In this document: piece by piece, positions 1 to 64,000 of the stretch | Layout of the letters: the number at the start of each line of letters is the position of its first letter | Numbering within the stretch: position 1 is the stretch's first letter | DNA from: Paraspadella gotoi | Lineage: Eukaryota > Animalia > Chaetognatha | Direction of reading: 5' to 3' | DNA: 64,000 bases | NCBI GenBank assembly: GCA_051294375.1 | Contig: JBJCIZ010000046.1 | Location: 1-64,000, forward strand | Notes under the pieces: generated by a model | Database searches by the model: none | What the model saw: only the letters and a program-made list of their open reading frames with translations | Told to the model about the DNA's origin: nothing | Program-made: the position numbers and the translations under genes

Positions 1-103
1 GAGAAACCCAATAATGACAAACAATGAAATTACCATATAACCAGTTCCGTTCTTCGAAGATTTATGAAAAATTTTGGTATCCGGAAACACAATTGGTTTA
101 AAA
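1..103 (-). pseudogene. env: Fragment of family A env (membrane-proximal/TM region)
   Basis: Reverse complement of ~59483-59583; ends at an N gap. Confidence 0.8.
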
Positions 104-1029
104 NNNNNNNNNNNNNNNNNNNNNNNNNTTTTCATCGTCGTCAGTTCTTCAGTCGTTCGTCGTTTCTTCGATTTTCCTGAGAATTTTTTCTGCTCAATTC
201 AAAATCAGAGTCATCATCATTCGTCATCATAATCGATCATCCATCATGAGTATCCATCATCATCATCATATCATCGTTCATCTGTTTATAAAAAAAAATA
301 TGTTCGAGGTCGAAAACTCTTGTTGTTCAACCTTATGTAGTTGGACAGTTTATTCCGAGAAAATATATGTAGATTTCCAAAGAAAACCAGCACGGCGGAA
401 TGCCCCCCTCTCTCTCTCTCTCATCTCTTGTTCTCACTCCCTCTGTTTTTAATTCATTATTTATTACTTGCTTTTTAGGTCATGTATAGTTCATTCCTTC
501 CCTCCCTCCTTCTTCTTTTCATTTTTTTATTATTCCATTTTCAAATTCATTCATTCATTTCATTCCTACAATTCATCTCTTTTCTTTTTCATTTCTTTTC
601 CCTGATCAGGTTGGCTCGAAGGTTCAAGTCGACGACAAAAAACCGTTTTTAAAGATCTTTTATTGAGGTCAAAATAAAGCGACAACGACGATTGACGACC
701 GACGACGACCATGGACGACGTTGACGACTGACATAAAAGACGACGGCGATTTGACGATGGAAGACGGATGACGTTCTTATTTGAAGACGACGCATGACCG
801 ACCGACGTACATGCAACGTACCGCAGTTGACCAAAGTGCCGACGACGAAGCGAACCCATTTTAAGGACATTACAGAAAACTTTCTCGCAAATTCTCTTAA
901 TTTTACTTTCACTTACCGGAAAGGATGATTTGCCAGAATTTACGGCACAAACACGATGATACGTACAACAAATCCTGTGAATTCAGCTCCTTGACTTCAA
1001 ATAATATGCTCTTCTTTGATTTCAGAAGA

Positions 1030-1680
1030 TGTGAGGGAGAGAACGGAGAGATAGAGTATGAGGGAGAGAGAGGACCGACCAGAGATCGAGACGACTTGGA
1101 CGGAGAGAGTGCAGACGAGAGAGAGAGCGAGCTGGATGATGAGACGACTCGAGAGAGAGACGCAGGAGAAAAAGAGACGATGAGAGAGGAAGTGAGAGAA
1201 AGAAATTAAGAGAGACGAGGAGAGAGGGATATAGAGAGACAGAGAGATGAGAGATGAGAGAGACGAGAGAGGAGAGAGAGATGAGAGAGAAAGAAGAAGA
1301 CAGCGAGAGAGAGAGCGCGAAAGAGATGAGAGAGACATCAGAGACATAGCAAGGACAGAAATAACAAGCAAATGACACAACGACAGAGGACAGACACAAA
1401 AAAAAGACCAGAGACACGGCAGAGACAACGATCGAGACAGAGACGCTCTCCCTCGCACGCGTATTTTCCTCCGATTCGTGACTCCGCGCCGGGAAAATTT
1501 CGTCCGGCGAAATATTTCCCATAGAGTAAACAGATTGAAGTCTCGCCCGTGACGAGAGAGAGAGAGAGAGGAAAGAGAGATGAGAGAGTCTGCAGGAAGA
1601 TAGAGAGAGATGAGAGAGAGAAAGATGAGAGGAGAGAGTAGGAGAGAAACGAGAGAGAGAGAGATGAGAGAAGAGAGTTT
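1030..1680. repeat. Degenerate (GA)n microsatellite / purine-rich low complexity
   Basis: Interrupted gaga runs seen directly; overlapping S/L- and R/E-rich ORFs are artefacts. Confidence 0.85.
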
Positions 1681-1749
1681 GCGTGTCTTTTGCCCTTTGT
1701 TCGGCCCGATCTTCAATGCGGCAACGATGGAGTCTTCATTCATAATTCT

Positions 1750-2290
1750 TCTTTTGGTTCCGTCCCCGTTCGTTTTCTCTTTTCTTCCCTCCTTCTCTCT
1801 TTACTTTCCTTTTCCTCCTTTCCTTTTCTCCTTTTCTTTTGTTGTTCATTTCTCTTCTTTCCCTCTCTCCACTTCCCTCTTTTTTTCCTTTCTTTGATTC
1901 ATCGTTGCTTTTTCTTGCTTCCTTTTCTTTTCTCATTTCCTTTCTTCTTTCTTTTCTCGTTTTATTTCCTCCATTTCCTTTCCCTTTTTCCTTTCCTCCT
2001 TTTTTCCTTTCTTTGATTCATCGTTGCTTGTTCTTCTTCCTTTTCTTTTCTCATTTTCTTTCCTTCTTTTCTTTTCTCGTTTATTTCCTTCCATTTTCTT
2101 TCCCTCTTCCTTTCCTCCTTTTCTTTCTTCTCTCTTTGATTTATCGTTTTTGCTTTTTCTTCTTTGTCTTTCCCTCCTTATCTTTTTTCCTTTTCCTTTT
2201 CTCCTTTCTCTTTCACTTTATTCCTTTCCTAATTTCTTTCAGCTCCTTTAACTTTCCTCCTATTTCTTTCAATCCTTTTTTTTCTCTCCT
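1750..2290. repeat. CT-rich low-complexity tract with internal ~120-bp repeat
   Basis: ttttcctttctttgattcatcgttgct recurs at ~1885 and ~2003, and more degenerately at ~2130. Confidence 0.75.
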
Positions 2291-2669
2291 TATATTTAAT
2301 GTAGATATATACGATAGTCTAGATACTTAGCAACCGTGAACCATCTAGAGTCGGTCTGAATATCTTCTAGCTCATAGATTATTGTAAATAGAGATATGGT
2401 ACGGTTGTGTCACTTACCGGGTGATGAGAGGCAGGAGCTTCTTTTGAGCAAGAGAGTGAGGATGAGAGGGAGTGAGCAAAGATAGCGTTTGATGGGGCCC
2501 TTTTCGTATGGCCTATACTAGTTAATGAAGCTACCTCCATCCAGCAACCGTACGCGCAAACCATGAGGCTGCTGGGATCGGTTAAAGCCTAATCTTTTTA
2601 TAACCATATTTAGTCAGTTTACCCATTAAATTTTTATATGGGCCCCTATAAAAATGGCACCTCAAACAC

Positions 2670-4735
2670 CAGGTAGGATACTTCCGACTCTCACGACGAA
2701 TAGTTCAATAAATACCGGTTTCACTCGCTCAATAAACAAGAGTGAATGCAACACAATGAAGACTGAAAACCCGACTAATGACCAAACAATTGAAAATTAC
2801 CATCATAACCAGTTTGCACGCTTTCTCCTGAAAGATTTATGAAAAATTTTGGTTATCCGGAAACACAATTGGTTTAAAACCATTGAGACGAATTCAATTG
2901 TTGCAAAGATAAATTTACCACATATGTGAAAATTCAATCAGCGATAACATTCAACTTTCGGCCTTTATTGATACAAATAATAGAGTGCTAGAACATTCAG
3001 GACCGTTAGGATGAAAACAATGGTATAATACCTTCAGATTCAGAAACAATGAAAACATTTGCGGATCAGGTGTCAATAAAACACATGTGTGTATGATCTG
3101 TATTTTTCTGAATAGACAATTTTCATTGAATGGACAGGGAAATCAGTTGTATATTTTAATCAGTTTAAACGAATTATCAAAATCTAATACAGCATGACTC
3201 CCATGAACATTTATAGAATAACCCTTTTCAAGCTTATGTTTAACATGACAATTCACTGCTGGGCCCTCATTTTNNNNNNNNNNNNNNNNNNNNNNNNNCA
3301 ATTAAGACGTGACGAGATTGATAAATCAAATAACATAGAATCTTATGTATTCAACATGATGGCCCCCTGGGTGGCCTCTAAACTCGTTTTTAATATCTGT
3401 GCCCGTTTTTTTCCTTTTTTAATTATACAGCTTTTCGTGAAGTGTATAGTGAATCGTGATATGTACATTTCCTGTAGTTATGAATTCATCTAACGAGGAC
3501 TATCCATTTATTGCTCGAAAGAAAGTTAAACAAAAACTCTTCCGTCATTAACATAATTCTTCAAACTGTATTTCAAAGACAGGGCTTTTGCAGCAATTGA
3601 AAAACTTATAAATGCAAATATTTAAATAGCATATCTCTTTAGTTATTCTAGGAAAATTAACACAATAATAATAAGAATTACCCGTCAGTTATAAGAAATC
3701 ATGTCAATCCTTGATTCATATCATATTAACATGCTATGAAGGCTAACCTGCAAAGTTATTCCTGCAAAAACTAATATACATATGTGCTGTAGGTGCAAAT
3801 CCTCGTATAATGAGTCATAGTCAAGTATCGCTCATTGGCGTCAATATTCGTGTCCATACACTAATAGTCAGTGCTTTATCGCGCTTAGGAAACTCATCAG
3901 AATACATGCTCGTCTCCTGCTATTTTTACATGCATATTGAGCGCCCAACCATCAAGTTATTTACCATTCTACCAAGAGGTTCTGTTAATACCTTAAGATG
4001 ATTTGACATGCCTTACCTATAAGATTCACATGCACCCCAAAAACATGTCTTACTGTCTGACATGAAAGTTACTTTACTTCTCTATTCAGTTCGCGAACCT
4101 GTGTTGAAACACTCTCCTCTTCAACAAAGTTGCAATTAAATTTGTCTATGTTCAATGTATGGTTATATTTGATGTTAGAATTTTATGTAATATCCCGTGG
4201 GCAATAAGAGCATTGGCAATTCTCCCAAAAGAATTCTGCCAAACACTCTACTCTTCAGCCGAAGTACTATACGCCATAGTGTGATATTCCGCAATTTATA
4301 GTACAAAAGTGCTCTTTCATTAAAATGGAGTTAGTCACGTGTTTTCTTTCAATTCATGTAAACATGTACCGTAATAAGCTCACTATGTAAGTTTCAAGCC
4401 AAATGTGCTGCTTCAGTCCCTTTTACTAAACCTTCGAAACATGCAGGCAGCTGCCCTGTCATTGTCCCGCCATTTTTTATAATGATTTGCCAATATAGTA
4501 ATTCAAGATCCGTAAGTTGTATATTTCGAGTATATAAATTATAGACGCTGCAAGGAGATACAAGAACTAGCACACTCAATTAATGATCGCTCTCTACTCC
4601 TTACACCAACGCGGATTCTTGGCTCCGCTCTCTGGTCGCTCTGATCATTACCTCCACTCGCGCAACCCTCTCACGTCCTAGCGAAGTTATTGACGGTCAT
4701 TCTTGCCACTCCCTTTTTCTAATCGTTGTATTTCT
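2670..4735 (-). pseudogene. env: Family A env, heavily frameshifted copy
   Basis: Homologous to 58022-59660 (e.g. IIKNGGTMTGQLPAC; TM region at ~2740-2800). Confidence 0.7.
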
Positions 4736-5880
4736 CGTTGAAAAAAACAAAAACTGCTTCTTATCCTTAAAATTCGCTTACATCGATGCTATTTTTTACT
4801 AACGAACACTCATCGTTTCCGAACGACTTAGTGCAATACTACTAAATTTCATTACTTATCCACAGACGGGGCTCCTTGTGCCTTCTCCCATCAACCTTAA
4901 CTAATAGATTCTGAACTACAAGCTTCCGTGGCACCCCAGGGCGCTTCTGTTCCCCCTCAATCACCAGTCTCCTCTGAGCCAACCATAAAATGCCCAACAA
5001 CGAAATATTTCGATTTTTTATTTTTTATTATATTATCTTATTTTATTCCAATAGGTTTGATTTGGTGACCATCCTTTCGCGTTATTTTTCACCGGCGGTA
5101 CAGAACCGAGATCTACTTCTGACCACCGTCGTGGCCTGTTCGGCTAAAGAAAACATAATTTAGGTATGTTAATGTCACTAGCAAAGCGGGCTTCCTTGGT
5201 TTTTCCTCCAAGCCAAAACCGATGGCACTCTCACAAGTGATTCACAACGAAAATCCCCTGGTCTGCCCCCCTTCTCCTAACACGATAAAGTAAGTAACTT
5301 CTTTTACAAAATGTCTTCCTTCTTGGCAGTGTCTATTATGTATTTTATATATTTTTTTCAGGAAGTGTTCAAAGTATCGTAGTAGAATGTGCAACAATAT
5401 TTTTTAAACATAAACAAAAAAAATAATATTTATGTCCCAGTCAAAAATTATACATGACATCAAGCTCGTAACAATCGTGGTACATCTACGGAGAATGTTT
5501 CGCTCCCCGCCCTCATATGACCGCAAACGCCAAGCACTGAGTGAATTCGCTCCCAGGGGCTCACTCACTCTGTACCAGAGTACGACTTACATAAGACCTG
5601 TTTGCCTGGTGCACTCCAGCACCTCAACTCAGCTTCAGTCCTCCGGTTCACACATTCCAACTTGCATCTCTGGTTCGTACTGGTGCTCGACGCCTAACCT
5701 TTCATCGGCGCACTCGTCCGTATGTTGGCCGTACGTCCTAAATCTACCAGGTCTGCTGAGTAAAAGTTGCAGTAGTCTCGTGAGAGCGCGTCCTCTTGTC
5801 TCACCAAATTTCCGGTTTCGCTTATTATCCTTAGTGATGTTGGCCGAGCCTGAACACCAGGGTCTGTACTAAAGTGCACA

Positions 5881-7229
5881 ATGTCTGACGCTGTCTCACC
5901 CAAATTTCGCTTTCCTTATCCAATGTCAGATCTTACGACGCCCACCAATGGCCACGCCCGCCTCATTAACCACCTTAGAGGTGGGGGGCGCACCATGGCA
6001 ACGCCGACGCAAGGCTCCGNNNNNNNNNNNNNNNNNNNNNNNNNNNNNNNNNNNNNNNNNNNNNNNNNNNNNNNNNNNNNNNNNNNNNNNNNNNNNNNNN
6101 NTGGAAAAAATCAATCAAGGTCGATACCTCTTCTCTCTTCATTTTCGATTTTCTAGAACGCACATTTTCATTTTCGGGCAATATTTAGTAAATGGTTTNN
6201 NNNNNNNNNNNNNNNNNNNNNNNNNNNNNNNNNNNNNNNNNNNNNNNNNNNNNNNNNNNNNNNNNNNNNNNNNNNNNNNNNNNNNNNNNNNNNNNNNNNN
6301 NNNNNNNNNNNNNNNNNNNNNNNNNNNNNNNNNNNNNNNNNNNNNNNNNNNNNNNNNNNNNNNNNNNNNNNNNNNNNNNNNNNNNNNNNNNNNNNNNNNN
6401 NNNNNNNNNNNNNNNNNNNNNNNNNNNNNNNNNNNNNNNNNNNNNNNNNNNNNNNNNNNNNNNNNNNNNNNNNNNNNNNNNNNNNNNNNNNNNNNNNNNN
6501 NNNNNNNNNNNNNNNNNNNNNNNNNNNNNNNNACTGTAAGAATTTTGATTCCTTTTATATATTTATATAACCACAATTAACATTCCAGCCTACAAACTAT
6601 TCCTACGTCGCCGTCTTGGACGCCTCCTCAACCGCAAGAGGCGCTACAGCCGCAGAAGCAGCAATCGCAGNNNNNNNNNNNNNNNNNNNNNNNNNNNNNN
6701 NNNNNNNNNNNNNNNCGCAAGAGGCGCTACAGCCGCAGAAGCAGCAATCGCAGCATCAGCCATTGCCAACAACGGTCCCGCTCCACTACGCCTTCGCCGC
6801 CGCCGTCGCCACTAATGCCGCCCTCGCCTACTTCTGACGTTGCGAGCGTAAGTGNNNNNNNNNNNNNNNNNNNNNNNNNNNNNNNNNNNNNNNNNNNNNN
6901 NNNNNNNNNNNNNNNNNNNNNNNNNNNNNNNNNNNNNNNNNNNNNNNNNNNNNNNNNNNNNNNNNNNNNNNNNNNNNNNNNNNNNNNNNNNNNNNNNNNN
7001 NNNNNNNNNNNNNNNNNNNNNNNNNNNNNNNNNNNNNNNNNNNNNNNNNNNNNNNNNNNNNNNNNNNNNNNNNNNNNNNNNNNNNNNNNNNNNNNNNNNN
7101 NACGGGCTCCCGATCCTCATCGACTTTCGTCGCCTACCTTGTGACTACGACGACGACGACCAAACCGACGCCGATGTCGACCGTGTCGTCGCCGATCTCC
7201 GCGTCGCCGTCGAACTCAATGTCACTTAA
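5881..7229 (+). pseudogene. Family A antisense spliced membrane-protein gene, copy 1 (gapped)
   Basis: MSDAVSPKF ORF at 5881; exon after ...cattccag at ~6588; gtaagt donor at ~6848; last exon ...AVELNVT* ends at 7229. Confidence 0.7.
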
Positions 7230-8789
7230 TGTAGCGTGTTTTTATTCTTTTTCCAGTTTATTTTTGTTTGTATGTTCCAAAACATACATGTTTAGTTAGC
7301 ATGTTTATTTGTTTGTATGTTCCAAAACATACATATTTAGTTAGCATNNNNNNNNNNNNNNNNNNNNNNNNNNNNNNNNNNNNNNNNNNNNNNNNNNNNN
7401 NNNNNNNNNNNNNNNNNNNNNNNNNNNNNNNNNNNNNNNCAAAAATATTAAAAGTTTGCTAGCGGACAAAACAAACAACCAGAACGAACAAGCCAAATCA
7501 CGATGAGATGAGATGGACAACTGAATAAATGAATGAACGAATGAATAATGAGACAATCAAACAAAATTTTAGATTTTATAATTAACATGTTTTCGAGNNN
7601 NNNNNNNATACCGATTACGAGCCGCGTCTTTTGTTTTCGCCGGACTCCCGATCCTCGCTCCATCCGTTGAAACATCACGACGCTGCGACGCAGCGGAATC
7701 AGCTGCTTTTACTTCCGAGAAATCTCCATTTGATTTTAATCTTACGTTTTCCAAACCAGCATCCTCAACTTGTTCTTTATCGTCGCCCAATTCATTTAAA
7801 TTTTTTGANNNNNNNNNNTCGTCACCCGCAAAATCTTCCAACTCGCGGATTCGCGCAGATTTAGTATCAACATAAACATTGCCAAAAGAAGATGTCGGTG
7901 ACAGTTTAAATACATCAACAATNNNNNNNNNNNNNNNNNNNNNNNNNTGTCTGCCGCTCGCCGGTCAGATCTCACCAGGTTCTCGTCTGTCCGACTCGGT
8001 TCTGTTCTGTCCGTCGGTCGATCTCTCTCCTCACATTACGTCTCAGAAAATTTTACCTCGACACCACACCCAACTGTTTTTTTTTTCAGGCAGAACATGC
8101 GAAGCGTGACATTGTTTGATCGTCAAATGACCTAAATAACGATCGTCGACCTCTTCGATCGATACATTCAAGAGTAAGTCGATCGCTCCAGCCAGTGTCG
8201 CTACGGCATAACAACATCATTACTTGAATTTCAATATACTTATATTGTTAAATATTGGGGCCCTTCTAATTAATTACAATAGAACCGATCAACTCAAACA
8301 TGTTAAAACGGAAAGATTAACGAATCAAACAGTTCGACACTTCTCTCCTTAACCCTGCCCCCCCCTTCTCCATTGTAACGAAACCCCTGCCCCGCGAAGA
8401 GCCCGAGCCAATATTGCGGCTTCTCCTGCCCAAACCGGGTCGCCCGCGCCGACTCGACGGTTGAGAGGCGCTGTCCACTATTGCTTCATGTTACATTCGT
8501 CTACAAAAACTCATCATCATTTACCAACTTGGGCTTGCAACTTTATGGATTGCATATGTTTCTGGGCACAAATCTATGTTTGCTACGGGTTGACATAGTA
8601 TTTTTACAGCGTCTTCCAATTGGTCAAAACAGGGTGAGGAATCAGCAGCGGCATTATATTTATTTGAGCGTCGGTCTGCTCCGTGCCGACGCGTCTTGGT
8701 CCGCCCGAGAAAATCTAAGCCCTGTCTTACAGTTTCTATGAAGAAGAAAACTAAGTGAAAAATATTTTTTATTGTTAAAAGATAACAGT

Positions 8790-8828
8790 ATCTCTCTCTC
8801 TCTCTCTTCTCTTCTCTCTCTCTCTCTC

Positions 8829-8876
<48 letters not shown>

Positions 8877-9450
8877 TCCACCCCATCTACAGACATGTGG
8901 TCTCCTCAGCAACGTTTCTCCCGACAACACGGCCACACTGGCGAGTTTTCTGCGGTCAGCCTCAAGTGCCACGGTTACCTTGGATCACTACAACGCACAC
9001 TGGTGCCTTACCCAATCAATCTTATACAACCGACAACTCTACGCGAATTTCAGTCGTTGCATGTTCGCGACGAACTATGTTGTACACGGTCGTCAGGCGT
9101 CGCTTCTCAAATGGCTGAAGCTGCTAATTTGTGGCTAAGAATCAGGTGTGTTGCAAAGGGATGGAAAGGAAGACAGGGAGAAAGAGACGGAGAGAGAGAG
9201 AGAGAGTTAGAAGAGAGAGAGAGGATGAGAGAGAGAGAGAAGAAGAGCAGAAAGCGAAAGTAACAGAAAAGAGTATGAGAAGAGAGAGAGAGAAAAATCG
9301 ATTAATTTAATCCCGACATCATTAATCAATGGGTGCGAGCGATTTAACAAACTTTCTGCATATTTCAAATCAAACAAGTTTTATTAATTAACGAGGGCTT
9401 TTAATTGTATAGAGACAAACTTTCTCTCTCTCTCTCTCTCTGCTCTCTCT

Positions 9451-9509
<59 letters not shown>

Positions 9510-9510
9510 A
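8790..9510. repeat. Cluster of (CT)n/(GA)n microsatellites (~8790-8880, ~9175-9295, ~9420-9510)
   Basis: Seen directly. Confidence 0.85.
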
Positions 9511-12089
9511 TTCCTTTTCATCCATTCCCTCTCCACACTTCCTCTCAAAACTCTCACCACGCTTATTTACCCGCGACACTTAATCCCACACACTTCAATC
9601 TCACACCTTCCTTCTTAGTTTACACACTGATCCCTCTCAACAAAACTATTGTTACATCTCCCTCTGTTCTCCGCTTTCCTCTTCCTTCTCCTCCCAATCC
9701 CTTTCCCTTCTTCTCTTCCCCTTTCCCCTCTTCCCTTCCCCTCTCCCGCATTCATCCCCTCCTCCAGAAACGAGGTGGATCCTCAAACAATCTCCGAATG
9801 AACGGCTGCCTGAAGACAAGTTCCCGACGGACTCTTCGATCGCCTGAGCAAGAAGTTCTTGGAGGACAAGAGTTGAGCCGGAACGGAGCATCCTCATCAA
9901 CATGATCGACGACAACTGCTCTTCCTCAACAGTCACGGATCAAATCGTGGTCGACACCTCTGGTTGTCTTTTTAAAGAGGCGAGCATGCCACGTGGACAG
10001 AGGCGTGAGCTTTTAAGGACCAGAGGGCTAGGGTCTAGAATGCGACAAGGTGTGTTTTTTCGAAGGGGCGAGTGGGTTGCCGGCGAGAAAAAACCGGTCC
10101 TGGGGGAAAGATTGGGTAGTCCCGAGGAAGTAAGATAGTTGTTAGATGGTTTAAAAAAATATCTGTAGATTGTTAAATTGAAGTGATGGGATGATAGCGA
10201 GAAGTATGACGGTAAGTAATAAGAAAAAAATAGAGTCGTGGTCAGTAATGGGAAGAGGAAGATAAAGGAATGAATAAATTGTGATTAAGAAGTGTGAGAT
10301 TTTGAAAATTAGCACTTGGAATTCAATTTACAGACACGGCGAAACAGTGGAAGCGATTTTAGATTGAATCAACAATTTTTTTTTTTCAAATCTTTGAATG
10401 GATTTATTGCTGTCTGGGATTTAGTTTATGTGGCGAGGGAAAAGAAAAAGGAAGGAGAAAGCGAAGAGGGAAAAGGGAAATAAAAAGGAGAGAATGAGGA
10501 TTATAAAACGGGAAGTAAAATACAAAGTATAAAAAAGAACGAAGAAAAGTAACAAGCAGGTTAAAAAAACGAAAGAAACGGTAACTCAAATATGGCCGGT
10601 TGCGCGCAATGACTTGTCAATCCCGTGTATTTTCACATCGCGGCACATACAGGAATCGTGGGAATAACGTCTGTTACTTTAGTATTATGTACTCTCGATA
10701 TCTTTTAAAAATACAAAAGGGCAAGTTGAGTAGTCCCGGTAAAGATTTGAGGTTTTTTCAGTCATTAACAAACAATTGAAATCAAAGACAAGACGAATAA
10801 TAGGCAATGAGTTTTGCAGCCTATCTTGAAGGTTGTGGGACAGACACGACGGGGCAAAGGACATTACCGACCAAACCGACGATCCGCTCCCGACCAATAG
10901 ACTGACCGAAAAGTGATGAGTTGCTCCGCGCAGTACTCGTCGGCGAAACTTTAAAAGAAGTGAAAAACTTAAAGGACGTTAGCGACTTGCAAAGTGGAAC
11001 GTCAAAGATCAAAAGGTTCTCAAACGAGAAAGTTGAAAAAAAAAAAGACGCGGAATAAAAGGAAAAGAAAACAAAAGGCTATTAGAAAAAAAAAAAAGAA
11101 AAAATTTTAAACGTATATTTATACGTAAAAATAAAAAGCATGACTATGAAAATAAAGCAATATAAGAAATAAAAAACTATGTATATACCTTTTGGTTTAA
11201 GATACATTTTAGTTTTTATTCGAACAATATGTTCCCTATAAATTTAATATTTGAATTTCATCTAATCCATCGCCAGAAACCTTTGCGCTCGTGAAACACG
11301 TCAAACAAGAAACGCAATATGGATTGCGACTTTCGAGAAATGGTCCACATCAAACCAAGCAATTGTTTGAAGTTCACGGAACTAAATAGTGTACAGAATT
11401 CGTTCCTCTCTCTCTTTACTGTGTTAATACATTCACATTTTGAGCATAATAAATCAAAATCAATCAAATCAATCTCTCTCTTCTCTCTTCTCTCTCCTCT
11501 CTCTCTCCTCTCTCTCTCTGCTCTCTCTCTTTCTCACTCTCCCACTTCCTTCCCATGGTCCGCCAAGAGCACAAGCGCCCATCTCCTCCGCTCTGAAGGA
11601 CGACGTTAAAAACCCCAACATTTTTTCCTCACTTTCTCCAGCATCATCACAACAAACGAGCAGTCATCACAACAACAACAACAGCTTGAAAAAGACTGTC
11701 CCCTTCTGTGTACTGCCGCAGAGTCCCGACTGATGGTTTGATTCTTTTTTTTTCAAGTTGTCATCTGTCTCTGTCTTCTGTTGTACTCTTCTTTCCCTTC
11801 TGCCCCCCATTTTTTCCTGCTCTCTTTCACTCTGTGTGTCTCATCCGGATAACTTCTAGTCTCGGCCTAATTATTATTCATAACACTACCACACCGCACG
11901 GTCTAGTTACATCTATCTAGCTCAACCATACTCTAATGTACATAATACACACAAGTGTTAACTCAGACGTGTTAAACGCTCCAATTCTTGTCAAATACCA
12001 GTATGTGGCAGGCAAAGTGTAGCTAACTATATGTGTTATTGTGGCGTTCGTTTGCTTCCAGAAAGCCAGATTCATTTGTCGGTCTTGTC

Positions 12090-14218
12090 CAAAGAAGAGA
12101 CAGGGATCTCCTTCTTGTGCAATCGTCGTTTTGTATTTCACTTCATGTACGCATCCCTCTATTTTCTGTATATGCTTCCCGTTTCGGTTAGCTATAACAA
12201 TGAAAATAAATTGTACTGCTTTCTCATTTCTGGTCCAATCTATTATAAATATATAACAAATCTATCTCTTAAGAATTTATGATTTACTACATATTATATA
12301 TATATGGTTTATATTAATATATCGCCAAATTAACATTTGCACGCACTACTTTCTCTCGCACGTTTCTGGCCGGACACGCGCTATCGGGTCGTTGGATTGG
12401 CTCTTCGCAACCGCGAAGAGGCGTACAGCCGCAGAAGCAGCCATGCAGCATCAGCCGATTGCCAACAACGTGTCCCGCTCCACGTACGCCTTCTCCGCCG
12501 CTACGACTTCGCACTTCAATCCGCCCTTCGCCACCCCTACTTCGACGTTGCCAGCAGTAACGTGAATTCTAAATCAAATCAGATCTCTCAACTACAGAGT
12601 GTTCCAGAGTTTTCCGACTTTAATATAATTAAATTTTAATTCTAAGTTTCAGTAAAATTTTTTTTTTTTTTTTTTTTTTTGTTCACCTTTAATTATATCC
12701 AGTATGAATTTCACACGTCATTCGATGGGGACACGAGGTGACCTCCGATCCTCATCGGACTTTTCGTGTCGCTCCTACCTTGTGACTTTACGACACGCCG
12801 CACCAAACCGACGCCGATGTCGACCTGTGTCGTCGCCGATTCCGCGTCGCCGTCGAACTCCAATGGTCACTTAAGTGTAGCGTGTTTTATGTCTTTTTCC
12901 AGTTTATTTTATTGTTTGTATGTTCCAAACAATTACATGTTTACGTTAGCCATGTTTATTTTGTTTGTTATGTTCCACAACATATAACTATTTACGTTAG
13001 CATGTTTGTATTTTTGTTTTATTTCATCAAACATTAGTTTGACTAGTCTAATCAATAATGTACATCGTATCATGGCCCAGCAAAAGTTTAGTGTATTTAC
13101 AAAAATATTAAAAGTTGCTACGGGACAAAAACAAACAACCAGAAATCGAAACAAGCCAAATCACGATGGAGATTGAGATGACAACTGAATAAATGAATGG
13201 AACGAAATGAATATAATGGACAATCAAAAATTTAGATTTGATAATTAAATTGTTTTCGAGGGCCTCAACTCATACGATTACGAAGCCGCGTCTTTGTTTC
13301 GCCGACTCCCGATCTCGCCTTTCCATCGTTGGAAACATCACGCTCTGCGACGCAGCGGATCAGCTGCTTTACTTGATTCCGGTCAGGAGAATCATCCATT
13401 TGATTTTAATCTTACGTTTTCCAAACACAGCATCCCAACTTGTTCTTATTGTCGCCCAATTCTTTAAATTTTTTGAGACGAAAAACGTCGGTCACCCGCA
13501 AAAGATTCTTCCAACTCGCGGATTCGCGCATGATTTAGTATTCAACATAAACATTGCCAAAGAGATGTCGCGCGTGACAGTTTAAATACATCAACATTAT
13601 TGTCGTGAAATGCGTTCTTTCCCGTCGATAACTCCTCGAGAATCAAACTGACTGGTGAGACTATTTTCAGTAATTCTTAGCTAAACGATACTTTGGTAAA
13701 CTGATTTAAATATCTTAATGCCGTTTCGCCGCGAAAATCTTAACCAAACATTCTCACCAATTCTTAAGTTTTTCTGAGTTTTTACTGATACGAAGCCAGG
13801 GACTCTTTCAGATATAGTAAATTATCGTAATTTTTCGCGCAATGTTGCAATAATTTTCTCATTTTTCCAAACGGTCCTTTTAGAATTTAATCTATTGAAA
13901 CGTTTATTTTTAACTAAAGAGCGATGTGAAATAAGAAGCGTCACGTCGGGTAAAATAAGAATCTCGAAAGGAGTCATGTCCCGTGAACGGGATTGTAAGC
14001 AGATCATTTAACATAAATTGGGTAAAAAGATAAATTTTCTCTTAATTCTGAAGGATTTTTATTAAATAAAAGAAATTTCATTGAGGAACTTAGCTTACGA
14101 ACGGCAAAGTTTTCAGCCATATTCGCACACGGTCGATAGCTACTCGTCACGCGGTGTCTTTGGCTACCGAGTAAGAATAACCATTTTGATAATTCCGACA
14201 CAAAACCAGCCCCTCTGT
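12090..14218 (-). mobile_element. Gypsy family A partial copy (integrase 3' part plus antisense gene 3' exons), indel-rich
   Basis: Homologous to the reverse complement of ~29530-31450; near-tandem with 14244-16330. Confidence 0.8.
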
Positions 14219-14243
14219 NNNNNNNNNNNNNNNNNNNNNNNNN

Positions 14244-17200
14244 TTGCCTCCAGCATCATTTTCGTTGGCCGGCGTCTCCCTGGCAATCGTTCGTTGTCAT
14301 CCTCATTCTGATGATGCTCCGATTTCTGTAGTTTTTAAATAAAAAGTCCGTTTTTCTTCTGTCCTTTCTATTTAAATACAATACTGTATAGAATTTTGAT
14401 TCCTTTTATACTATTTATATAACCACAATTAACATTCCATGCCTAACAAAACTATTCCCTACGTCGCCGTCTTGGACGCCTCCTCAAGACCGCAAGAGCG
14501 CTACAAGCCGGCAGAAGCAGGCCAATCCGCAGCATCAGCCGATTGCCAACAACGTCCCGCGTCCACGACGCCTTCCCGCCGCTACACTTCGCACTACAAT
14601 CGCCCTTGCCCTACCGCCATACTTCTGACGTTGCAGCAGTCGTGATCCTTAAATCAAAGTCTCTCAACTACAGAGTTGTTCAGACTGTTTTCCGACTTTT
14701 ATAATTAAGATTTTAATTCTAAGTTTCAGTCAAAATTTTTTTTTTTTTTTTTTTTTTACTTTTCTTTAATTTATCCAGTAATGAATTTCAATCGTATCAG
14801 ATGGGACACGGGGGACCTCCGATCCTCATCGACTTTCGTCGTCGCCTACCTTGTGACTGTTCGACACGCGACGACCAAACGTACGCCTGATGTCGACCTG
14901 TGTCGTCGCCGATCTCCGCTCGCCGTCATGAACTCCAATGGTCACTTATATGCTAGCGTGTTTTCATGTCTGTTTTTCCAGTTGTATTTTATGTTGTGTA
15001 TGTTCCAATAATCATGTTTAGTTCAGCATGTTTATTATTGTTTTGTATGTTCCAAAACATTACACTATTTTACGTTAGCAATGTTTTATTTTTGTTTTAT
15101 TCATTCAAACTATAGTTGACTAGTCTAATCCATAAATGTCACCATCGTATCATGGCCCCAGCAAAAGTTTAGTGTATTTTACAAAAATATTAAAAGTTGC
15201 GTAGCGGGACAAAAAACAAACAACCAGATATATATCGAAACAAGCCAAACTCACGGATGGAAGATTGATGTATGCACAACTGATATAAATGAATGAACAA
15301 TGAATTAATGAGACAATCAAACAAATTTTAGATTTATAATTAACATTGTTTTCGAGGCCTCAACTCATACCGATTACGAGCGCGTCTTTTGTTTTCGCCG
15401 CACTCCGATCCTCGCTTTCCATCGTTGAAACATCACGACTGCTGCGACGCAGCGGGATCAGCTGCTTTTGATTGCCGGCAGAAATCATCCATTTGATTTT
15501 AATCTTACGTTTCCAAACAGCATCCTCAACTTTTCTTATGCTGTCGCCCAATTCATTTAAATTTTTTGAGACGAAAACGTACGTCACCCGCAAAAGATCT
15601 TTCAACTCGACGGATTCGCGCAGATTTAGTATTCAACTAAAATTGCCAAAGTAAGATGCTCAGGGTGACAGTTTAAATACATATCAATATTATGTCGCTG
15701 AAATGCGTTCTTCCCGTGATAACTCCTCGAGATCAAATGACTGGTGAGACTATTTTAGTAATCTTAGCTAACGATACTTTTGGTAAACCTGATTTAAGAT
15801 ATCTTAATGCCGTTTCGCGCGAAAATCTTAACCCAACATTCTCACCAATTTCTTAAGTTTTTTCTGAGTTTACTGTACGAATGCCAGGGACTCTTTCAGA
15901 TATAGTAAATATCGTTAATTTTCGCGCAATGTTGCAATAATTTTCGTCATTTTTTCCAAACCGGTCCTTTTAGAATTTATCTATGAAACCGTTTTTTTTA
16001 ACTAAAGAGGATGGAAATAAGAAGCGTCACGTCGGTAAAAAAGATCTCGAGAGGAGTCATTCCCGTGAACGGGGATTGTAAGCAGATTCATTTAACATAA
16101 AATTGGGCTAAAAAGATAAATTTTCTTTCTTAATTCTGAAAGGATTTTTATTAAATAAAAGAATTTCATTTGAGGAACTTAGCTTAATCGAACGGCAAAG
16201 TTTTCAGCCATATCGCCCACTAACGGGTCGCTGAGTAGCTACTCGTCACCGCGTGTCTTTCGGCTACCTTGAGTAAAGAATAAACCATTTTTGATAATTC
16301 CGACACAAAACCATGCCCTCTTTCAGAAACAAATCGGTCGCACACCCCGTAGCAGCCAACACCTTGTCAACAAGCAATGTTTGCCGTCGTCCTCGCCGAC
16401 GGGTGTCCCTTGCCTACTTAGAAAAAAACCAACAAACGGAATGTTCTGTTCCACGTTCCACTGCACAAAGAATGTAATAGGGCGCAGATCCGGACCCTCC
16501 ACTCAATGGTCCTTTATGGTCAATGTTCCAAGCACTGTAGGTCAACNNNNNNNNNNNNNNNNNNNNNNNNNNNNNNNNNNNNNNNNNNNNNNNNNNNNNN
16601 NNNNNNNNNNNNNNNNNNNNNNNNNNNNNNNNNNNNNNNNNNNNNNNNNNNNNNNNNNNNNNNNNNNNNNNNNNNNNNNNNNNNNNNNNNNNNNNNNNNN
16701 NNNNNNNNNNNNNNNNNNNNNNNNNNNNNNNGGTAATTTATCATTCACCCACCTTTGGAAATCTCATCTTAAACAGCACCCTCTTTAACAAACAAAAGAG
16801 AACTTGTTCTGCTCAGCTCAAGATTCCAGAAAAGCTTGTCCATCTGCTTTAGATAGTTTGACTTCCGGTCATCAGGCCGTTCACCTTGCAACAGACGAAT
16901 CATTGTAGAGATACCGTCATTTCTAGACTGCACTTCTTTAAGGTACTTGAATTTTCCATCAACCATCGGGCTCAGTTCGAGTTCCGCGACACAGCGCTGC
17001 AGTTCTTCCACTGAATCAAAGAGAGGTGGAGCGTCGGTATCCATCCCCTTTTGCTTTAAAGAATTTCTGTAATCACATTTTAATTCTTGAAAATGGTAAG
17101 CCATCAATTGACCTGTGACGATTAGAACATCAGCATCAACCATTCCATCAGAAGTTGACAGTAGCATGCATCACCAACTCAGGCCTTGTACATACAAATA

Positions 17201-18750
17201 AGGATTCTAACCTTGTCTTATATTGAAAAATTATCATTAAATTCATTTAACTTTGTTCCGCCCATTAAATAAATGAATAAGATCTGAATGGTTACTAGTT
17301 ATAGTGATAATTATTAATTAACTTATCCTCAACGGATTCTTCAAATAAATCTTTAACCATTTAAATTTTTTTAATTTATGATTAAAATCTCAAATTTTAT
17401 TTCGCGATTAGGATGTTTAGACCAAGAAATTATTTTCTTCATCCCAGCTAATCCCATTCTTTTTTTCATTCAATTTTTCAGGCAAACTGTTTGTAGTCAG
17501 CACCAGCAACATATTCATGATTGCGTGCAACATCGACTTCCGCGGAAAAAAATGTGAGTCTTCATACTTTTTTCGCCATACTCGCTTTGTCCCACACTTC
17601 TGTCTCCTGCACTAACCATCATTTCATCATTTTTAGTATGACAACGGAAATATTCTTCAAACAGTGTGATGATATATGATAAGTTTCCTTGTCAACTATG
17701 TCTAAATCCCCGGGCGACTCAATGCGACGATTCGAGTATCTCATCATCCGACATAGATTCTTGGATTTTAATTCTGCCTCAGGTAAGTCGCTGGCGGGTT
17801 TGAATCAGTGTTAACAATAACTAACAGTAAAAGGTTATCATTGAAATAGACATTAATAAGCGATGCAAAATAAGGTAAAGTTGTAAACTCCACCGCACGT
17901 ATATCTTTGTCTTAGTAATGAAGCCCCTACCATATTATCAGTGTTAAATATGTATCAAACTCCCATCAGCAATAACATCCTATTTGAGAGCAAGAACATT
18001 TGTGACTGCCGCCACTTCACATAAATAAGGTGGTTTATTGACAAAGGTGTCGCTAAGCAAACAGGCTCCAAAAATAAGCTAATTGGATGGTTTTTGTTTA
18101 TAATTCTTTTACATAAACTACAGCTGAAGCCGCTCACTGCATCTTTACTCCAGTCAACATAACACAAAAGTTTCTGATTCGTGTCTCTTGCTCACACACA
18201 TCCTAACAAAAACCAACCAACAGTTGCTGCGACAGTCTTCTTTTGATTTCTTGAAAAGCCTTTTCATGCTCGTCTTCCCATTTATTAGATGAATCTTTTC
18301 TTAACAATCTTAATAAAGGGAGCAAAATAAAACTTTAGAATTTCTTAACAACAAGCGAAAAAAAATTACAGAATCCTATAAATTTTGTTAAACTTCTAAC
18401 GAATCCGGTTCTAGGAAATTCTGTAAGTATCTGCAACTTTTTTTCTAGCTATACAAAACAACATCAGCTGTTTCCTTAAGCTGCTTAAATTGAAACCCCA
18501 TTAACTCAAAGGAGTCTGAGCATAAAAGATGAATTTTACTTGGCTGAATCATTAAGTTGTGCCTTGAGTAATTATACAATAATTTTCTTATCATATTTAA
18601 GTGCAAATAGTAAATAGCATCTTGATCGTTACTAGGCTTTTTATAAAAACTTTTTTCGTTTAATTTATAAGATGACAAGTCTCTTAATGTTTGCAAGAAT
18701 ACATCATCTATAAATGATTTCAACTAACATGGCTATCCACAATTATCCAC
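14244..18750 (-). mobile_element. pol: Gypsy family A partial copy (RT 3' part, RNase H, integrase, antisense gene 3' exons)
   Basis: SFIDDVFL at ~18710; CYVDWSKD RNase H at ~18150; homologous to 25670-31440 but lacks the 25794-27392 insertion. Confidence 0.85.
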
Positions 18751-18926
18751 NNNNNNNNNNNNNNNNNNNNNNNNNNNNNNNNNNNNNNNNNNNNNNNNNN
18801 NNNNNNNNNNNNNNNNNNNNNNNNNNNNNNNNNNNNNNNNNNNNNNNNNNGAGAATGTTCCATTGTATTTCCGATCCGATCCGTTGATCCAATTCGATTC
18901 TTGAGTCTTGATTCCTCTGTGATGCG

Positions 18927-18939
18927 TCCCCCCCTCCTC
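18927..18939 (-). promoter_or_regulatory. Polypurine tract of family B copy 1
   Basis: GAGGAGGGGGGA on the - strand, directly followed by cgcatcacagagg, similar to the LTR start tgtatcatcacagg of copy 2. Confidence 0.65.
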
Positions 18940-19501
18940 AGACGACAGCGCACGCGGTCAGTCGGTAGCTGGAGTTGTGACCGTGAGGGGAACGAAGATC
19001 CTGTTTTGGACTTTCTCCAAGCTCAGCCTCTCTGGCTGTTGTTGTATTGAAAAGGTTTCTTTTTGAGAGGTTTTTGAATTTGATTCTTTTCTTTGTAGGA
19101 GAGGGAGCGAGAGGGAGAGAGAAATTCTCTTTTTATTTTGAACAAGAGAGAAAGAGAGAGAGTGAGAGAGAGTGAGAGAGTTTCTCTTGAATAAAAATAC
19201 TCATTCCTCCTGGCTCCGTTTTATTGGCGTCCTTTCCCATTGTTTTCTTTTTTTTTGTTGGTCGTTTCGGTGAGGTCGGGGCTTCCGTGGGAGCTTTGTT
19301 TTTTTTTTTGGTTTTTTTGTCGAGTTTCTGTCTCGCGGCGTTTTCGTTGTCTTTTGTTTTCAAATTCCAATCGAGAAGATTACCTTATCTCGTTTTTTTT
19401 TTGTTCTATTTCTAATGTACGTCCTGGGTGAATAACTAATCCTACGTTTTATTTATTTATTTAATTCTAAGTTTTATTTACACTACTTTATGTCTCCTTT
19501 T

Positions 19502-21114
19502 CTATTCTGTTGGCCTTGTCTCATGCATTTTGAGGCGACGTCGATGATATCTGAGGTTTCGGCCAGCTATCGAGATGACGTAATGGTTGCCGTCATTCTC
19601 TACAACCTTATGAGGACCTGAATATATCCTTTTGACCTTGTTCTCGGTTGTTGCTGTTCCGGTCATGATCAGATCCCGTCTGGCCAGGACTAGATCGCCG
19701 ACCTTAATCTCTTCTGGTCGTCTGTAAGGGTTTCTTCTGGCCGATTGTTTGTATAGCTTTGTCCGCTGGTTCGCCAGCTGTGCTTGAGCTCTTTCTTGCT
19801 TGTCGGCCCTTTGTCTTATAAAGTCGATGAGATTCCTTTTAGTGAAGTCGTCGGCACTTTCCACTAATCTTGGCCTGTGGCCAAACTGGATTTCATGCGG
19901 TGACATGTCTGTCTTCCAGCCGATTATGGGGGTTGCATTTAGGAGTAGCATCAGGTGTGGCAGCTGTTCCAGCCATCTGTTTGGTTGATCGTCGACAGCT
20001 TTGCGTAGGGCTTGGCGGATTCGGCCTATGTCCCTCTCGGCCCTGTTGCTATCTTTCTGTCCTACAAGGACTCGCCTGCCTACTGTGTCAAGTAGATTTA
20101 ATATTGACTTCATTGCTGATCCGTTTAGTTGTGTTGCACCATCGAAATTTACTTCCATGTAGGCCCCATGTTGGAGAAAAATTTCTTTGTCGAGAGCTTT
20201 TACGATGGTCGTGGCATCTGCTCGACGTAGTGGGATTGCCCAGGTGTAGGCGAAAGCATTGTCTGATGCAACTAGAATGTAGATATGTCCAGCGACAGAG
20301 GAGAGATGCATGACATCGATGCTCAATGATTCCCAGGGTGCCATGGCCAGATTAGGAGCTGATGGGGTTTCATTGTGTCTTTGTGTGTCTGTTGCCTTAG
20401 CGCAATTATCACAGTTTCTGAGACATTTCACTGCGGCCGCTGATAGTCCGGGGGCTGAAACATATTGGGCAGTTATAAATGCCGTACGATCGTGGCCGGG
20501 ATGTCCAAAACGTTCGTGTAATTCTTTTGTGATAATTTCTGCTTTCTGGGCGGGTACGACGAATTTTTTTGTTGGTGTATTCGCCTTGAAACCTCTGATG
20601 ATGAGAATGTCGTTGTTTGTGACGTCGAGATCATCCAGACAATTTGACAAATATTTTTCAGTTTTTATTTTTTTCTTTTGCATTTTCTCGTTTAACTTTT
20701 GTTTGGGTTTTTTTCGCCGTCTCCTTCCTTGAGGGCGTCAATGACCAGTTTGAAGGAATTGTCCTCTGTTTGCCACTTTTTTATTTTGGTGGCGAGTGGG
20801 ACGAGGTTTGATTGCCTTTCTTGTGGTTGGGTAATTTCCATGGCAACCTCGGCTTCCGTGGTGTCGATGTCCGCCTCAAGGGTGCTGTCTGTCATGAGTT
20901 CATGATCGGTGCCTGTTTTTATCGCTTCTATTGTGTCAGAAACTTGAACGGGTGAAGTTGTGGGAGCTTCGACGTCTTTCGTGTCTAGCTGGATGTTTAC
21001 GAAATCCTGTGGGAGCGCGTCGATATGTCGGGTGTCTACCTTGGCGGTTCTGGGTCGTCCCCTGCGTTCGGGTTGTTTGAGCATATCAACTTTGATGGTT
21101 TGGATTGGCCCCAA
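19502..21114 (-). CDS. pol: Gypsy integrase (HHCC, DDE core, GPY/F-like tail), one frameshift near 20690
   Basis: HERFGHPG...CDNC; SIDVM, NFDGA, RAERDI; PHEIQFG; YSGPHKV. Confidence 0.9.
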
Positions 21115-21547
21115 GCTGATGGGTCGTAAGGGCGTTGACTGGTTTACGTCATTGACAAGGCTAACTTGTCTGGTAATGGTTCTGAAGATTTTCAGTGTTC
21201 TCTCGTATGTCGGGAGGCCATATACCCTTTCGAATTTGCAGCCTGTCTCCTTGGTCGAGCGTCCATCATGATTATGGTAATTTGAATCATTTCACTGAGG
21301 ATTTCCAGTTCGGGGTGGCCGAGACTCCAATCTTTGGTGGAAATTGTCCTGATGAAGGCATCAGCATCCTTGGTCTTGGGCTTGCCGTACAATTTTTCAA
21401 TGTTGGCTTTTTTTGTAAGAATTTTTGTCTTACGAATTCAAAAAATTTTGCCCTGAAGGATTTCGTGTCCTCGTTTAGTTCTTTGCTACTAATGCTAGTG
21501 TTGGGGCGTGTCCCGTGATGAGTTCTAGATGTTCTGGAGTTTCCTGG

Positions 21548-21995
21548 TCATAGAAGGGATTTTTCGGCGAAACCTGGTTCATACTCTCCTGTTACGTCGA
21601 ATCCCGCTGGGAAGAATGGAGTATCGAGGGGCGTCACTTGACCTTGATCAGTAAAACGGGTTAGAAAGTCAGCCGGGTTATCTTCGCTTTTAACGAGGAT
21701 AACCTCCTTGGGTTGGCATTCTTGTTTGATTTCCGTAATCACCTGAGTACGTTCGTGGGCAGTAGCTGTTGCCTGTCGTGTTGAAGATCCATCACCCTTT
21801 TGAAATATTGTGAAATCTGTGACGAGGGTGACGCTACGCCCACATGTGTAGCCCTTAAATTTTTGCACCATCATATTGAAGGCGAGTGTCTCCAGAATGT
21901 TGATATGTTTTATCCTGTATTCGTCTGGGAATGATTTTGAGTGGAAGGACAATGGATACTCGACGCCATCTGCGGTGGCGTGATTAAACCGCCCA
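21548..21995 (-). pseudogene. pol: Ty3/Gypsy RNase H domain (family B)
   Basis: YPLSFHSK...HINILETLA...LVTDF...SEDNPADFLTR. Confidence 0.85.
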
Positions 21996-21996
21996 T

Positions 21997-23830
21997 TAAG
22001 ATCGCCCTCTAATATAGTAAACGATTTATTAGGAAATCGTGCCTCGCAAAGAGTTCAATTTGAGGAAGAAGAAAAATTACATGAAGAAATATCTCTAGAC
22101 AAAACATTATTAGACTCCGCGCAAATGAGTTTAAAAGACCAATTTATGATGCTACAGAAAAGGGGGCTTGACGGAATTAGAAAAAAATTATTTCTCAAAA
22201 AAATCTGATTTATTTTTAACACCACCTTCGAAAATTAATTTTAAAGATCGTGATATTAATAATTCTGAACATGAAATAGAAAATAGAATAAGGAATTACA
22301 TTGCGATACGAAATGATAAAGCTGTAAACGGTTCTCAGTCACTAACATGCCCGTCTGGTCATTGTTTAGTTCCAACTGGAGGATGGATCCGAAAGCTGTT
22401 TGGATGTGTGATGTATGTGATGACCGTAACAGGGCATATACTATGCGGTATAATTGTTCATGTTGCGATTACGATGTTTGTTTTGAATGTTATAAGGCCA
22501 TTGAGTTTAGATGGCTAGCTTGGGAGCTCCTCTCGCTTTGATCGCTCATGTTCCGGTTTTCGTCGATGCGGAGGAATGCTTGTGGCTCATGCATCAGGAG
22601 ATCGTGCGGCGACGACAATTGGGGACGTGGGTGGGCGTGACCCAGAGGATCGCGAGGATGCAAGGGACAACGGCGGCGCGGCTGGGGCGGTGCAGGCGGC
22701 GCAGCTGGCGGCGACGATGATGACACGACGGCGAAATCGGTCTTGGATAAGGATGGTAAGAGATCGAGGTCACGGTCGTGATCAAAACCGTTCTCGTTCT
22801 TTCTCGCGAAAAAAATTACAGATCATTTCGTCTTAAAATGCTGGGGCAAATGAAAAAATATAATGGTCCTCCAGAAGATTTTCGTCAATGGTTCGATTTT
22901 TTAAAATTAGCGGCGGATTATTTAGAGCTAGAAGAAGCAGATAAACGGATTTTTTTTATTAAATAATATGGAACTCAAGGTCTAAAATCGGCAGTATTAG
23001 ATCAATTGCGTGAATACAATCATCTTTCATTTGAAGACGTCCGGCGTCAGGCTTGCCATTATGTTTGGAGCCAAGTCACGTGACTTGGTAGTGTCTGAAG
23101 TCGAAAACATTGAACGGCATGAGGGAGAAGCGATCGAGTCATTTGCTATTAGAGTCAGGGAAGCTCTGACGGCGCGGTACCTCGCTCATGCTGATGGTGA
23201 AAAAATGATAAGTCTTCATTGTTTGAGGAAGATAATTTGCTCTATTTTACAAGGGTTTAAGAAGTCAATTTTTACGAAAGTTGTTTATTAAAAAGGAGCA
23301 AAAACGGTCCGGGAAGCCATCATTGCCAATCCGTAAAGAATGGCGCAAGTTTCCAGGATTGAATGAGGCAGAGAGATGACATCGCATGGAACAAGGAGAA
23401 GGGCCAAATCAAGAACACACACACTGGGAAATTCTTTGTTAATTCCATTGCCAAAACACTTTGAGTCTGGAGAACTTTGATGATCAGGGTCATGCATTTG
23501 TCACATGAGGATGTGGTCAATCAGGTCAACTCGCGGCCGCTATCAATTTCAAAGAAACCCTGGAAGGGTATCTGGGGGGTGTGGTAATTGTGGTAAAACA
23601 TCTCATTTTAACAAAGATGATTGCCCTGCAAAGGGATGGTGTGTTGGGCTTGTAAAGGTGTTGGACACTTCGGAAAGTGGTGTCGAAAAGGAGTGACACC
23701 AGCACAAGTGGTAAGAAGTGAAAAAGTCTCGAGACAAAAGCTAAATGAGAGAAAAACGATCAATGCCATTAGTGATGGTGCAGTTCCGGTGGGATCATCT
23801 TCAGAAACGTCTGGATCCGAAACGATGTAA
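21997..23830 (+). pseudogene. gag: Gag with ZZ/C1-like zinc finger, capsid-like region and two zinc knuckles (frameshifted)
   Basis: CPSGH..WMCDVC..RYNCSCCDYDVCFECY (22347-22495); KYNGPPEDFRQWF; CGNCGKTSHFNKDDC and CWACKGVGHFGKWC (~23580-23685). Confidence 0.8.
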
Positions 23831-23836
23831 CTTTAG

Positions 23837-26800
23837 ATGAGAAGAAGTTCATTTAATAAAAGAAAAGATGGAAAATATAAAATAAAAAATAAAAATAAAA
23901 GAGTTAATGTAATACAAGAAGAGCAAGTGAATGCAGTTAGTAATTTACCATTTCTCCATGCTAATCTAATTGACCGGGATGGAAAAAGTTGTATGGCAAA
24001 AATTCTTGTTGATACCGGAGCTTCAGTGTCATTGGTGCATAAAGCCTTTTTAACCGTGGCAGATTGCTGTGCGATACCATTGATTATACTGCAGTGATTT
24101 CTGGCTTCGCAGGGCAGCCTGTGGCGACTAATCATAAAGTTTTATTAAAACTCGATTTGCCGGGATTGGGACAAACTAAAGATCTGGAATTTGTTCTATA
24201 TCATGGCAAGTTGGGATATGATGCAATTCTTGGTTTTGATTCGCAAAAAATACTAGATTTTAGTATAATATATAAACCAAAATTAAGTTTTATTTGTGGA
24301 AAAATTAAATTACCTGTTAAATCATATAATGATAATATTGAACAAAATAACTCTGAACAAGAGATACATTTGGTGCAACCTGCAGAGCCAATGATGAAAG
24401 TCAAGTTAATAATGCTTTAAATAATAATAAATCATTAACTGAAATTACTTAGTAAAAAATGATATATTTTTCCTACCAATTGGAATGTAGGAATTGCACA
24501 GTGGTATTATAAATTTAAATTATCAAAATCTTGGGTTCGAAAATGGGCTTAGATTGCAAAATAATGAAATAAATTTTGTACCTAAAAACTTGAGATCAGA
24601 ACAACTAAAAGCTATTCTTCATTTAAAATTTATTGGTAACAAAAATAATCGTTTATCAATACCACTTGGGGCAAATCTTGGGAATTGACACCGGGAAGTG
24701 AAGAAGTGGTCTCGAAATTCATGTGAATATGTGGATGGTCTTGAGGTTCGCGAGAAACTTGAAGCCGAGCTGACACTGTGTATGTTTTTGCTAAAAAAAC
24801 TATAGTGACGTCTCAGCAGTTGAACGAAGTGAAAGCGGCGCAGGAGAGAAGAAAAAATTGTGGACCCGTGATGAATTTGTGGACAAAACACAGTCCTGGC
24901 TAGCAAAAGTGCCGGAGAGGTTCCGTGACGACATTTTGGACATTATGATGGAATTTTCGAGGTATTTTTGCACGATATGGACGACCTTAAAGAGGGTGTT
25001 TTGGGATGGGAACTGGCTGCAAAGTTTCCGGGTGACTTGCACTGGGCTTCCAAGTACAAAGGCAGCAGTCCAACTGTCAGATTGTTGTGCAAGCGGAGCC
25101 AAGAAATCTTGGTGAGATGCGGAATCTTTGAACCTGCGGACAAGCCGGTCTTCGTACATCCATTCACAGTGGTTCCCAAGAAAGCAAAACTTTTCCCTGC
25201 AACCATTGAAGCCGCACAAGAAATGAGCGAACCTGTTTTCCTTGGAGCTGTCCGACCAATCACTGACTGCAGCTATCTAAATCGTTATACCAAAGATAGC
25301 ATGGCCTCTGTTGTTCCTGTTCTCACGAATATGTCTCTAAACTTAAATGTGATGCTTTGAGATCATTTGTAGATTTAACATCTCTTTTCATCAAATTAAT
25401 GTTTCAGCAGAAATTGATTCACATGGCTTTTGCCTAGGGATTTATTTGGCATGCATTCTTACCTAACTGGGTATCAATTTCTTCGGGCTTGCAAGGTCCT
25501 AATGGGTTTAGCAAATGGAAGTTTGTGTGGCAGGAGAGTATTTAAATCTATAGCTGATAAAGTAGGGGCTGTCCCTGTCAGCTGTTCTTTTGAAGATTCA
25601 AGAAAGCTATTCCTAGGGTTGATGCTGGTAAGTTTGTAGCTGAATTTAAAGACATAGGAGAGGATGTAGTTGAATCATTTATAGATGATGTATTCTTGCA
25701 AACATTAAGAGATTGTCATCTTATAAATTAAAAGAAAAAAGTTTTTATAAAAAGCCTAGTAAGATCAAGATGCTATTTACTATTTGCACTTAAGGCCTGC
25801 GATCATTCAAACAAGAATTGCATAAAGTTTTTTTACAATCTGTTATTTATACCAAAGGAAGTGTATTCCCTTCACGTTTCAAAAAAAAAAACTCTAAATT
25901 TGATTAAGGTTCAACTTCAAGAGGCAACTAAAAATCGGGCAATTTTTTTTATCAGTAAACCTTTTAAATTTCATCCAACACGGTAAAGTCATTTTAAACG
26001 CAAAATTTTTTTATTTTTTTTTAATTAACAGCACCTACCTCAGTGTAATACTAACAACTAAAACCAAGTCATTCCAATTATGTTATAGAAATCAATTAAT
26101 GATGAAAACATAAACGTTTATGTAGAGAGAGAGCAAAACGCTATATTAAGGTGTCTATTATCATTTTATTACAAAAAAGAATGATTAAAATTGTAAAATT
26201 TAAAGACATTCATCCACTGGCATCTGAAGTAGGGTCCACTTTGATAACAACCCTCAATGGTGCCATAGATGCCACAGATTCCACAGACGGACCAGCCTCA
26301 TGCTCTGCTTTTGAAATTTAGTTTCTGTTCCCCAGGTTCAAAACTGGTTCAAAACAAGACTGAGAAAAAAATAAATAAACACTTTGCAGCATTTCCTCCT
26401 GTTTACTGACTGCTTTTCCCCAGCCACAGCCATTTGTTAATAAAAAAAAATTGGACAAAATTTGGAATAAAACTTTAAAGATCGGTAAAGCAATCATTTA
26501 AACTGGAAATGAAAATAGATTTTGGAAAAGCGTATCGATTTTAAAGTTCTTTGCTCGAACTTTCAGTTTTTGTAAAATCTACAGAAAAAAAAATTAAAAA
26601 ATAAAATAAATAAACAAAAAGAATTGGAGCTAAAACTGTTTGAAATAAAAATAAATCTAAAATATATTTTTATAAGTATGGAAAGGTGGAAAAAATTCTA
26701 TGAGAGGGATTTCGAAAAATGTTACTAGTTTTCAAGATATTTAGAATTTAATGCCAAAATTTTCTTATTCTTTTTTTTTCTTATGAAGATAAGTGAATTT

Positions 26801-29800
26801 GAAAAAATCCCTCTCATAGAATTGGGACCCTTGTCCTCAAGTAAATTTATGTAAAATTTCATGAAAATCCGCTTAGCCGTTTGGCCACAACTCTTCCAAA
26901 AGGTTTCTTTTATTTTATATAGTATTATAAATTCGAAAAAACAGCAATGGAATTCGAAGAGAAAGAAAAAAGGGAATACATTTTCAGAATCATCTGGACC
27001 TCTACTTTCCGAATATAAGCTTTTTTTTAATCCTAATTATAACTTTTGGCCAGTGATCCCAGGCCTTAAAGCGTTTTGATTGTAAAATTTTTTACTTTTT
27101 CGTCTCGACGACGTACCCTATAATGAAGAGATGAACGAAAGCGATACTCTAAAAGCGAATGAAAAAGATTCCATTTCATGACATACTAGAATCCCCGGAG
27201 ACAAAACACGGAAACAAATTGGTTGTACAAGATCGAATTCATCGTCCACGGCGGCCGGAGTGGAAGAGGTAGATCGCCCATACCAAGATACAGAATGAGA
27301 GGAACACAAACAACTACAACGCGGAACAAAACGCCTATCAATGGGAACTTCAGGATATGTGTTGGGCCAAACACCGCCGCCGCACTCAAAATCCAAAGTA
27401 AAATTCATCTTATGCTTTAAGGAAACAGCTGATGTTGTTTGTATACCAGAAAAAAAGTTGCAGATACTTAAAGAATTTCCTAGACCGGATTCGGTTAGAA
27501 GTTTACAAAAATTTATAGGATTCTGTAATTTTTTTTCCTTGTTGTTAAGAAATTCTAAAGTTTTATTTGCTCCTTTATTAAGATTGTTAAGAAAAGATTC
27601 ATCTTATAAATGGGAAGACGAGCATGAAAAGGCTTTTCAAGAAATCAAAAGAAGACTGTCGCAGCAACTGTTGGTTGGTTTTGTTAGGATGTTGGACAAG
27701 AGACACGAATCAGAACTTTTGTGTTATGTTGACTGGAGTAAAGATGCAGGAGCGGCTTCAGCTGTAGTTTATGTAAAAGATTATAAAACAAAAACCATCC
27801 AATTAGCTTATTTTTGGAGCCGTTTGCTTAGCGACACCTTTGTCAATAAACCACCTTATTTATGTGAAGTGGCGGCAGTCACAATGTTCTTGCTCTCAAA
27901 TAGGATGTTATTGCTAGGGAGTTTGATACATATTTACACTGATAATATGGTAGGGGCTTCATTACTAAGACAAAGATTACGTGCGGTGGAGTTTACAACT
28001 TTACCTATTTTGCATCGCTTATTAATGTCTATTTCAATGATACCTTTTACTGTTAGTTATGTTAACACTGATTCAAACCCCAGCGATCTTACCTGAGCAG
28101 AATTAAAATCCAAGAATCTATGTCGGATGATGAGATACTGATCGTCCATTGAGTCCCGGGGATTTAGACATAGTTGACAAGGAAATTACATCATTATCAT
28201 CCACTGTTGAAGAATATTTCCGTTGTCATACTAAAAATGATGAAATGATGGTTAGTCAGGAGACAGAAGTGTGGGACAAAGCAGTATGCGAAAAAAGTAT
28301 GAAGACTCACATTTTTTTTCCGCGGAAGATGAGTTGCAGCAATCATGATGTTGCTGGTTGCTGAGACTACAAACAGTTTGCCTGAAAAATTGAATGAAAA
28401 AAAGAATGGGATTAGCTGGGATGAAAATAATTTCTTGGTCTAAACATCCTAATGCGAAATAAAATTTGAGATTTAAATCATAAATTAAAATTTAAATGTT
28501 AAAATTATTTGAAGAATCCGTTGAGGATAAGTTAATTAATAATTATCACTATACTAGTAACCATTCAGATCTTATTCATTATTTAATGGGCGGAACAAAA
28601 GTTAAATGAATTTAATGATAATTTTCAATATAAGACAAGGTTAGAATCCTTATTTGTATGTACAAGGCCTGAGTTGGTGATGCATCTACTGTCAACTTCT
28701 GATGGAATGGTTGATGCTGATGTTCTTATCTCACGTCAATTGATGGCTTACCATTTCAAGAATTAAATGTGATAACGGAAATTCTTAAAAACAAAAAGGG
28801 GATGGATACCGACGCTCCACCTCTCTTTGATTCTGTTGAAGAACTGCAGCGCTTTGTCGCAGAACTCGAACTGAGCCCAATGGTTGATGGAAAATTCAAG
28901 TACCTTAAAGAAGTGCAATCTAGAAATGACGGTTTCTCTACAATGATTCGTCTATTGCAAGGTGAACGGCCTGATGATCGGAAATCAAATTATCTAAAGC
29001 AGATGGACAAGCTTTTCTGGAATCTTGAGCAGAACAAGTCTCTTTTGTTTGATTAAAGAGGGTTGCTGTTTAAGTGAGATTTCCAAAAGGTGGGTGAAGT
29101 GATAAATTACCAAACTTGTGTTGCTGAAGGTGATGCCAGTGAGAAAAATTATCTCAATTCACTCTCAAACCCACTTTGGGATTGCATTCACTTACACAAT
29201 TTTTTTGTCGGGATTATTTTACCTTGGGAGCCTACAAAAAATATTATGATGCAGTGGTTGCTTGTCCATTGTGTGGCCAAATGAGATCAAAGCGAAAGAT
29301 TGAAGAATTTTCCTGGAACACGCAGTTGACCTACAGTGCTTGGAACATTGACCATAAAGGACCACTGAGTGGAGGTTCCGGATCTGCGCCCTATTACATT
29401 CTTTGTGCAGTGGAACAGAACATCCGTTGGTCGTTTTTCTGTGGCAAGAGACACCTCGGCTAGGACAACGGCAAAATTGTTGTTTGACAGAGTGTTGGCT
29501 TGCTACGGAGGTGCGACCGAGTTTGTTTCTGACAGAGGGGCTGGTTTTGTGTCGGAATTATCAAATGGTTGTTCTTACTCGGTAGCCAGAGACACCGCGT
29601 GACGAGTAGCTATCGACCATGTGCAAATGTGGCTGAAAACTTTGCTGTTCGTAAGCTAAGTTCCTCAATGAAATTTCTTTTATTCAATAAAAATCCTTCA
29701 GAATTAAGAGAAAATTTATCTTTTTCAATTTATGTTAAATGGATCTTGCTTACATCCGTTACGGGAATGACTCCTTTGAAGAGTTCTTTTTTCGTGACGC

Positions 29801-30479
29801 TTCTTATTTTCATCCTCTTTTAATTAAAAATAAAACGGTTTCAATAGATAAATTTCTAACGGATCGTTTGGAAAAAATGAGAAAAATTATTGCAACATTG
29901 CGCGAAAAATATGATATTTACTATTCTGAAAGAGTCCCTGCATTTTGTACAGTAAACTCAGAAAAACTTAAAATTGGTGAGAATGTTTGGGTTAAGATTT
30001 TCGCAGCGAAACGACATTTAAGATATCTTAAATCGGTTTTACCGAAATATCGTTTAGCTAAAATTACTAAAATAGTCTCACCAGTCAGTTTGATTCTCGA
30101 GGAGTTATCGACGGGAAGAACCATTTCACGACATATTGTTGATGTATTTAAACTGTCACCGACATCTTCTTTTGTCAATGTTTATATTGATACTAAATCT
30201 GCACGAATCCGCGAGTTGGAAGATTTTGCGGGTGACAACGTTTTTCGTTCAAAAAATTTAAATGAATTGGGCGACGATAAAGAAAAAGTTTAAGATGCTG
30301 GTTTGGAAAATGTAAGATTAAAATTAAATGGAGATTTCTCAGAAGTAAAAGCAGCTGATTCGGCTGCGTCGCAGCGTCGTGATGTTTCAACGGACGGAGC
30401 AAGGATCGGGAGAACAAAAGACGGGGCTCGTGATCGGTATGAGTTGAGGCCTCGAAAACATGTTAATTATAAAATCTAA
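23837..30479 (+). pseudogene. pol: Pol: aspartic protease, RT, RNase H, integrase; frameshifted and interrupted
   Basis: ILVDTGASVSLV and AILGFD; RPITDCSYLN; FIDD 25678-25689; SLQKFIGFCNFF; YVDWSKD/LCE/YTDN; CPLC, IDHKGPL, SDRGAGF; ends YELRPRKHVNYKI*. Confidence 0.88.
25794..27065. mobile_element. Non-autonomous DNA transposon with TTAA flanks, Kolobok-like
   Basis: TTAA|GGCCTGCGATCA ... TGATCCCAGGCC|TTAA (11/12 inverted match); GG..CC termini with TTAA fit Kolobok rather than piggyBac; absent from the 14244-18750 copy. Confidence 0.75.
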
Positions 30480-30688
30480 AATTTTCTTGTCTCGTTAATT
30501 CATTCATTCGTTCTTTCATCTATTGGTCAATCTCATCTCATCGTAATTTGGCTTGTTTGTTTTCAGTTGTTTGTTTTGTCCGCTAGCAAACTTTTAATAT
30601 TTTTGTAAAATACCTAAACTTTTGCTGGGGGCCATGATAGTGGTTAATTGATTTGATTAGCAAATTATGTTTGATGACATAAAACGAA

Positions 30689-30785
30689 AATAAACATACT
30701 AACTAAATATGTATGTTTTGTAACATACAAACAAATAAACATGCTAACTAAATATGTATGTTTTGGAACATACAAACAAAAATAA
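30689..30785. repeat. ~44-bp tandem duplication between the convergent pol and antisense stop codons
   Basis: aaataaacat(a/g)ctaactaaatatgtatgttttg(t/g)aacatacaaac occurs twice; also present at ~55845-55945. Confidence 0.7.
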
Positions 30786-30823
30786 ACTATCTAAACTGGA
30801 AAAAAGAAAAAAAACACGCTACA

Positions 30824-32035
30824 TTAAGTGACATTGAGTTCGACGGCGTCGAGGAGATCGGCGATGACACGGACGACATCGGCGTCGGTTTGGTCGTCGT
30901 CGTAGTCGTCGTCGTTGTCGCAAGTTAGGCGACGAAAGTCGATGAGGATCGGGAGCCCGTCCCCATCGATGATATGGTGAAATTCATACTGAAAAATTAA
31001 AGACAAAAAATTTGTACTGAAAACTGAGAATTAAAATTTAATATTAAAATCGGAAAACTCTGAGACTTTGATATAGATTCACTTACGCTCGCAACGTCAG
31101 AAGTAGGCGAGGGCGGCATCAGTGGCGACGGCGGCGGCGAAGGCGTAGTGGAGCGGGACCATCGTTGGTAATGGCTGCTGCTGCGATTGCTGCTTCTGCG
31201 GCTGTAGCGCCTCTTGCGGTCGAGGCGGCGTCTGAGACGGCGACGTAGGAATAGTTTGTAGACTGGAATATTAATTGCGGTTATATAAATATATAAAAGG
31301 AATCAAAATTCTTACAGTATTGTATTTTAATAAAAGGAACAGAAAAACGGACTTTTTATTTAGAACTAACAGAATCGGAGCGTCATCATGATGATGATGA
31401 CGACGATTGCCAGGGAGATGCCGGCCAGCGAGAATGACGCTGGAGCGACGACGGCAGCCATAGTGGGCCTTGCTGCCCTGGTTGGCAGAATGGGCGTCGT
31501 TGTTATTTTTGTTGTTGTTGTTGTCGACGTGGCCCTGGTTGGCAGAAAAAACTTTGACGACGTTATCGTCGTCGTCGTTGTAGTCGTCAACGTTTTCGTC
31601 ACGGATGGAATCAATTTTGACACCGGGACATTTGTTGTCGTGGTTGTAGTTGTTGTCATTTCACTGATTGGAAAATCAATAATGAAGGCGTTAAAGTTAA
31701 GTAAACTGGTTGGTTGTAAACCATTTACTAAATATTGCCCGAAAATGAAAATGTGCGCTCTAGAAAATCGAAATTGAAGAGAGAAAAGGTATCGACCTTG
31801 ATTGATTTTTTCCAGTGGTTGTCTCCACATTCGTCAAGTTGACAACGGACCCTGAGCTGGATGATGGACCCTTTGGACGACGCGTTGGGAGGCGTACGGA
31901 GCCTTGCCTCGGCGTTGCCATGGTGCGCCCCCCACCGCTAAGGTGGTTGATGAGGCGGGCGTGGCCATTGGTGGGCGTCGTAAGATGTGACATTGGATAA
32001 GGAAGGCGAAATTTGGGTGAGACAGCGTCAGACAT
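30824..32035 (-). CDS. Antisense spliced gene in family A: Thr-rich single-pass membrane protein (~322 aa); exons 32035-31797, 31759-31371, 31262-31087, 30988-30824
   Basis: GT-AG introns of 37, 108 and 98 nt join into one 969-nt stop-free frame. The two 3' introns are well supported. The 37-nt intron (weak donor GTCGAT) and the start codon are tentative. Confidence 0.75.
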
Positions 32036-32864
32036 TGCACTTTAGTAAGGACCGCCTTGGTGTTCAGGCTCGGCCAACATCACTGTGCGCGATGAAAGTG
32101 CGTCGCCCGTACGAACCAGAGTTGCAAGTTGGATTGTGGACGGATTGAACTGAGTTGTGCGTGGTGTCACAAGGCAAAAGTCTAATGTAGTACTCTGGTA
32201 CAAGGTGAGCCCTGGGAGCGAATTCACTTAGTGCTTGGCGTTTGCGGTCATTAGAAGCGGCGAAATCTCCGTGTGTACAATTTTAGATTTGGAATTTTGA
32301 CGGAAAATATTTTTTGTGGGAAAAAATATTGTTGCAATTTACAAAGTTTGATTATTATTGAAAAAAAAATATAAAATAATTATACTAGAAATTTGGTGAA
32401 AGAAGTTACTTACTTTTTGTGTTGGGCACCATTTTCGTCGTTGATCACTTGTGAGAGTGGATCAGTTTGTGGCTTGGAGGAAAACCAAGTGAAGCCCGCT
32501 TTGCTAGTGACCTTAACTTACCTAACCTTTGTTTTCTTTAGCCGACGGTGGTCAGAGATTTCGTTCTGTGACGCGGTGAAAAATAAAAGTTGTCGACAAA
32601 CATTGAAAAAATAAAAATAAATAAAAAACGAAATATTTCGTTGTTGGGTTTTTAAGCAGAGAGCGGTGATTTGAGGGGAACAAAAGCCTGGGGGCCAGGT
32701 TAGCTGAGTTCAGAACTATTGTTAAGTTGAGGGAGAAGAGCCCGTCTGTGGATAAGTAATGAAATTTAGTTAGTTTCCTAAGTTGTTCTGAAACGATGAG
32801 TGTTGTTAGTGAAACAATAGCATCGTGTACGATTTTAGGATAGAACGTTTTGTTTTTTTCACAG

Positions 32865-33418
32865 ATCGTCAGTACATAGTCATGTTAGCGTCGCTATGGG
32901 CGTTGGCGTGGCACGAATCCGTCATCTTCCTGGACGGGTTGCCGTGGGATCGCGACCAGGGCCAATCCTTGGTGTAGATGGCACTGATGGTTTCTGATTG
33001 CAATTAATTTATTACCTTCCTTTTATCTGATTATATTGTACATTATAAAAATGGCGGGGACAATGATGGGGCTGCCTGCATGTCGAGGTTAGAAAAGGGA
33101 CTGAACAGCACATTTCTGACTTAATAGTGAGCTTCTACAGTACAGTAATGAATTGATAGAGACACGTTATTACCTGAAAAATTTTGACAAATTGGAAAAG
33201 AGAGCTATATCGCGGGAGTTTTGCGCTTCTTTTGGGGATTGCAAATGCTTTTGCCACGGGTATTCATGTGGTTAATTCTAACATTCAATATAACACTTGA
33301 ACATAGGCTAAATTTAATTGGCAACTTTGTTGAAAAGTTTTTTTCAAATCAGGTTCAACTGAATGAAAATATAAACTTCTTGTCAGACAGGACATGTTTG
33401 GGGTGCATGTGAATCTTA
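32865..33418 (+). pseudogene. env: Family A env, 5' part, truncated
   Basis: Follows acceptor gttttgtttttttcacAG (32864); near-identical to 58022-58585. Confidence 0.7.
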
Positions 33419-36400
33419 AGAATAGTTCGTCCTTTTCTCTCTAAAGACTCGTTTCAGGTCATTTTAAAATGACCACTATTTAAAATGACCATTTTGATTA
33501 TTTTTACTTTCGTGAGAGCTTGCGATACGTTTTTAGTTTCTCTGCAGAGCTCAAACGTTGTACCCGCTTCGAAAACCCGTTTTTACGGGTCTCCGGTAGG
33601 ATTTTGACTAATAAAGTTTCACAATAAAATAAGAAACATCTTTTCTATTCGGGCCCATGTTAAGATAGTCAGAACGGGCAACGTTCGAATGTTTGCCTTC
33701 GCGAGCGTGAGACCAAAATATCTCACAATAATAATAATAATAATAATAAAAATAATAAGAAGAATTTTTAATAACAATTTTCATTTACTTAATTTTATTG
33801 TAAATATCAGTTTTAGTTTTTGTCACTTTGTATTGCTTTATTTTGTTTCTTGCCTTTGTTTTTTATTCATTATATAATTTTTTTTAAATATTTACAAATA
33901 ATAAATTTTGTAAATATTAAAAATAAACCTCTCTGTTCTCATCACAAACTCAATAAAATAAAAGAAAAAAAGAATATCAAACTTGACTTAAAGGCAACAA
34001 TAATGTTACTAAGAGTAAAATAGCTGATGCCTTTTGTATGATAAACAACACCTCTCTTACCTTAAAATATTTTTTTAACATGACAATGTCTTACAATTTA
34101 TTTTTTTTTGTTTATATTAAGAAAGTTTTAAATACCATTTGACTAAATCCATAAATTCATTTGTTTCCTGATCGCTTTAGTTTATTTGTTTGCTTTATTT
34201 TAGGTAGTTTAAAATAATGCAAAACTTTATACATTAATTAAAAATTATTAGATAAAGTAACTTCTTAAAAATAAAAACAGTTTTATATCTCCTTATTTCA
34301 TATATATTTGAATAAAACTATCTGCTTAACCATCTTTACTTTTTTTCAATTTTTTAGGTTTTTTTCCAAAAAATTACTATTTTTAAATAATATTTAAACA
34401 TTAAGTAATGTAAGTTTTTTACATTTATTTAGTTGAAAAGAGTTTTATATACTTGAATTTAACTATATTTTACTTAATTAATAATATTAACCATTTTTAT
34501 TTTATTTATAAATTTGCAATTTTTTTTATTTTTTTGCATCTTATCGCATTATAAAATCGATAGAACGAGAAAATTGGCCGAGCGAATTTTTAATTTTTTG
34601 ATCTGAGGAATAGTTTTACATGTGTTTCAAAAAATTAGGAGGGCACAAGATGCCCTTTTTTATTTCTTGTATTTATACTTCGCGCTATATTTTCCGTTTT
34701 GTTCGTTTTTTGATAGCCTAGGAGAAGAGACGACATATAGAGTAGGAAAGAATAATATAGATTATCTCTCTTTGATCGTTTATATTATTCATAGTTTGTC
34801 CCTAACATTTTTTCACTTTTTGGTAAAGTTTTTTGCCTCAACTTTCAAAACACTCTAGACGGACGGAGTTTTGTAAGTTGACGCGAAAATATAATAACTT
34901 TAGGCTTTTGGAGCGACGGTCAACCCTGTTCATGACTGTCTCCCTGCGCGCCGCAAGGCGGACGGTCTCTCTTGTACGTATAGCCGGTTCCATTAAGAAT
35001 TGGTTGAGAGAATTTGTCGGGAACTCCAAACTTTTTTTTTGGCATTCGGTAACGAAAGGTTTACTTGTCTGACTACCGTCTTCCTCTTTAGACGGGAAAG
35101 GACCTTACCGAGAACCCCTTTAGTACTTACCCGTCCTTACAGTTGCGTCCCGGCTTTCTTTGGCAGGTTAGCTGGTTCGTAATCGTTCGGACATTGTACG
35201 TCTTACTTTTTTGTGTCTTTCTCCCTTTAAAATAAGATAGCAGGGAGCTGGGTAAGGAGCCAGCGACGAGAAGGTTTACCATGTTATTGCTTTGCTTGCT
35301 TTTTGGCAGGGTTGGAGCATGCTCGCCCCATCCATTGTCTCCTAGTTTTACCTTGCCGTATTTAATCTCGTTAATACGGCAGACGGATGCTTAAAGTAAG
35401 GTTAAACCAGTAAAGTAACTTCCTTCAGCGCATTTAGTAATGATTATGTTTTATAGAGTAACGATTTTTTGGTTTTCTTATGTTTTGGGTTTTAGTATTA
35501 TTTTAAAATTATTTTTGCTTTACAGTGTATATTTTGATAATTCATTCCAAGAAGATTCGTTTACAAGAAGATCGTTTTACAAGAAGAACGGCGAATTTAG
35601 TACAAATTTGATTCTCTTCTCATTTTACTATTTTTTCCCGTAGGAGTAGTCTAAGGTTTTTTCGTGTCGTAGTACGGTTGTGCGTCTCTAATATTTTTTG
35701 GTAAGGAGTCGAACGTACGCAGATCTTCAAAGATTTGTTCTTCCGCATCGAGGTCCTCATCGAGAATCGTGAGGGATGCTTGAGGGATGCCTGAGGAATG
35801 TCTGGAAAATGTTTGACGATTCTTTGATGCGGCTACCTGCGGTAAGGAAAATTTGAATATTTTGAGATTTGTGTCCTTCGTCTCTGGTTGTTTGTGATTA
35901 TGAAAGGCACCTTTTCGCCTTGCCATGTTCGTCTGAAGGTTGAAGGGTTGATATCGTTCTTAGCCGGTTCGATATTAATCTTGAGATCCGATTTCGTTCC
36001 TGCGGGGGGCGGACAGTTTCATTTCGGTAAATTTCGTGTATATCGTTTTACCAATGATCGACAACCTTAGTATTTTTAATTTACCTTTTCGGTTCCATCT
36101 TTGGAATTCGAATTGGCCCCGGCGGTGCCGTATTGTCCTTACAATTTGGGCTTCCACTAATATTCACGTTTCCTTTTTTAGTTGGCTACTCATCGAAGGA
36201 TTCGGGTGTAACATATGTCGAGTTCGAGGTTGGCCTCAGGAGACAGATCCACTGGCGTTCGAACTTTGACCTAAGTGAAAATAGAAAAGTTTATTTTGCT
36301 TCTAAATTTCGAGAAATGGATTAGACAGAATTTTGTAGTAATAATGCCCGAAGATAGTTTGCCAAAAATCATTTTATTGTGTTAGTAAGTCAGTAAGTTA

Positions 36401-36649
36401 GAAAATATTTAGCTCCCTTTGATCTCATTCCCCCCTGCCTTGTGTCAATTTTTTTATAGGATTCTTTGAATTGTATCTTTTTCAGTTAGCGGGCAAACAT
36501 TTTTAAAGTTAATTGCCAGGATTGGCCAGTTTTTTAGTATTTTACGTTTTTTTGGATTGCGGTTGAAAAACGGGTGTACTGAAACACGCCGTACAGAGTT
36601 ATTTTTTCCTTTTCTTATTCGTAGTCGCCATCGTCACACGGCGCTTCGC

Positions 36650-38570
36650 AACTCGGCAGAGGTTGGTGAGCGGCACCTCCGGCCGTTATACGTGAACCGA
36701 GCGAACATAGTTGTCTTCGTTTATGCCATTTTTTGGGTAAAAAATTATGTTTAGATTTACAACAACCGTAGTTTTTATTTACATCAGGCTCGGTTTTTCT
36801 AAATCATTATTGTGTAACCTGCCTGTTTCGTCTTCAAACATGATAACTTGAAGTACATTAGTGTGTGGAAGAGGGTTGTCGCCGGTCAGTTTGTCGTCTG
36901 CCGTCGTTACCCGCCTGTCCGTTCAACCGCTTGTCAGTTTTTTGTCAGTATTTTGTCAGTTTTTTGAAGAGACTGGACTTTTTTTTTGAGGTATTATGAC
37001 AAGTCCTGGGCGCATTTTTTGCATACTCAGCTTTTAAAATTTCTTCCTTTCTGCTTTCCATCCCCCTGCGACCGGATATTTTAGATGGTTCTTTCTAGAC
37101 ATTAGCTGATTCTGATTGGTGCCCATGATTTTGATAGATTTCGATTTGATTCTAATCGAATTCTGGCTACATGGTATCTTCAGATCTCAAAGTTGTCACT
37201 GGGTTTTTAGTTCTCTTCAGAGCATAGAAACTCTTTTATCAGATATCTCGGAATCTTATTTTTTTGTGTGATTGCTGGTTTGGTGGACTTTTCTATGAGA
37301 GAAGCATCTCTATTTTTGTTTATTATTGGCCTCAGAAACAAGTAAGAAAGACACTTTAAACTTATATATTTTTGCTGAGTTTGTACTAAAAGTTTTGTTA
37401 TTCCTTGCCCAGGACTTCTAACAGCATCAGACTCACAACAAGACATTTTGTCAAGTCCTGGGCTTTGTAGATCGTCGTCCTTTTGGCCTTAGCCGACGTC
37501 GTCTACTGAGACTGTGTTGTCCTCATCTCCAGGGCATCATGACCGGCGCCATCGTCTCTTCTGCGCCATTTTAACCCGAGTTCATCTGGTCTTCAATGCG
37601 CAGAATAAGCCTAGACAAACTCGGCAGAGGTTGGTGAGCGGCACCTCCGGTCATTATACGTGAACCGAGCGTGCTTGTTTCGTCTTCAAACATGATAACT
37701 TGAAGTACATTAGTGTGTGGAAGAGGGTTGTCGCCGGTCAGTTTGTCGTCTGCCGTCGTCACCCGCCTGTCCGTTCAACCGCTTTTTTCGTCAGTATTTT
37801 GTCAGTTTTTTGAAGAGACTGGACTTTTTTTTTTTGAGGTATTATGACAAGTCTGGCGCATCTTTCTGCTATACGTCAGCTTTTAAAATTTCTTCCTTTC
37901 TGCTTTCCATGCCCCTGCGCGACCGGATATTTAGATGCGTCTTTCTAGACATTAGCTGATTCTGCATTCTGAGTGCCCTCCATGATTTCGAATCAGATCT
38001 CGATTTGATTCTAATCGAACTTCTGGCTCAGTCCGTGTGTATCTATTTCCAGATCTCAAAGTTGTCACTGGTGTTTTTCAGTTCTCTTCAGCAGCCAAGA
38101 CAGAAAGCTCTTTTTATCAAGATACGTCTCGGAATCTCTATTTTTTTTTTGTGTGATTGCTGGGTTTGGGCTGAGACTGTTTCTATGCAGAGAAGCCAGT
38201 CTCGTTATATTTGTTTGTATTGGCCTCTCAAAACCAACGTAAGCAAAGACACTTTAAACTTATATATTTTGCTGAGCTTTGTACTAAAGTTTTGTTATTC
38301 CTTGCCAGGACCTTCTACAGCCACAGACTCACAACACCATTTCGACATACTGTTGATCGACGCGCCAGCTGCCTGGGGCTGTTCGTAGATCGTCCGTACC
38401 TATGCTTGCGAAACGTATAACACTCGTAGATAAGCTCCCCGCACAGTCGATCTACCTGAGACTGTGTCGTCCTCATCTCCAGGCGCAGTCATGACCGGCG
38501 CCATCGTCTCTTCTGCCCATTTTCAACCCAGTTCATCTGTACTTCAATGCGCCAGCAATAAGCCTAGACA
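36650..38570. repeat. ~0.95-kb tandem duplication of an unclassified coding-like sequence
   Basis: Units start aactcggcagaggttggtgagcgg at ~36650 and ~37618, and both end ataagcctagaca. Confidence 0.8.
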
Positions 38571-38609
38571 GTTAGAATTCAAAGACGCCACTCCTCCGAT
38601 ACTTGCGTT

Positions 38610-38860
38610 TCAATACAATAACAACTATAAATATAATAATAATAATAAATAATATAATAATAAATAACATAAAATAATATTATAACAATAAGATAACAAT
38701 ATAATATAATCAATAATGAATAATAATAATAATAAAACAAGTGTGAAAACAATGCTCGCGCATCTGCCCTACGATAATTAATTAATTAATTTAATTAATT
38801 AATTTAATCCAATTTAATTAATTAATTTAATAGTAATAATTTATTTTCAAATTTAATTCA
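38610..38860. repeat. (AAT)n / (TTAA)n low-complexity tract
   Basis: Seen directly. Confidence 0.75.
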
Positions 38861-39282
38861 ACTTATCATCATCGATGTCCTTAAATCTGGGTTAGGACAG
38901 TTTATTAAATATGTTTTGCTTATACATTTTATCCAAAACAAACAAATATCCTCTATTTTATTTATTCTCCTTCTCTCTCTCTCTCTCCACTCTCTCTCTC
39001 TCCTACATCCGTCCCTAGTTCTCCTATTGCAACCTTGCGACCATCTTTATCTTTTTAAGATTTGCTTTAACTGCATCGATTTTTTTCACACTTAATAATT
39101 AATTAATTAATTAATTAAAACATTTATTAGTAATCCATTAATATCTAAAGATTCAATTTGTAAAATGTGACTTATGTTTCTTNNNNNNNNNNNNNNNNNN
39201 NNNNNNNNNNNNNNNNNNNNNNNNNNNNNNNNNNNNNNNNNNNNNNNNNNNNNNNNNNNNNNNNNNNNNNNNNNNNNNNNNN

Positions 39283-42200
39283 GCCTATGTCCAAACTGGA
39301 TCTCATGAGGAGACATTTCTGTCTTCCAGCCTATGATGGGCGTGGCGTTCAGCAGCAACATTAAGTGAGGGAGGTGATCCAGCCATTTTCTCGGTTGGTC
39401 CTCAACAGCTTTACGGAGGGCTTGACGTATTCTGCCGATGTCCCTCTCTGCCCTATTACTGTCCTTTCTCCCAACTAAGACTCTTCTGCCAACTGTGTCG
39501 AGCAGGTCCAGTATGGAGCTCATTGCCTTTCCGTTTAGTTGTGTTGCGCCATCAAAGTTAACTTCCATATAAGAGCCGTGCTGGAGGAAGATCCTTTCAT
39601 CTAGTGCTTTCACGATCGTTTNNNNNNNNNNGCGGCGTAGTGGGATAGCCCACGTGTATGCAGATGCATTGTCAGATGCAACTAAGGCATAGTTAAATCC
39701 AGCTACTGGGGGAAGATGCATTACATCGATGCTCAGTGATTCCCATGGAGTGATGGCTAAATTTGGAGCTGACGGAGTTTCATTGTTTCTCTGTGCATCA
39801 GTAGCTTTTGCGCAGTTATCACAGTTTCTTACACATCTTGCTGCGGCGGCCGATAACCCTGGTGCTGTGACATATTGAGCTGATATAAATGCTGTGCGAT
39901 CGCGGCCGGGGTGTCCATAATGTTGATGTATTTTTCTTATTATCTCTTCGATTCTACTAGGTGGAACAACGAACTTTGTGGTTGGGTTATCTGCTTTATA
40001 ACCTTTTAATATCANNNNNNNNNNTTCAGTTATGTCAAGATCAGCGAGGACGTTTGTAAGGTACTTTTCGGTTAAAGTCTTTCTTTTTTGCATTTTTTCA
40101 TTTAGCATTCTCTCGGCGTTAGCCCGGTCATTTTGTTGCAAGGCCTTTATGACGATTTTGAATACCTCGTCTTCCTGTTGCCATTGTCTAACGTGTGTCG
40201 CTAATGGCATGAGTTTTATTTCTATCTTGTCAGGATTCGCTGCTTCCTCTGCTATTTCTGGGGCTGAGGCGTCGACGTCTGCCTCCATTGTGCTGTCGAT
40301 CATTAACTCTTCTTTTGCGCCGGGCCATTTCGATTGAATTGTTTGCACTGAGGCTTGTTGAGTTGTTGTGATTGGCGTTGGTGGCGTTCTTGCGTCGTTT
40401 GGTTCTGGCATCTCTACATGGACTAAGTCCTCTGGCAACGCCTCCCAGCGATGGCTGGCGATCTTTTGTTTCTTTGGTCTTCCTCTCAGCTCTGGTTTTC
40501 TCAGATTCTCTACGCTGATTGTCTGGATGTTCTCATTTGCTGGGCGTATGAGAGGCGTGTCGGATTTTCGCGACTGATGAGACTGACTTGTCCAGTTATG
40601 GTTCTAAATATTTTTATTCGTCGACGTGGTCGGTCGGTCCGTATGTCTTTCAAACTTACACCCGGCCTCTCGTGTCGAGTCCTCTTCCATCATTGTGATT
40701 GCGATGCCTGTCATTTCGCCTAACATTTCAGTTCTGGATGGCCTAAACTCCAGTCTTAGGCAGATATTGTTCTGACGAAGGCGTCAGCGTCCTTCGTCTT
40801 TGGTTTCCCATACAACTTTTCTATGTTCTTTTGATTGATGCAAATTTTTGTCGTACAAATTCGAAAAACTTTGTTCTGAAAGCTTTTTGTTCCTCTCCCA
40901 GTGTTTGGGCCACCAAGGCAAGAGTGGGTGCATGGCCTGTTATTAAATCTAGATGTTCTGGGGTCACGTGATCTTGTACTGGGTTTTCGGCAAATCCTGG
41001 TTCATAATCGCCGTCGACATCGAAGCCGGCGGGGAAAAAAATGGGTGTCGAGGGGTGTGACCTGTCCTTGCTCAGTGAATCGTGTTAAGAAGTCGGCCGG
41101 ATTGTCTTCGCTTTTCACTAGGATAATTTCTTTGGTTGGCATTCTTGCCGGATTTCCGTTATCCATCTTAAGACGTTTGTCGGGAGCATTTGTTGTCGGT
41201 CATGCTGTAGATCATCTTTACTCTTTTAAAGTATTGGGAATCAGTTACTAAGGTCACCCTTCTCCGCACGTGTACCCTTGAACTTTCGCACCATCATGTT
41301 AAAGGCCAGGGTTTCTAAAGACATTGATGTGCTTTGATCGGTATTCTTCGGGGAATGATTGAGTGAAATGAGAGCGGATATTCGACGCCGTCGGCTGTGG
41401 CGGTGATTAATCCGCCCATGGCGCTGGTACTAGCGTCCGCGTAAATTCGATAGAACCATTCTTGATTCTGGCATCATAAAAAGTTTAACTGGGCAAGCCT
41501 TGATTTCGTCAACAAGGGTTGGAGCATCTCGATTGTGTTCGGAGAGCTTGAAATCTTTTCTTGTCGGTAAGGTTAGGGCATGAAGGGGTTGGGCGATGTA
41601 AGAAAATCGATGCGTAAAGCATCTGTATAGTTTAAGGAAGCTAGCATTGCTCTTAGTTCCTTTTGCGTTTTGAGAGCTTAGCTTTAACTCGACTGCTTGA
41701 AGCTTTTCTTTTTGTGGGAGGAGCCTGCTTTTGGAGATGCTGAACCCAGTATCTTGATGTCTTCCTTTCTGAGGAGGACACTCTTCTTCCCATTTGAGGA
41801 CGACGTTTTCGTCTCGGCATCTCTGCAGTAGATCTCTGAGTCTCTGTGCCATGTCTTCGGGTGACTTGGCTGTGAGTATGANNNNNNNNNNNNNNNNNNN
41901 NNNNNNNNNNNNNNNNNNNNNNNNNNNNNNNNNNNNNNNNNNNNNNNNNNNNNNNNNNNNNNNNNNNNNNNNNNNNNNNNNNNNNNNNNNNNNNNNNNNN
42001 NNNNNNNNNNNNNNNNNNNNNNNNNNNNNNNNNNNNNNNNNNNNNNNNNNNNNNNNNNNNNNNNNNNNNNNNNNNNNNNNNNNNNNNNNNNNNNNNNNNN
42101 NNNNNNNNNNNNNNNNNNNNNNNNNNNNNNNNNNNNNNNNNNNNNNNNNNNNNNNNNNNNNNNNNNNNNNNNNNNNNNNNNNNNNNNNNNNNNNNNNNNN

Positions 42201-43694
42201 NNNNNNNNNNNNNNNNNNNNNNNNNNGGTGGAAACATGCCAGAATGTCGACGGAACATTGCAGTTCATGTGGCTTGTATTGCTCAAGGATTGAGGAGATT
42301 GTCTGTGGTTCCGTGGCGTATGNNNNNNNNNNNNNNNNNNNNNNNNNNNNNNNNNNNNNNNNNNNNNNNNNNNNNNNNNNNNNNNNNNNNNNNNNNNNNN
42401 NNNNNNNNNNNNNNNNNNNNNNNNNNNNNNNNNNNNNNNNNNNNNNNNNNNNNNNNNNNNNNNNNNNNNNNNNNNNNNNNNNNNNNNNNNNNNNNNNNNN
42501 NNNNNNNNNNNNNNNNNNNNNNNNNNNNNNNNNNNNNNNNNNNNNNNNNNNNNNNNNNNNNNNNNNNNNNNNNNNNNNNNNNNNNNNNNNNNNNNNNNNN
42601 NNNNNNNNNNNNNNNNNNNNNNNNNNNNNNNNNNNNNNNNNNNNNNNNNNNNNNNNNNNNNNNNNNNNNNNNNNNNNNNCCCACACAATTTCCCAGACTA
42701 GGTGAGCCTTGTCTTGGAGAGACGGGTCTACGTCTTTGAAGGGTTTTAGGAATGCTTCCTTTCCGCTGGTGCGTCATGTTTTTGGCGCCTGTCTTGGCCT
42801 GGCTTCTCCTCGACTGCTTTGATCTCTTCTTTCCGTTGGTTTTGTGATGAACTATCTAGTCGTGGCGGGGATATGGTCTTTTCTCACTTCCTGGTACGGG
42901 TTTTTCCTGTTAAGTCGCCGCCTGGACTGGGTTCGGCTGTGGATCCTGTTTCAAGTCCTAGTTCGGATCTTGCCTGATTGGTTATTAGAGGTTCTTGCCT
43001 GTGCCCCAGGGTCCTGGATGGGCGTACAAATTCAACTCCTTCTCTCAGTTGGTCCCGTCTGCGACGATGTGCTTCTCTCCATTCCTGGACTCGATTATCC
43101 ACCTGGTACTGGCCAGGGTTTTCCAATATGGTTTATAGTGGAGGTTAGTATGATCCTTCCCTCCGCGTTTTGTTCGCGTGAATCGGCCACCATGTGTGTG
43201 TTCATCCACGTTTTCCCGAGCAGCAACCATCTGGCAGCCTTCAAGGCCTCGTATTTGTCTCGGAACAAGTGGGTTACGGGCTTTTTCCCATGGAGGCGAC
43301 CTGGAGGTCGTGTCTTTGGTTAGATGGTTGTACTACCCACAATTGGTCTGGAGGCCCGGGGTTGGTGACTGCCGTTCCTATGATGATGTCGTCTGATCAT
43401 TCCTCATCCGCGGAGATACAACGTTTTTAGGGTCCATTTTTGGAACATGATTCTTAAGTTTATTCTTCTGGTGAGAGTGATGGTTCCAGTGGCTGTTGAC
43501 AGCCTGAGAGGGGTTCCGTGGTAAATGTGTTTCGACAAGGCCCATTTTTCGATGAACTTTCGTGGGACAGTGTTTACGGATGCCCCTGTATCATACAGGC
43601 AGCTTGCTGGTGCTCCTGCGATTACAGCTGGAATGTAGCTGTTTTTCCTCTGTGTGACATATTTTTGCGGTGTCGTCTCTGGGCTCAGGTCCAC
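39283..43694 (-). pseudogene. pol: Family B pol (frameshifted, gapped)
   Basis: DTG protease; VDILACFH and ILTAKSPEDMAQRL (RT); HQHYGHPG..CDNC, SIDVM, NFDGA, RAERDI (integrase). Confidence 0.85.
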
Positions 43695-43699
43695 TTTTT

Positions 43700-45934
43700 C
43701 CTTTAATGATGTTTGTTAGATTTTCGGGTAAGATTGGGCATCTCCTTTTCATCTTTGGTAGTGTCGGGGTATTGGTTGAGGTGACAAAAAATGTTCAGCT
43801 GGTGGCACTCTAATTCCACTCGCCTGATTGGTCGCCTGGTGGAGAGATTCGCCATTTTGTTCTCCAGCAATGATTTCGTAAGTAGGATTGTTTTTATCCC
43901 TGCTGGCCGGAGCTTCCTTTAGGGAAGGCTTACCCTGTCGCTTCGTCGGGTTGGGCCTACTTTTTCGCCTTTGCTGGGCTTTAGTTGGTTTGTTCTACTA
44001 GGATATTTTTGGTTGAGATTCCTGGTTGGGTTTGGTCCGGATGGCTTTTCTAAATAATTTAGCACAGGTTTTCGATCTTTTTATGATCGCCCTTTTTCCT
44101 GCTTGGTCAGCTTTACTCCAATCCGCCCAGCCCAGTTTATGGAGAAATTTGTTGGCGAGGGCGATCTCTCCTGCACCCAGGGGTTTAAGTAATTTATACA
44201 TCCTAGAAGCAGTTGATTTGCCTCTCAATCTGTTGGCCGTATTGGCTAATTCTTTGACTTTGTTTCTATCTTCGTCCTTCACTCGCTGTGTGTCCTCTCT
44301 CATCACCTTTTCTCCAAGGTTTTTATAAGAGTCTTTTAGAATTTGGTCTGTGCTGTTACTTTATCTTTCTACTCTCCTATGGTTTTTATTCCAACGCGGA
44401 TATAAGAATCATCTTTATTTACATCAAAGTCATCAGCGGAGTCAGTATTAAACTCATTAGTTACATCAACAATATCCCGTCTCTTTCCAAAGTGTGGAGC
44501 TTTCTTCCCTCTTTTTTCGTCGCGCCATCCTACTTTTTTTTTGTTTTTCCAGTCGCGGCTTTTGTCGAACCTCCTTTCGTCAGTTACGGCTGGGGCTGGG
44601 CGATCGCGGCGTTCATTAGCGGGCGATCCGGTTGGCGACTCCGTTTGGTTGGGAGGGCGCACCGTGCGCTGTCTAAGTCCTCTCTTCCAGTTCCTTTATC
44701 TTTTCATTTCATGTTGTTCATTTCCTGAAGAACAGTTCCTTGGTAAGGGCCGTGGCACTGTACCGGGTCTTCTATCCGTTTGCCTCTTTGGACGAGCGCA
44801 TTAATGAGCTTTTCTTTGTCGTCATCGGACACGGTCCTTATGATTTTCCTTATGGAGTTGTCGGCCGTTTTCTTTAAATATCCCCGGCAATTTATATTCA
44901 ATTGCTTTGCCGAGACGGCGGGTTTCGCCCTCTCTCGAGCATTGGGTCCATTCTAGCGTCTCCGACGTTATCCCTGGTACATTAGGGTTCCATAGCTTCC
45001 ACCAGCATCTGGGCAACGTAGTCCGGTATTGATGCTCTGTCCTTTTCTCTTACCGCCTCGAAGTTTTCTTTCGCGGCATTGACGAGGCCGAGGCCATATT
45101 TGGCATGGACCTGCGGGTCCACCTCGATCTTTGCTTCGGCGAGAGCCTCCGCGATGCTGACCGAGGAGCCCTCGCACAACGCGCGCAGTCCCAACCACAT
45201 GGATTGGTTGATGGGTTCAAGAACCTGTTCGCGGACCTTGTCTCGCGCAAGGAGGGCCCGAAGTTGCTTGGTCAACCTTGTCCGGCGAAGGGGAGTCTAT
45301 GAAGGCCTCGTAGAAGCTACAAAAAATCTCCGAGATTCTCCTCCTCTTTTCCAGTTTAATGGGCTGCTCGACGGGCGTATATAGGACGGCGGATCGCTTC
45401 TTCCGCTTTCCGAAGGGATTCCTCTGGTGTTGAAAGCCTTTTACTTAGAGTTTGGCTGGCAAAAGGCCCAGTTTGAGGGTTGACCGGCTGCAGCGGCGGC
45501 GGCGAGGGCGGCCGGCTGGGGTAGAGGTTAGATGCGTGGCGATGGAGTCTAGAGCTAGATGCGTCAGTCGTGTGTTGACGTCACGGCCGTTGTCGCGGGA
45601 CATCATGACTTTCATCATTTGATGAATTTCATCCATTTTTGTGCCGAAGCTTCGTCTCGGTTATCGTCGAATTTTTTTATTCATTCGTGCGTAGTTTTGG
45701 TCATTTTTTAAATTCGCACTGTTTATTAACGTAAGGATTTGGCGTGTCACTTTCCGCTTGATTCGTCTCCAATTGGCATTGCTCTAAGAGAGCTCCCGTG
45801 AGTTCGAACGTATGGTAGTCGAGATCCTGCGTGGCTGCTACCGTCTTCATTTGTTGCGGTGCCTGTGGCTGGCTTTGCGGCCCCTTTCTCCAGCCGGCTT
45901 TGGCTGGGGGAATAGTTGGGGCTGGGGAATCCAT
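43700..45934 (-). pseudogene. gag: Probable family B gag (fragmented ORFs)
   Basis: Run of - strand ORF fragments between the PBS and the protease; called by position only. Confidence 0.55.
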
Positions 45935-46006
45935 CTTTCCTTGAGGGGTGGGCGTGGTCGTTGTTTTGGTAAGGCTTGATTCTTCTTTTCTTGGAGAAGT
46001 GGGGTG

Positions 46007-46027
46007 TCGAATCCACTCCTGTCACCA
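46007..46027 (-). promoter_or_regulatory. Primer-binding site, tRNA-Leu-like
   Basis: TGGTGACAGGAGTGGATTCGA resembles the complement of a tRNA-Leu 3' end (..TCGAATCCCACTCCTG.CACCA), directly inside the LTR. Confidence 0.7.
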
Positions 46028-46029
46028 CA

Positions 46030-46378
46030 TTTAAGTAAATAGACAGGGTTTTGAACGTGAAACCAAAGTGGAATTTATTGATATAAAAACAGATATGAAG
46101 ACGGTGTCAATTTTGGACAGAATGATCAACTACAAAATTCTACATCTATTTATACAGAGCAAGTGGATCAGAGACGTGGGTAAATTTTACAGCCTCTTCG
46201 CTCATTGGCCGCTTCCATTTGAGTCTCGGCCAATCAGAGAGCTCGATTCCTTTTTGGTAATTTCTTCCCGAGCCTCCGATCCGGTTCCATCTCTGTATCA
46301 GAGAGCTCGATTCCATTTCGGTGATTTCTCCTCGAGCTTCTGATCCGGTTCCAGCTCTGTATCTCCTGTGATGATACA
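46030..46378 (-). mobile_element. 5' LTR of family B copy 2
   Basis: Begins TGTATCA; internal short direct repeats; CCAAT, TATAAAT (~46150) and AATAAA (~46075); adjacent PBS. No clean CA end. Confidence 0.7.
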
Positions 46379-48998
46379 CTCAAATTTAATCATAAAAAAG
46401 GCGACGACGACAACGACGCCACTTATGTGCAAAATCGCAGGAAAATTGTCGCAATCGCGAGTTGCGTTGAGTGGCTACAGGGGAGTCATTGTGCGGACGT
46501 GGTGGAGACGGGGCCTCCACCACGCTTTTGATTTCACTTTTTCACTTTTCAATTTTTCACACTTTGTTATTTATTAATAGTTAATTGTTAAAAATATTTA
46601 TTTCACCTTTAGTTTCAACAATTTATCTTTGTTGTACATTACAAAAAATGTATTATCTTTCAAATGTTCTCTCTATTTCTCTCTCTCTCTCAATTTTTCA
46701 CCATTTAGTTTCTTTTCGCAATCTAGCTCATTCTGTCCTCACTTTAACCTGTCCTCACATCTGACCACTATTCTTCTCTCAACTCAACTTTGCCCTCTCT
46801 CTCTTTTTCTCTCTCTCTCTCTTTTCCATTGCACAAACTTTGTTTGAAATTTCACAAACATCTTTGACGCCGATGAAGGCTTGTACAATTAAACCCGAAA
46901 CATGTCCGTCTTACTAGTGCCTGAATCTAGATTCAGATTTTCAAAAAACTTTCAAAATATGATCAGAACCATATTTAATGGAAATTAGATACACAGCCGG
47001 AAGGTCAAGTATGCTCCAAAGGTTAGTAATAAAAATCGAGTTACTCGAATATGCAATTGAGATTAATGCGTCATCGTAAGGTTGAATATAAGGCAAAAAA
47101 GAGCATAAACATTTTAATAATAACAATTTTTTAAAAAAACAATTAATAAATATGTTTTAATTTGTTTTGATAGTTCTGAGAGCTTATTTATTAAATGAAT
47201 GGATAATTTTTATATTAGTTGTACCAATTTTATAAAATTCAGCTCCTTGTATTTTGATGCTGAGTGAAGTACAATAAAGTATTCCCCGATCTAATATTTA
47301 AGGGAGTGGTCTTTTCATACAATTGAAATATTTTTTGAAACATTATATCACTTCATTGATGGGAAGCCAGGTATTCTGGGAGTGAATAAACGAGACAGTG
47401 AAAGAGTTTTGATTGAAAGCTTGCAGGGACCTGTAAGAGTGATGGAGGCCTTAAACCACCAAAGTCTGTCCAAAATCAGGGGCAAGATAGCTCATTTATT
47501 AAATGAATGAATAATTTTTATATTGGTTGTACCAATTTCATATTATAAACACTTTTAATAGGGAAAAGTAATTGACTCTTTTTGACGAAAACTAACTTCT
47601 TCTTTTTCGATTTTTGTACCAATCGACTTTGTCGTCTTATAACTTTCGATTTTACTGGGACTTGTACCAATCGCTTTATCATTTAATAAGCTTTATTTTA
47701 TGTATCTATATCTTTGTAAAATTCAGCCATTTAATACGGTTTTTTTCGATGTAAAAAAGTGGGGTTTTTTTCGCCATAGTGTACAAGATAATGACAGAGC
47801 AGTTCCTTGCAAGCATTTAATCAAGACTCTTTCACACACTCGTTTATTCATTCCCACAATATAATTTTGACATAATTGTATTTGCAAGTACAAAAAGTAT
47901 ATTTTTTGCCAAATACTTTGACTTATTTTTTAATATATTATCAGAGGTAAAAGAAATAACAAGAATAAAAGTTTTTTTCTGAAAACATATAAGAAATATA
48001 GAGAGAGACTAAGAGAGAGAGAGAGGGAGAGAGAGAGAGAGAAAGACACAGATTGAGCCAAAAGTATGATTTTTAGATATAGGCTAGAGCTCCCAGAAAT
48101 ACCATGCATAGGAGTCTACGTCGTTCTTAGAAATCGAGGAAGACTTTTTCAATGGAGATTTTCGCTAAAATCTGACTACCAAACAATGTAAACGCCCCTG
48201 GGAAAAATTCAAAGAAAAAATAGATGTAAAAACACTCGATTCCGATCCTGTTGCATCTGAAGGGCTCGCATTTTTTTTCTCTTGACAAATAATCATCATT
48301 TTGACATCAAACCATCAGATTCAAATAGATTGGTCCGCTCTGGAGAATATTTTTGACGCGATTTTTATATATAAAATAAAGGGATTTCTCAACTTCAATA
48401 CAATGTTAACGCATTTAATATATGTTGTGATTTTACCATAAACTTCGAATTCAGGAATCCAATAACCATATGTCTGAAGGGCTCTCAAAATTTTTCTTTA
48501 CATTTTATTTGGTTATTTTGATATGATATGATCATGGGAAAGTGAATTAGTACATTTTGGTGAAATTTTTATTTAAAGTAAAAGTAAAAGAGGAGCTAAC
48601 GATCGGAATTCTAAGAGTTTTTAACCGAGAGTCAGATTCGGGAAAAATCTTCTATGGCGAAAATTTTCCAAAGAAGGGGTGGATTTTCCGAAGATTTTAG
48701 TTAATATTTTCTATATTTATGGTAGGATTTTTTTGAAACTTAATATTAACAATATTGCCATCATTCTGGTATAAGAATATATTAAAAAAACCTCTGGCTT
48801 TGTTCGTCAGAGCTTAGTCCTACCATGCATTTTAGAAAGTTCCGGAAGTGGTTCGACGCAAAAACTAGCGTGGAAAATCCATAATGAGCGTCCAGAAAAA
48901 AATTTTTATTGTGATTTTCGTTTTCTCCACTAAATTTGGCACAAGAAACTTTGCAGGTATCAGGAACTTTCATAAATGTATGATATTTTGGGAGGTCT

Positions 48999-49267
48999 AC
49001 TACAGGCGCCTCAACGCAGTCACAAAAGACAACCGCTTCCCCATCAAAAATTTGATGGATTTCAATGCACATGTCCCAGGCAAAACAATTTTTTCAAAAG
49101 TAGACCTTTGTAAAGGCTACCATCAAGTACCTGTAGCAGAGCAGGATATTTGCAAAACAGCCGTCATAACTCCTTTTGGCTCTTGGGAATTCCCGTTCAC
49201 CCCATTTGGTCTCAAGAATGCAGGTCCTGATTTTCAAAGGATGATGGACGAAGCCTTCAAAGATGTA
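48999..49267 (+). pseudogene. pol: Isolated RT fragment of family C, inverted relative to the nearby element
   Basis: YRRLNAVTKDNRFPIKNL...FQRMMDEA, nearly identical to the reverse complement of ~51939-52207. Confidence 0.9.
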
Positions 49268-49429
49268 GTAGTATATACTGGACAGTGAGATAGACATAAC
49301 TTTAGTAGGGCGATTTTTGACCACAGTACTGGGTATTAGTGGCCGGAGTGAGGGGGGGTGGTGGGTATAGTAGTAAGTATTAGTGTCCGGAGAGCAAGGG
49401 GGTGTGTAGCGGCGTGGAGTGAGGATTTG

Positions 49430-49892
49430 GAAATTCTCCTTGACCGAGTTTCGAATTTTGGGGTAAAAACTTCGCGCTAGACTCCGCTGGCAACAAAAAA
49501 TTCGTGGAGAAAAGTGGGAGAAAAAATTTGTGGAAAAAGAGTAAAGTTATACAAGTTATACAAGTTATTTCTTTAGTTTCTTTATGTGGTCTGAGAGAGA
49601 GAGAGAGAGAGAAAATATATATATAAGTTTTATCTTATTTGTTATATGAAATTCTCCTTGACCACTTTGTAAATTCGTCGGCCAAAACTTCACTCTTCAC
49701 TCCGCTGGCAACGAAAAATTTGTGGAGAAAATTGTGAGAAAAAATTTGTAGAAAAGAGAAAAAGAGAAAGAGAAAAAAAAATATAAGTTTTATTTTTATT
49801 TGTTATATGAAATTCTCCTTGACCACTTTGTAAATTCGTCGGCCAAAACTTCACTCTTCACTCCGCTGGCAACGAAAAATTCGTGGAGAAAA
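49430..49892. repeat. Three-copy tandem repeat (160-220 bp period)
   Basis: aaattctccttgacc...actccgctggcaac.aaaaatt.gtggagaaaa at ~49431, ~49649 and ~49810. Confidence 0.8.
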
Positions 49893-50524
49893 ACCATGGA
49901 AATTTTAGGAAAAAGGGGATTCTCAAAGTAGACGAATTTTAAAATTTGCGGGCAAAAAGTGGTTGTTATTCTGCACAGCTGGTCCCAATCCTTTTATACT
50001 CGCCGAGACAAAGAATCACTCGATCCTCGAGACTTCAAAATTTTGCTACTCTCTAATTGGTCCAGAAGTTCTCAATACACTCTCCTCATTGCCCAGAAAA
50101 TTTAGAGATCTTCCCCTTTCTCATCATCATCATCCTTCTTTCCGAGGCTCGGGACAGATGTTTTCCTGGTGACCAATTCTTCTTTCTCGACGAGAGAGAG
50201 AGAGAGAGACGGAGAGAGAGAGATGGAGATAGTAAGTCGAAGAAAATACACATTCATAGTTGATTTTAAAACTATTTTATTTAAATTTTCACGGAACATT
50301 TCGAAGGTCTTTGAAAATTTGTATTTTCCTGTGAAAATTTGTATTTTTTGTGTGAGAATTTAGTCAGATATTTTTTTTTTCAAATTTTCTATGCAATAGT
50401 TTTTACTTAATTTGTATTAATTTTTGTAAATATTCAGACAGAAAACCAATTTTTCCTAATTCTTTCATAAAAATTTCTAAGGCTTGCTGAGAATTTAAAA
50501 AATTCCGTGAGAATTTGTCAAATT

Positions 50525-51650
50525 ATGAGAATTTTTTCTCTTGTCCTCGGCCGGGGATGTCCACTGTGAAGGTCTTGTCATCTCTTAAGACTACTTTGTA
50601 AGGGCCCAAGTAGGGCATAGCTAGCGAGTGGCCCTGTTGGCCGCGGAGCACAAAAACCCAGTTTGCTGAGGCAAGACTGTGAGGAAGATGAACAGGTGGG
50701 TTTGAGTGCCAATTAGGAACTACTGGTCTGAACAATGCAACGTCGTGTCTCAAGTTTTGCAGCTCGTTTTGGGCATTTGCCTGGGATTGCTATTGTATCT
50801 CCGAATACAAGTTTTGCAGGTGATGCTTGTAGGTCTTCTTTTGGTGCGGACCTGAGTCCTAATAAGACCCAGGGTAGTTGATTGAACCAGTTTGCGCCGG
50901 ACGCATCACAACGCGCTTTCAATGATGCCTTCATGGTACGGTGAAACCGTTCGACTATCCCGTTCGCCTGTGGGTGGTAAGCTGTGGTGGTGTTGAGCTT
51001 GTAGCCTATAGCTTGGATCAGCTGATGCCACAATTCAGAAGTGAATTGTGTTCCACGGTCGGAAGTGACCGTGGCTGGTACACCGAATCTGGCGATCCAG
51101 TTCTGAAGGAAGGCTGTTGCTACGGTTACTGCGGAGATATCCCGAAGGGGATATGCTTCAGGCCAACGAGAAAAACGGTCTACACAGGTTAAAAGGTACG
51201 TGTAACCGCCTGAGGTGGGCAAGGGACCCACCAATTCAATGTGAATGTGTTCGAAACTCCTCAATGGTGCTTCGAAAGGTTGTAGTGGAGCCTGGGTGTG
51301 TCGTTGTACCTTGCTGCGCTGGCAGTCAAGGCAGGCCTGAGCCCATTTTGCCACGTCTGACGCGGCTTTTGGCCAAACAAATCTTTTTGTTACCAGCTTT
51401 TTTGTGCATCTGACACTCGGGTGAGCTAGGTTGTGGATGGCATCATAAACTCGACGGCGCCAAGTTGTGGGAACCAAGGGGCGCGCCCTGCCTGAACTGA
51501 TATCGCAGATGATGTCAAAGTCATTCAGGCGAACTATCTTGAATCGCAGGCTGGTGTGGGCGTCCGCCAGGAGTCGCTGGATCTCCTTGTCGGATCTTTG
51601 GTCGCCGGCTAAGGCAGCAAAATCGACGCCTTGGGGGCCAACTGCATTGA
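50525..51650 (-). pseudogene. pol: Family C integrase
   Basis: IHNLAHP..CLDC; HIELVGPL (first catalytic D appears as E); SDRGTQF; GIVERFH; PYLGPYKV after a frameshift. Confidence 0.88.
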
Positions 51651-52830
51651 CCGTTGGTAGTAGTTGAGCATGCCCAAGTATCTTTGAACCTCTTTGACTG
51701 ATGTTGGCTGTGGGAATTGTTTGATGTGTTCGACTTTTGTGTCCAATGGCCTGACGCCTGTTGCGTCTACCTGGTAACCAAGAAAGTCGAGTGATGGTAC
51801 GCCCAGTACGCATTTTGCCCTGTTCACTACTAAACCATTTGCTTGCAGGGTGTCAAACAGTAGTGTGAGATCTTGCATGTGTTCTTCTTTGTTGCTTGAG
51901 GCGACCAGGATGTCATCTAGATATACAAAGATGTGTGGTACATCTTTGAGGGCTTCGTCCATCATCCTTTGAAAATCAGGACCTGCATTCTTGAGGCCAA
52001 ATGGTGTGAATGGGAATTCCCAAGAGCCAAAGGGAGTGATGACGGCTGTCTTGCAAATATCCTGCTCTGCTACAGGTACTTGATGGTAGCCTTTACAAAG
52101 ATCTACTTTTGAAAAAATTGTTTTGCCTGCGACATGGGCATTGAAATCCATCAAATTTTTGATGGGGTAGCGGTTGTCTTTTGTGACTGCGTTGAGGCGC
52201 CTGTAGTCGCCGCAACATCTGAGTGAGCCATCAGGTTTTTTGACCACATGTAGTGGTGATGCCCAAGCACTCTTGCTCTTCCTTATAATGCCCAGCTTCT
52301 CCATTTTTGCAAATTCTTCTTTGGCTGCTTTGAGTTTGTCAGGCGCAAGTCGGCGTGCTTGGGAATGGACAGGCGGACCCTCGGTTGGAATGTGGTGTTC
52401 TACACCATGCTTGGTCTTCGAAGGGTCAAATCTGAGTTGTGTGAGTTCTGGGCGTTCGTCAATCAATTTGAAATAGGCATTATTGACTGTATTGACTCTG
52501 AAAGGCCTGTCCAGATAAGATTTGCCTGTGATTGTTGAAAAATCGTCAAGATCGACGAGTAGGCCGAGCTTGTGGTCGGCGGCTAAATGATGCTCCATCA
52601 GAAAATCAGCTCCAAGGATAGGGGTCGTAACGTCAGCAAGTACAGTTGTTAGTGTGTATGTGCGTCTTCCTAGTCTGATAGTGATTTGTTTGGTGTCGTA
52701 GGAAGAGATTGCAGACCCGTTTGCAGCAGGAAGTTGAGGCGCGGAGCCACCGCGGAGCTTTTCTGATGGAAGGTGCCATCAAAGTGACGCTTGCACCACG
52801 TTCCACAAGCCATGTCATGTTGTATGTTGT
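51651..52830 (-). pseudogene. pol: Family C protease remnant and reverse transcriptase
   Basis: WASPLHVVKK, GDYRRLN, KVDLCKGYHQ, PFGLKNA, YLDD, YLGMLNYY. Confidence 0.92.
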
Positions 52831-52899
52831 TCATACACGTGCAGTAAGGGTTCTATACTAACAGCAGCGGCGTTTACTGCCTCCGGCTGCTGGCTTGGC

Positions 52900-54293
52900 C
52901 GTTTCCCCGCTTGCATCCTGGGTAGCATTTGATGCTGGTCTCAAATGTCCTGTGATAGAAACAAGTCCGTACGAGATCAGGAGAGGAGTTAAAGGCATTT
53001 GAGGCTGGTCCGTGGTTTAGTTAGGGCATGCTGGCTGCCTGGGGCGCAGTTGGCCACGCGTGGAGGTCGCGGCACACACGTTGGCGTATGTGCGTGGAGC
53101 CTTATCTTCTGTGGAAGATGTATCATCCGCCAATTTGGGCGCATAATCCTCTGTCTCCGAGTCCGATAGGTCGTCCTCAAAGATGCCCCATCTGTTGGAG
53201 GTGTCGAGGTAATTGACGACTTTTCCAACTGGTTTTGAGACGATCTGAAGATCGCCTTGGGTGGAATAAAATGTGTCGGCCTTTTTGGCGATCGCCTCCG
53301 GCGTCTCGTCCCCGTCACTAACTACCCTTCCAGCCACATGGGCCGGGAGGACCTCGGCAAGGATCGCGTTGAGGATGTGGTCGATCTTGAGGGATTCGAC
53401 CTCTGCACGCAGTGCGGCCACAAACTGCAGGGAGTGCGTCCTTGGAGGAGTGATGTCCTAGGAGCCTTTGCGCCTTTTGCCGGGGCTTTTCGGCAAACAA
53501 CTCGTTAAGCTGTTTTTTCAGAGTTTGGTAACAGCCGGACACAGGGTGATCATCGGTATAAAAACCTCTGATCAGTACCTGATGCTCCTGCGGAATCGCA
53601 CTGAGAAGGTACAGCTTTTTGAGTTGTTCGTCATGAACTGAAGCGAGGCGGAAACTCCCCTTGACTGCAGCAAGCCAGGCTCGGATGTTGCTGACATCGA
53701 AAAGGCGCAACTTTGGCGTCTTCGAACGGCTGGTGGCTTGCGTCTCCAGATCCATCGGGGTTTGCGTGAGGGAGGAGGCTCCCATCGGCTGACGTCTCCT
53801 GGATGAGCTTGACCTGCATATTGACACATACGTTGGCCGATGGTACCTGTCGGCCTTGGTGCTTCCTGTAGTGACCGCTGAGCTTCCACTAGCTTTTGGA
53901 TTTCTCTTGTGAGGTGTTGGATAGAGCTTATGATGCTTTCATTTACTCTGCCTTGTTTTGCTTCCACTCCTTGATCCGGTTGCTGAACGACGTCAATAAC
54001 CCATTTGATGACCCTTGTGCGGTCGCACTTGATCCGACATTGGGTCGAGGGGGTGTGGCCAGGACTTTGGGCCTGGTCTGTGCCGGGTCGCCGCGCGGTG
54101 TCTGAAATGCGGCGTTGTCGAACTGCTCTGGTGATGGTGGCGCTGATGAAACCGGGGTGGCGGTGGAGATGGTGATAGGGGTGGTGGGGTGGCGTCCTCC
54201 ATACGGCGTCGCTTGAGGTTCCCGCAGAAGGTGAGGTCGAGGCGCGGCGTCCTCCACGTCCAGCAGGGGCTTCCATGTCCAACAGGTGTTCAT
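52900..54293 (-). pseudogene. gag: Family C gag (frameshifted)
   Basis: ORF fragments 53943-54293, 53318-53827 and 53017-53421; capsid-like RAWLAAVKGSF; C-x2-H start of a CsRn1-type CHCC motif at ~52960. Confidence 0.7.
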
Positions 54294-54944
54294 GATGGTT
54301 GTGTAGAATGTTGGCTAAAAATTTGGCTGTAAAAAATACTAATTCTGTGCCAAACAGAAAGATCAAAAATTTTTCAATCTTTTTAATCAAGAGAAAAATC
54401 CGAAAGAAAAATTTTCGCGTAATCGTTTATAGAATTAGAGCTAGCAAAATTCTCTGATGAAAATTGTTTAATACGGCGCGGTAAAATGAAAAACGCGTTG
54501 GCGAGACAGTTTTTTACATTACCGTAGGTTAAGTTTAATGAAAGTTTATTTAAACTTAGAGCTAATTTTTAAATTTTCTAAAATAAAAAAGGATAAAAAT
54601 CGATTAGGGTTAGTATCGAATTTCAAAATTAAAACAAATACAAAATCGTTGAGCTTTGATGCAGTAATCCGGGTAGGTGATGCAAAATGTTGGACGTTGG
54701 AAAAACGAAATGTAGGACGCGCGCGACTGAGAACAAATAGAAATTGCGAAAATTTTTGAAGTTTTTAAAATTTTTGAAGAAAAATGCGTTGATCGCGAAA
54801 TAGGCCGTGAAACTGAGTGAATCTTTTTCACTAATTAAACCTCCTATTTAATGACTGATGAATAAAATAATCGATCAATCACTTGATCAATCAAATCATA
54901 AATCAATTGAAAAAAAAAAGATTCAGAAGGTTACTTATCTTTTA

Positions 54945-54957
54945 GTCGGGATCACCA
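54945..54957 (-). promoter_or_regulatory. Primer-binding site, tRNA-Trp-like
   Basis: TGGTGATCCCGAC, one base after an LTR-like ..CGACA end; close to the complement of the tRNA-Trp 3' end (TGGTGACCCCGAC). Confidence 0.75.
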
Positions 54958-54958
54958 A

Positions 54959-55300
54959 TGTCGAAGACGAAGAATGTAATAATAAATATATATGCGATTT
55001 TATTCGAATACAATGAGGTTGATTCAGTACAATCATCATCAACAAACAAACAAACAAGAAGAGAGAGTGAAGAATTGTGACGATGTAAGAGAAGTAGAAA
55101 AGAAGTGAGACTAGCTATCTCCTGATCCACTTTTATCATCGCCCGGACCAACTTGACCTTACGGTCGCCTCGGCCCTATTATTGTGTCCGGTCAATCTAA
55201 GGTCATTGCCAAAGCTAGGGCAAAGTGACCGTGTGGAATAGACCGGCTCGAAGAAAGAGGAGAGAGGAAGGGTTTAGAGAGAGAGACCGGTGGTAAGTCG
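54959..55300 (-). mobile_element. Probable 5' LTR of family C (outer end unclear)
   Basis: Ends in CA next to the PBS; AATAAA at ~55000 on the - strand; abuts family A copy 3. Confidence 0.6.
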
Positions 55301-55982
55301 CTTCAATGTTTATATTGATACTAAATCTGCACGAATCCGCGAGTTGGAAGATTTTGCGGGTGACGACGTTTTTCGTTCAAAAAAGTTAAATGAATTGGGC
55401 GACGATAAAGAACAAGTTGAAGATGCTGGTTTGAAAAACGTAAGATTAAAATTAAATGGAGATTTCTCGGAAGTAAAAGCAGCTGATTCTGCTGCGTCGC
55501 AGCGTCGTGATGTTTCAACGGACAGAGCAAGGATCGGGAGTCTGGCGAAAACAAAAGACGCGGCTCGTAATCGGTATGAGTTGAGGCCTCGAAAACATGT
55601 TAATTATAAAATCTAAAATTTTCTTGTCTCATTATTCATTTGTTTCTTTAATTCATTCATTCATTCTCTCATTTAATCAATTGTCCATCTCATCTCATCG
55701 TGATTTGGCTTGTTTGTTTTTAGTTGTTTGTTTTGTCCGCTAGCAAACTTTTAATATTTTTGTAAAATACCTAAACTTTTGCTGGGGGCCATGATAGAGG
55801 TTAATTTATTAGATTAGCAAACTATGTTTGATGACATAAAACGAAAATAAACATACTAACTATATATGTGTATGTTTTGAAGCATACAAACAAATAAACA
55901 TGCTAACTAAATATGTATGTTTTGGAACATACAAACAAAAATAAACTATCTAAACTGGAAAAAAGAAAAAAAACATGCTTCA

Positions 55983-57184
55983 TTAAGTGACATTGAGTTC
56001 GACGGCGACAAGGAGATCGGCGACGACATGGACGACATCGGCGTCGGTTTGGTCGTCGTCGTCGTAGTCGCAAGGTAGGCGACGAAAGTCGATGAGGATC
56101 GGGAGCCCGTCCCCATCGATGATATGGTGAAATTCATACTGGAAAAGTAAAGACAAAAAAAATTTGTACTGAAAAACAGAATTAAAATTTAATATTAAAG
56201 TCGGAAAACTCTGATTGGGCGACTTTGATATAGATTCACTTACGCTCGCAACGTCAGAAGTAGGCGAGGGCGGCATCAGTGGCGATGGCGGCGGCGAAGG
56301 CGTAGTGGAGCGAGACCGTCATTGGCAATGGCTGCTGCTGCGATTGCTGCTTCTGCGGCTGTAGCGCCTCTTGCGGTCGAGGTGGCGTCCGAGACGGCGA
56401 CGTAGGAATAGTTTGTAGACTGGAATATTAATTGCGGTTATATAAATATATAAAAGGAATCAAAATTCTTAGTATTATATTTTAATAAAAAGGACAGAAA
56501 ACCGGACTTTTTATTTAAAACTAACAGAATCAGAGCATCATCAGAATGAGGATGACGACGACGATTGCCAGGGAGATGCCGGCCAACGAAAATGACGCTG
56601 GAGCGACGACGCCAGCCATAGTGGGCCTTGCTGCCCTTGTTAGCAGAATGGGCGTCGTTGTTATTCTTGTTGTTGTTGTTGTCGACGTGGCCCTTGTTGG
56701 CAGAAAAAATTTTGGCGACAATTTCGTCGTCGTCGTCGTCAACGTTTTCGTCACGGATGGAATTGACGTTGATACCGAGACATTTGTTGTCGTGGTAGTA
56801 GTTGTCGTTTCACTGATTGGAAAATCAACAATGAAGGCGTTAAAGTTAAGTAAACTGGTTGGTTGTAAACCATTTACAAAATATTGCCCGAAAATGAAAA
56901 TGTGCGCTCTAGAAAATCGAAATTGAAGAGAGAAGAGGTATCGACCTTGATTGATTTTTTCCAGTGGTTGTCTCCACATTCATCGAGTCGACAATGGACC
57001 CTGAGCGGGACGATGGGCCCTTTGGATGACGCGTTGGGAGGCGTACGGAGCCTTGCGTCGGCGTTGCCATGGTACGCCCCCGACCGCTAAGTTGGTTAAT
57101 GAGGCGGGCGTTGCCATTGGTGGGCGTCGTAAGATCTGACATCGGATTAGGAAGGCGAAATTTGGGTGAGACAGCGTCAGACAT
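55983..57184 (-). pseudogene. Family A antisense spliced gene, copy 3; exons 57184-56946, 56908-56526, 56419-56244, 56138-55983
   Basis: Same splice sites as copy 2; introns 37, 106 and 105 nt; a CGA>TGA stop at 56530-56532. Confidence 0.75.
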
Positions 57185-58021
57185 TGTGCACGTTAGTACA
57201 GACCCTGGTGTTCAGGCTCGGCCAACATCACTGTGGCGATGAAAGTTGCGTCGCCCGTACGAACCAGAGTGCAAGTTGGATGTGTGACCGGACTGAAACT
57301 GAGATGGTGCTGGTGCACAAGGCAAAAGTCTTATGTAGCTACTCTGGTACAAGGTGAGCCCTGGAGCGAATTCACTCAGTGCTTGGCGTTTGCGGTCATT
57401 GGAAGCGGCGAAATCTCCGTGTGTACAATTTTAGATTTGGAATTTTGACGGAAAATATTTTTTGAGGGAAAAAATATTGTTGCAACTTACAAAGTTTGAT
57501 TATTATTAAAAAAATATATAAAATAATAATACTAGAAATTTGGTGGAAAGAAGTTACTTACTTTTTGTGTTGGGCACCATTTTCGTCGTTGATCACTTGT
57601 GAGAGTGGATCAGTTTGTGGCTGGGAGGAAAACCAAGTGAAGCCCGCTTTGCTAGTGACCTTAACTTACCTAACCTTTGTTTTCTTTAGCCGAGGCCGAC
57701 GGTGGTCAGAGATTTCGTTCTGTGACGCGGTGAAAAAAGTTGTCGACAAACATTGAAAAAATAAAAATAAATAAAAAACGAAATATTTCGTTGTTGGGTT
57801 TTTAAGCAGAGAGCTGGTGATTTGAGGGGGAACAAAAGCCTGGGGGCCAGGTTAGCTGAGTTCAGAATCTATTGTTAAGTTGAGGGAGAAGAAGAGCCCG
57901 TCTGTGGATGAAGTAATGAAATTTAGTTAGTTTCCTAAGTTGTTCTGAAACGATGAGTGTTGTTAGTGAAACAATAGCATCGTGTACGATTTTAGGATAG
58001 AACGTTTTGTTTTTTTCACAG

Positions 58022-59660
58022 ATCGTCAAGTACATAGTCATGTTAGCGTCGCTCATGGGCGTTGGCGTGGCACGAATCCGTCATCTTCCTGGACGGAGTT
58101 GCCGTGGGATCGCGACCAGTGGCCAATCCCTTGGTGTAGATGGCACTGATGGGTTTCTGATTGCAATTAATTTATTACCTTCCTTTTATCTGATTATATT
58201 GTACATTATAAAAATGGCGGGGACAATGATGGGGCTGCCTGCATGTCGAGGTTAGAAAAGGGACTGAACAGCACATTTGCTGACTTACATAGTGAGCTTT
58301 ACAGTACAGTAATGAATTGAAGAGACACGTTATTACCTGAAAAATTTTGACAAATTGGAAAAGAGAGCATATCGGCGGGAGTTTTGCGCTTCTTTTGGGG
58401 ATTGCAAATGCTTTTGCCACGGGTATTCATGTGGTTAATTCTAACATTCAATATAACCATCTTGAACATAGGCTAAATTTAATTGGCAACTTTGTTGAAA
58501 AAGTTTTTTCAAATCAGGTTCAACTGAATGAAAATTAAACTTCTGTCAGACAGTCAGGACATGTTTGGGGTGCATGTGAATCTTATGGAAGGCATGTCAA
58601 TCATCTTAAGGTATTACACTCTTGTGATGTACTTGAGGTTGGCGCTCATGTAATAGCGGGAAGGCTTGTTTCTGATGGTTCGCGATAAAGAGTGCTGTGT
58701 ATGGACGTATTGACGCATGAGCTACTTGACTATGACCATTTACGGGATTTGACTACGAATGATGTTTTGCAGGAAACTATCTTTCAGGTTAGCCCAAGCA
58801 TGTTATATGATTACGCTAGGATTGACATGATTTCTTATGCTGACGGTAATTTATTATTATTGTGTAATTTTCCTAGAATAACTAAAGAATATGTTTTTAA
58901 TGTTTTTCAATTGCTGCAAAGCCCTGTTGAAATACAGTTTGAAGAAAGTAATGACGGAAGAGTTTTTTAATTCTTGACAACTAAAGATGTTTCTCTAGAT
59001 GATTTAACTACAGGGAATGTTACATTTTATTCATCTTCAAGCTGTATAACGAATAACCGAAGTTAGAGCTTGCCCAGGTGGGCCATCTGTTATTAACATA
59101 TGTTCAGTATTTTTACATTCGTTACTTATGAAATGAGGGCCTGCAGCAGTGAATTGTCATGTTAAACATATAAGCTTGATGAAAAGGTTATTCTATAAAT
59201 GTTCATGGGGAGTCATGCTGTATTAGATTTTGAATATTTGTTTAACTGATTTAATACAACTGATTTCCTGTCATTCATGAAATTGTCTATTCAGAAATAC
59301 AGATCATCACTCATGTGTTTTTTTGACCCCTGATCCCAATGTTTCATTGTTGTCTGAATCTGAAGGTATTATACATTGTTTTCTCCTATGCCTATGTTAC
59401 TTATGATCATCCGAAATTGAATGTTATTTTGAATTTTTCACATATTGTAAATTTATCTTTGCCAACTTGATTCGTCTCATGTTTTTAAACCAATTGTGTT
59501 TCCGGATACCAAAATTTTTCATAAATTCGAAGAACGGAACTGGTTATATGGTAATTTCATTGTTTGTCATTATTGGGTTTCTCTTCATTGTCGTTGCTTA
59601 TCTTGTTTATTACGTTAAATTAGAACTATTCGTGTGAGAGTCGGAAGTATCCTACTGGTG
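58022..59660 (+). pseudogene. env: Envelope-like glycoprotein, probable class I (F-type) fusion protein; frameshifted
   Basis: Acceptor tttttttcacAG at 58021; hydrophobic N-terminus; EKR followed by a fusion-peptide-like ALLLGIANAFATGI and a heptad-like segment; Cys-containing region; TM YMVISLFVIIGFLFIVVAYLVYY (~59545-59613). Fold is inferred. Confidence 0.7.
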
Positions 59661-59679
59661 TTTGAGTGCCATTTTATAG

Positions 59680-60005
59680 GGGCCATATAATTTGAAATGG
59701 ATAAATATGAAATATGGTTTAATGAAAAGATTTAGGCTGTTAATCGTACCAGCAGCCTTCATGGTTAGCGCGTGGCGTTGCTGGATTGGAGTAGCTTCAT
59801 TAACTAGTATAAAAGCGGCCCCTCAAGCGCTATCTTTTGCTCCATCCTCTCTCCGCGCTCATCTTCTGCCTACAAGCTCCTGCCTCTCACACGGTAAGTG
59901 ACCCCAAACCGTACATTCTCTATTTACATATACTATGAGCTAGAAGATATTCATTGGACTCTAATGGTTCACGTTGCTAGTAAGTTAGACTATCTATTAT
60001 TTACT
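59680..60005 (+). promoter_or_regulatory. Candidate 3' LTR of family A
   Basis: Last segment shared with copy 1 (2300-2650, which ends ..TACA); ATTGG ~59785, TATAAAAG 59808, donor G|GTAAGT 59894. No 5' LTR in the window to confirm. Confidence 0.45.
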
Positions 60006-60163
60006 TTAAAACTAAGTTCCTGAGCAGTTCAACTGGACCTAGGTTGACGCGTCACTCTCTTGGGGCCTGGAAAACCCCCATTCCAGTCCAATCCCAGACT
60101 CCGTTCCATGGCTCATAAGTGCCTCTGTTTTATATCCACGAAACATCTTCCTCCTGTTCTCAG

Positions 60164-60462
60164 ATCTTGCGAGTGCCTGCCTGCGACCCCTGCCTCCCCC
60201 CTCCTCCTCCTCCTTGATCCCTCTGCGGAAGGCTCGGACGGTCAGACCTACGCTTCCCAGTGCGAGATGCGCCAGCGGCTTGCGTCGCTCTCAAGCGCGT
60301 CGTTGTTACAGTCCGGGAAGGTGCGAGAGACCGGATATAATCGAGGAGGTGGAGGCTTCCCGGATCCGAGCGACGGAGTGGCGACAGCGGTCTCGGCTCC
60401 GGCGACGGGCGCGACGGCGTCGACGACGAGGACAATACGTTTTGCGATGACGACAATTGCAG
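60164..60462 (+). CDS. AGRN: Agrin exon: Kazal/follistatin domain plus Ser-Gly acidic linker (apparent indels)
   Basis: Acceptor cctgttctcAG; GSDGQTYASQCEMRQ; SGDSGLGSGDGRDGVDDEDNTFCDDDNC; phase-compatible with the next exon. Confidence 0.75.
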
Positions 60463-61755
60463 GTGGTGGAGATGGAAATAGGAAATGAGTTTGCGGTTGA
60501 TCTTTTTTCGTCAGAATCATTTTATCTTAAATCTCATTATCTATAGTATTTTTGAAGAGGCGGCCTTAGAGGTTAGTTGAGAGTTTTTGTGTCTAATTAT
60601 GCTTGAGGATGTAGTTGACCGATTTTCCTTGATATTGAGCAATGCAGAGGCTTTCGAGTGACTAAAAAGGTTTAATTGTGGAGGAGCCTCGCTAACTTCT
60701 TTGTCGACTGAAAGAGGCGTTGAGTTCGAATGAAGTTTTTTTTTTTCTCAGTGCGATAATAATTAACAGAACAGAGGATAAGAAATCTATCTTGACGTCA
60801 CTTTTTTCAAAAGCTTTTAAGAAAACGTAATTTTTGAATTAAAACTGTACATTTTTTTACTCGAATCTCCAGAAAAATCTTTTAATTTTAATATTTTATA
60901 ATAGCGGTTAATACGTCTCATCTGCCGTCCTTTTCAGCTTTTCAACGGAAATTCGATTACAGTTTTTTTTTCTTCTTAAAAATATTAATAAAATAAAAAA
61001 AAAAACTTGTTCAACTCATCTTCCCTTGTTTGCTTTGCCTTAAGATTCTAAGCTTGAATTTCCAGTGCCGATTTTAAAAAAATCCCAACTTTTTTTATAG
61101 TCCTGTATTAGCTTTTACTGACTTTTCCCTCTTTTTTTTTTACCTACCGTAAGCCATTACACGTTTTACTTTCCGCCGCAACTCGGTGCAATCATCCTTT
61201 TGCCAGCCAACCCTCCATTTCTCTTTAAATCCCCGCCCAAAAAAATCTCATTCTCCTTCGATAGTTTTTTTTTTTTTCTCGGAAAAGTCTGTTCTTACGG
61301 CTTCTCTTCTTCTTCCTTCCCGTTTAAGAGAATCGAACCATTAGTTTTCATTCTTTTCCATTTTTTATCTCTCATTCTCTTATCGTTTACGTTTTCTTCC
61401 TTTTGATTTGTTTTATCTTAATTCTTTCTAGTTTCAAATTTGTTTCTAAACTCTTAGTAAATAAGGATTTACTATTTTTTTTACTACTAAGGTAACTCAA
61501 ATCTTCTAGAGACAAGACGGCGAAGAGAACGAACGAGCGAAATACGAGAAGACTTCGACGTCGTCTTTTACTTTATCAAACTTTTTGGGTAGTACATCGT
61601 TCCCTCCATAGATACGCCATGTTTTAACAACGCATATATGGCGTGAAGTCCATCGGATCTTCCTTTATTTTCTTTCCTCGTAGCACTCATGATTAATTAC
61701 CTCCATCCCTTCGATTTTCCCCCTCGCCCAACTTCTTCCCGAAAATCCTATCCAG

Positions 61756-61988
61756 ATTCGGCGGCATCTGCGAGCGTCGCCGCGGACGCGTCGCCTGCAC
61801 CTGCGACTTCGACTGCATCGAGAACTTCGGGCGGCGCGTGTGCGGCACCGACGGGCGGGTGCATCGCAGCAGCTGCCACATGCGCGAACGAAGCTGCCGC
61901 AGACAACGAGAGATCGTGGAACAGGATATGGCGCTGTGTCGGAGGGCGGGGGACGAGGACGACGAAGATGGGGACGATGAAGATGGAG
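61756..61988 (+). CDS. AGRN: Agrin exon: follistatin/Kazal domain
   Basis: tccAG|..FGGICERRRGRVACTCDFDCIENFGRRVCGTDGRVHRSSCHMRERSC..|GTGAG; open frame, phases 2 and 1. Confidence 0.88.
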
Positions 61989-62104
61989 GTGAGAGAGAGA
62001 GAGAGAGAGAGAGATAATATTGTTTGTTTTAAAAATGAAAAGATGGCCGAGGATCTCGTTCACATTCTTCTTTTCTTTCTCACCTTTCCTCCCCTTTCCT
62101 CCAG

Positions 62105-62296
62105 CACCCCCCACCCCTAAACCTCCTTTCCGCGCCGACTGCGCCGCGTCCCGCTTCGGCTGCTGCCCCGAGGACGGTCTCACACCGGCGCGCGGCCCTT
62201 CCGGCGCCGGATGCCCGCGCCATTGCGGCTGCAACAAACTCGGCGCCTACGACGCCACCTGCGATCCTTCGACGCGACAGTGCTCCTGCAAACCGG
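62105..62296 (+). CDS. AGRN: Agrin exon: Cys-rich linker and first laminin-type EGF domain
   Basis: CAASRFGCCPEDGLTPARGPSGAGCPRHCGCNKLGAYDATCDPSTRQCSCKPG matches the agrin C..YGCC.D....A.G....GCP..C.CN..G....CDP..GQCSC.PG pattern; AG/GTGAG borders. Confidence 0.92.
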
Positions 62297-62954
62297 GTGA
62301 GGAGGAGCGATTCAATGTAAAGTAAGGTTGACCCTCATTTGTTTAGTTTTAATAATGTTAACGTTTATAAATTGTGGTTTCTTAAATTCATAATTTTTTT
62401 AAAAAAATGCGGACATGTTTCTTCATCAGCGCGTAATTAGACTTAAAAAAAATAGTGTCGTAACCTGTCCCTTTTTTTGATAAATAAGCCCGTTCTTAGT
62501 AAACAAATAGACTTTGTTTTCTCTCTAACTTAAAACGCAACGAAAAGAAAGTCTTAACACAAGTACTTCAGGTAGAATTTCTGTAAACAGCGTCATTGCG
62601 GCAGACTTATGTTTTACGTAACTTTTGCCAAATAAGTTGTCTGAGAGCTTCATTCGAATCGAGGCGTGTATTATCGATAAATCGCTTTGTCGCTTTGTAT
62701 TTTTCTTTGTCGCTTTCTTCGCTGTTGTCCTTTTCGATCGCCGTCTGAAAGGTTTTACGTCATTGATTTCTTACGTAAGCGATCCAAGTTTATTTTCTTC
62801 TACGAATGACTGGAGTTTTATAGTTTACTATTCGCCATTCGATTCTCTTTTGTTTTCTTTGCGGATTTTCGTTTTTCTTCGTCTCAATCGCATCCCCGCC
62901 GAGACGACAAGAGGTCTTGCGCTCATAAATCGAGCAGAGAAAAAACCATTTTGA

Positions 62955-62955
62955 C

Positions 62956-63048
<93 letters not shown>

Positions 63049-63526
63049 CATAGAAAAGCTCATCGGAAAACCGTTTCGTCGACGGCCGTGCTGAGCCTCT
63101 TTTTCTTCTATTTCGACGCGAGGGTCAAGAAATTTTAATCTGTCTCTGTCTGTCTTTGTCTGTCTCTCTGCCTTTCAGTGCGAACCAAAACTCTCTCCGT
63201 GAGTCTCTGCTTCTGACTCCCTCTCTAACTGCTTCTGTCTTTTGTTTCTGTCTCTCTCACACTCTCTTTCTCCCTCCCTCCTGGCGCGATCGATAGAAAT
63301 GACGAGGATATTCTCCAACATCCTCGTGGGAGTCCCCCGTCTATTTTGACGCAGCTTCTCCAGAACATTTCACCGCCCACGAGAATCCTTTCCTTTGACC
63401 TTTATTGCTTTTCCCCCAACGTGATACAGGGTCGTTATTACTCTCCACTTCGCCCTAACGTCGCGATGAAAAATGAAGGCCTCATTATCGCGAGGAATAC
63501 ATACGGGAACGACCGAAAATCGCTCT

Positions 63527-63612
<86 letters not shown>
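62955..63612. repeat. Intronic (GA)n (~62955-63048) and (CT)n (~63523-63612) microsatellites
   Basis: Seen directly. Confidence 0.9.
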
Positions 63613-63615
<3 letters not shown>

Positions 63616-64000
63616 GGATCCCTTTTTCCCGCTTTCGAGATAAATGGCTCCATGACCGCAGACAGGGAGACACTTCCTCTTTTCCCTTTATTATTCCTTC
63701 CCTCCATCTTTTCTCTCTCTCTCCTGTTAAGGAGCGGCCCTTTCTATTCCCTTATCTTGGCCTCCACGTCTTCCTTTGCGGACAGGTGATAAACGATTCC
63801 AAGCTAAAAACAGAGACGAATACTTTTTTTTTCTTTTACTTTCTTTTTTTTTTATCGAAACCCACCCTGTAATTTATCCAGATGGTCACGCGCGTAACCC
63901 TAGACGCGACCTCTGGCGGCAAGAATGGCGAAACCGACTTCTGGCCTCATCTTGGACGAAGATAAAAGGATAAATAAATGAAAAATGAAGAGGAGAATTA

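Follow-up and report, generated by a model that had tools for sequence, protein, structure and literature searches.

The window, by which we mean the whole 64-kb stretch of DNA that was analysed, carries on its + strand gag-like, protease, RT-like, RNase H and integrase pieces of a retroelement, which were recognized from about 22500 to the pol stop codon at 30477-30479 (Table 1). The order of the pol domains of this focal copy (PR-RT-RNase H-IN) is that of Ty3/Gypsy elements, and its frames are broken. A weak rve match (E 0.095) was found at 29400-29600, directly upstream of the integrase C-terminal part, and a word-index protein search gave three distant matches (23-29% identity) for the RNase H. 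Between the RT and the RNase H lies about 1.3 kb of AT-rich DNA without a pol-like frame (25800-27100), which is probably a secondary insertion. Directly upstream of gag, a Cys-rich, C1/ZZ-like zinc-finger frame was observed at 22330-22540 (+); its Pfam matches (C1_2, E 0.016; ZZ, E 0.17) both fall short of the cut-off, and it is possibly a second accessory domain of the same element. The end of pol and the start of a downstream env are separated by a gap of about 2,385 nt, which holds, on the - strand, the putative spliced gene considered here.

Self-comparison of the window revealed related segments in one orientation at 2289-7922, 12410-14218 and 14248-18479, and in the opposite orientation at 27417-33418 and 55303-60016. 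All copies are truncated or interrupted, and because no paired LTRs or target-site duplications were found within the window by self-BLAST, the local copies cannot be counted as independent transpositions. A stretch after the env of the last copy (59646-60013), near the end of its similarity to the copy at 2289, begins with AGT and ends with ACT; it may be the 3' LTR, of which a partner was not found in the window. Positions 1-103 of the window are a reverse-oriented piece of the env 3' region (98% to 59483-59583) and represent a further copy at the window edge. Other LTR elements are nested around the family at 19505-22054, 39110-46100 and 50716-54426 (-); the first and the last of them gave integrase and RT Pfam matches, and no env was seen in the ORF list for any of the three. 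Host exons with Kazal and laminin-EGF domains occupy 60200-62300 (+), in a gene that we take to be agrin-like, and the element cluster lies beside or within that gene.

The env gene was recognized in the focal copy and, in a longer form, in the second copy (Table 1). The query for the homolog search was a 253-codon stretch of the second copy, with X at stops, and it was searched against 1.84 billion proteins. Fifteen aligned homologs of about 460-545 aa have a dibasic site, a hydrophobic peptide, heptad helices, conserved Cys residues and a C-terminal TM segment. The best homolog, which is 29% identical and was modelled by AF2 in place of the window's own broken env, gave a model (pLDDT 73.9) with 241 Foldseek matches at E<=0.001, the top one being RSV F (E 4.6e-12); the F proteins of RSV, hPIV3, HMPV, NDV and henipavirus were included, and the matches listed were all F proteins. 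Judged by its homologs, the env is of the F type, with a class I fold, cleavage site, fusion peptide and TM anchor. None of the 12 homologs scanned matched a Pfam family, the env gave no match in the word-index protein search and no significant match in PDB sequence searches, and cluster look-ups for 20 of the 40 homologs returned one name only, that of a cephalopod hypothetical protein. Several of the homologs are encoded on contigs of 7-14 kb.

A strong splice acceptor stands directly before env, at 32864 in the focal copy, where it is the top-ranking + strand site, and at 58021 in the second copy. Ahead of env, strong + strand splice signals occur in both readable copies (donors at 32205 and at 32699, acceptors at 32541 and at 32864); at 32205-32864 they suggest that the env leader is spliced more than once or that an internal promoter faces the antisense gene. 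In the comparison of 32414-32864 with 57562-58021, 0.3% substitutions yet seven indels were counted, and the antisense exons differ by 4-9% in substitutions; the low divergence of 32414-32864 reflects either an assembly artefact or recent gene conversion. A - strand frame at 32555-32884 was considered as a second antisense gene and rejected: it shares sequence with the env leader and matched no Pfam family. Viral contigs gave no usable relative with flanking sequence. A related metagenome locus (L001), which extends 122 nt beyond env on the upstream side, likewise shows an acceptor-like site right before env; env is followed there, as read by eye, by an LTR-like stretch and a new ORF. This ORF (2177-3231 of that locus) is long, Ser/Thr/Pro-rich, in sense orientation and provided with terminal repeats, and it is probably the first ORF of that related element.

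Table 1. Positions of the element's genes and of the features of the proposed antisense gene in the window
Feature	Position	Strand	Basis or remark
Protease	near 24010	+	DTGA motif
RT-like segments	24900-25700	+	by eye, without Pfam match
RT connection/RNase H of pol	27299..28093	+	Pfam RT_RNaseH_2, E 4.4e-7
Integrase C-terminal part, pol end	29739..30479	+	one internal stop in focal copy
ATTAAA, candidate poly(A) signal	30593..30598	-	about 225 nt after stop
Exon 4: acidic cluster, C-terminal amphipathic helix (predicted), stop	30824..30988	-	periodicity p 2e-13, C3 0.64
Intron 3, 98 nt	30989..31086	-	GC 23%; GTAAGT..TTTCAG; AT-rich island 31085-30969
Exon 3: aromatic-polybasic juxtamembrane part, R/S-rich, then Pro/Ser-rich linker	31087..31262	-	
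Intron 2, 108 nt	31263..31370	-	GC 23%; contains in-frame stops; GTTAG..TTCCAG; AT-rich island 31375-31250
Predicted TM helix	31378..31458	-	one peak; Kyte-Doolittle mean over 19 residues up to 2.6
Thr-rich stalk, predicted O-glycosylated ectodomain	31470..31663	-	periodicity p 5e-19
Alternative intron 1, 133 nt	31664..31796	-	same phase; frame stays open, 290 aa
Intron 1 of earlier model, 37 nt, doubtful	31760..31796	-	non-consensus donor, rank 16/122
Exon 1 of earlier model, coding or 5' leader	31797..32035	-	open 79 codons from ATG 32035, two readable copies
AT-rich island beginning GTAAGT (32413)	32276..32418	-	donor rank 2/122; without clear acceptor
5' part of F-type env, truncated and frameshifted	32865..33418	+	tblastn of env homologs
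Second readable antisense copy	55983..57184	-	two in-frame stops
Longer, broken F-type env of second copy	58022..59640	+	40 HMMER matches, E<=0.001

Splice model and coding signal of the proposed antisense gene

An earlier note on this DNA had proposed a four-exon gene on the - strand. Its GT..AG introns (31796-31760, 31370-31263 and 31086-30989) were confirmed on the sequence, and the joined exons of 239, 389, 176 and 165 nt indeed gave one frame of 969 nt (322 aa) whose sole stop is terminal. The described parts of the product were likewise present, namely a poly-Thr stalk, one hydrophobic helix, a basic segment, a Pro/Ser linker and an acidic tail. As a gene model, the proposal stood for exons 2b-4 with introns 2 and 3, but not for the N-terminal third, which comprises exon 1 and the 37-nt intron.

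AT-rich islands were placed by a two-state GC segmentation that was blind to splice sites. In both readable copies, AT-rich, T-rich islands coincided with introns 2 and 3, their ends lying within 1-20 nt of the intron borders. When bases were shuffled inside the blocks, introns 2 and 3 both arose by chance in none of 20,000 shuffles with windows of 5, 10 and 15 nt, and in 25 of 20,000 with a window of 20 nt and looser motifs; these tests are generous because the motifs were set knowing the real sites. With splice-site scoring matrices, intron 3 scored well (donor ranked 5th of 122 GT sites, acceptor 8/98) and intron 2 modestly (donor 25/122, acceptor 38/98). The poly-T tract before the AG of intron 3 was longer in the noisy copies. 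Splicing at the intron-2 junction places the helix beside the basic cluster. ATTAAA was found 216-240 nt past the stop in all five copies, in an AT-rich context in which a chance occurrence is possible.

Codon periodicity was detected in the TM segment (p 1e-5) and exon 3 (p 0.006) as well as in the stalk and exon 4 (Table 1), and introns 2 and 3 showed none (p 0.99 and 0.65). The values of the stalk and exon 4, but not that of the TM segment, are inflated by triplet repeats. GC3 was 0.69-0.78 in the TM segment, exon 3 and exon 4, near that of two host exons (0.83 and 0.92) and unlike that of pol and env (0.26-0.31). The Thr codons in 31371-31663 were mixed (ACG 13, ACA 12, ACT 3, ACC 3).

Triplet repeats create periodicity by themselves, and the region could accordingly be read as GC-rich triplet repeats alternating with AT-rich DNA, with chance splice sites or a non-coding RNA and no protein-coding antisense gene. 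In a variant of this reading, the stalk belongs to another frame: in the two copies, an Asn/Asp frame (RNY 0.69) stays open over 129 and 123 codons, and a Val-rich + strand frame that mirrors the stalk (31370-31774 and 56525-56923) over 135 and 133 codons. The Val-rich frame is likely the antisense shadow of the Thr codons. That exon 1 looks non-coding also fits a region without a gene. However, the TM segment, which is free of repeats, is periodic with a GC3 of 0.78 in the model frame, the shuffle tests of introns 2 and 3 argue against chance splice sites, and the helix, the positive-inside cluster and the stop that closes the last GC-rich block share one frame across the junctions. The reading without a protein-coding gene is therefore held to be improbable.

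The 5' third of the gene was less well defined. Exon 1 showed no 3-nt periodicity (p 0.55), no frame of it stood out by substitutions or third-base bias, and one of its three frames was open in 19% of 20,000 shuffles. The 37-nt intron sits in a 168-nt AT-rich island (31811-31644) that also spans the first 96 nt of 'exon 2'. The 133 nt of the alternative intron 1 had no periodicity (p 0.47); against this intron, the same interval is merely 2.3% diverged and without an indel between the copies. A 65-nt version (31728-31664) would fit another frame, and the unspliced frame through intron 1 contains one stop per readable copy, at different codons, a model without intron 1 being likewise possible. 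Later in-frame starts are the ATG at 31659 (209 aa), which is absent from the second copy, and the ATG at 31461 (143 aa), which has a strong context and lies 8 codons before the helix. The 37-nt intron has no better fit than the 133-nt one or a later start. The island beginning with GTAAGT (Table 1) possibly marks an upstream intron or upstream exons of the antisense transcript at 32276-32418; the sequence beyond about 32080 is error-prone. A 152-aa frame at 5414-5869, considered as an extra upstream exon, was rejected as a noisy fill duplicating adjacent sequence.

The 3' two-thirds of the gene model are likely right, and the sequence signals argue that the locus very probably contains a real spliced antisense gene.

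Copies of the proposed antisense gene and their divergence

The exon lengths reported earlier for the second readable copy (239, 383, 176 and 156 nt) were reproduced, as were the differences of -2 and +7 nt in introns 2 and 3 and the retention of the splice dinucleotides (intron 2 measures 106 nt, with GT/AG kept). Two in-frame stops, at aa 206 and 241 of 318 (the latter in exon 3), were absent from that account. The cassette had also been described as occurring in all five copies: the whole or part of it does lie beside the pol end in 5/5, in both orientations, but only two copies are readable throughout. Env flanks the cassette in 3/5. In the copy at 5881-7231, exon 2 consists mostly of N letters, which also cover parts of exons 1 and 3 and intron 3; the copies near 12410-12870 and 14250-14945 lack their 5' part and are fills next to N gaps, riddled with insertions. 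Because these two share variants with the first, about three haplotypes are represented. It is probable that the antisense gene is a regular part of this element family.

The claim that exon indels preserve the frame was correct in that all of them are triplet indels, but three of the four lie in or beside triplet repeats, and at such repeats slippage by 3n is to be expected even without selection. In the stretch that was clean enough for copy comparison (30175-32035), non-triplet indels numbered 0 in the 634 nt of exons 2b-4 versus 5 in the 547 nt of introns 2 and 3 and the 3' spacer (Fisher p 0.021); with all 969 exon nt set against the same 5 in 547 nt, p was 0.006. Exon 3 had no indel in three haplotypes. 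Non-CpG divergence was 1.6% in exon 3 and 2.9% in exon 4 versus 4.7-6.1% in introns 2 and 3 and the 3' spacer, and within the clean stretch, divergence was highest in the stalk with the TM segment (9.1%). The env gene (11 non-triplet indels in 536 nt) was discarded as a neutral indel control; its contrast is unusable because env, spacer and pol show one-sided single-base insertions with near-zero substitutions, as is typical of long-read error.

Purifying selection was not detectable between the two readable copies, for which pN/pS was 0.78 (17 synonymous, 39 nonsynonymous; Fisher p 0.43). Exons 3 and 4 gave 1.47 against the third haplotype (3 synonymous, 13 nonsynonymous) and the pol tail gave 0.30-0.66 with equally small counts; all of these counts are small, and the copy pairs are not independent. 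From the sequence comparison, past coding by exons 2b-4 is well supported.

Coding in the past would also be expected of a passenger, that is, a host gene fragment that was captured antisense once and whose inherited introns and coding marks now drift without service to the element. The host-like GC3, both pN/pS values, the two stops in the second copy, the lack of a homolog in other elements and the poorly defined 5' end are in line with such an origin. However, dead copies drift after insertion regardless of the master element, and disordered proteins tolerate substitutions. Non-triplet indels, of which five occur in the neighbouring non-coding DNA, are missing from exons 2b-4, the splice dinucleotides and the stop codon are all kept in the readable copies, and 2.4 kb of useless cargo would be expected to be lost. 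Although a decaying passenger is the main rival reading, we consider it rather unlikely, and the balance leans towards an antisense gene that is useful to the element.

Predicted protein and its possible role at the membrane

No Pfam family was matched by the 360-aa antisense read-through or by exon 4, none of 5,115 candidates for the read-through reached E<=0.01 in the word-index protein search, and there was no usable homolog of the 155-aa exon-2 frame in Atlas, and viral contigs held no homolog either. Because of the low complexity and the limits of the word-index search, this absence of homologs is weak evidence of uniqueness.

Two K/R were counted in the 15 residues before the helix and 14 in the 25 after it, and the predicted topology is therefore N-out/C-in. 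None of the models has a signal peptide (over the first 35 aa of the long forms, 8-residue hydropathy peaks at 0.47), from which a type III reverse signal-anchor, like that of glycophorin C, would follow; such an anchor favours a short ectodomain, or else an upstream exon is missing. Depending on the start and the model, the stretch that precedes the helix measures 8, 74, 155 or 187 residues. Along the tail, a basic part gives way to a Pro/Ser-rich one and then to an acidic one that ends in a predicted amphipathic helix; this helix of exon 4 has the highest hydrophobic moment of the C-terminal 143 aa. The single Cys lies in the tail, and there is no folded head. The product may belong with membrane mucins and glycophorin-like proteins, which carry a Ser/Thr-rich, O-glycosylated ectodomain before a TM helix; S+T is 47% in the 74 residues before its helix, and its O-glycosylation is a prediction. 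Our best guess from the predicted anatomy is an accessory surface protein in the wider sense.

In the mechanism that we propose, intron-containing, host-like DNA would have been captured in reverse by a Ty3/Gypsy element with an F-type env. The introns would survive reverse transcription because antisense splice and poly(A) signals go unread on the genomic RNA, and a promoter of its own, in the 0.8-kb gap towards env, would drive the gene's transcription. The helix would act as a reverse signal-anchor (type III) with N-out/C-in orientation, to which forms initiated close to the stalk (209 or 143 aa) would be no less suited than the 322-aa form. Outside the cell would project the O-glycosylated stalk, the basic, Pro/Ser and acidic-amphipathic tail would bind lipids, capsid or sorting adaptors inside, and the product may organise or shield the membrane sites where F-bearing particles bud or cross between cells. 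To this reading as a whole, in which the spliced antisense gene encodes a single-pass N-out glycoprotein that acts as a membrane accessory in F-driven spread, we assign a probability of roughly 0.4. Should the gene be useful to the element, the membrane role, as suggested by the anatomy, would be likely.

Part of this anatomy is shared with the sORF2/FAST-like proteins of insect MDG1-group elements, which in the available text of their description are accessory, single-pass and N-out, with a polybasic patch and an amphipathic tail helix (10.1101/2025.03.14.642691). A short form starting at ATG 31461 could act in the same way and promote direct cell-to-cell passage of capsids. Its start, in a strong context just before the helix, would suit this, and its aromatic residues, polybasic patch, Pro-rich part and amphipathic helix are features of sORF2/FAST, its 143 aa lying within the 80-200 aa given for FAST in the available text (10.1101/2025.03.14.642691). 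A single TM helix, a polybasic patch and an amphipathic tail helix were thus found, but neither an MGxxxS/T myristoylation motif (no in-frame ATG has Gly next to it) nor an ectodomain of 10-50 aa. The same text gives sORF2 as 63-107 aa, mostly myristoylated, env-less and with an ectodomain of about 30 aa (10.1101/2025.03.14.642691), whereas the ectodomain here would be 8 aa or at least 74 aa and the focal gene is antisense, spliced and placed beside env in an element with F. The short form also leaves the in-frame, mixed-codon Thr stalk unexplained. We give a capsid-passing short form little credence.

The earlier note had further compared the product with the mucin-like pneumovirus G, a receptor-binding partner of F. 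The env homolog does fold like RSV, HMPV and hPIV3 F, and the Thr-rich stalk and TM segment lie head to head beside env. The comparison nevertheless proved a poor fit: pneumovirus G is N-in (type II) with a central cysteine noose, whereas the antisense product is predicted to be N-out and has one Cys in its tail and no folded head. An intron-bearing gene cannot derive directly from a cytoplasmic RNA virus, which also counts against a G-like partner, and because codon use differs, the antisense gene and env probably did not come from one virus together. A G-like attachment partner is therefore regarded as very improbable. A bolder form of the preferred reading, in which F and a head-to-head captured, intron-containing host mucin-like gene make up a two-glycoprotein envelope module whose second product is packaged or displayed with F, appears unlikely.

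Comparison with other elements and implications

Ty3/gypsy elements with an F-type env (errantiviruses) are widespread in metazoans (Chary and Hayashi, eLife 2026, PMC13524379). In the available text of that article they share with the focal element the gag-pol-env order and an env with a dibasic cleavage site, fusion peptide, heptad helices, TM segment and paramyxovirus-F fold; the focal element differs in its 2.4-kb pol-env gap with an antisense spliced gene. An accessory, opposite-strand, fourth or extra ORF is not mentioned in the available main text (PMC13524379), whose automated filter allowed a pol-env gap of at most 500-1000 nt, with manual extension for some groups. Because of this filter, the focal layout could be under-sampled there.

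Antisense genes are known from other retroelements, and HBZ of HTLV-1 is a spliced one. As far as the available text of the sources goes, additional antisense ORFs lying in the interval from pol to the 3' LTR occur in maize Grande (gene23), rice RIRE2, Retand (TRP28 ORFs) and Botrytis Boty (brtn) (PMC7264820, PMC11963269, PMC8365987), and an own promoter was shown for gene23 (PMC7264820). Their placement, antisense to gag-pol and downstream of pol, is also found here. In those accounts the plant and fungal elements have no F env and their products are nuclear or predicted to bind DNA, whereas here an animal element would encode a predicted membrane glycoprotein. An internal env promoter in the pol-env gap is described for Tor4b (PMC4402516); together with gene23 it offers a precedent for the promoter proposed here. 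HIV-1 ASP is described as antisense, membrane-associated, present on virions and reported to enhance entry (PMC12568219), and in function it is a forerunner for entry being helped by a membrane protein encoded antisense; it differs in that it overlaps env and arose by overprinting, whereas the focal gene has its own interval, introns and host-like codons.

Captured accessory ORFs, some with TM segments, are also found in bdelloid rotifer LTR elements, one lineage of which has a paramyxovirus-type F, but the available text does not mention an antisense or intron-bearing form of their ORF3 (PMC5408684). CERV of C. elegans Cer1 is a spliced accessory gene of an animal Gypsy-type element, but is described, in the available part of the source, as a sense-strand gene for a nuclear protein (PMC10309623), and extra ORFs are described in planarian elements as well (PMC6431247). 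Searches of open PubMed Central and bioRxiv turned up no animal Gypsy element reported to carry a spliced antisense gene for a membrane protein.

The mechanism by which most errantiviruses move between cells is given as unknown in the available text on them (PMC13524379). Their descriptions give a simple gag-pol-env organization, to which a membrane-protein gene that is antisense, spliced and next to F would add an accessory gene of a kind not found reported for animal Gypsy elements in open PubMed Central and bioRxiv. The weight of the present case, a gene predicted from sequence, is limited by the two readable copies and the absence of homologs. If real, the gene would show how such elements can retain entire genes together with their introns, and it would escape surveys that insist on a short pol-env gap and on unspliced sense ORFs. 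If the two-glycoprotein module were true, the antisense slot between pol and env would be a general dock for intron-bearing accessory genes in animal Gypsy elements, and with such a dock these elements would be complex retroviruses in their own right.

Follow-up and report, generated by a model that had tools for sequence, protein, structure and literature searches.

The question raised by this locus is whether the stretch at 58021–59640 (forward strand) is a real class I, F-type envelope gene (env) of a Gypsy retrotransposon, as a sequence-only reading had proposed; as assembled, no continuous env open reading frame is present in any copy within the window (i.e., the whole 64-kb stretch of DNA that was analysed). 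The answer given here, with a probability of roughly 0.88, is that the proposal is right and that the element is a multi-copy Ty3/Gypsy LTR retrotransposon of an animal genome, whose env is a real one of class I, F type. Three lines of evidence support this: homology, the fold predicted for an intact relative, and the order gag–pol–spacer–env in the copy at 22.4–33.4 kb.

The envelope locus and its protein relatives

The env stretch comprises a signal-like start, a basic site (KR) with a hydrophobic peptide, a coiled-coil region, cysteines and a C-terminal transmembrane (TM) segment. It is about 1.6 kb long and starts 2.4 kb 3′ of the pol stop (55616); the sequence-only reading had put it "~1.6 kb downstream of pol", which gave the length of the gene in place of the distance. 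Other features named in that reading are present: the hydrophobic N-terminus starts at 58022, the basic site EKR is at 58358, the Gly/Ala-rich hydrophobic peptide (ALLLGIANAFATGI) is at 58386, the cysteines are at 59043–59160 and the C-terminal TM segment is at 59548–59616. For the amphipathic heptad-like run the outcome was mixed: the run QYNHLEHRL is present and the profile of the family is periodic, its hydropathy having maxima at periods of 3.5 and 7, but taken on its own the quoted run shows no significant periodicity (p = 0.12).

Read 5′ to 3′ on the forward strand, the gene opens with a signal-like region and an F2-like segment (58022–58360), which are split between frames and are matched by relatives in tblastn and profile searches at 58040–58186 and 58183–58305. 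Immediately 5′ of the signal region is a splice acceptor-like site (58008–58021), consisting of a pyrimidine tract and CAG, which is identical in the copy at 22400–33418 (copy C) and is found in the same arrangement and phase at the locus of the closest relative (L001). The basic cleavage site and the fusion-peptide-like hydrophobic segment (58358–58430) are followed by an F1-like ectodomain (58431–59450), for which conserved columns and models indicate a long helix resembling HRA, β-rich domains and conserved cysteines, and then by a membrane-proximal arm with proline (NLSLPT motif) and the TM segment (59450–59637). The N-terminus, EKR, the fusion peptide and the TM segment are in separate frames, and the main frame (58386–59330), through the ectodomain, has 8 stops in 315 codons.

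When the env stretch, with its stops replaced by X, was searched exhaustively against 1.84 billion protein representatives, 38 relatives were found at E ≤ 0.001 (clusters at 50% identity), half of which (19) were at ≤ 1e-10; the best has an E-value of 4.4e-25 and 28% identity to the window env. Open frames of 450 or more amino acids (450–590 residues) are found in 25 of the 38, all of which end in a TM segment with a tail of 12–35 residues, and in each of these 25 full-length relatives an invariant Arg is followed by a hydrophobic segment of 22 residues (mean hydropathy 1.0–1.8). The strict form R-x-x-R is present in only nine of them and [RK]-x-[RK]-R in 14. A profile built from the natural relatives matches the env locus at E 4.5e-47, and the window env (58341–59090) retains 19 of the 25 columns that are conserved in at least 80% of relatives. 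Ten relative clusters were looked up, and their source was ENA/Logan assemblies, in which the proteins are without names.

Searches of Pfam and of PDB sequences with the window env gave no match, none of the 38 relatives reached a Pfam cut-off, and none had a PDB sequence match at cut-off. The Gypsy env profile PF07253 was likewise reached by 0/38 relatives and 0/4 readings of the window (best 16.8 bits against a cut-off of 27.5); one distant relative matched Pfam Gypsy env at E 0.0027, below the cut-off. A word-indexed protein search with the window env passed 0/1729 and 0/1503 candidates, three queries found no relative in viral contigs, and metagenome contigs gave no match to the window env; an alignment of three proteins found one locus in the metagenome contigs.

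In the description given by Chary and Hayashi (PMC13524379), 1512 env-carrying Gypsy elements are distributed across metazoans, with env of F type and gB type, and the bdelloid element TelKA is described as having a paramyxovirus-F-like ORF3 (env) in a non-insect Gypsy clade (PMC5408684). Since F-type env genes in non-insect Gypsy elements have thus been published, the env family is a new F-type fusogen sequence family, missed by Pfam and PDB sequence searches, of an already published kind. The sequence-only reading had placed env outside the insect errantivirus layout; the layout is indeed non-insect, but the novelty implied was overstated (PMC13524379; PMC5408684). Compared by description only, the F-type "ancient errantiviruses" of PMC13524379 are similar in the order gag–pol–env, in an F-type env with a basic site, fusion peptide and TM segment, in being multi-copy and in having a non-insect layout, but they differ from the present element in that its spacer is 2.4 kb and its env about 530 amino acids. 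For the TelKA env, a full-length HHpred match to Pfam PF00523 is described (PMC5408684), whereas the family here has no Pfam match by hmmscan, the two methods differing in sensitivity. Lokiretroviruses have also been published (PMC7947760). The present family extends the published picture in that Pfam-dark F-type fusogens are now tied to Gypsy elements.

Predicted fold and a possible route into cells

The AF2 model of the closest intact relative (P0001; 25 sequences) has a pLDDT of 74 and a pTM of 0.55. The Foldseek comparison with F proteins that the sequence-only reading had suggested was run on this model and matched the F proteins of RSV (E 4.5e-12), hPIV3, NDV, Langya virus, Nipah virus and hMPV; 244 chains were at E ≤ 0.001, with TM-scores of only 0.25–0.35, and TM-scores across the solved-structure and viral-library matches were low as well (0.25–0.43). 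Among viral models the best matches were glycoproteins of insect mononegaviruses (Canya virus, 1.5e-16; Hubei rhabdo-like virus 3), and baculovirus F was matched at 1e-9. An independent aligner, run against 48,161 chains, gave hMPV F a Z of 12.6 (rmsd 7.9, 293 residues aligned), with viral F or Env proteins at all of ranks 1–14 and the first unrelated chain at Z 6.6. A herpesvirus gB type of env was considered and rejected, no gB being among the structural matches listed for this model. Further matches of the same model are to glycoproteins from a fish filovirus, abalone and frog herpesviruses and a fish epsilon-like retrovirus, which shows how widely the F fold is spread.

The partial model of the window env itself (250 residues) has a pLDDT of 75. 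Its top 10 Foldseek rows are RSV or hMPV F or foamy virus Env, with a best E of 0.041 and none at E ≤ 0.001, and its best Z with the independent aligner is 6.2, tied with generic coiled coils. Because this model gives no significant score, the assignment of fold rests on the closest relative and on homology, from which env is predicted to have the paramyxovirus/pneumovirus F fold. In comparison with the F proteins of RSV, hMPV, hPIV3, NDV and Nipah virus, the predicted fold, the order F2–cleavage site–fusion peptide–HRA, the size and the TM segment are alike, whereas identity is 8–15%, env here is carried by a retrotransposon, and the membrane-proximal arm is rich in proline. The fold class is also that of insect errantivirus env and baculovirus F, but the present element differs from insect errantiviruses in that its env has no Pfam match at cut-off level and its gag has CCHC-like knuckles. 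The gag of insect errantiviruses is not known to have CCHC knuckles.

In both models (closest relative and window) a long HRA-like helix follows the fusion peptide. A helical HRB preceding the TM segment was sought in residues 438–489 of the relative's model and no helix was predicted there, the pLDDT being below 50 at 443–475. In the 45 residues before the TM segment, the 25 relatives have 95 prolines in 1194 residues, compared with 0 in 1596 in the HRA region; two or more prolines are present in this segment in 24 of the 25, and an N-x-[TS]-x-P motif in 16, as in the window at 59450. The likeliest reading is that the proline-rich arm is an extended leash which replaces a helical HRB. The elements in PMC13524379 are described as having a helical C-terminal ectodomain segment in "most" cases, whereas none is predicted here. 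The finding would matter more if the arm were to show that the env family completes fusion without a helical HRB.

By analogy with known F proteins, the following route can be proposed. The env message would be spliced, and the signal peptide would begin in an upstream exon joined to the acceptor at 58021; a donor-like GTAAGT is present within the LTR-like end (59894). A furin-like protease would cut after KR, the freed hydrophobic peptide would enter the target membrane and the HRA region would form a trimeric coiled coil, as in known F proteins, while the proline-rich C-terminal arm may pack back along the coiled coil as an extended leash. In this way env would bring the particles of the element into other cells. 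Because the predicted fold of intact relatives resembles that of the RSV/measles type of cell-entry protein, it is likely, by analogy, that the element spreads between cells like a retrovirus, and infection of the germline from the soma would be plausible. Oikopleura Tor elements also carry env, and in the account given of them (PMC4402516) the env message of Tor3a is spliced and that of Tor3b/4b is transcribed from an internal promoter; on a comparison by description only, the spliced message of Tor3a can be set beside the acceptor-like site before env in the present element.

The Gypsy element, its copies and its reading frames

The order of the parts can be read from copy C (22400–33418, forward strand), which is free of N gaps. 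On one strand, in gag–pol–env order, it has gag (with two CCHC-like knuckles), the pol domains protease, RT, RNase H and integrase, and then the spacer and the 5′ part of env. Its gag matches zf-CCHC at E 0.013, below the cut-off, and its pol has a protease DTGA at 24011, an RT FIDD at 25678, RNase H (Pfam PF17919, E 4.4e-7, and also PF17917) and an integrase-like 3′ part. Among solved structures, its RT/RNase H matches Ty3 best (8.8e-8), with gammaretroviral (4e-6) and foamy virus (0.08) structures scoring less well; the N-terminal piece of RT and the integrase pieces had no database match. The pol of copy C is interrupted by an AT-rich insertion of 1.6 kb (25800–27417; no Pfam match in six frames), which is absent from the copy at 15.5–18.7 kb. 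A Cys-rich stretch (22350–22520, forward strand), within or upstream of the copy C gag, has no Pfam match, and we take it to resemble a ZZ finger.

Copy D, which carries the env under study, retains the 3′ end of pol (55303–55616, forward strand), i.e., the C-terminus of integrase, within an open frame at 55278–55616 that matches the pol end of copy C (30175–30490) at 96%; its 5′ side is cut by another Gypsy element. At the 3′ side of env is an LTR-like end (59700–60000, forward strand; left border approximate), with a TATA-like box at 59808 and the donor-like site at 59894, which has a 79% match to 2289–2706. Short-read contigs diverge from the window just past 59983, and copy D ends near 60000. 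Minor short-read contigs in three runs lack about 120 bases of the LTR-like end (59837–59957), a deletion variant. Copy A (2289–7922, reverse strand) comprises pol end, spacer, env (2289–4740) and LTR-like end, and is very noisy, with N gaps; a short env fragment (1–103, reverse strand), beside a gap of 25 N, has 0 mismatches in 101 aligned bases. The earlier count of four copies or fragments therefore holds, as the further pieces at 1–103, 2289–4740 and 32865–33418 are real by self-comparison. LTR-like ends are found only 3′, in two copies, and no 5′ LTR was matched within the window.

A different origin of env would be a negative-strand RNA virus (lispi- or chu-like) whose glycoprotein gene was endogenized, or a domesticated host gene, with env in either case merely lying beside Gypsy debris. 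The insect mononegavirus glycoproteins at the head of the viral-library matches would fit such an origin, as would a 2.4-kb gap to pol that exceeds the published errantivirus search filter. We nevertheless regard it as very improbable, as the pol end, spacer and env are linked in three copies, an LTR-like end follows env in two, no other viral gene was found near env (Pfam), and the env of the relative at L001 is also in an LTR-like context. At L001, a purine tract lies 3′ of env, together with a TG start, AATAAA, a TGG site and a frame of 385 amino acids. This frame (2077–3231 of L001, forward strand), 3′ of the LTR-like stretch, is rich in Pro, Thr and Ser and has a short C-terminal tandem repeat and no Pfam match; the layout may be env–LTR–gag, the frame being a possible start of gag.

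For an env of a Gypsy element, the state of the reading frames has to be explained, as those of gag, pol and env are all broken as assembled. The stops and frame changes in env are probably long-read errors for the most part, because the differences are dominated by gaps, are common to three studies against the window, and extend to an adjoining host exon. The whole env locus is covered by contigs from four public runs (three studies). One short-read contig of 2019 nt, spanning 57994–59655, differs from the window by 20 substitutions and 40 gaps, and 10 of the 11 env-region indels among those listed are present in all four runs. Between copies, over 549 bases, the env piece of copy C (32865–33418, forward strand) has 2 mismatches to copy D and 17 gap openings, and copy A differs from copy D in env by 72 mismatches and 230 gap openings. 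In the host exon (60165–60480), Kazal-like motifs are spread across three frames. Such a gap-dominated signature, from which long-read error is inferred, is no proof of an intact env gene.

A real, F-type env in a family that is dead, with breaks that are true mutations and no intact copy left, also has to be weighed. The 8 stops in 315 codons, the truncated or interrupted state of every copy in the window, and the absence of a synonymous bias in the substitutions between copies, even in the pol end (3/11), all speak for it, but the shared, gap-dominated differences and the like breakage of the host exon speak against it, as does the divergence of copies C and D, which is only 0.36% in env compared with 5.1% in the spacer; we consider a dead family unlikely. 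Slightly less credit is given to the view that the copies are largely assembly duplicates of a single locus. In favour of duplicates, the window has been assembled as a patched scaffold, with 18 N gaps (five of 25 N each), the env pieces are near-identical gaps aside, and there are tandem partial repeats at 12410–16546. Against them, 102 substitutions separate copies C and D over 2078 bases of pol and spacer, alternative spacer contigs occur in the short-read runs, and the flanks of copies A and D differ beyond the LTR-like end. The repeats at 12410–16546 (two noisy, partial copies that comprise pol end and spacer but lack env) are themselves probably an assembly duplicate or a truncated copy. 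The divergence between copies C and D is uneven: it is 3.6–5.1% in the pol end and most of the spacer versus 0.4–0.9% in env and the 590 bases 5′ of it (p = 1e-8), which suggests recombination between variants or a stronger constraint on env.

The pol–env spacer and the neighbouring sequences

The spacer between pol and env (55617–58020, 2.4 kb) is common to the copies (matches at 30490–32865, 4740–7480 and, in part, 12410–16546) and is covered by short-read contigs from three studies. On its reverse strand there are candidates for a spliced transcription unit. The candidate start (57562–57669) has an ATG flanked by donor-like GTAAGT sites at 57669 and 57561, with matching sites in copies D and C, and at 57561 also in copy A. 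A candidate exon at 56533–56909, behind an acceptor-like site, has a Thr-rich, mucin-like stretch leading into a TM segment (hydropathy 2.89) and a stop, and is open in both gap-free copies; a small acidic candidate exon (55986–56139; no Pfam match) lies behind a GTAAGT..CAG intron-like stretch (56243–56139). The candidate introns, with ends at 56945/56909, 57669/57621 and 56243/56139, are 37, 49 and 105 nt long. GTAAGT occurs 4 times on the reverse strand of the spacer compared with 0.3 expected (p = 0.003) and 0 times on the forward strand, and TTTYYAG 5 times compared with 1.3 expected (p = 0.02) and twice on the forward strand, both patterns having been picked after inspection; the spacer of copy C has a similar strand skew in both. 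A stricter acceptor pattern was not enriched in the spacer (p = 0.39).

Several results count against the candidates. The longest antisense frame is not in excess of shuffled sequences (149 versus 120 amino acids, p = 0.17), and a shadow frame on the forward strand is longer than in shuffles (p = 0.025). None of six frames shows a bias of spacer substitutions towards synonymous changes, a test which is uninformative here because pol has no such bias either. The mucin-like frame has no usable Atlas match, and its Thr runs coincide with triplet repeats. Contigs from one run (X9, taken to be RNA only by guess) have no joint listed at the candidate introns, which weighs neither way, and their depth falls about threefold near 57550, contig depth being unable to rank the parts.

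In complex vertebrate retroviruses, accessory genes are a characteristic feature. The candidates raise the tentative and rather doubtful prospect of a complex invertebrate retrovirus-like lineage, in which an F-type env with a proline-rich leash would be accompanied by intron-containing antisense accessory genes, one of them for a mucin-like membrane protein, which a bidirectional internal promoter near 57.7–58.0 kb would drive back-to-back with env. Captured host DNA accounts for the spacer equally well. Antisense genes are candidates here and none were noted in the Tor descriptions (PMC4402516); additional antisense ORFs have been published for plant elements (PMC7264820, PMC11963269). A narrow check of titles and the beginnings of abstracts found no animal element in which spliced genes lie antisense between pol and an env of F type. 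The finding would matter more if the antisense genes of the spacer were real. If they are, counts of such elements would be too low in any screen that asks for env at a short distance from pol; in PMC13524379 the main filter is given as a pol–env distance of 1000 nt outside insects, with a manual extension step of 3000–5000 nt.

Searches of the window for tRNAs and Rfam families gave no match. On the 3′ side of env, at 60165–62300 (forward strand), is a host gene that encodes Kazal and laminin-EGF domains and makes an animal host likely; about 170 bases separate the end of the element from one exon of this gene, which we take to be agrin-like. A search with its laminin-EGF exon passed 0/16 candidates. 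A third Gypsy-like family is represented by two copies (19502–22054 and 39107–46000, reverse strand), which are 69% identical and have matches to Integrase_H2C2 and RNase H; a profile of the env relatives found no F-type env behind them. On the 5′ side, a second Gypsy element (50700–55305, reverse strand), with matches to DUF7041, RT and integrase, abuts copy D at 55303 with its LTR-like end, and an RT fragment at 48869–49288 (forward strand) matches it. The many different short-read flanks of this second element suggest that it has many insertions.
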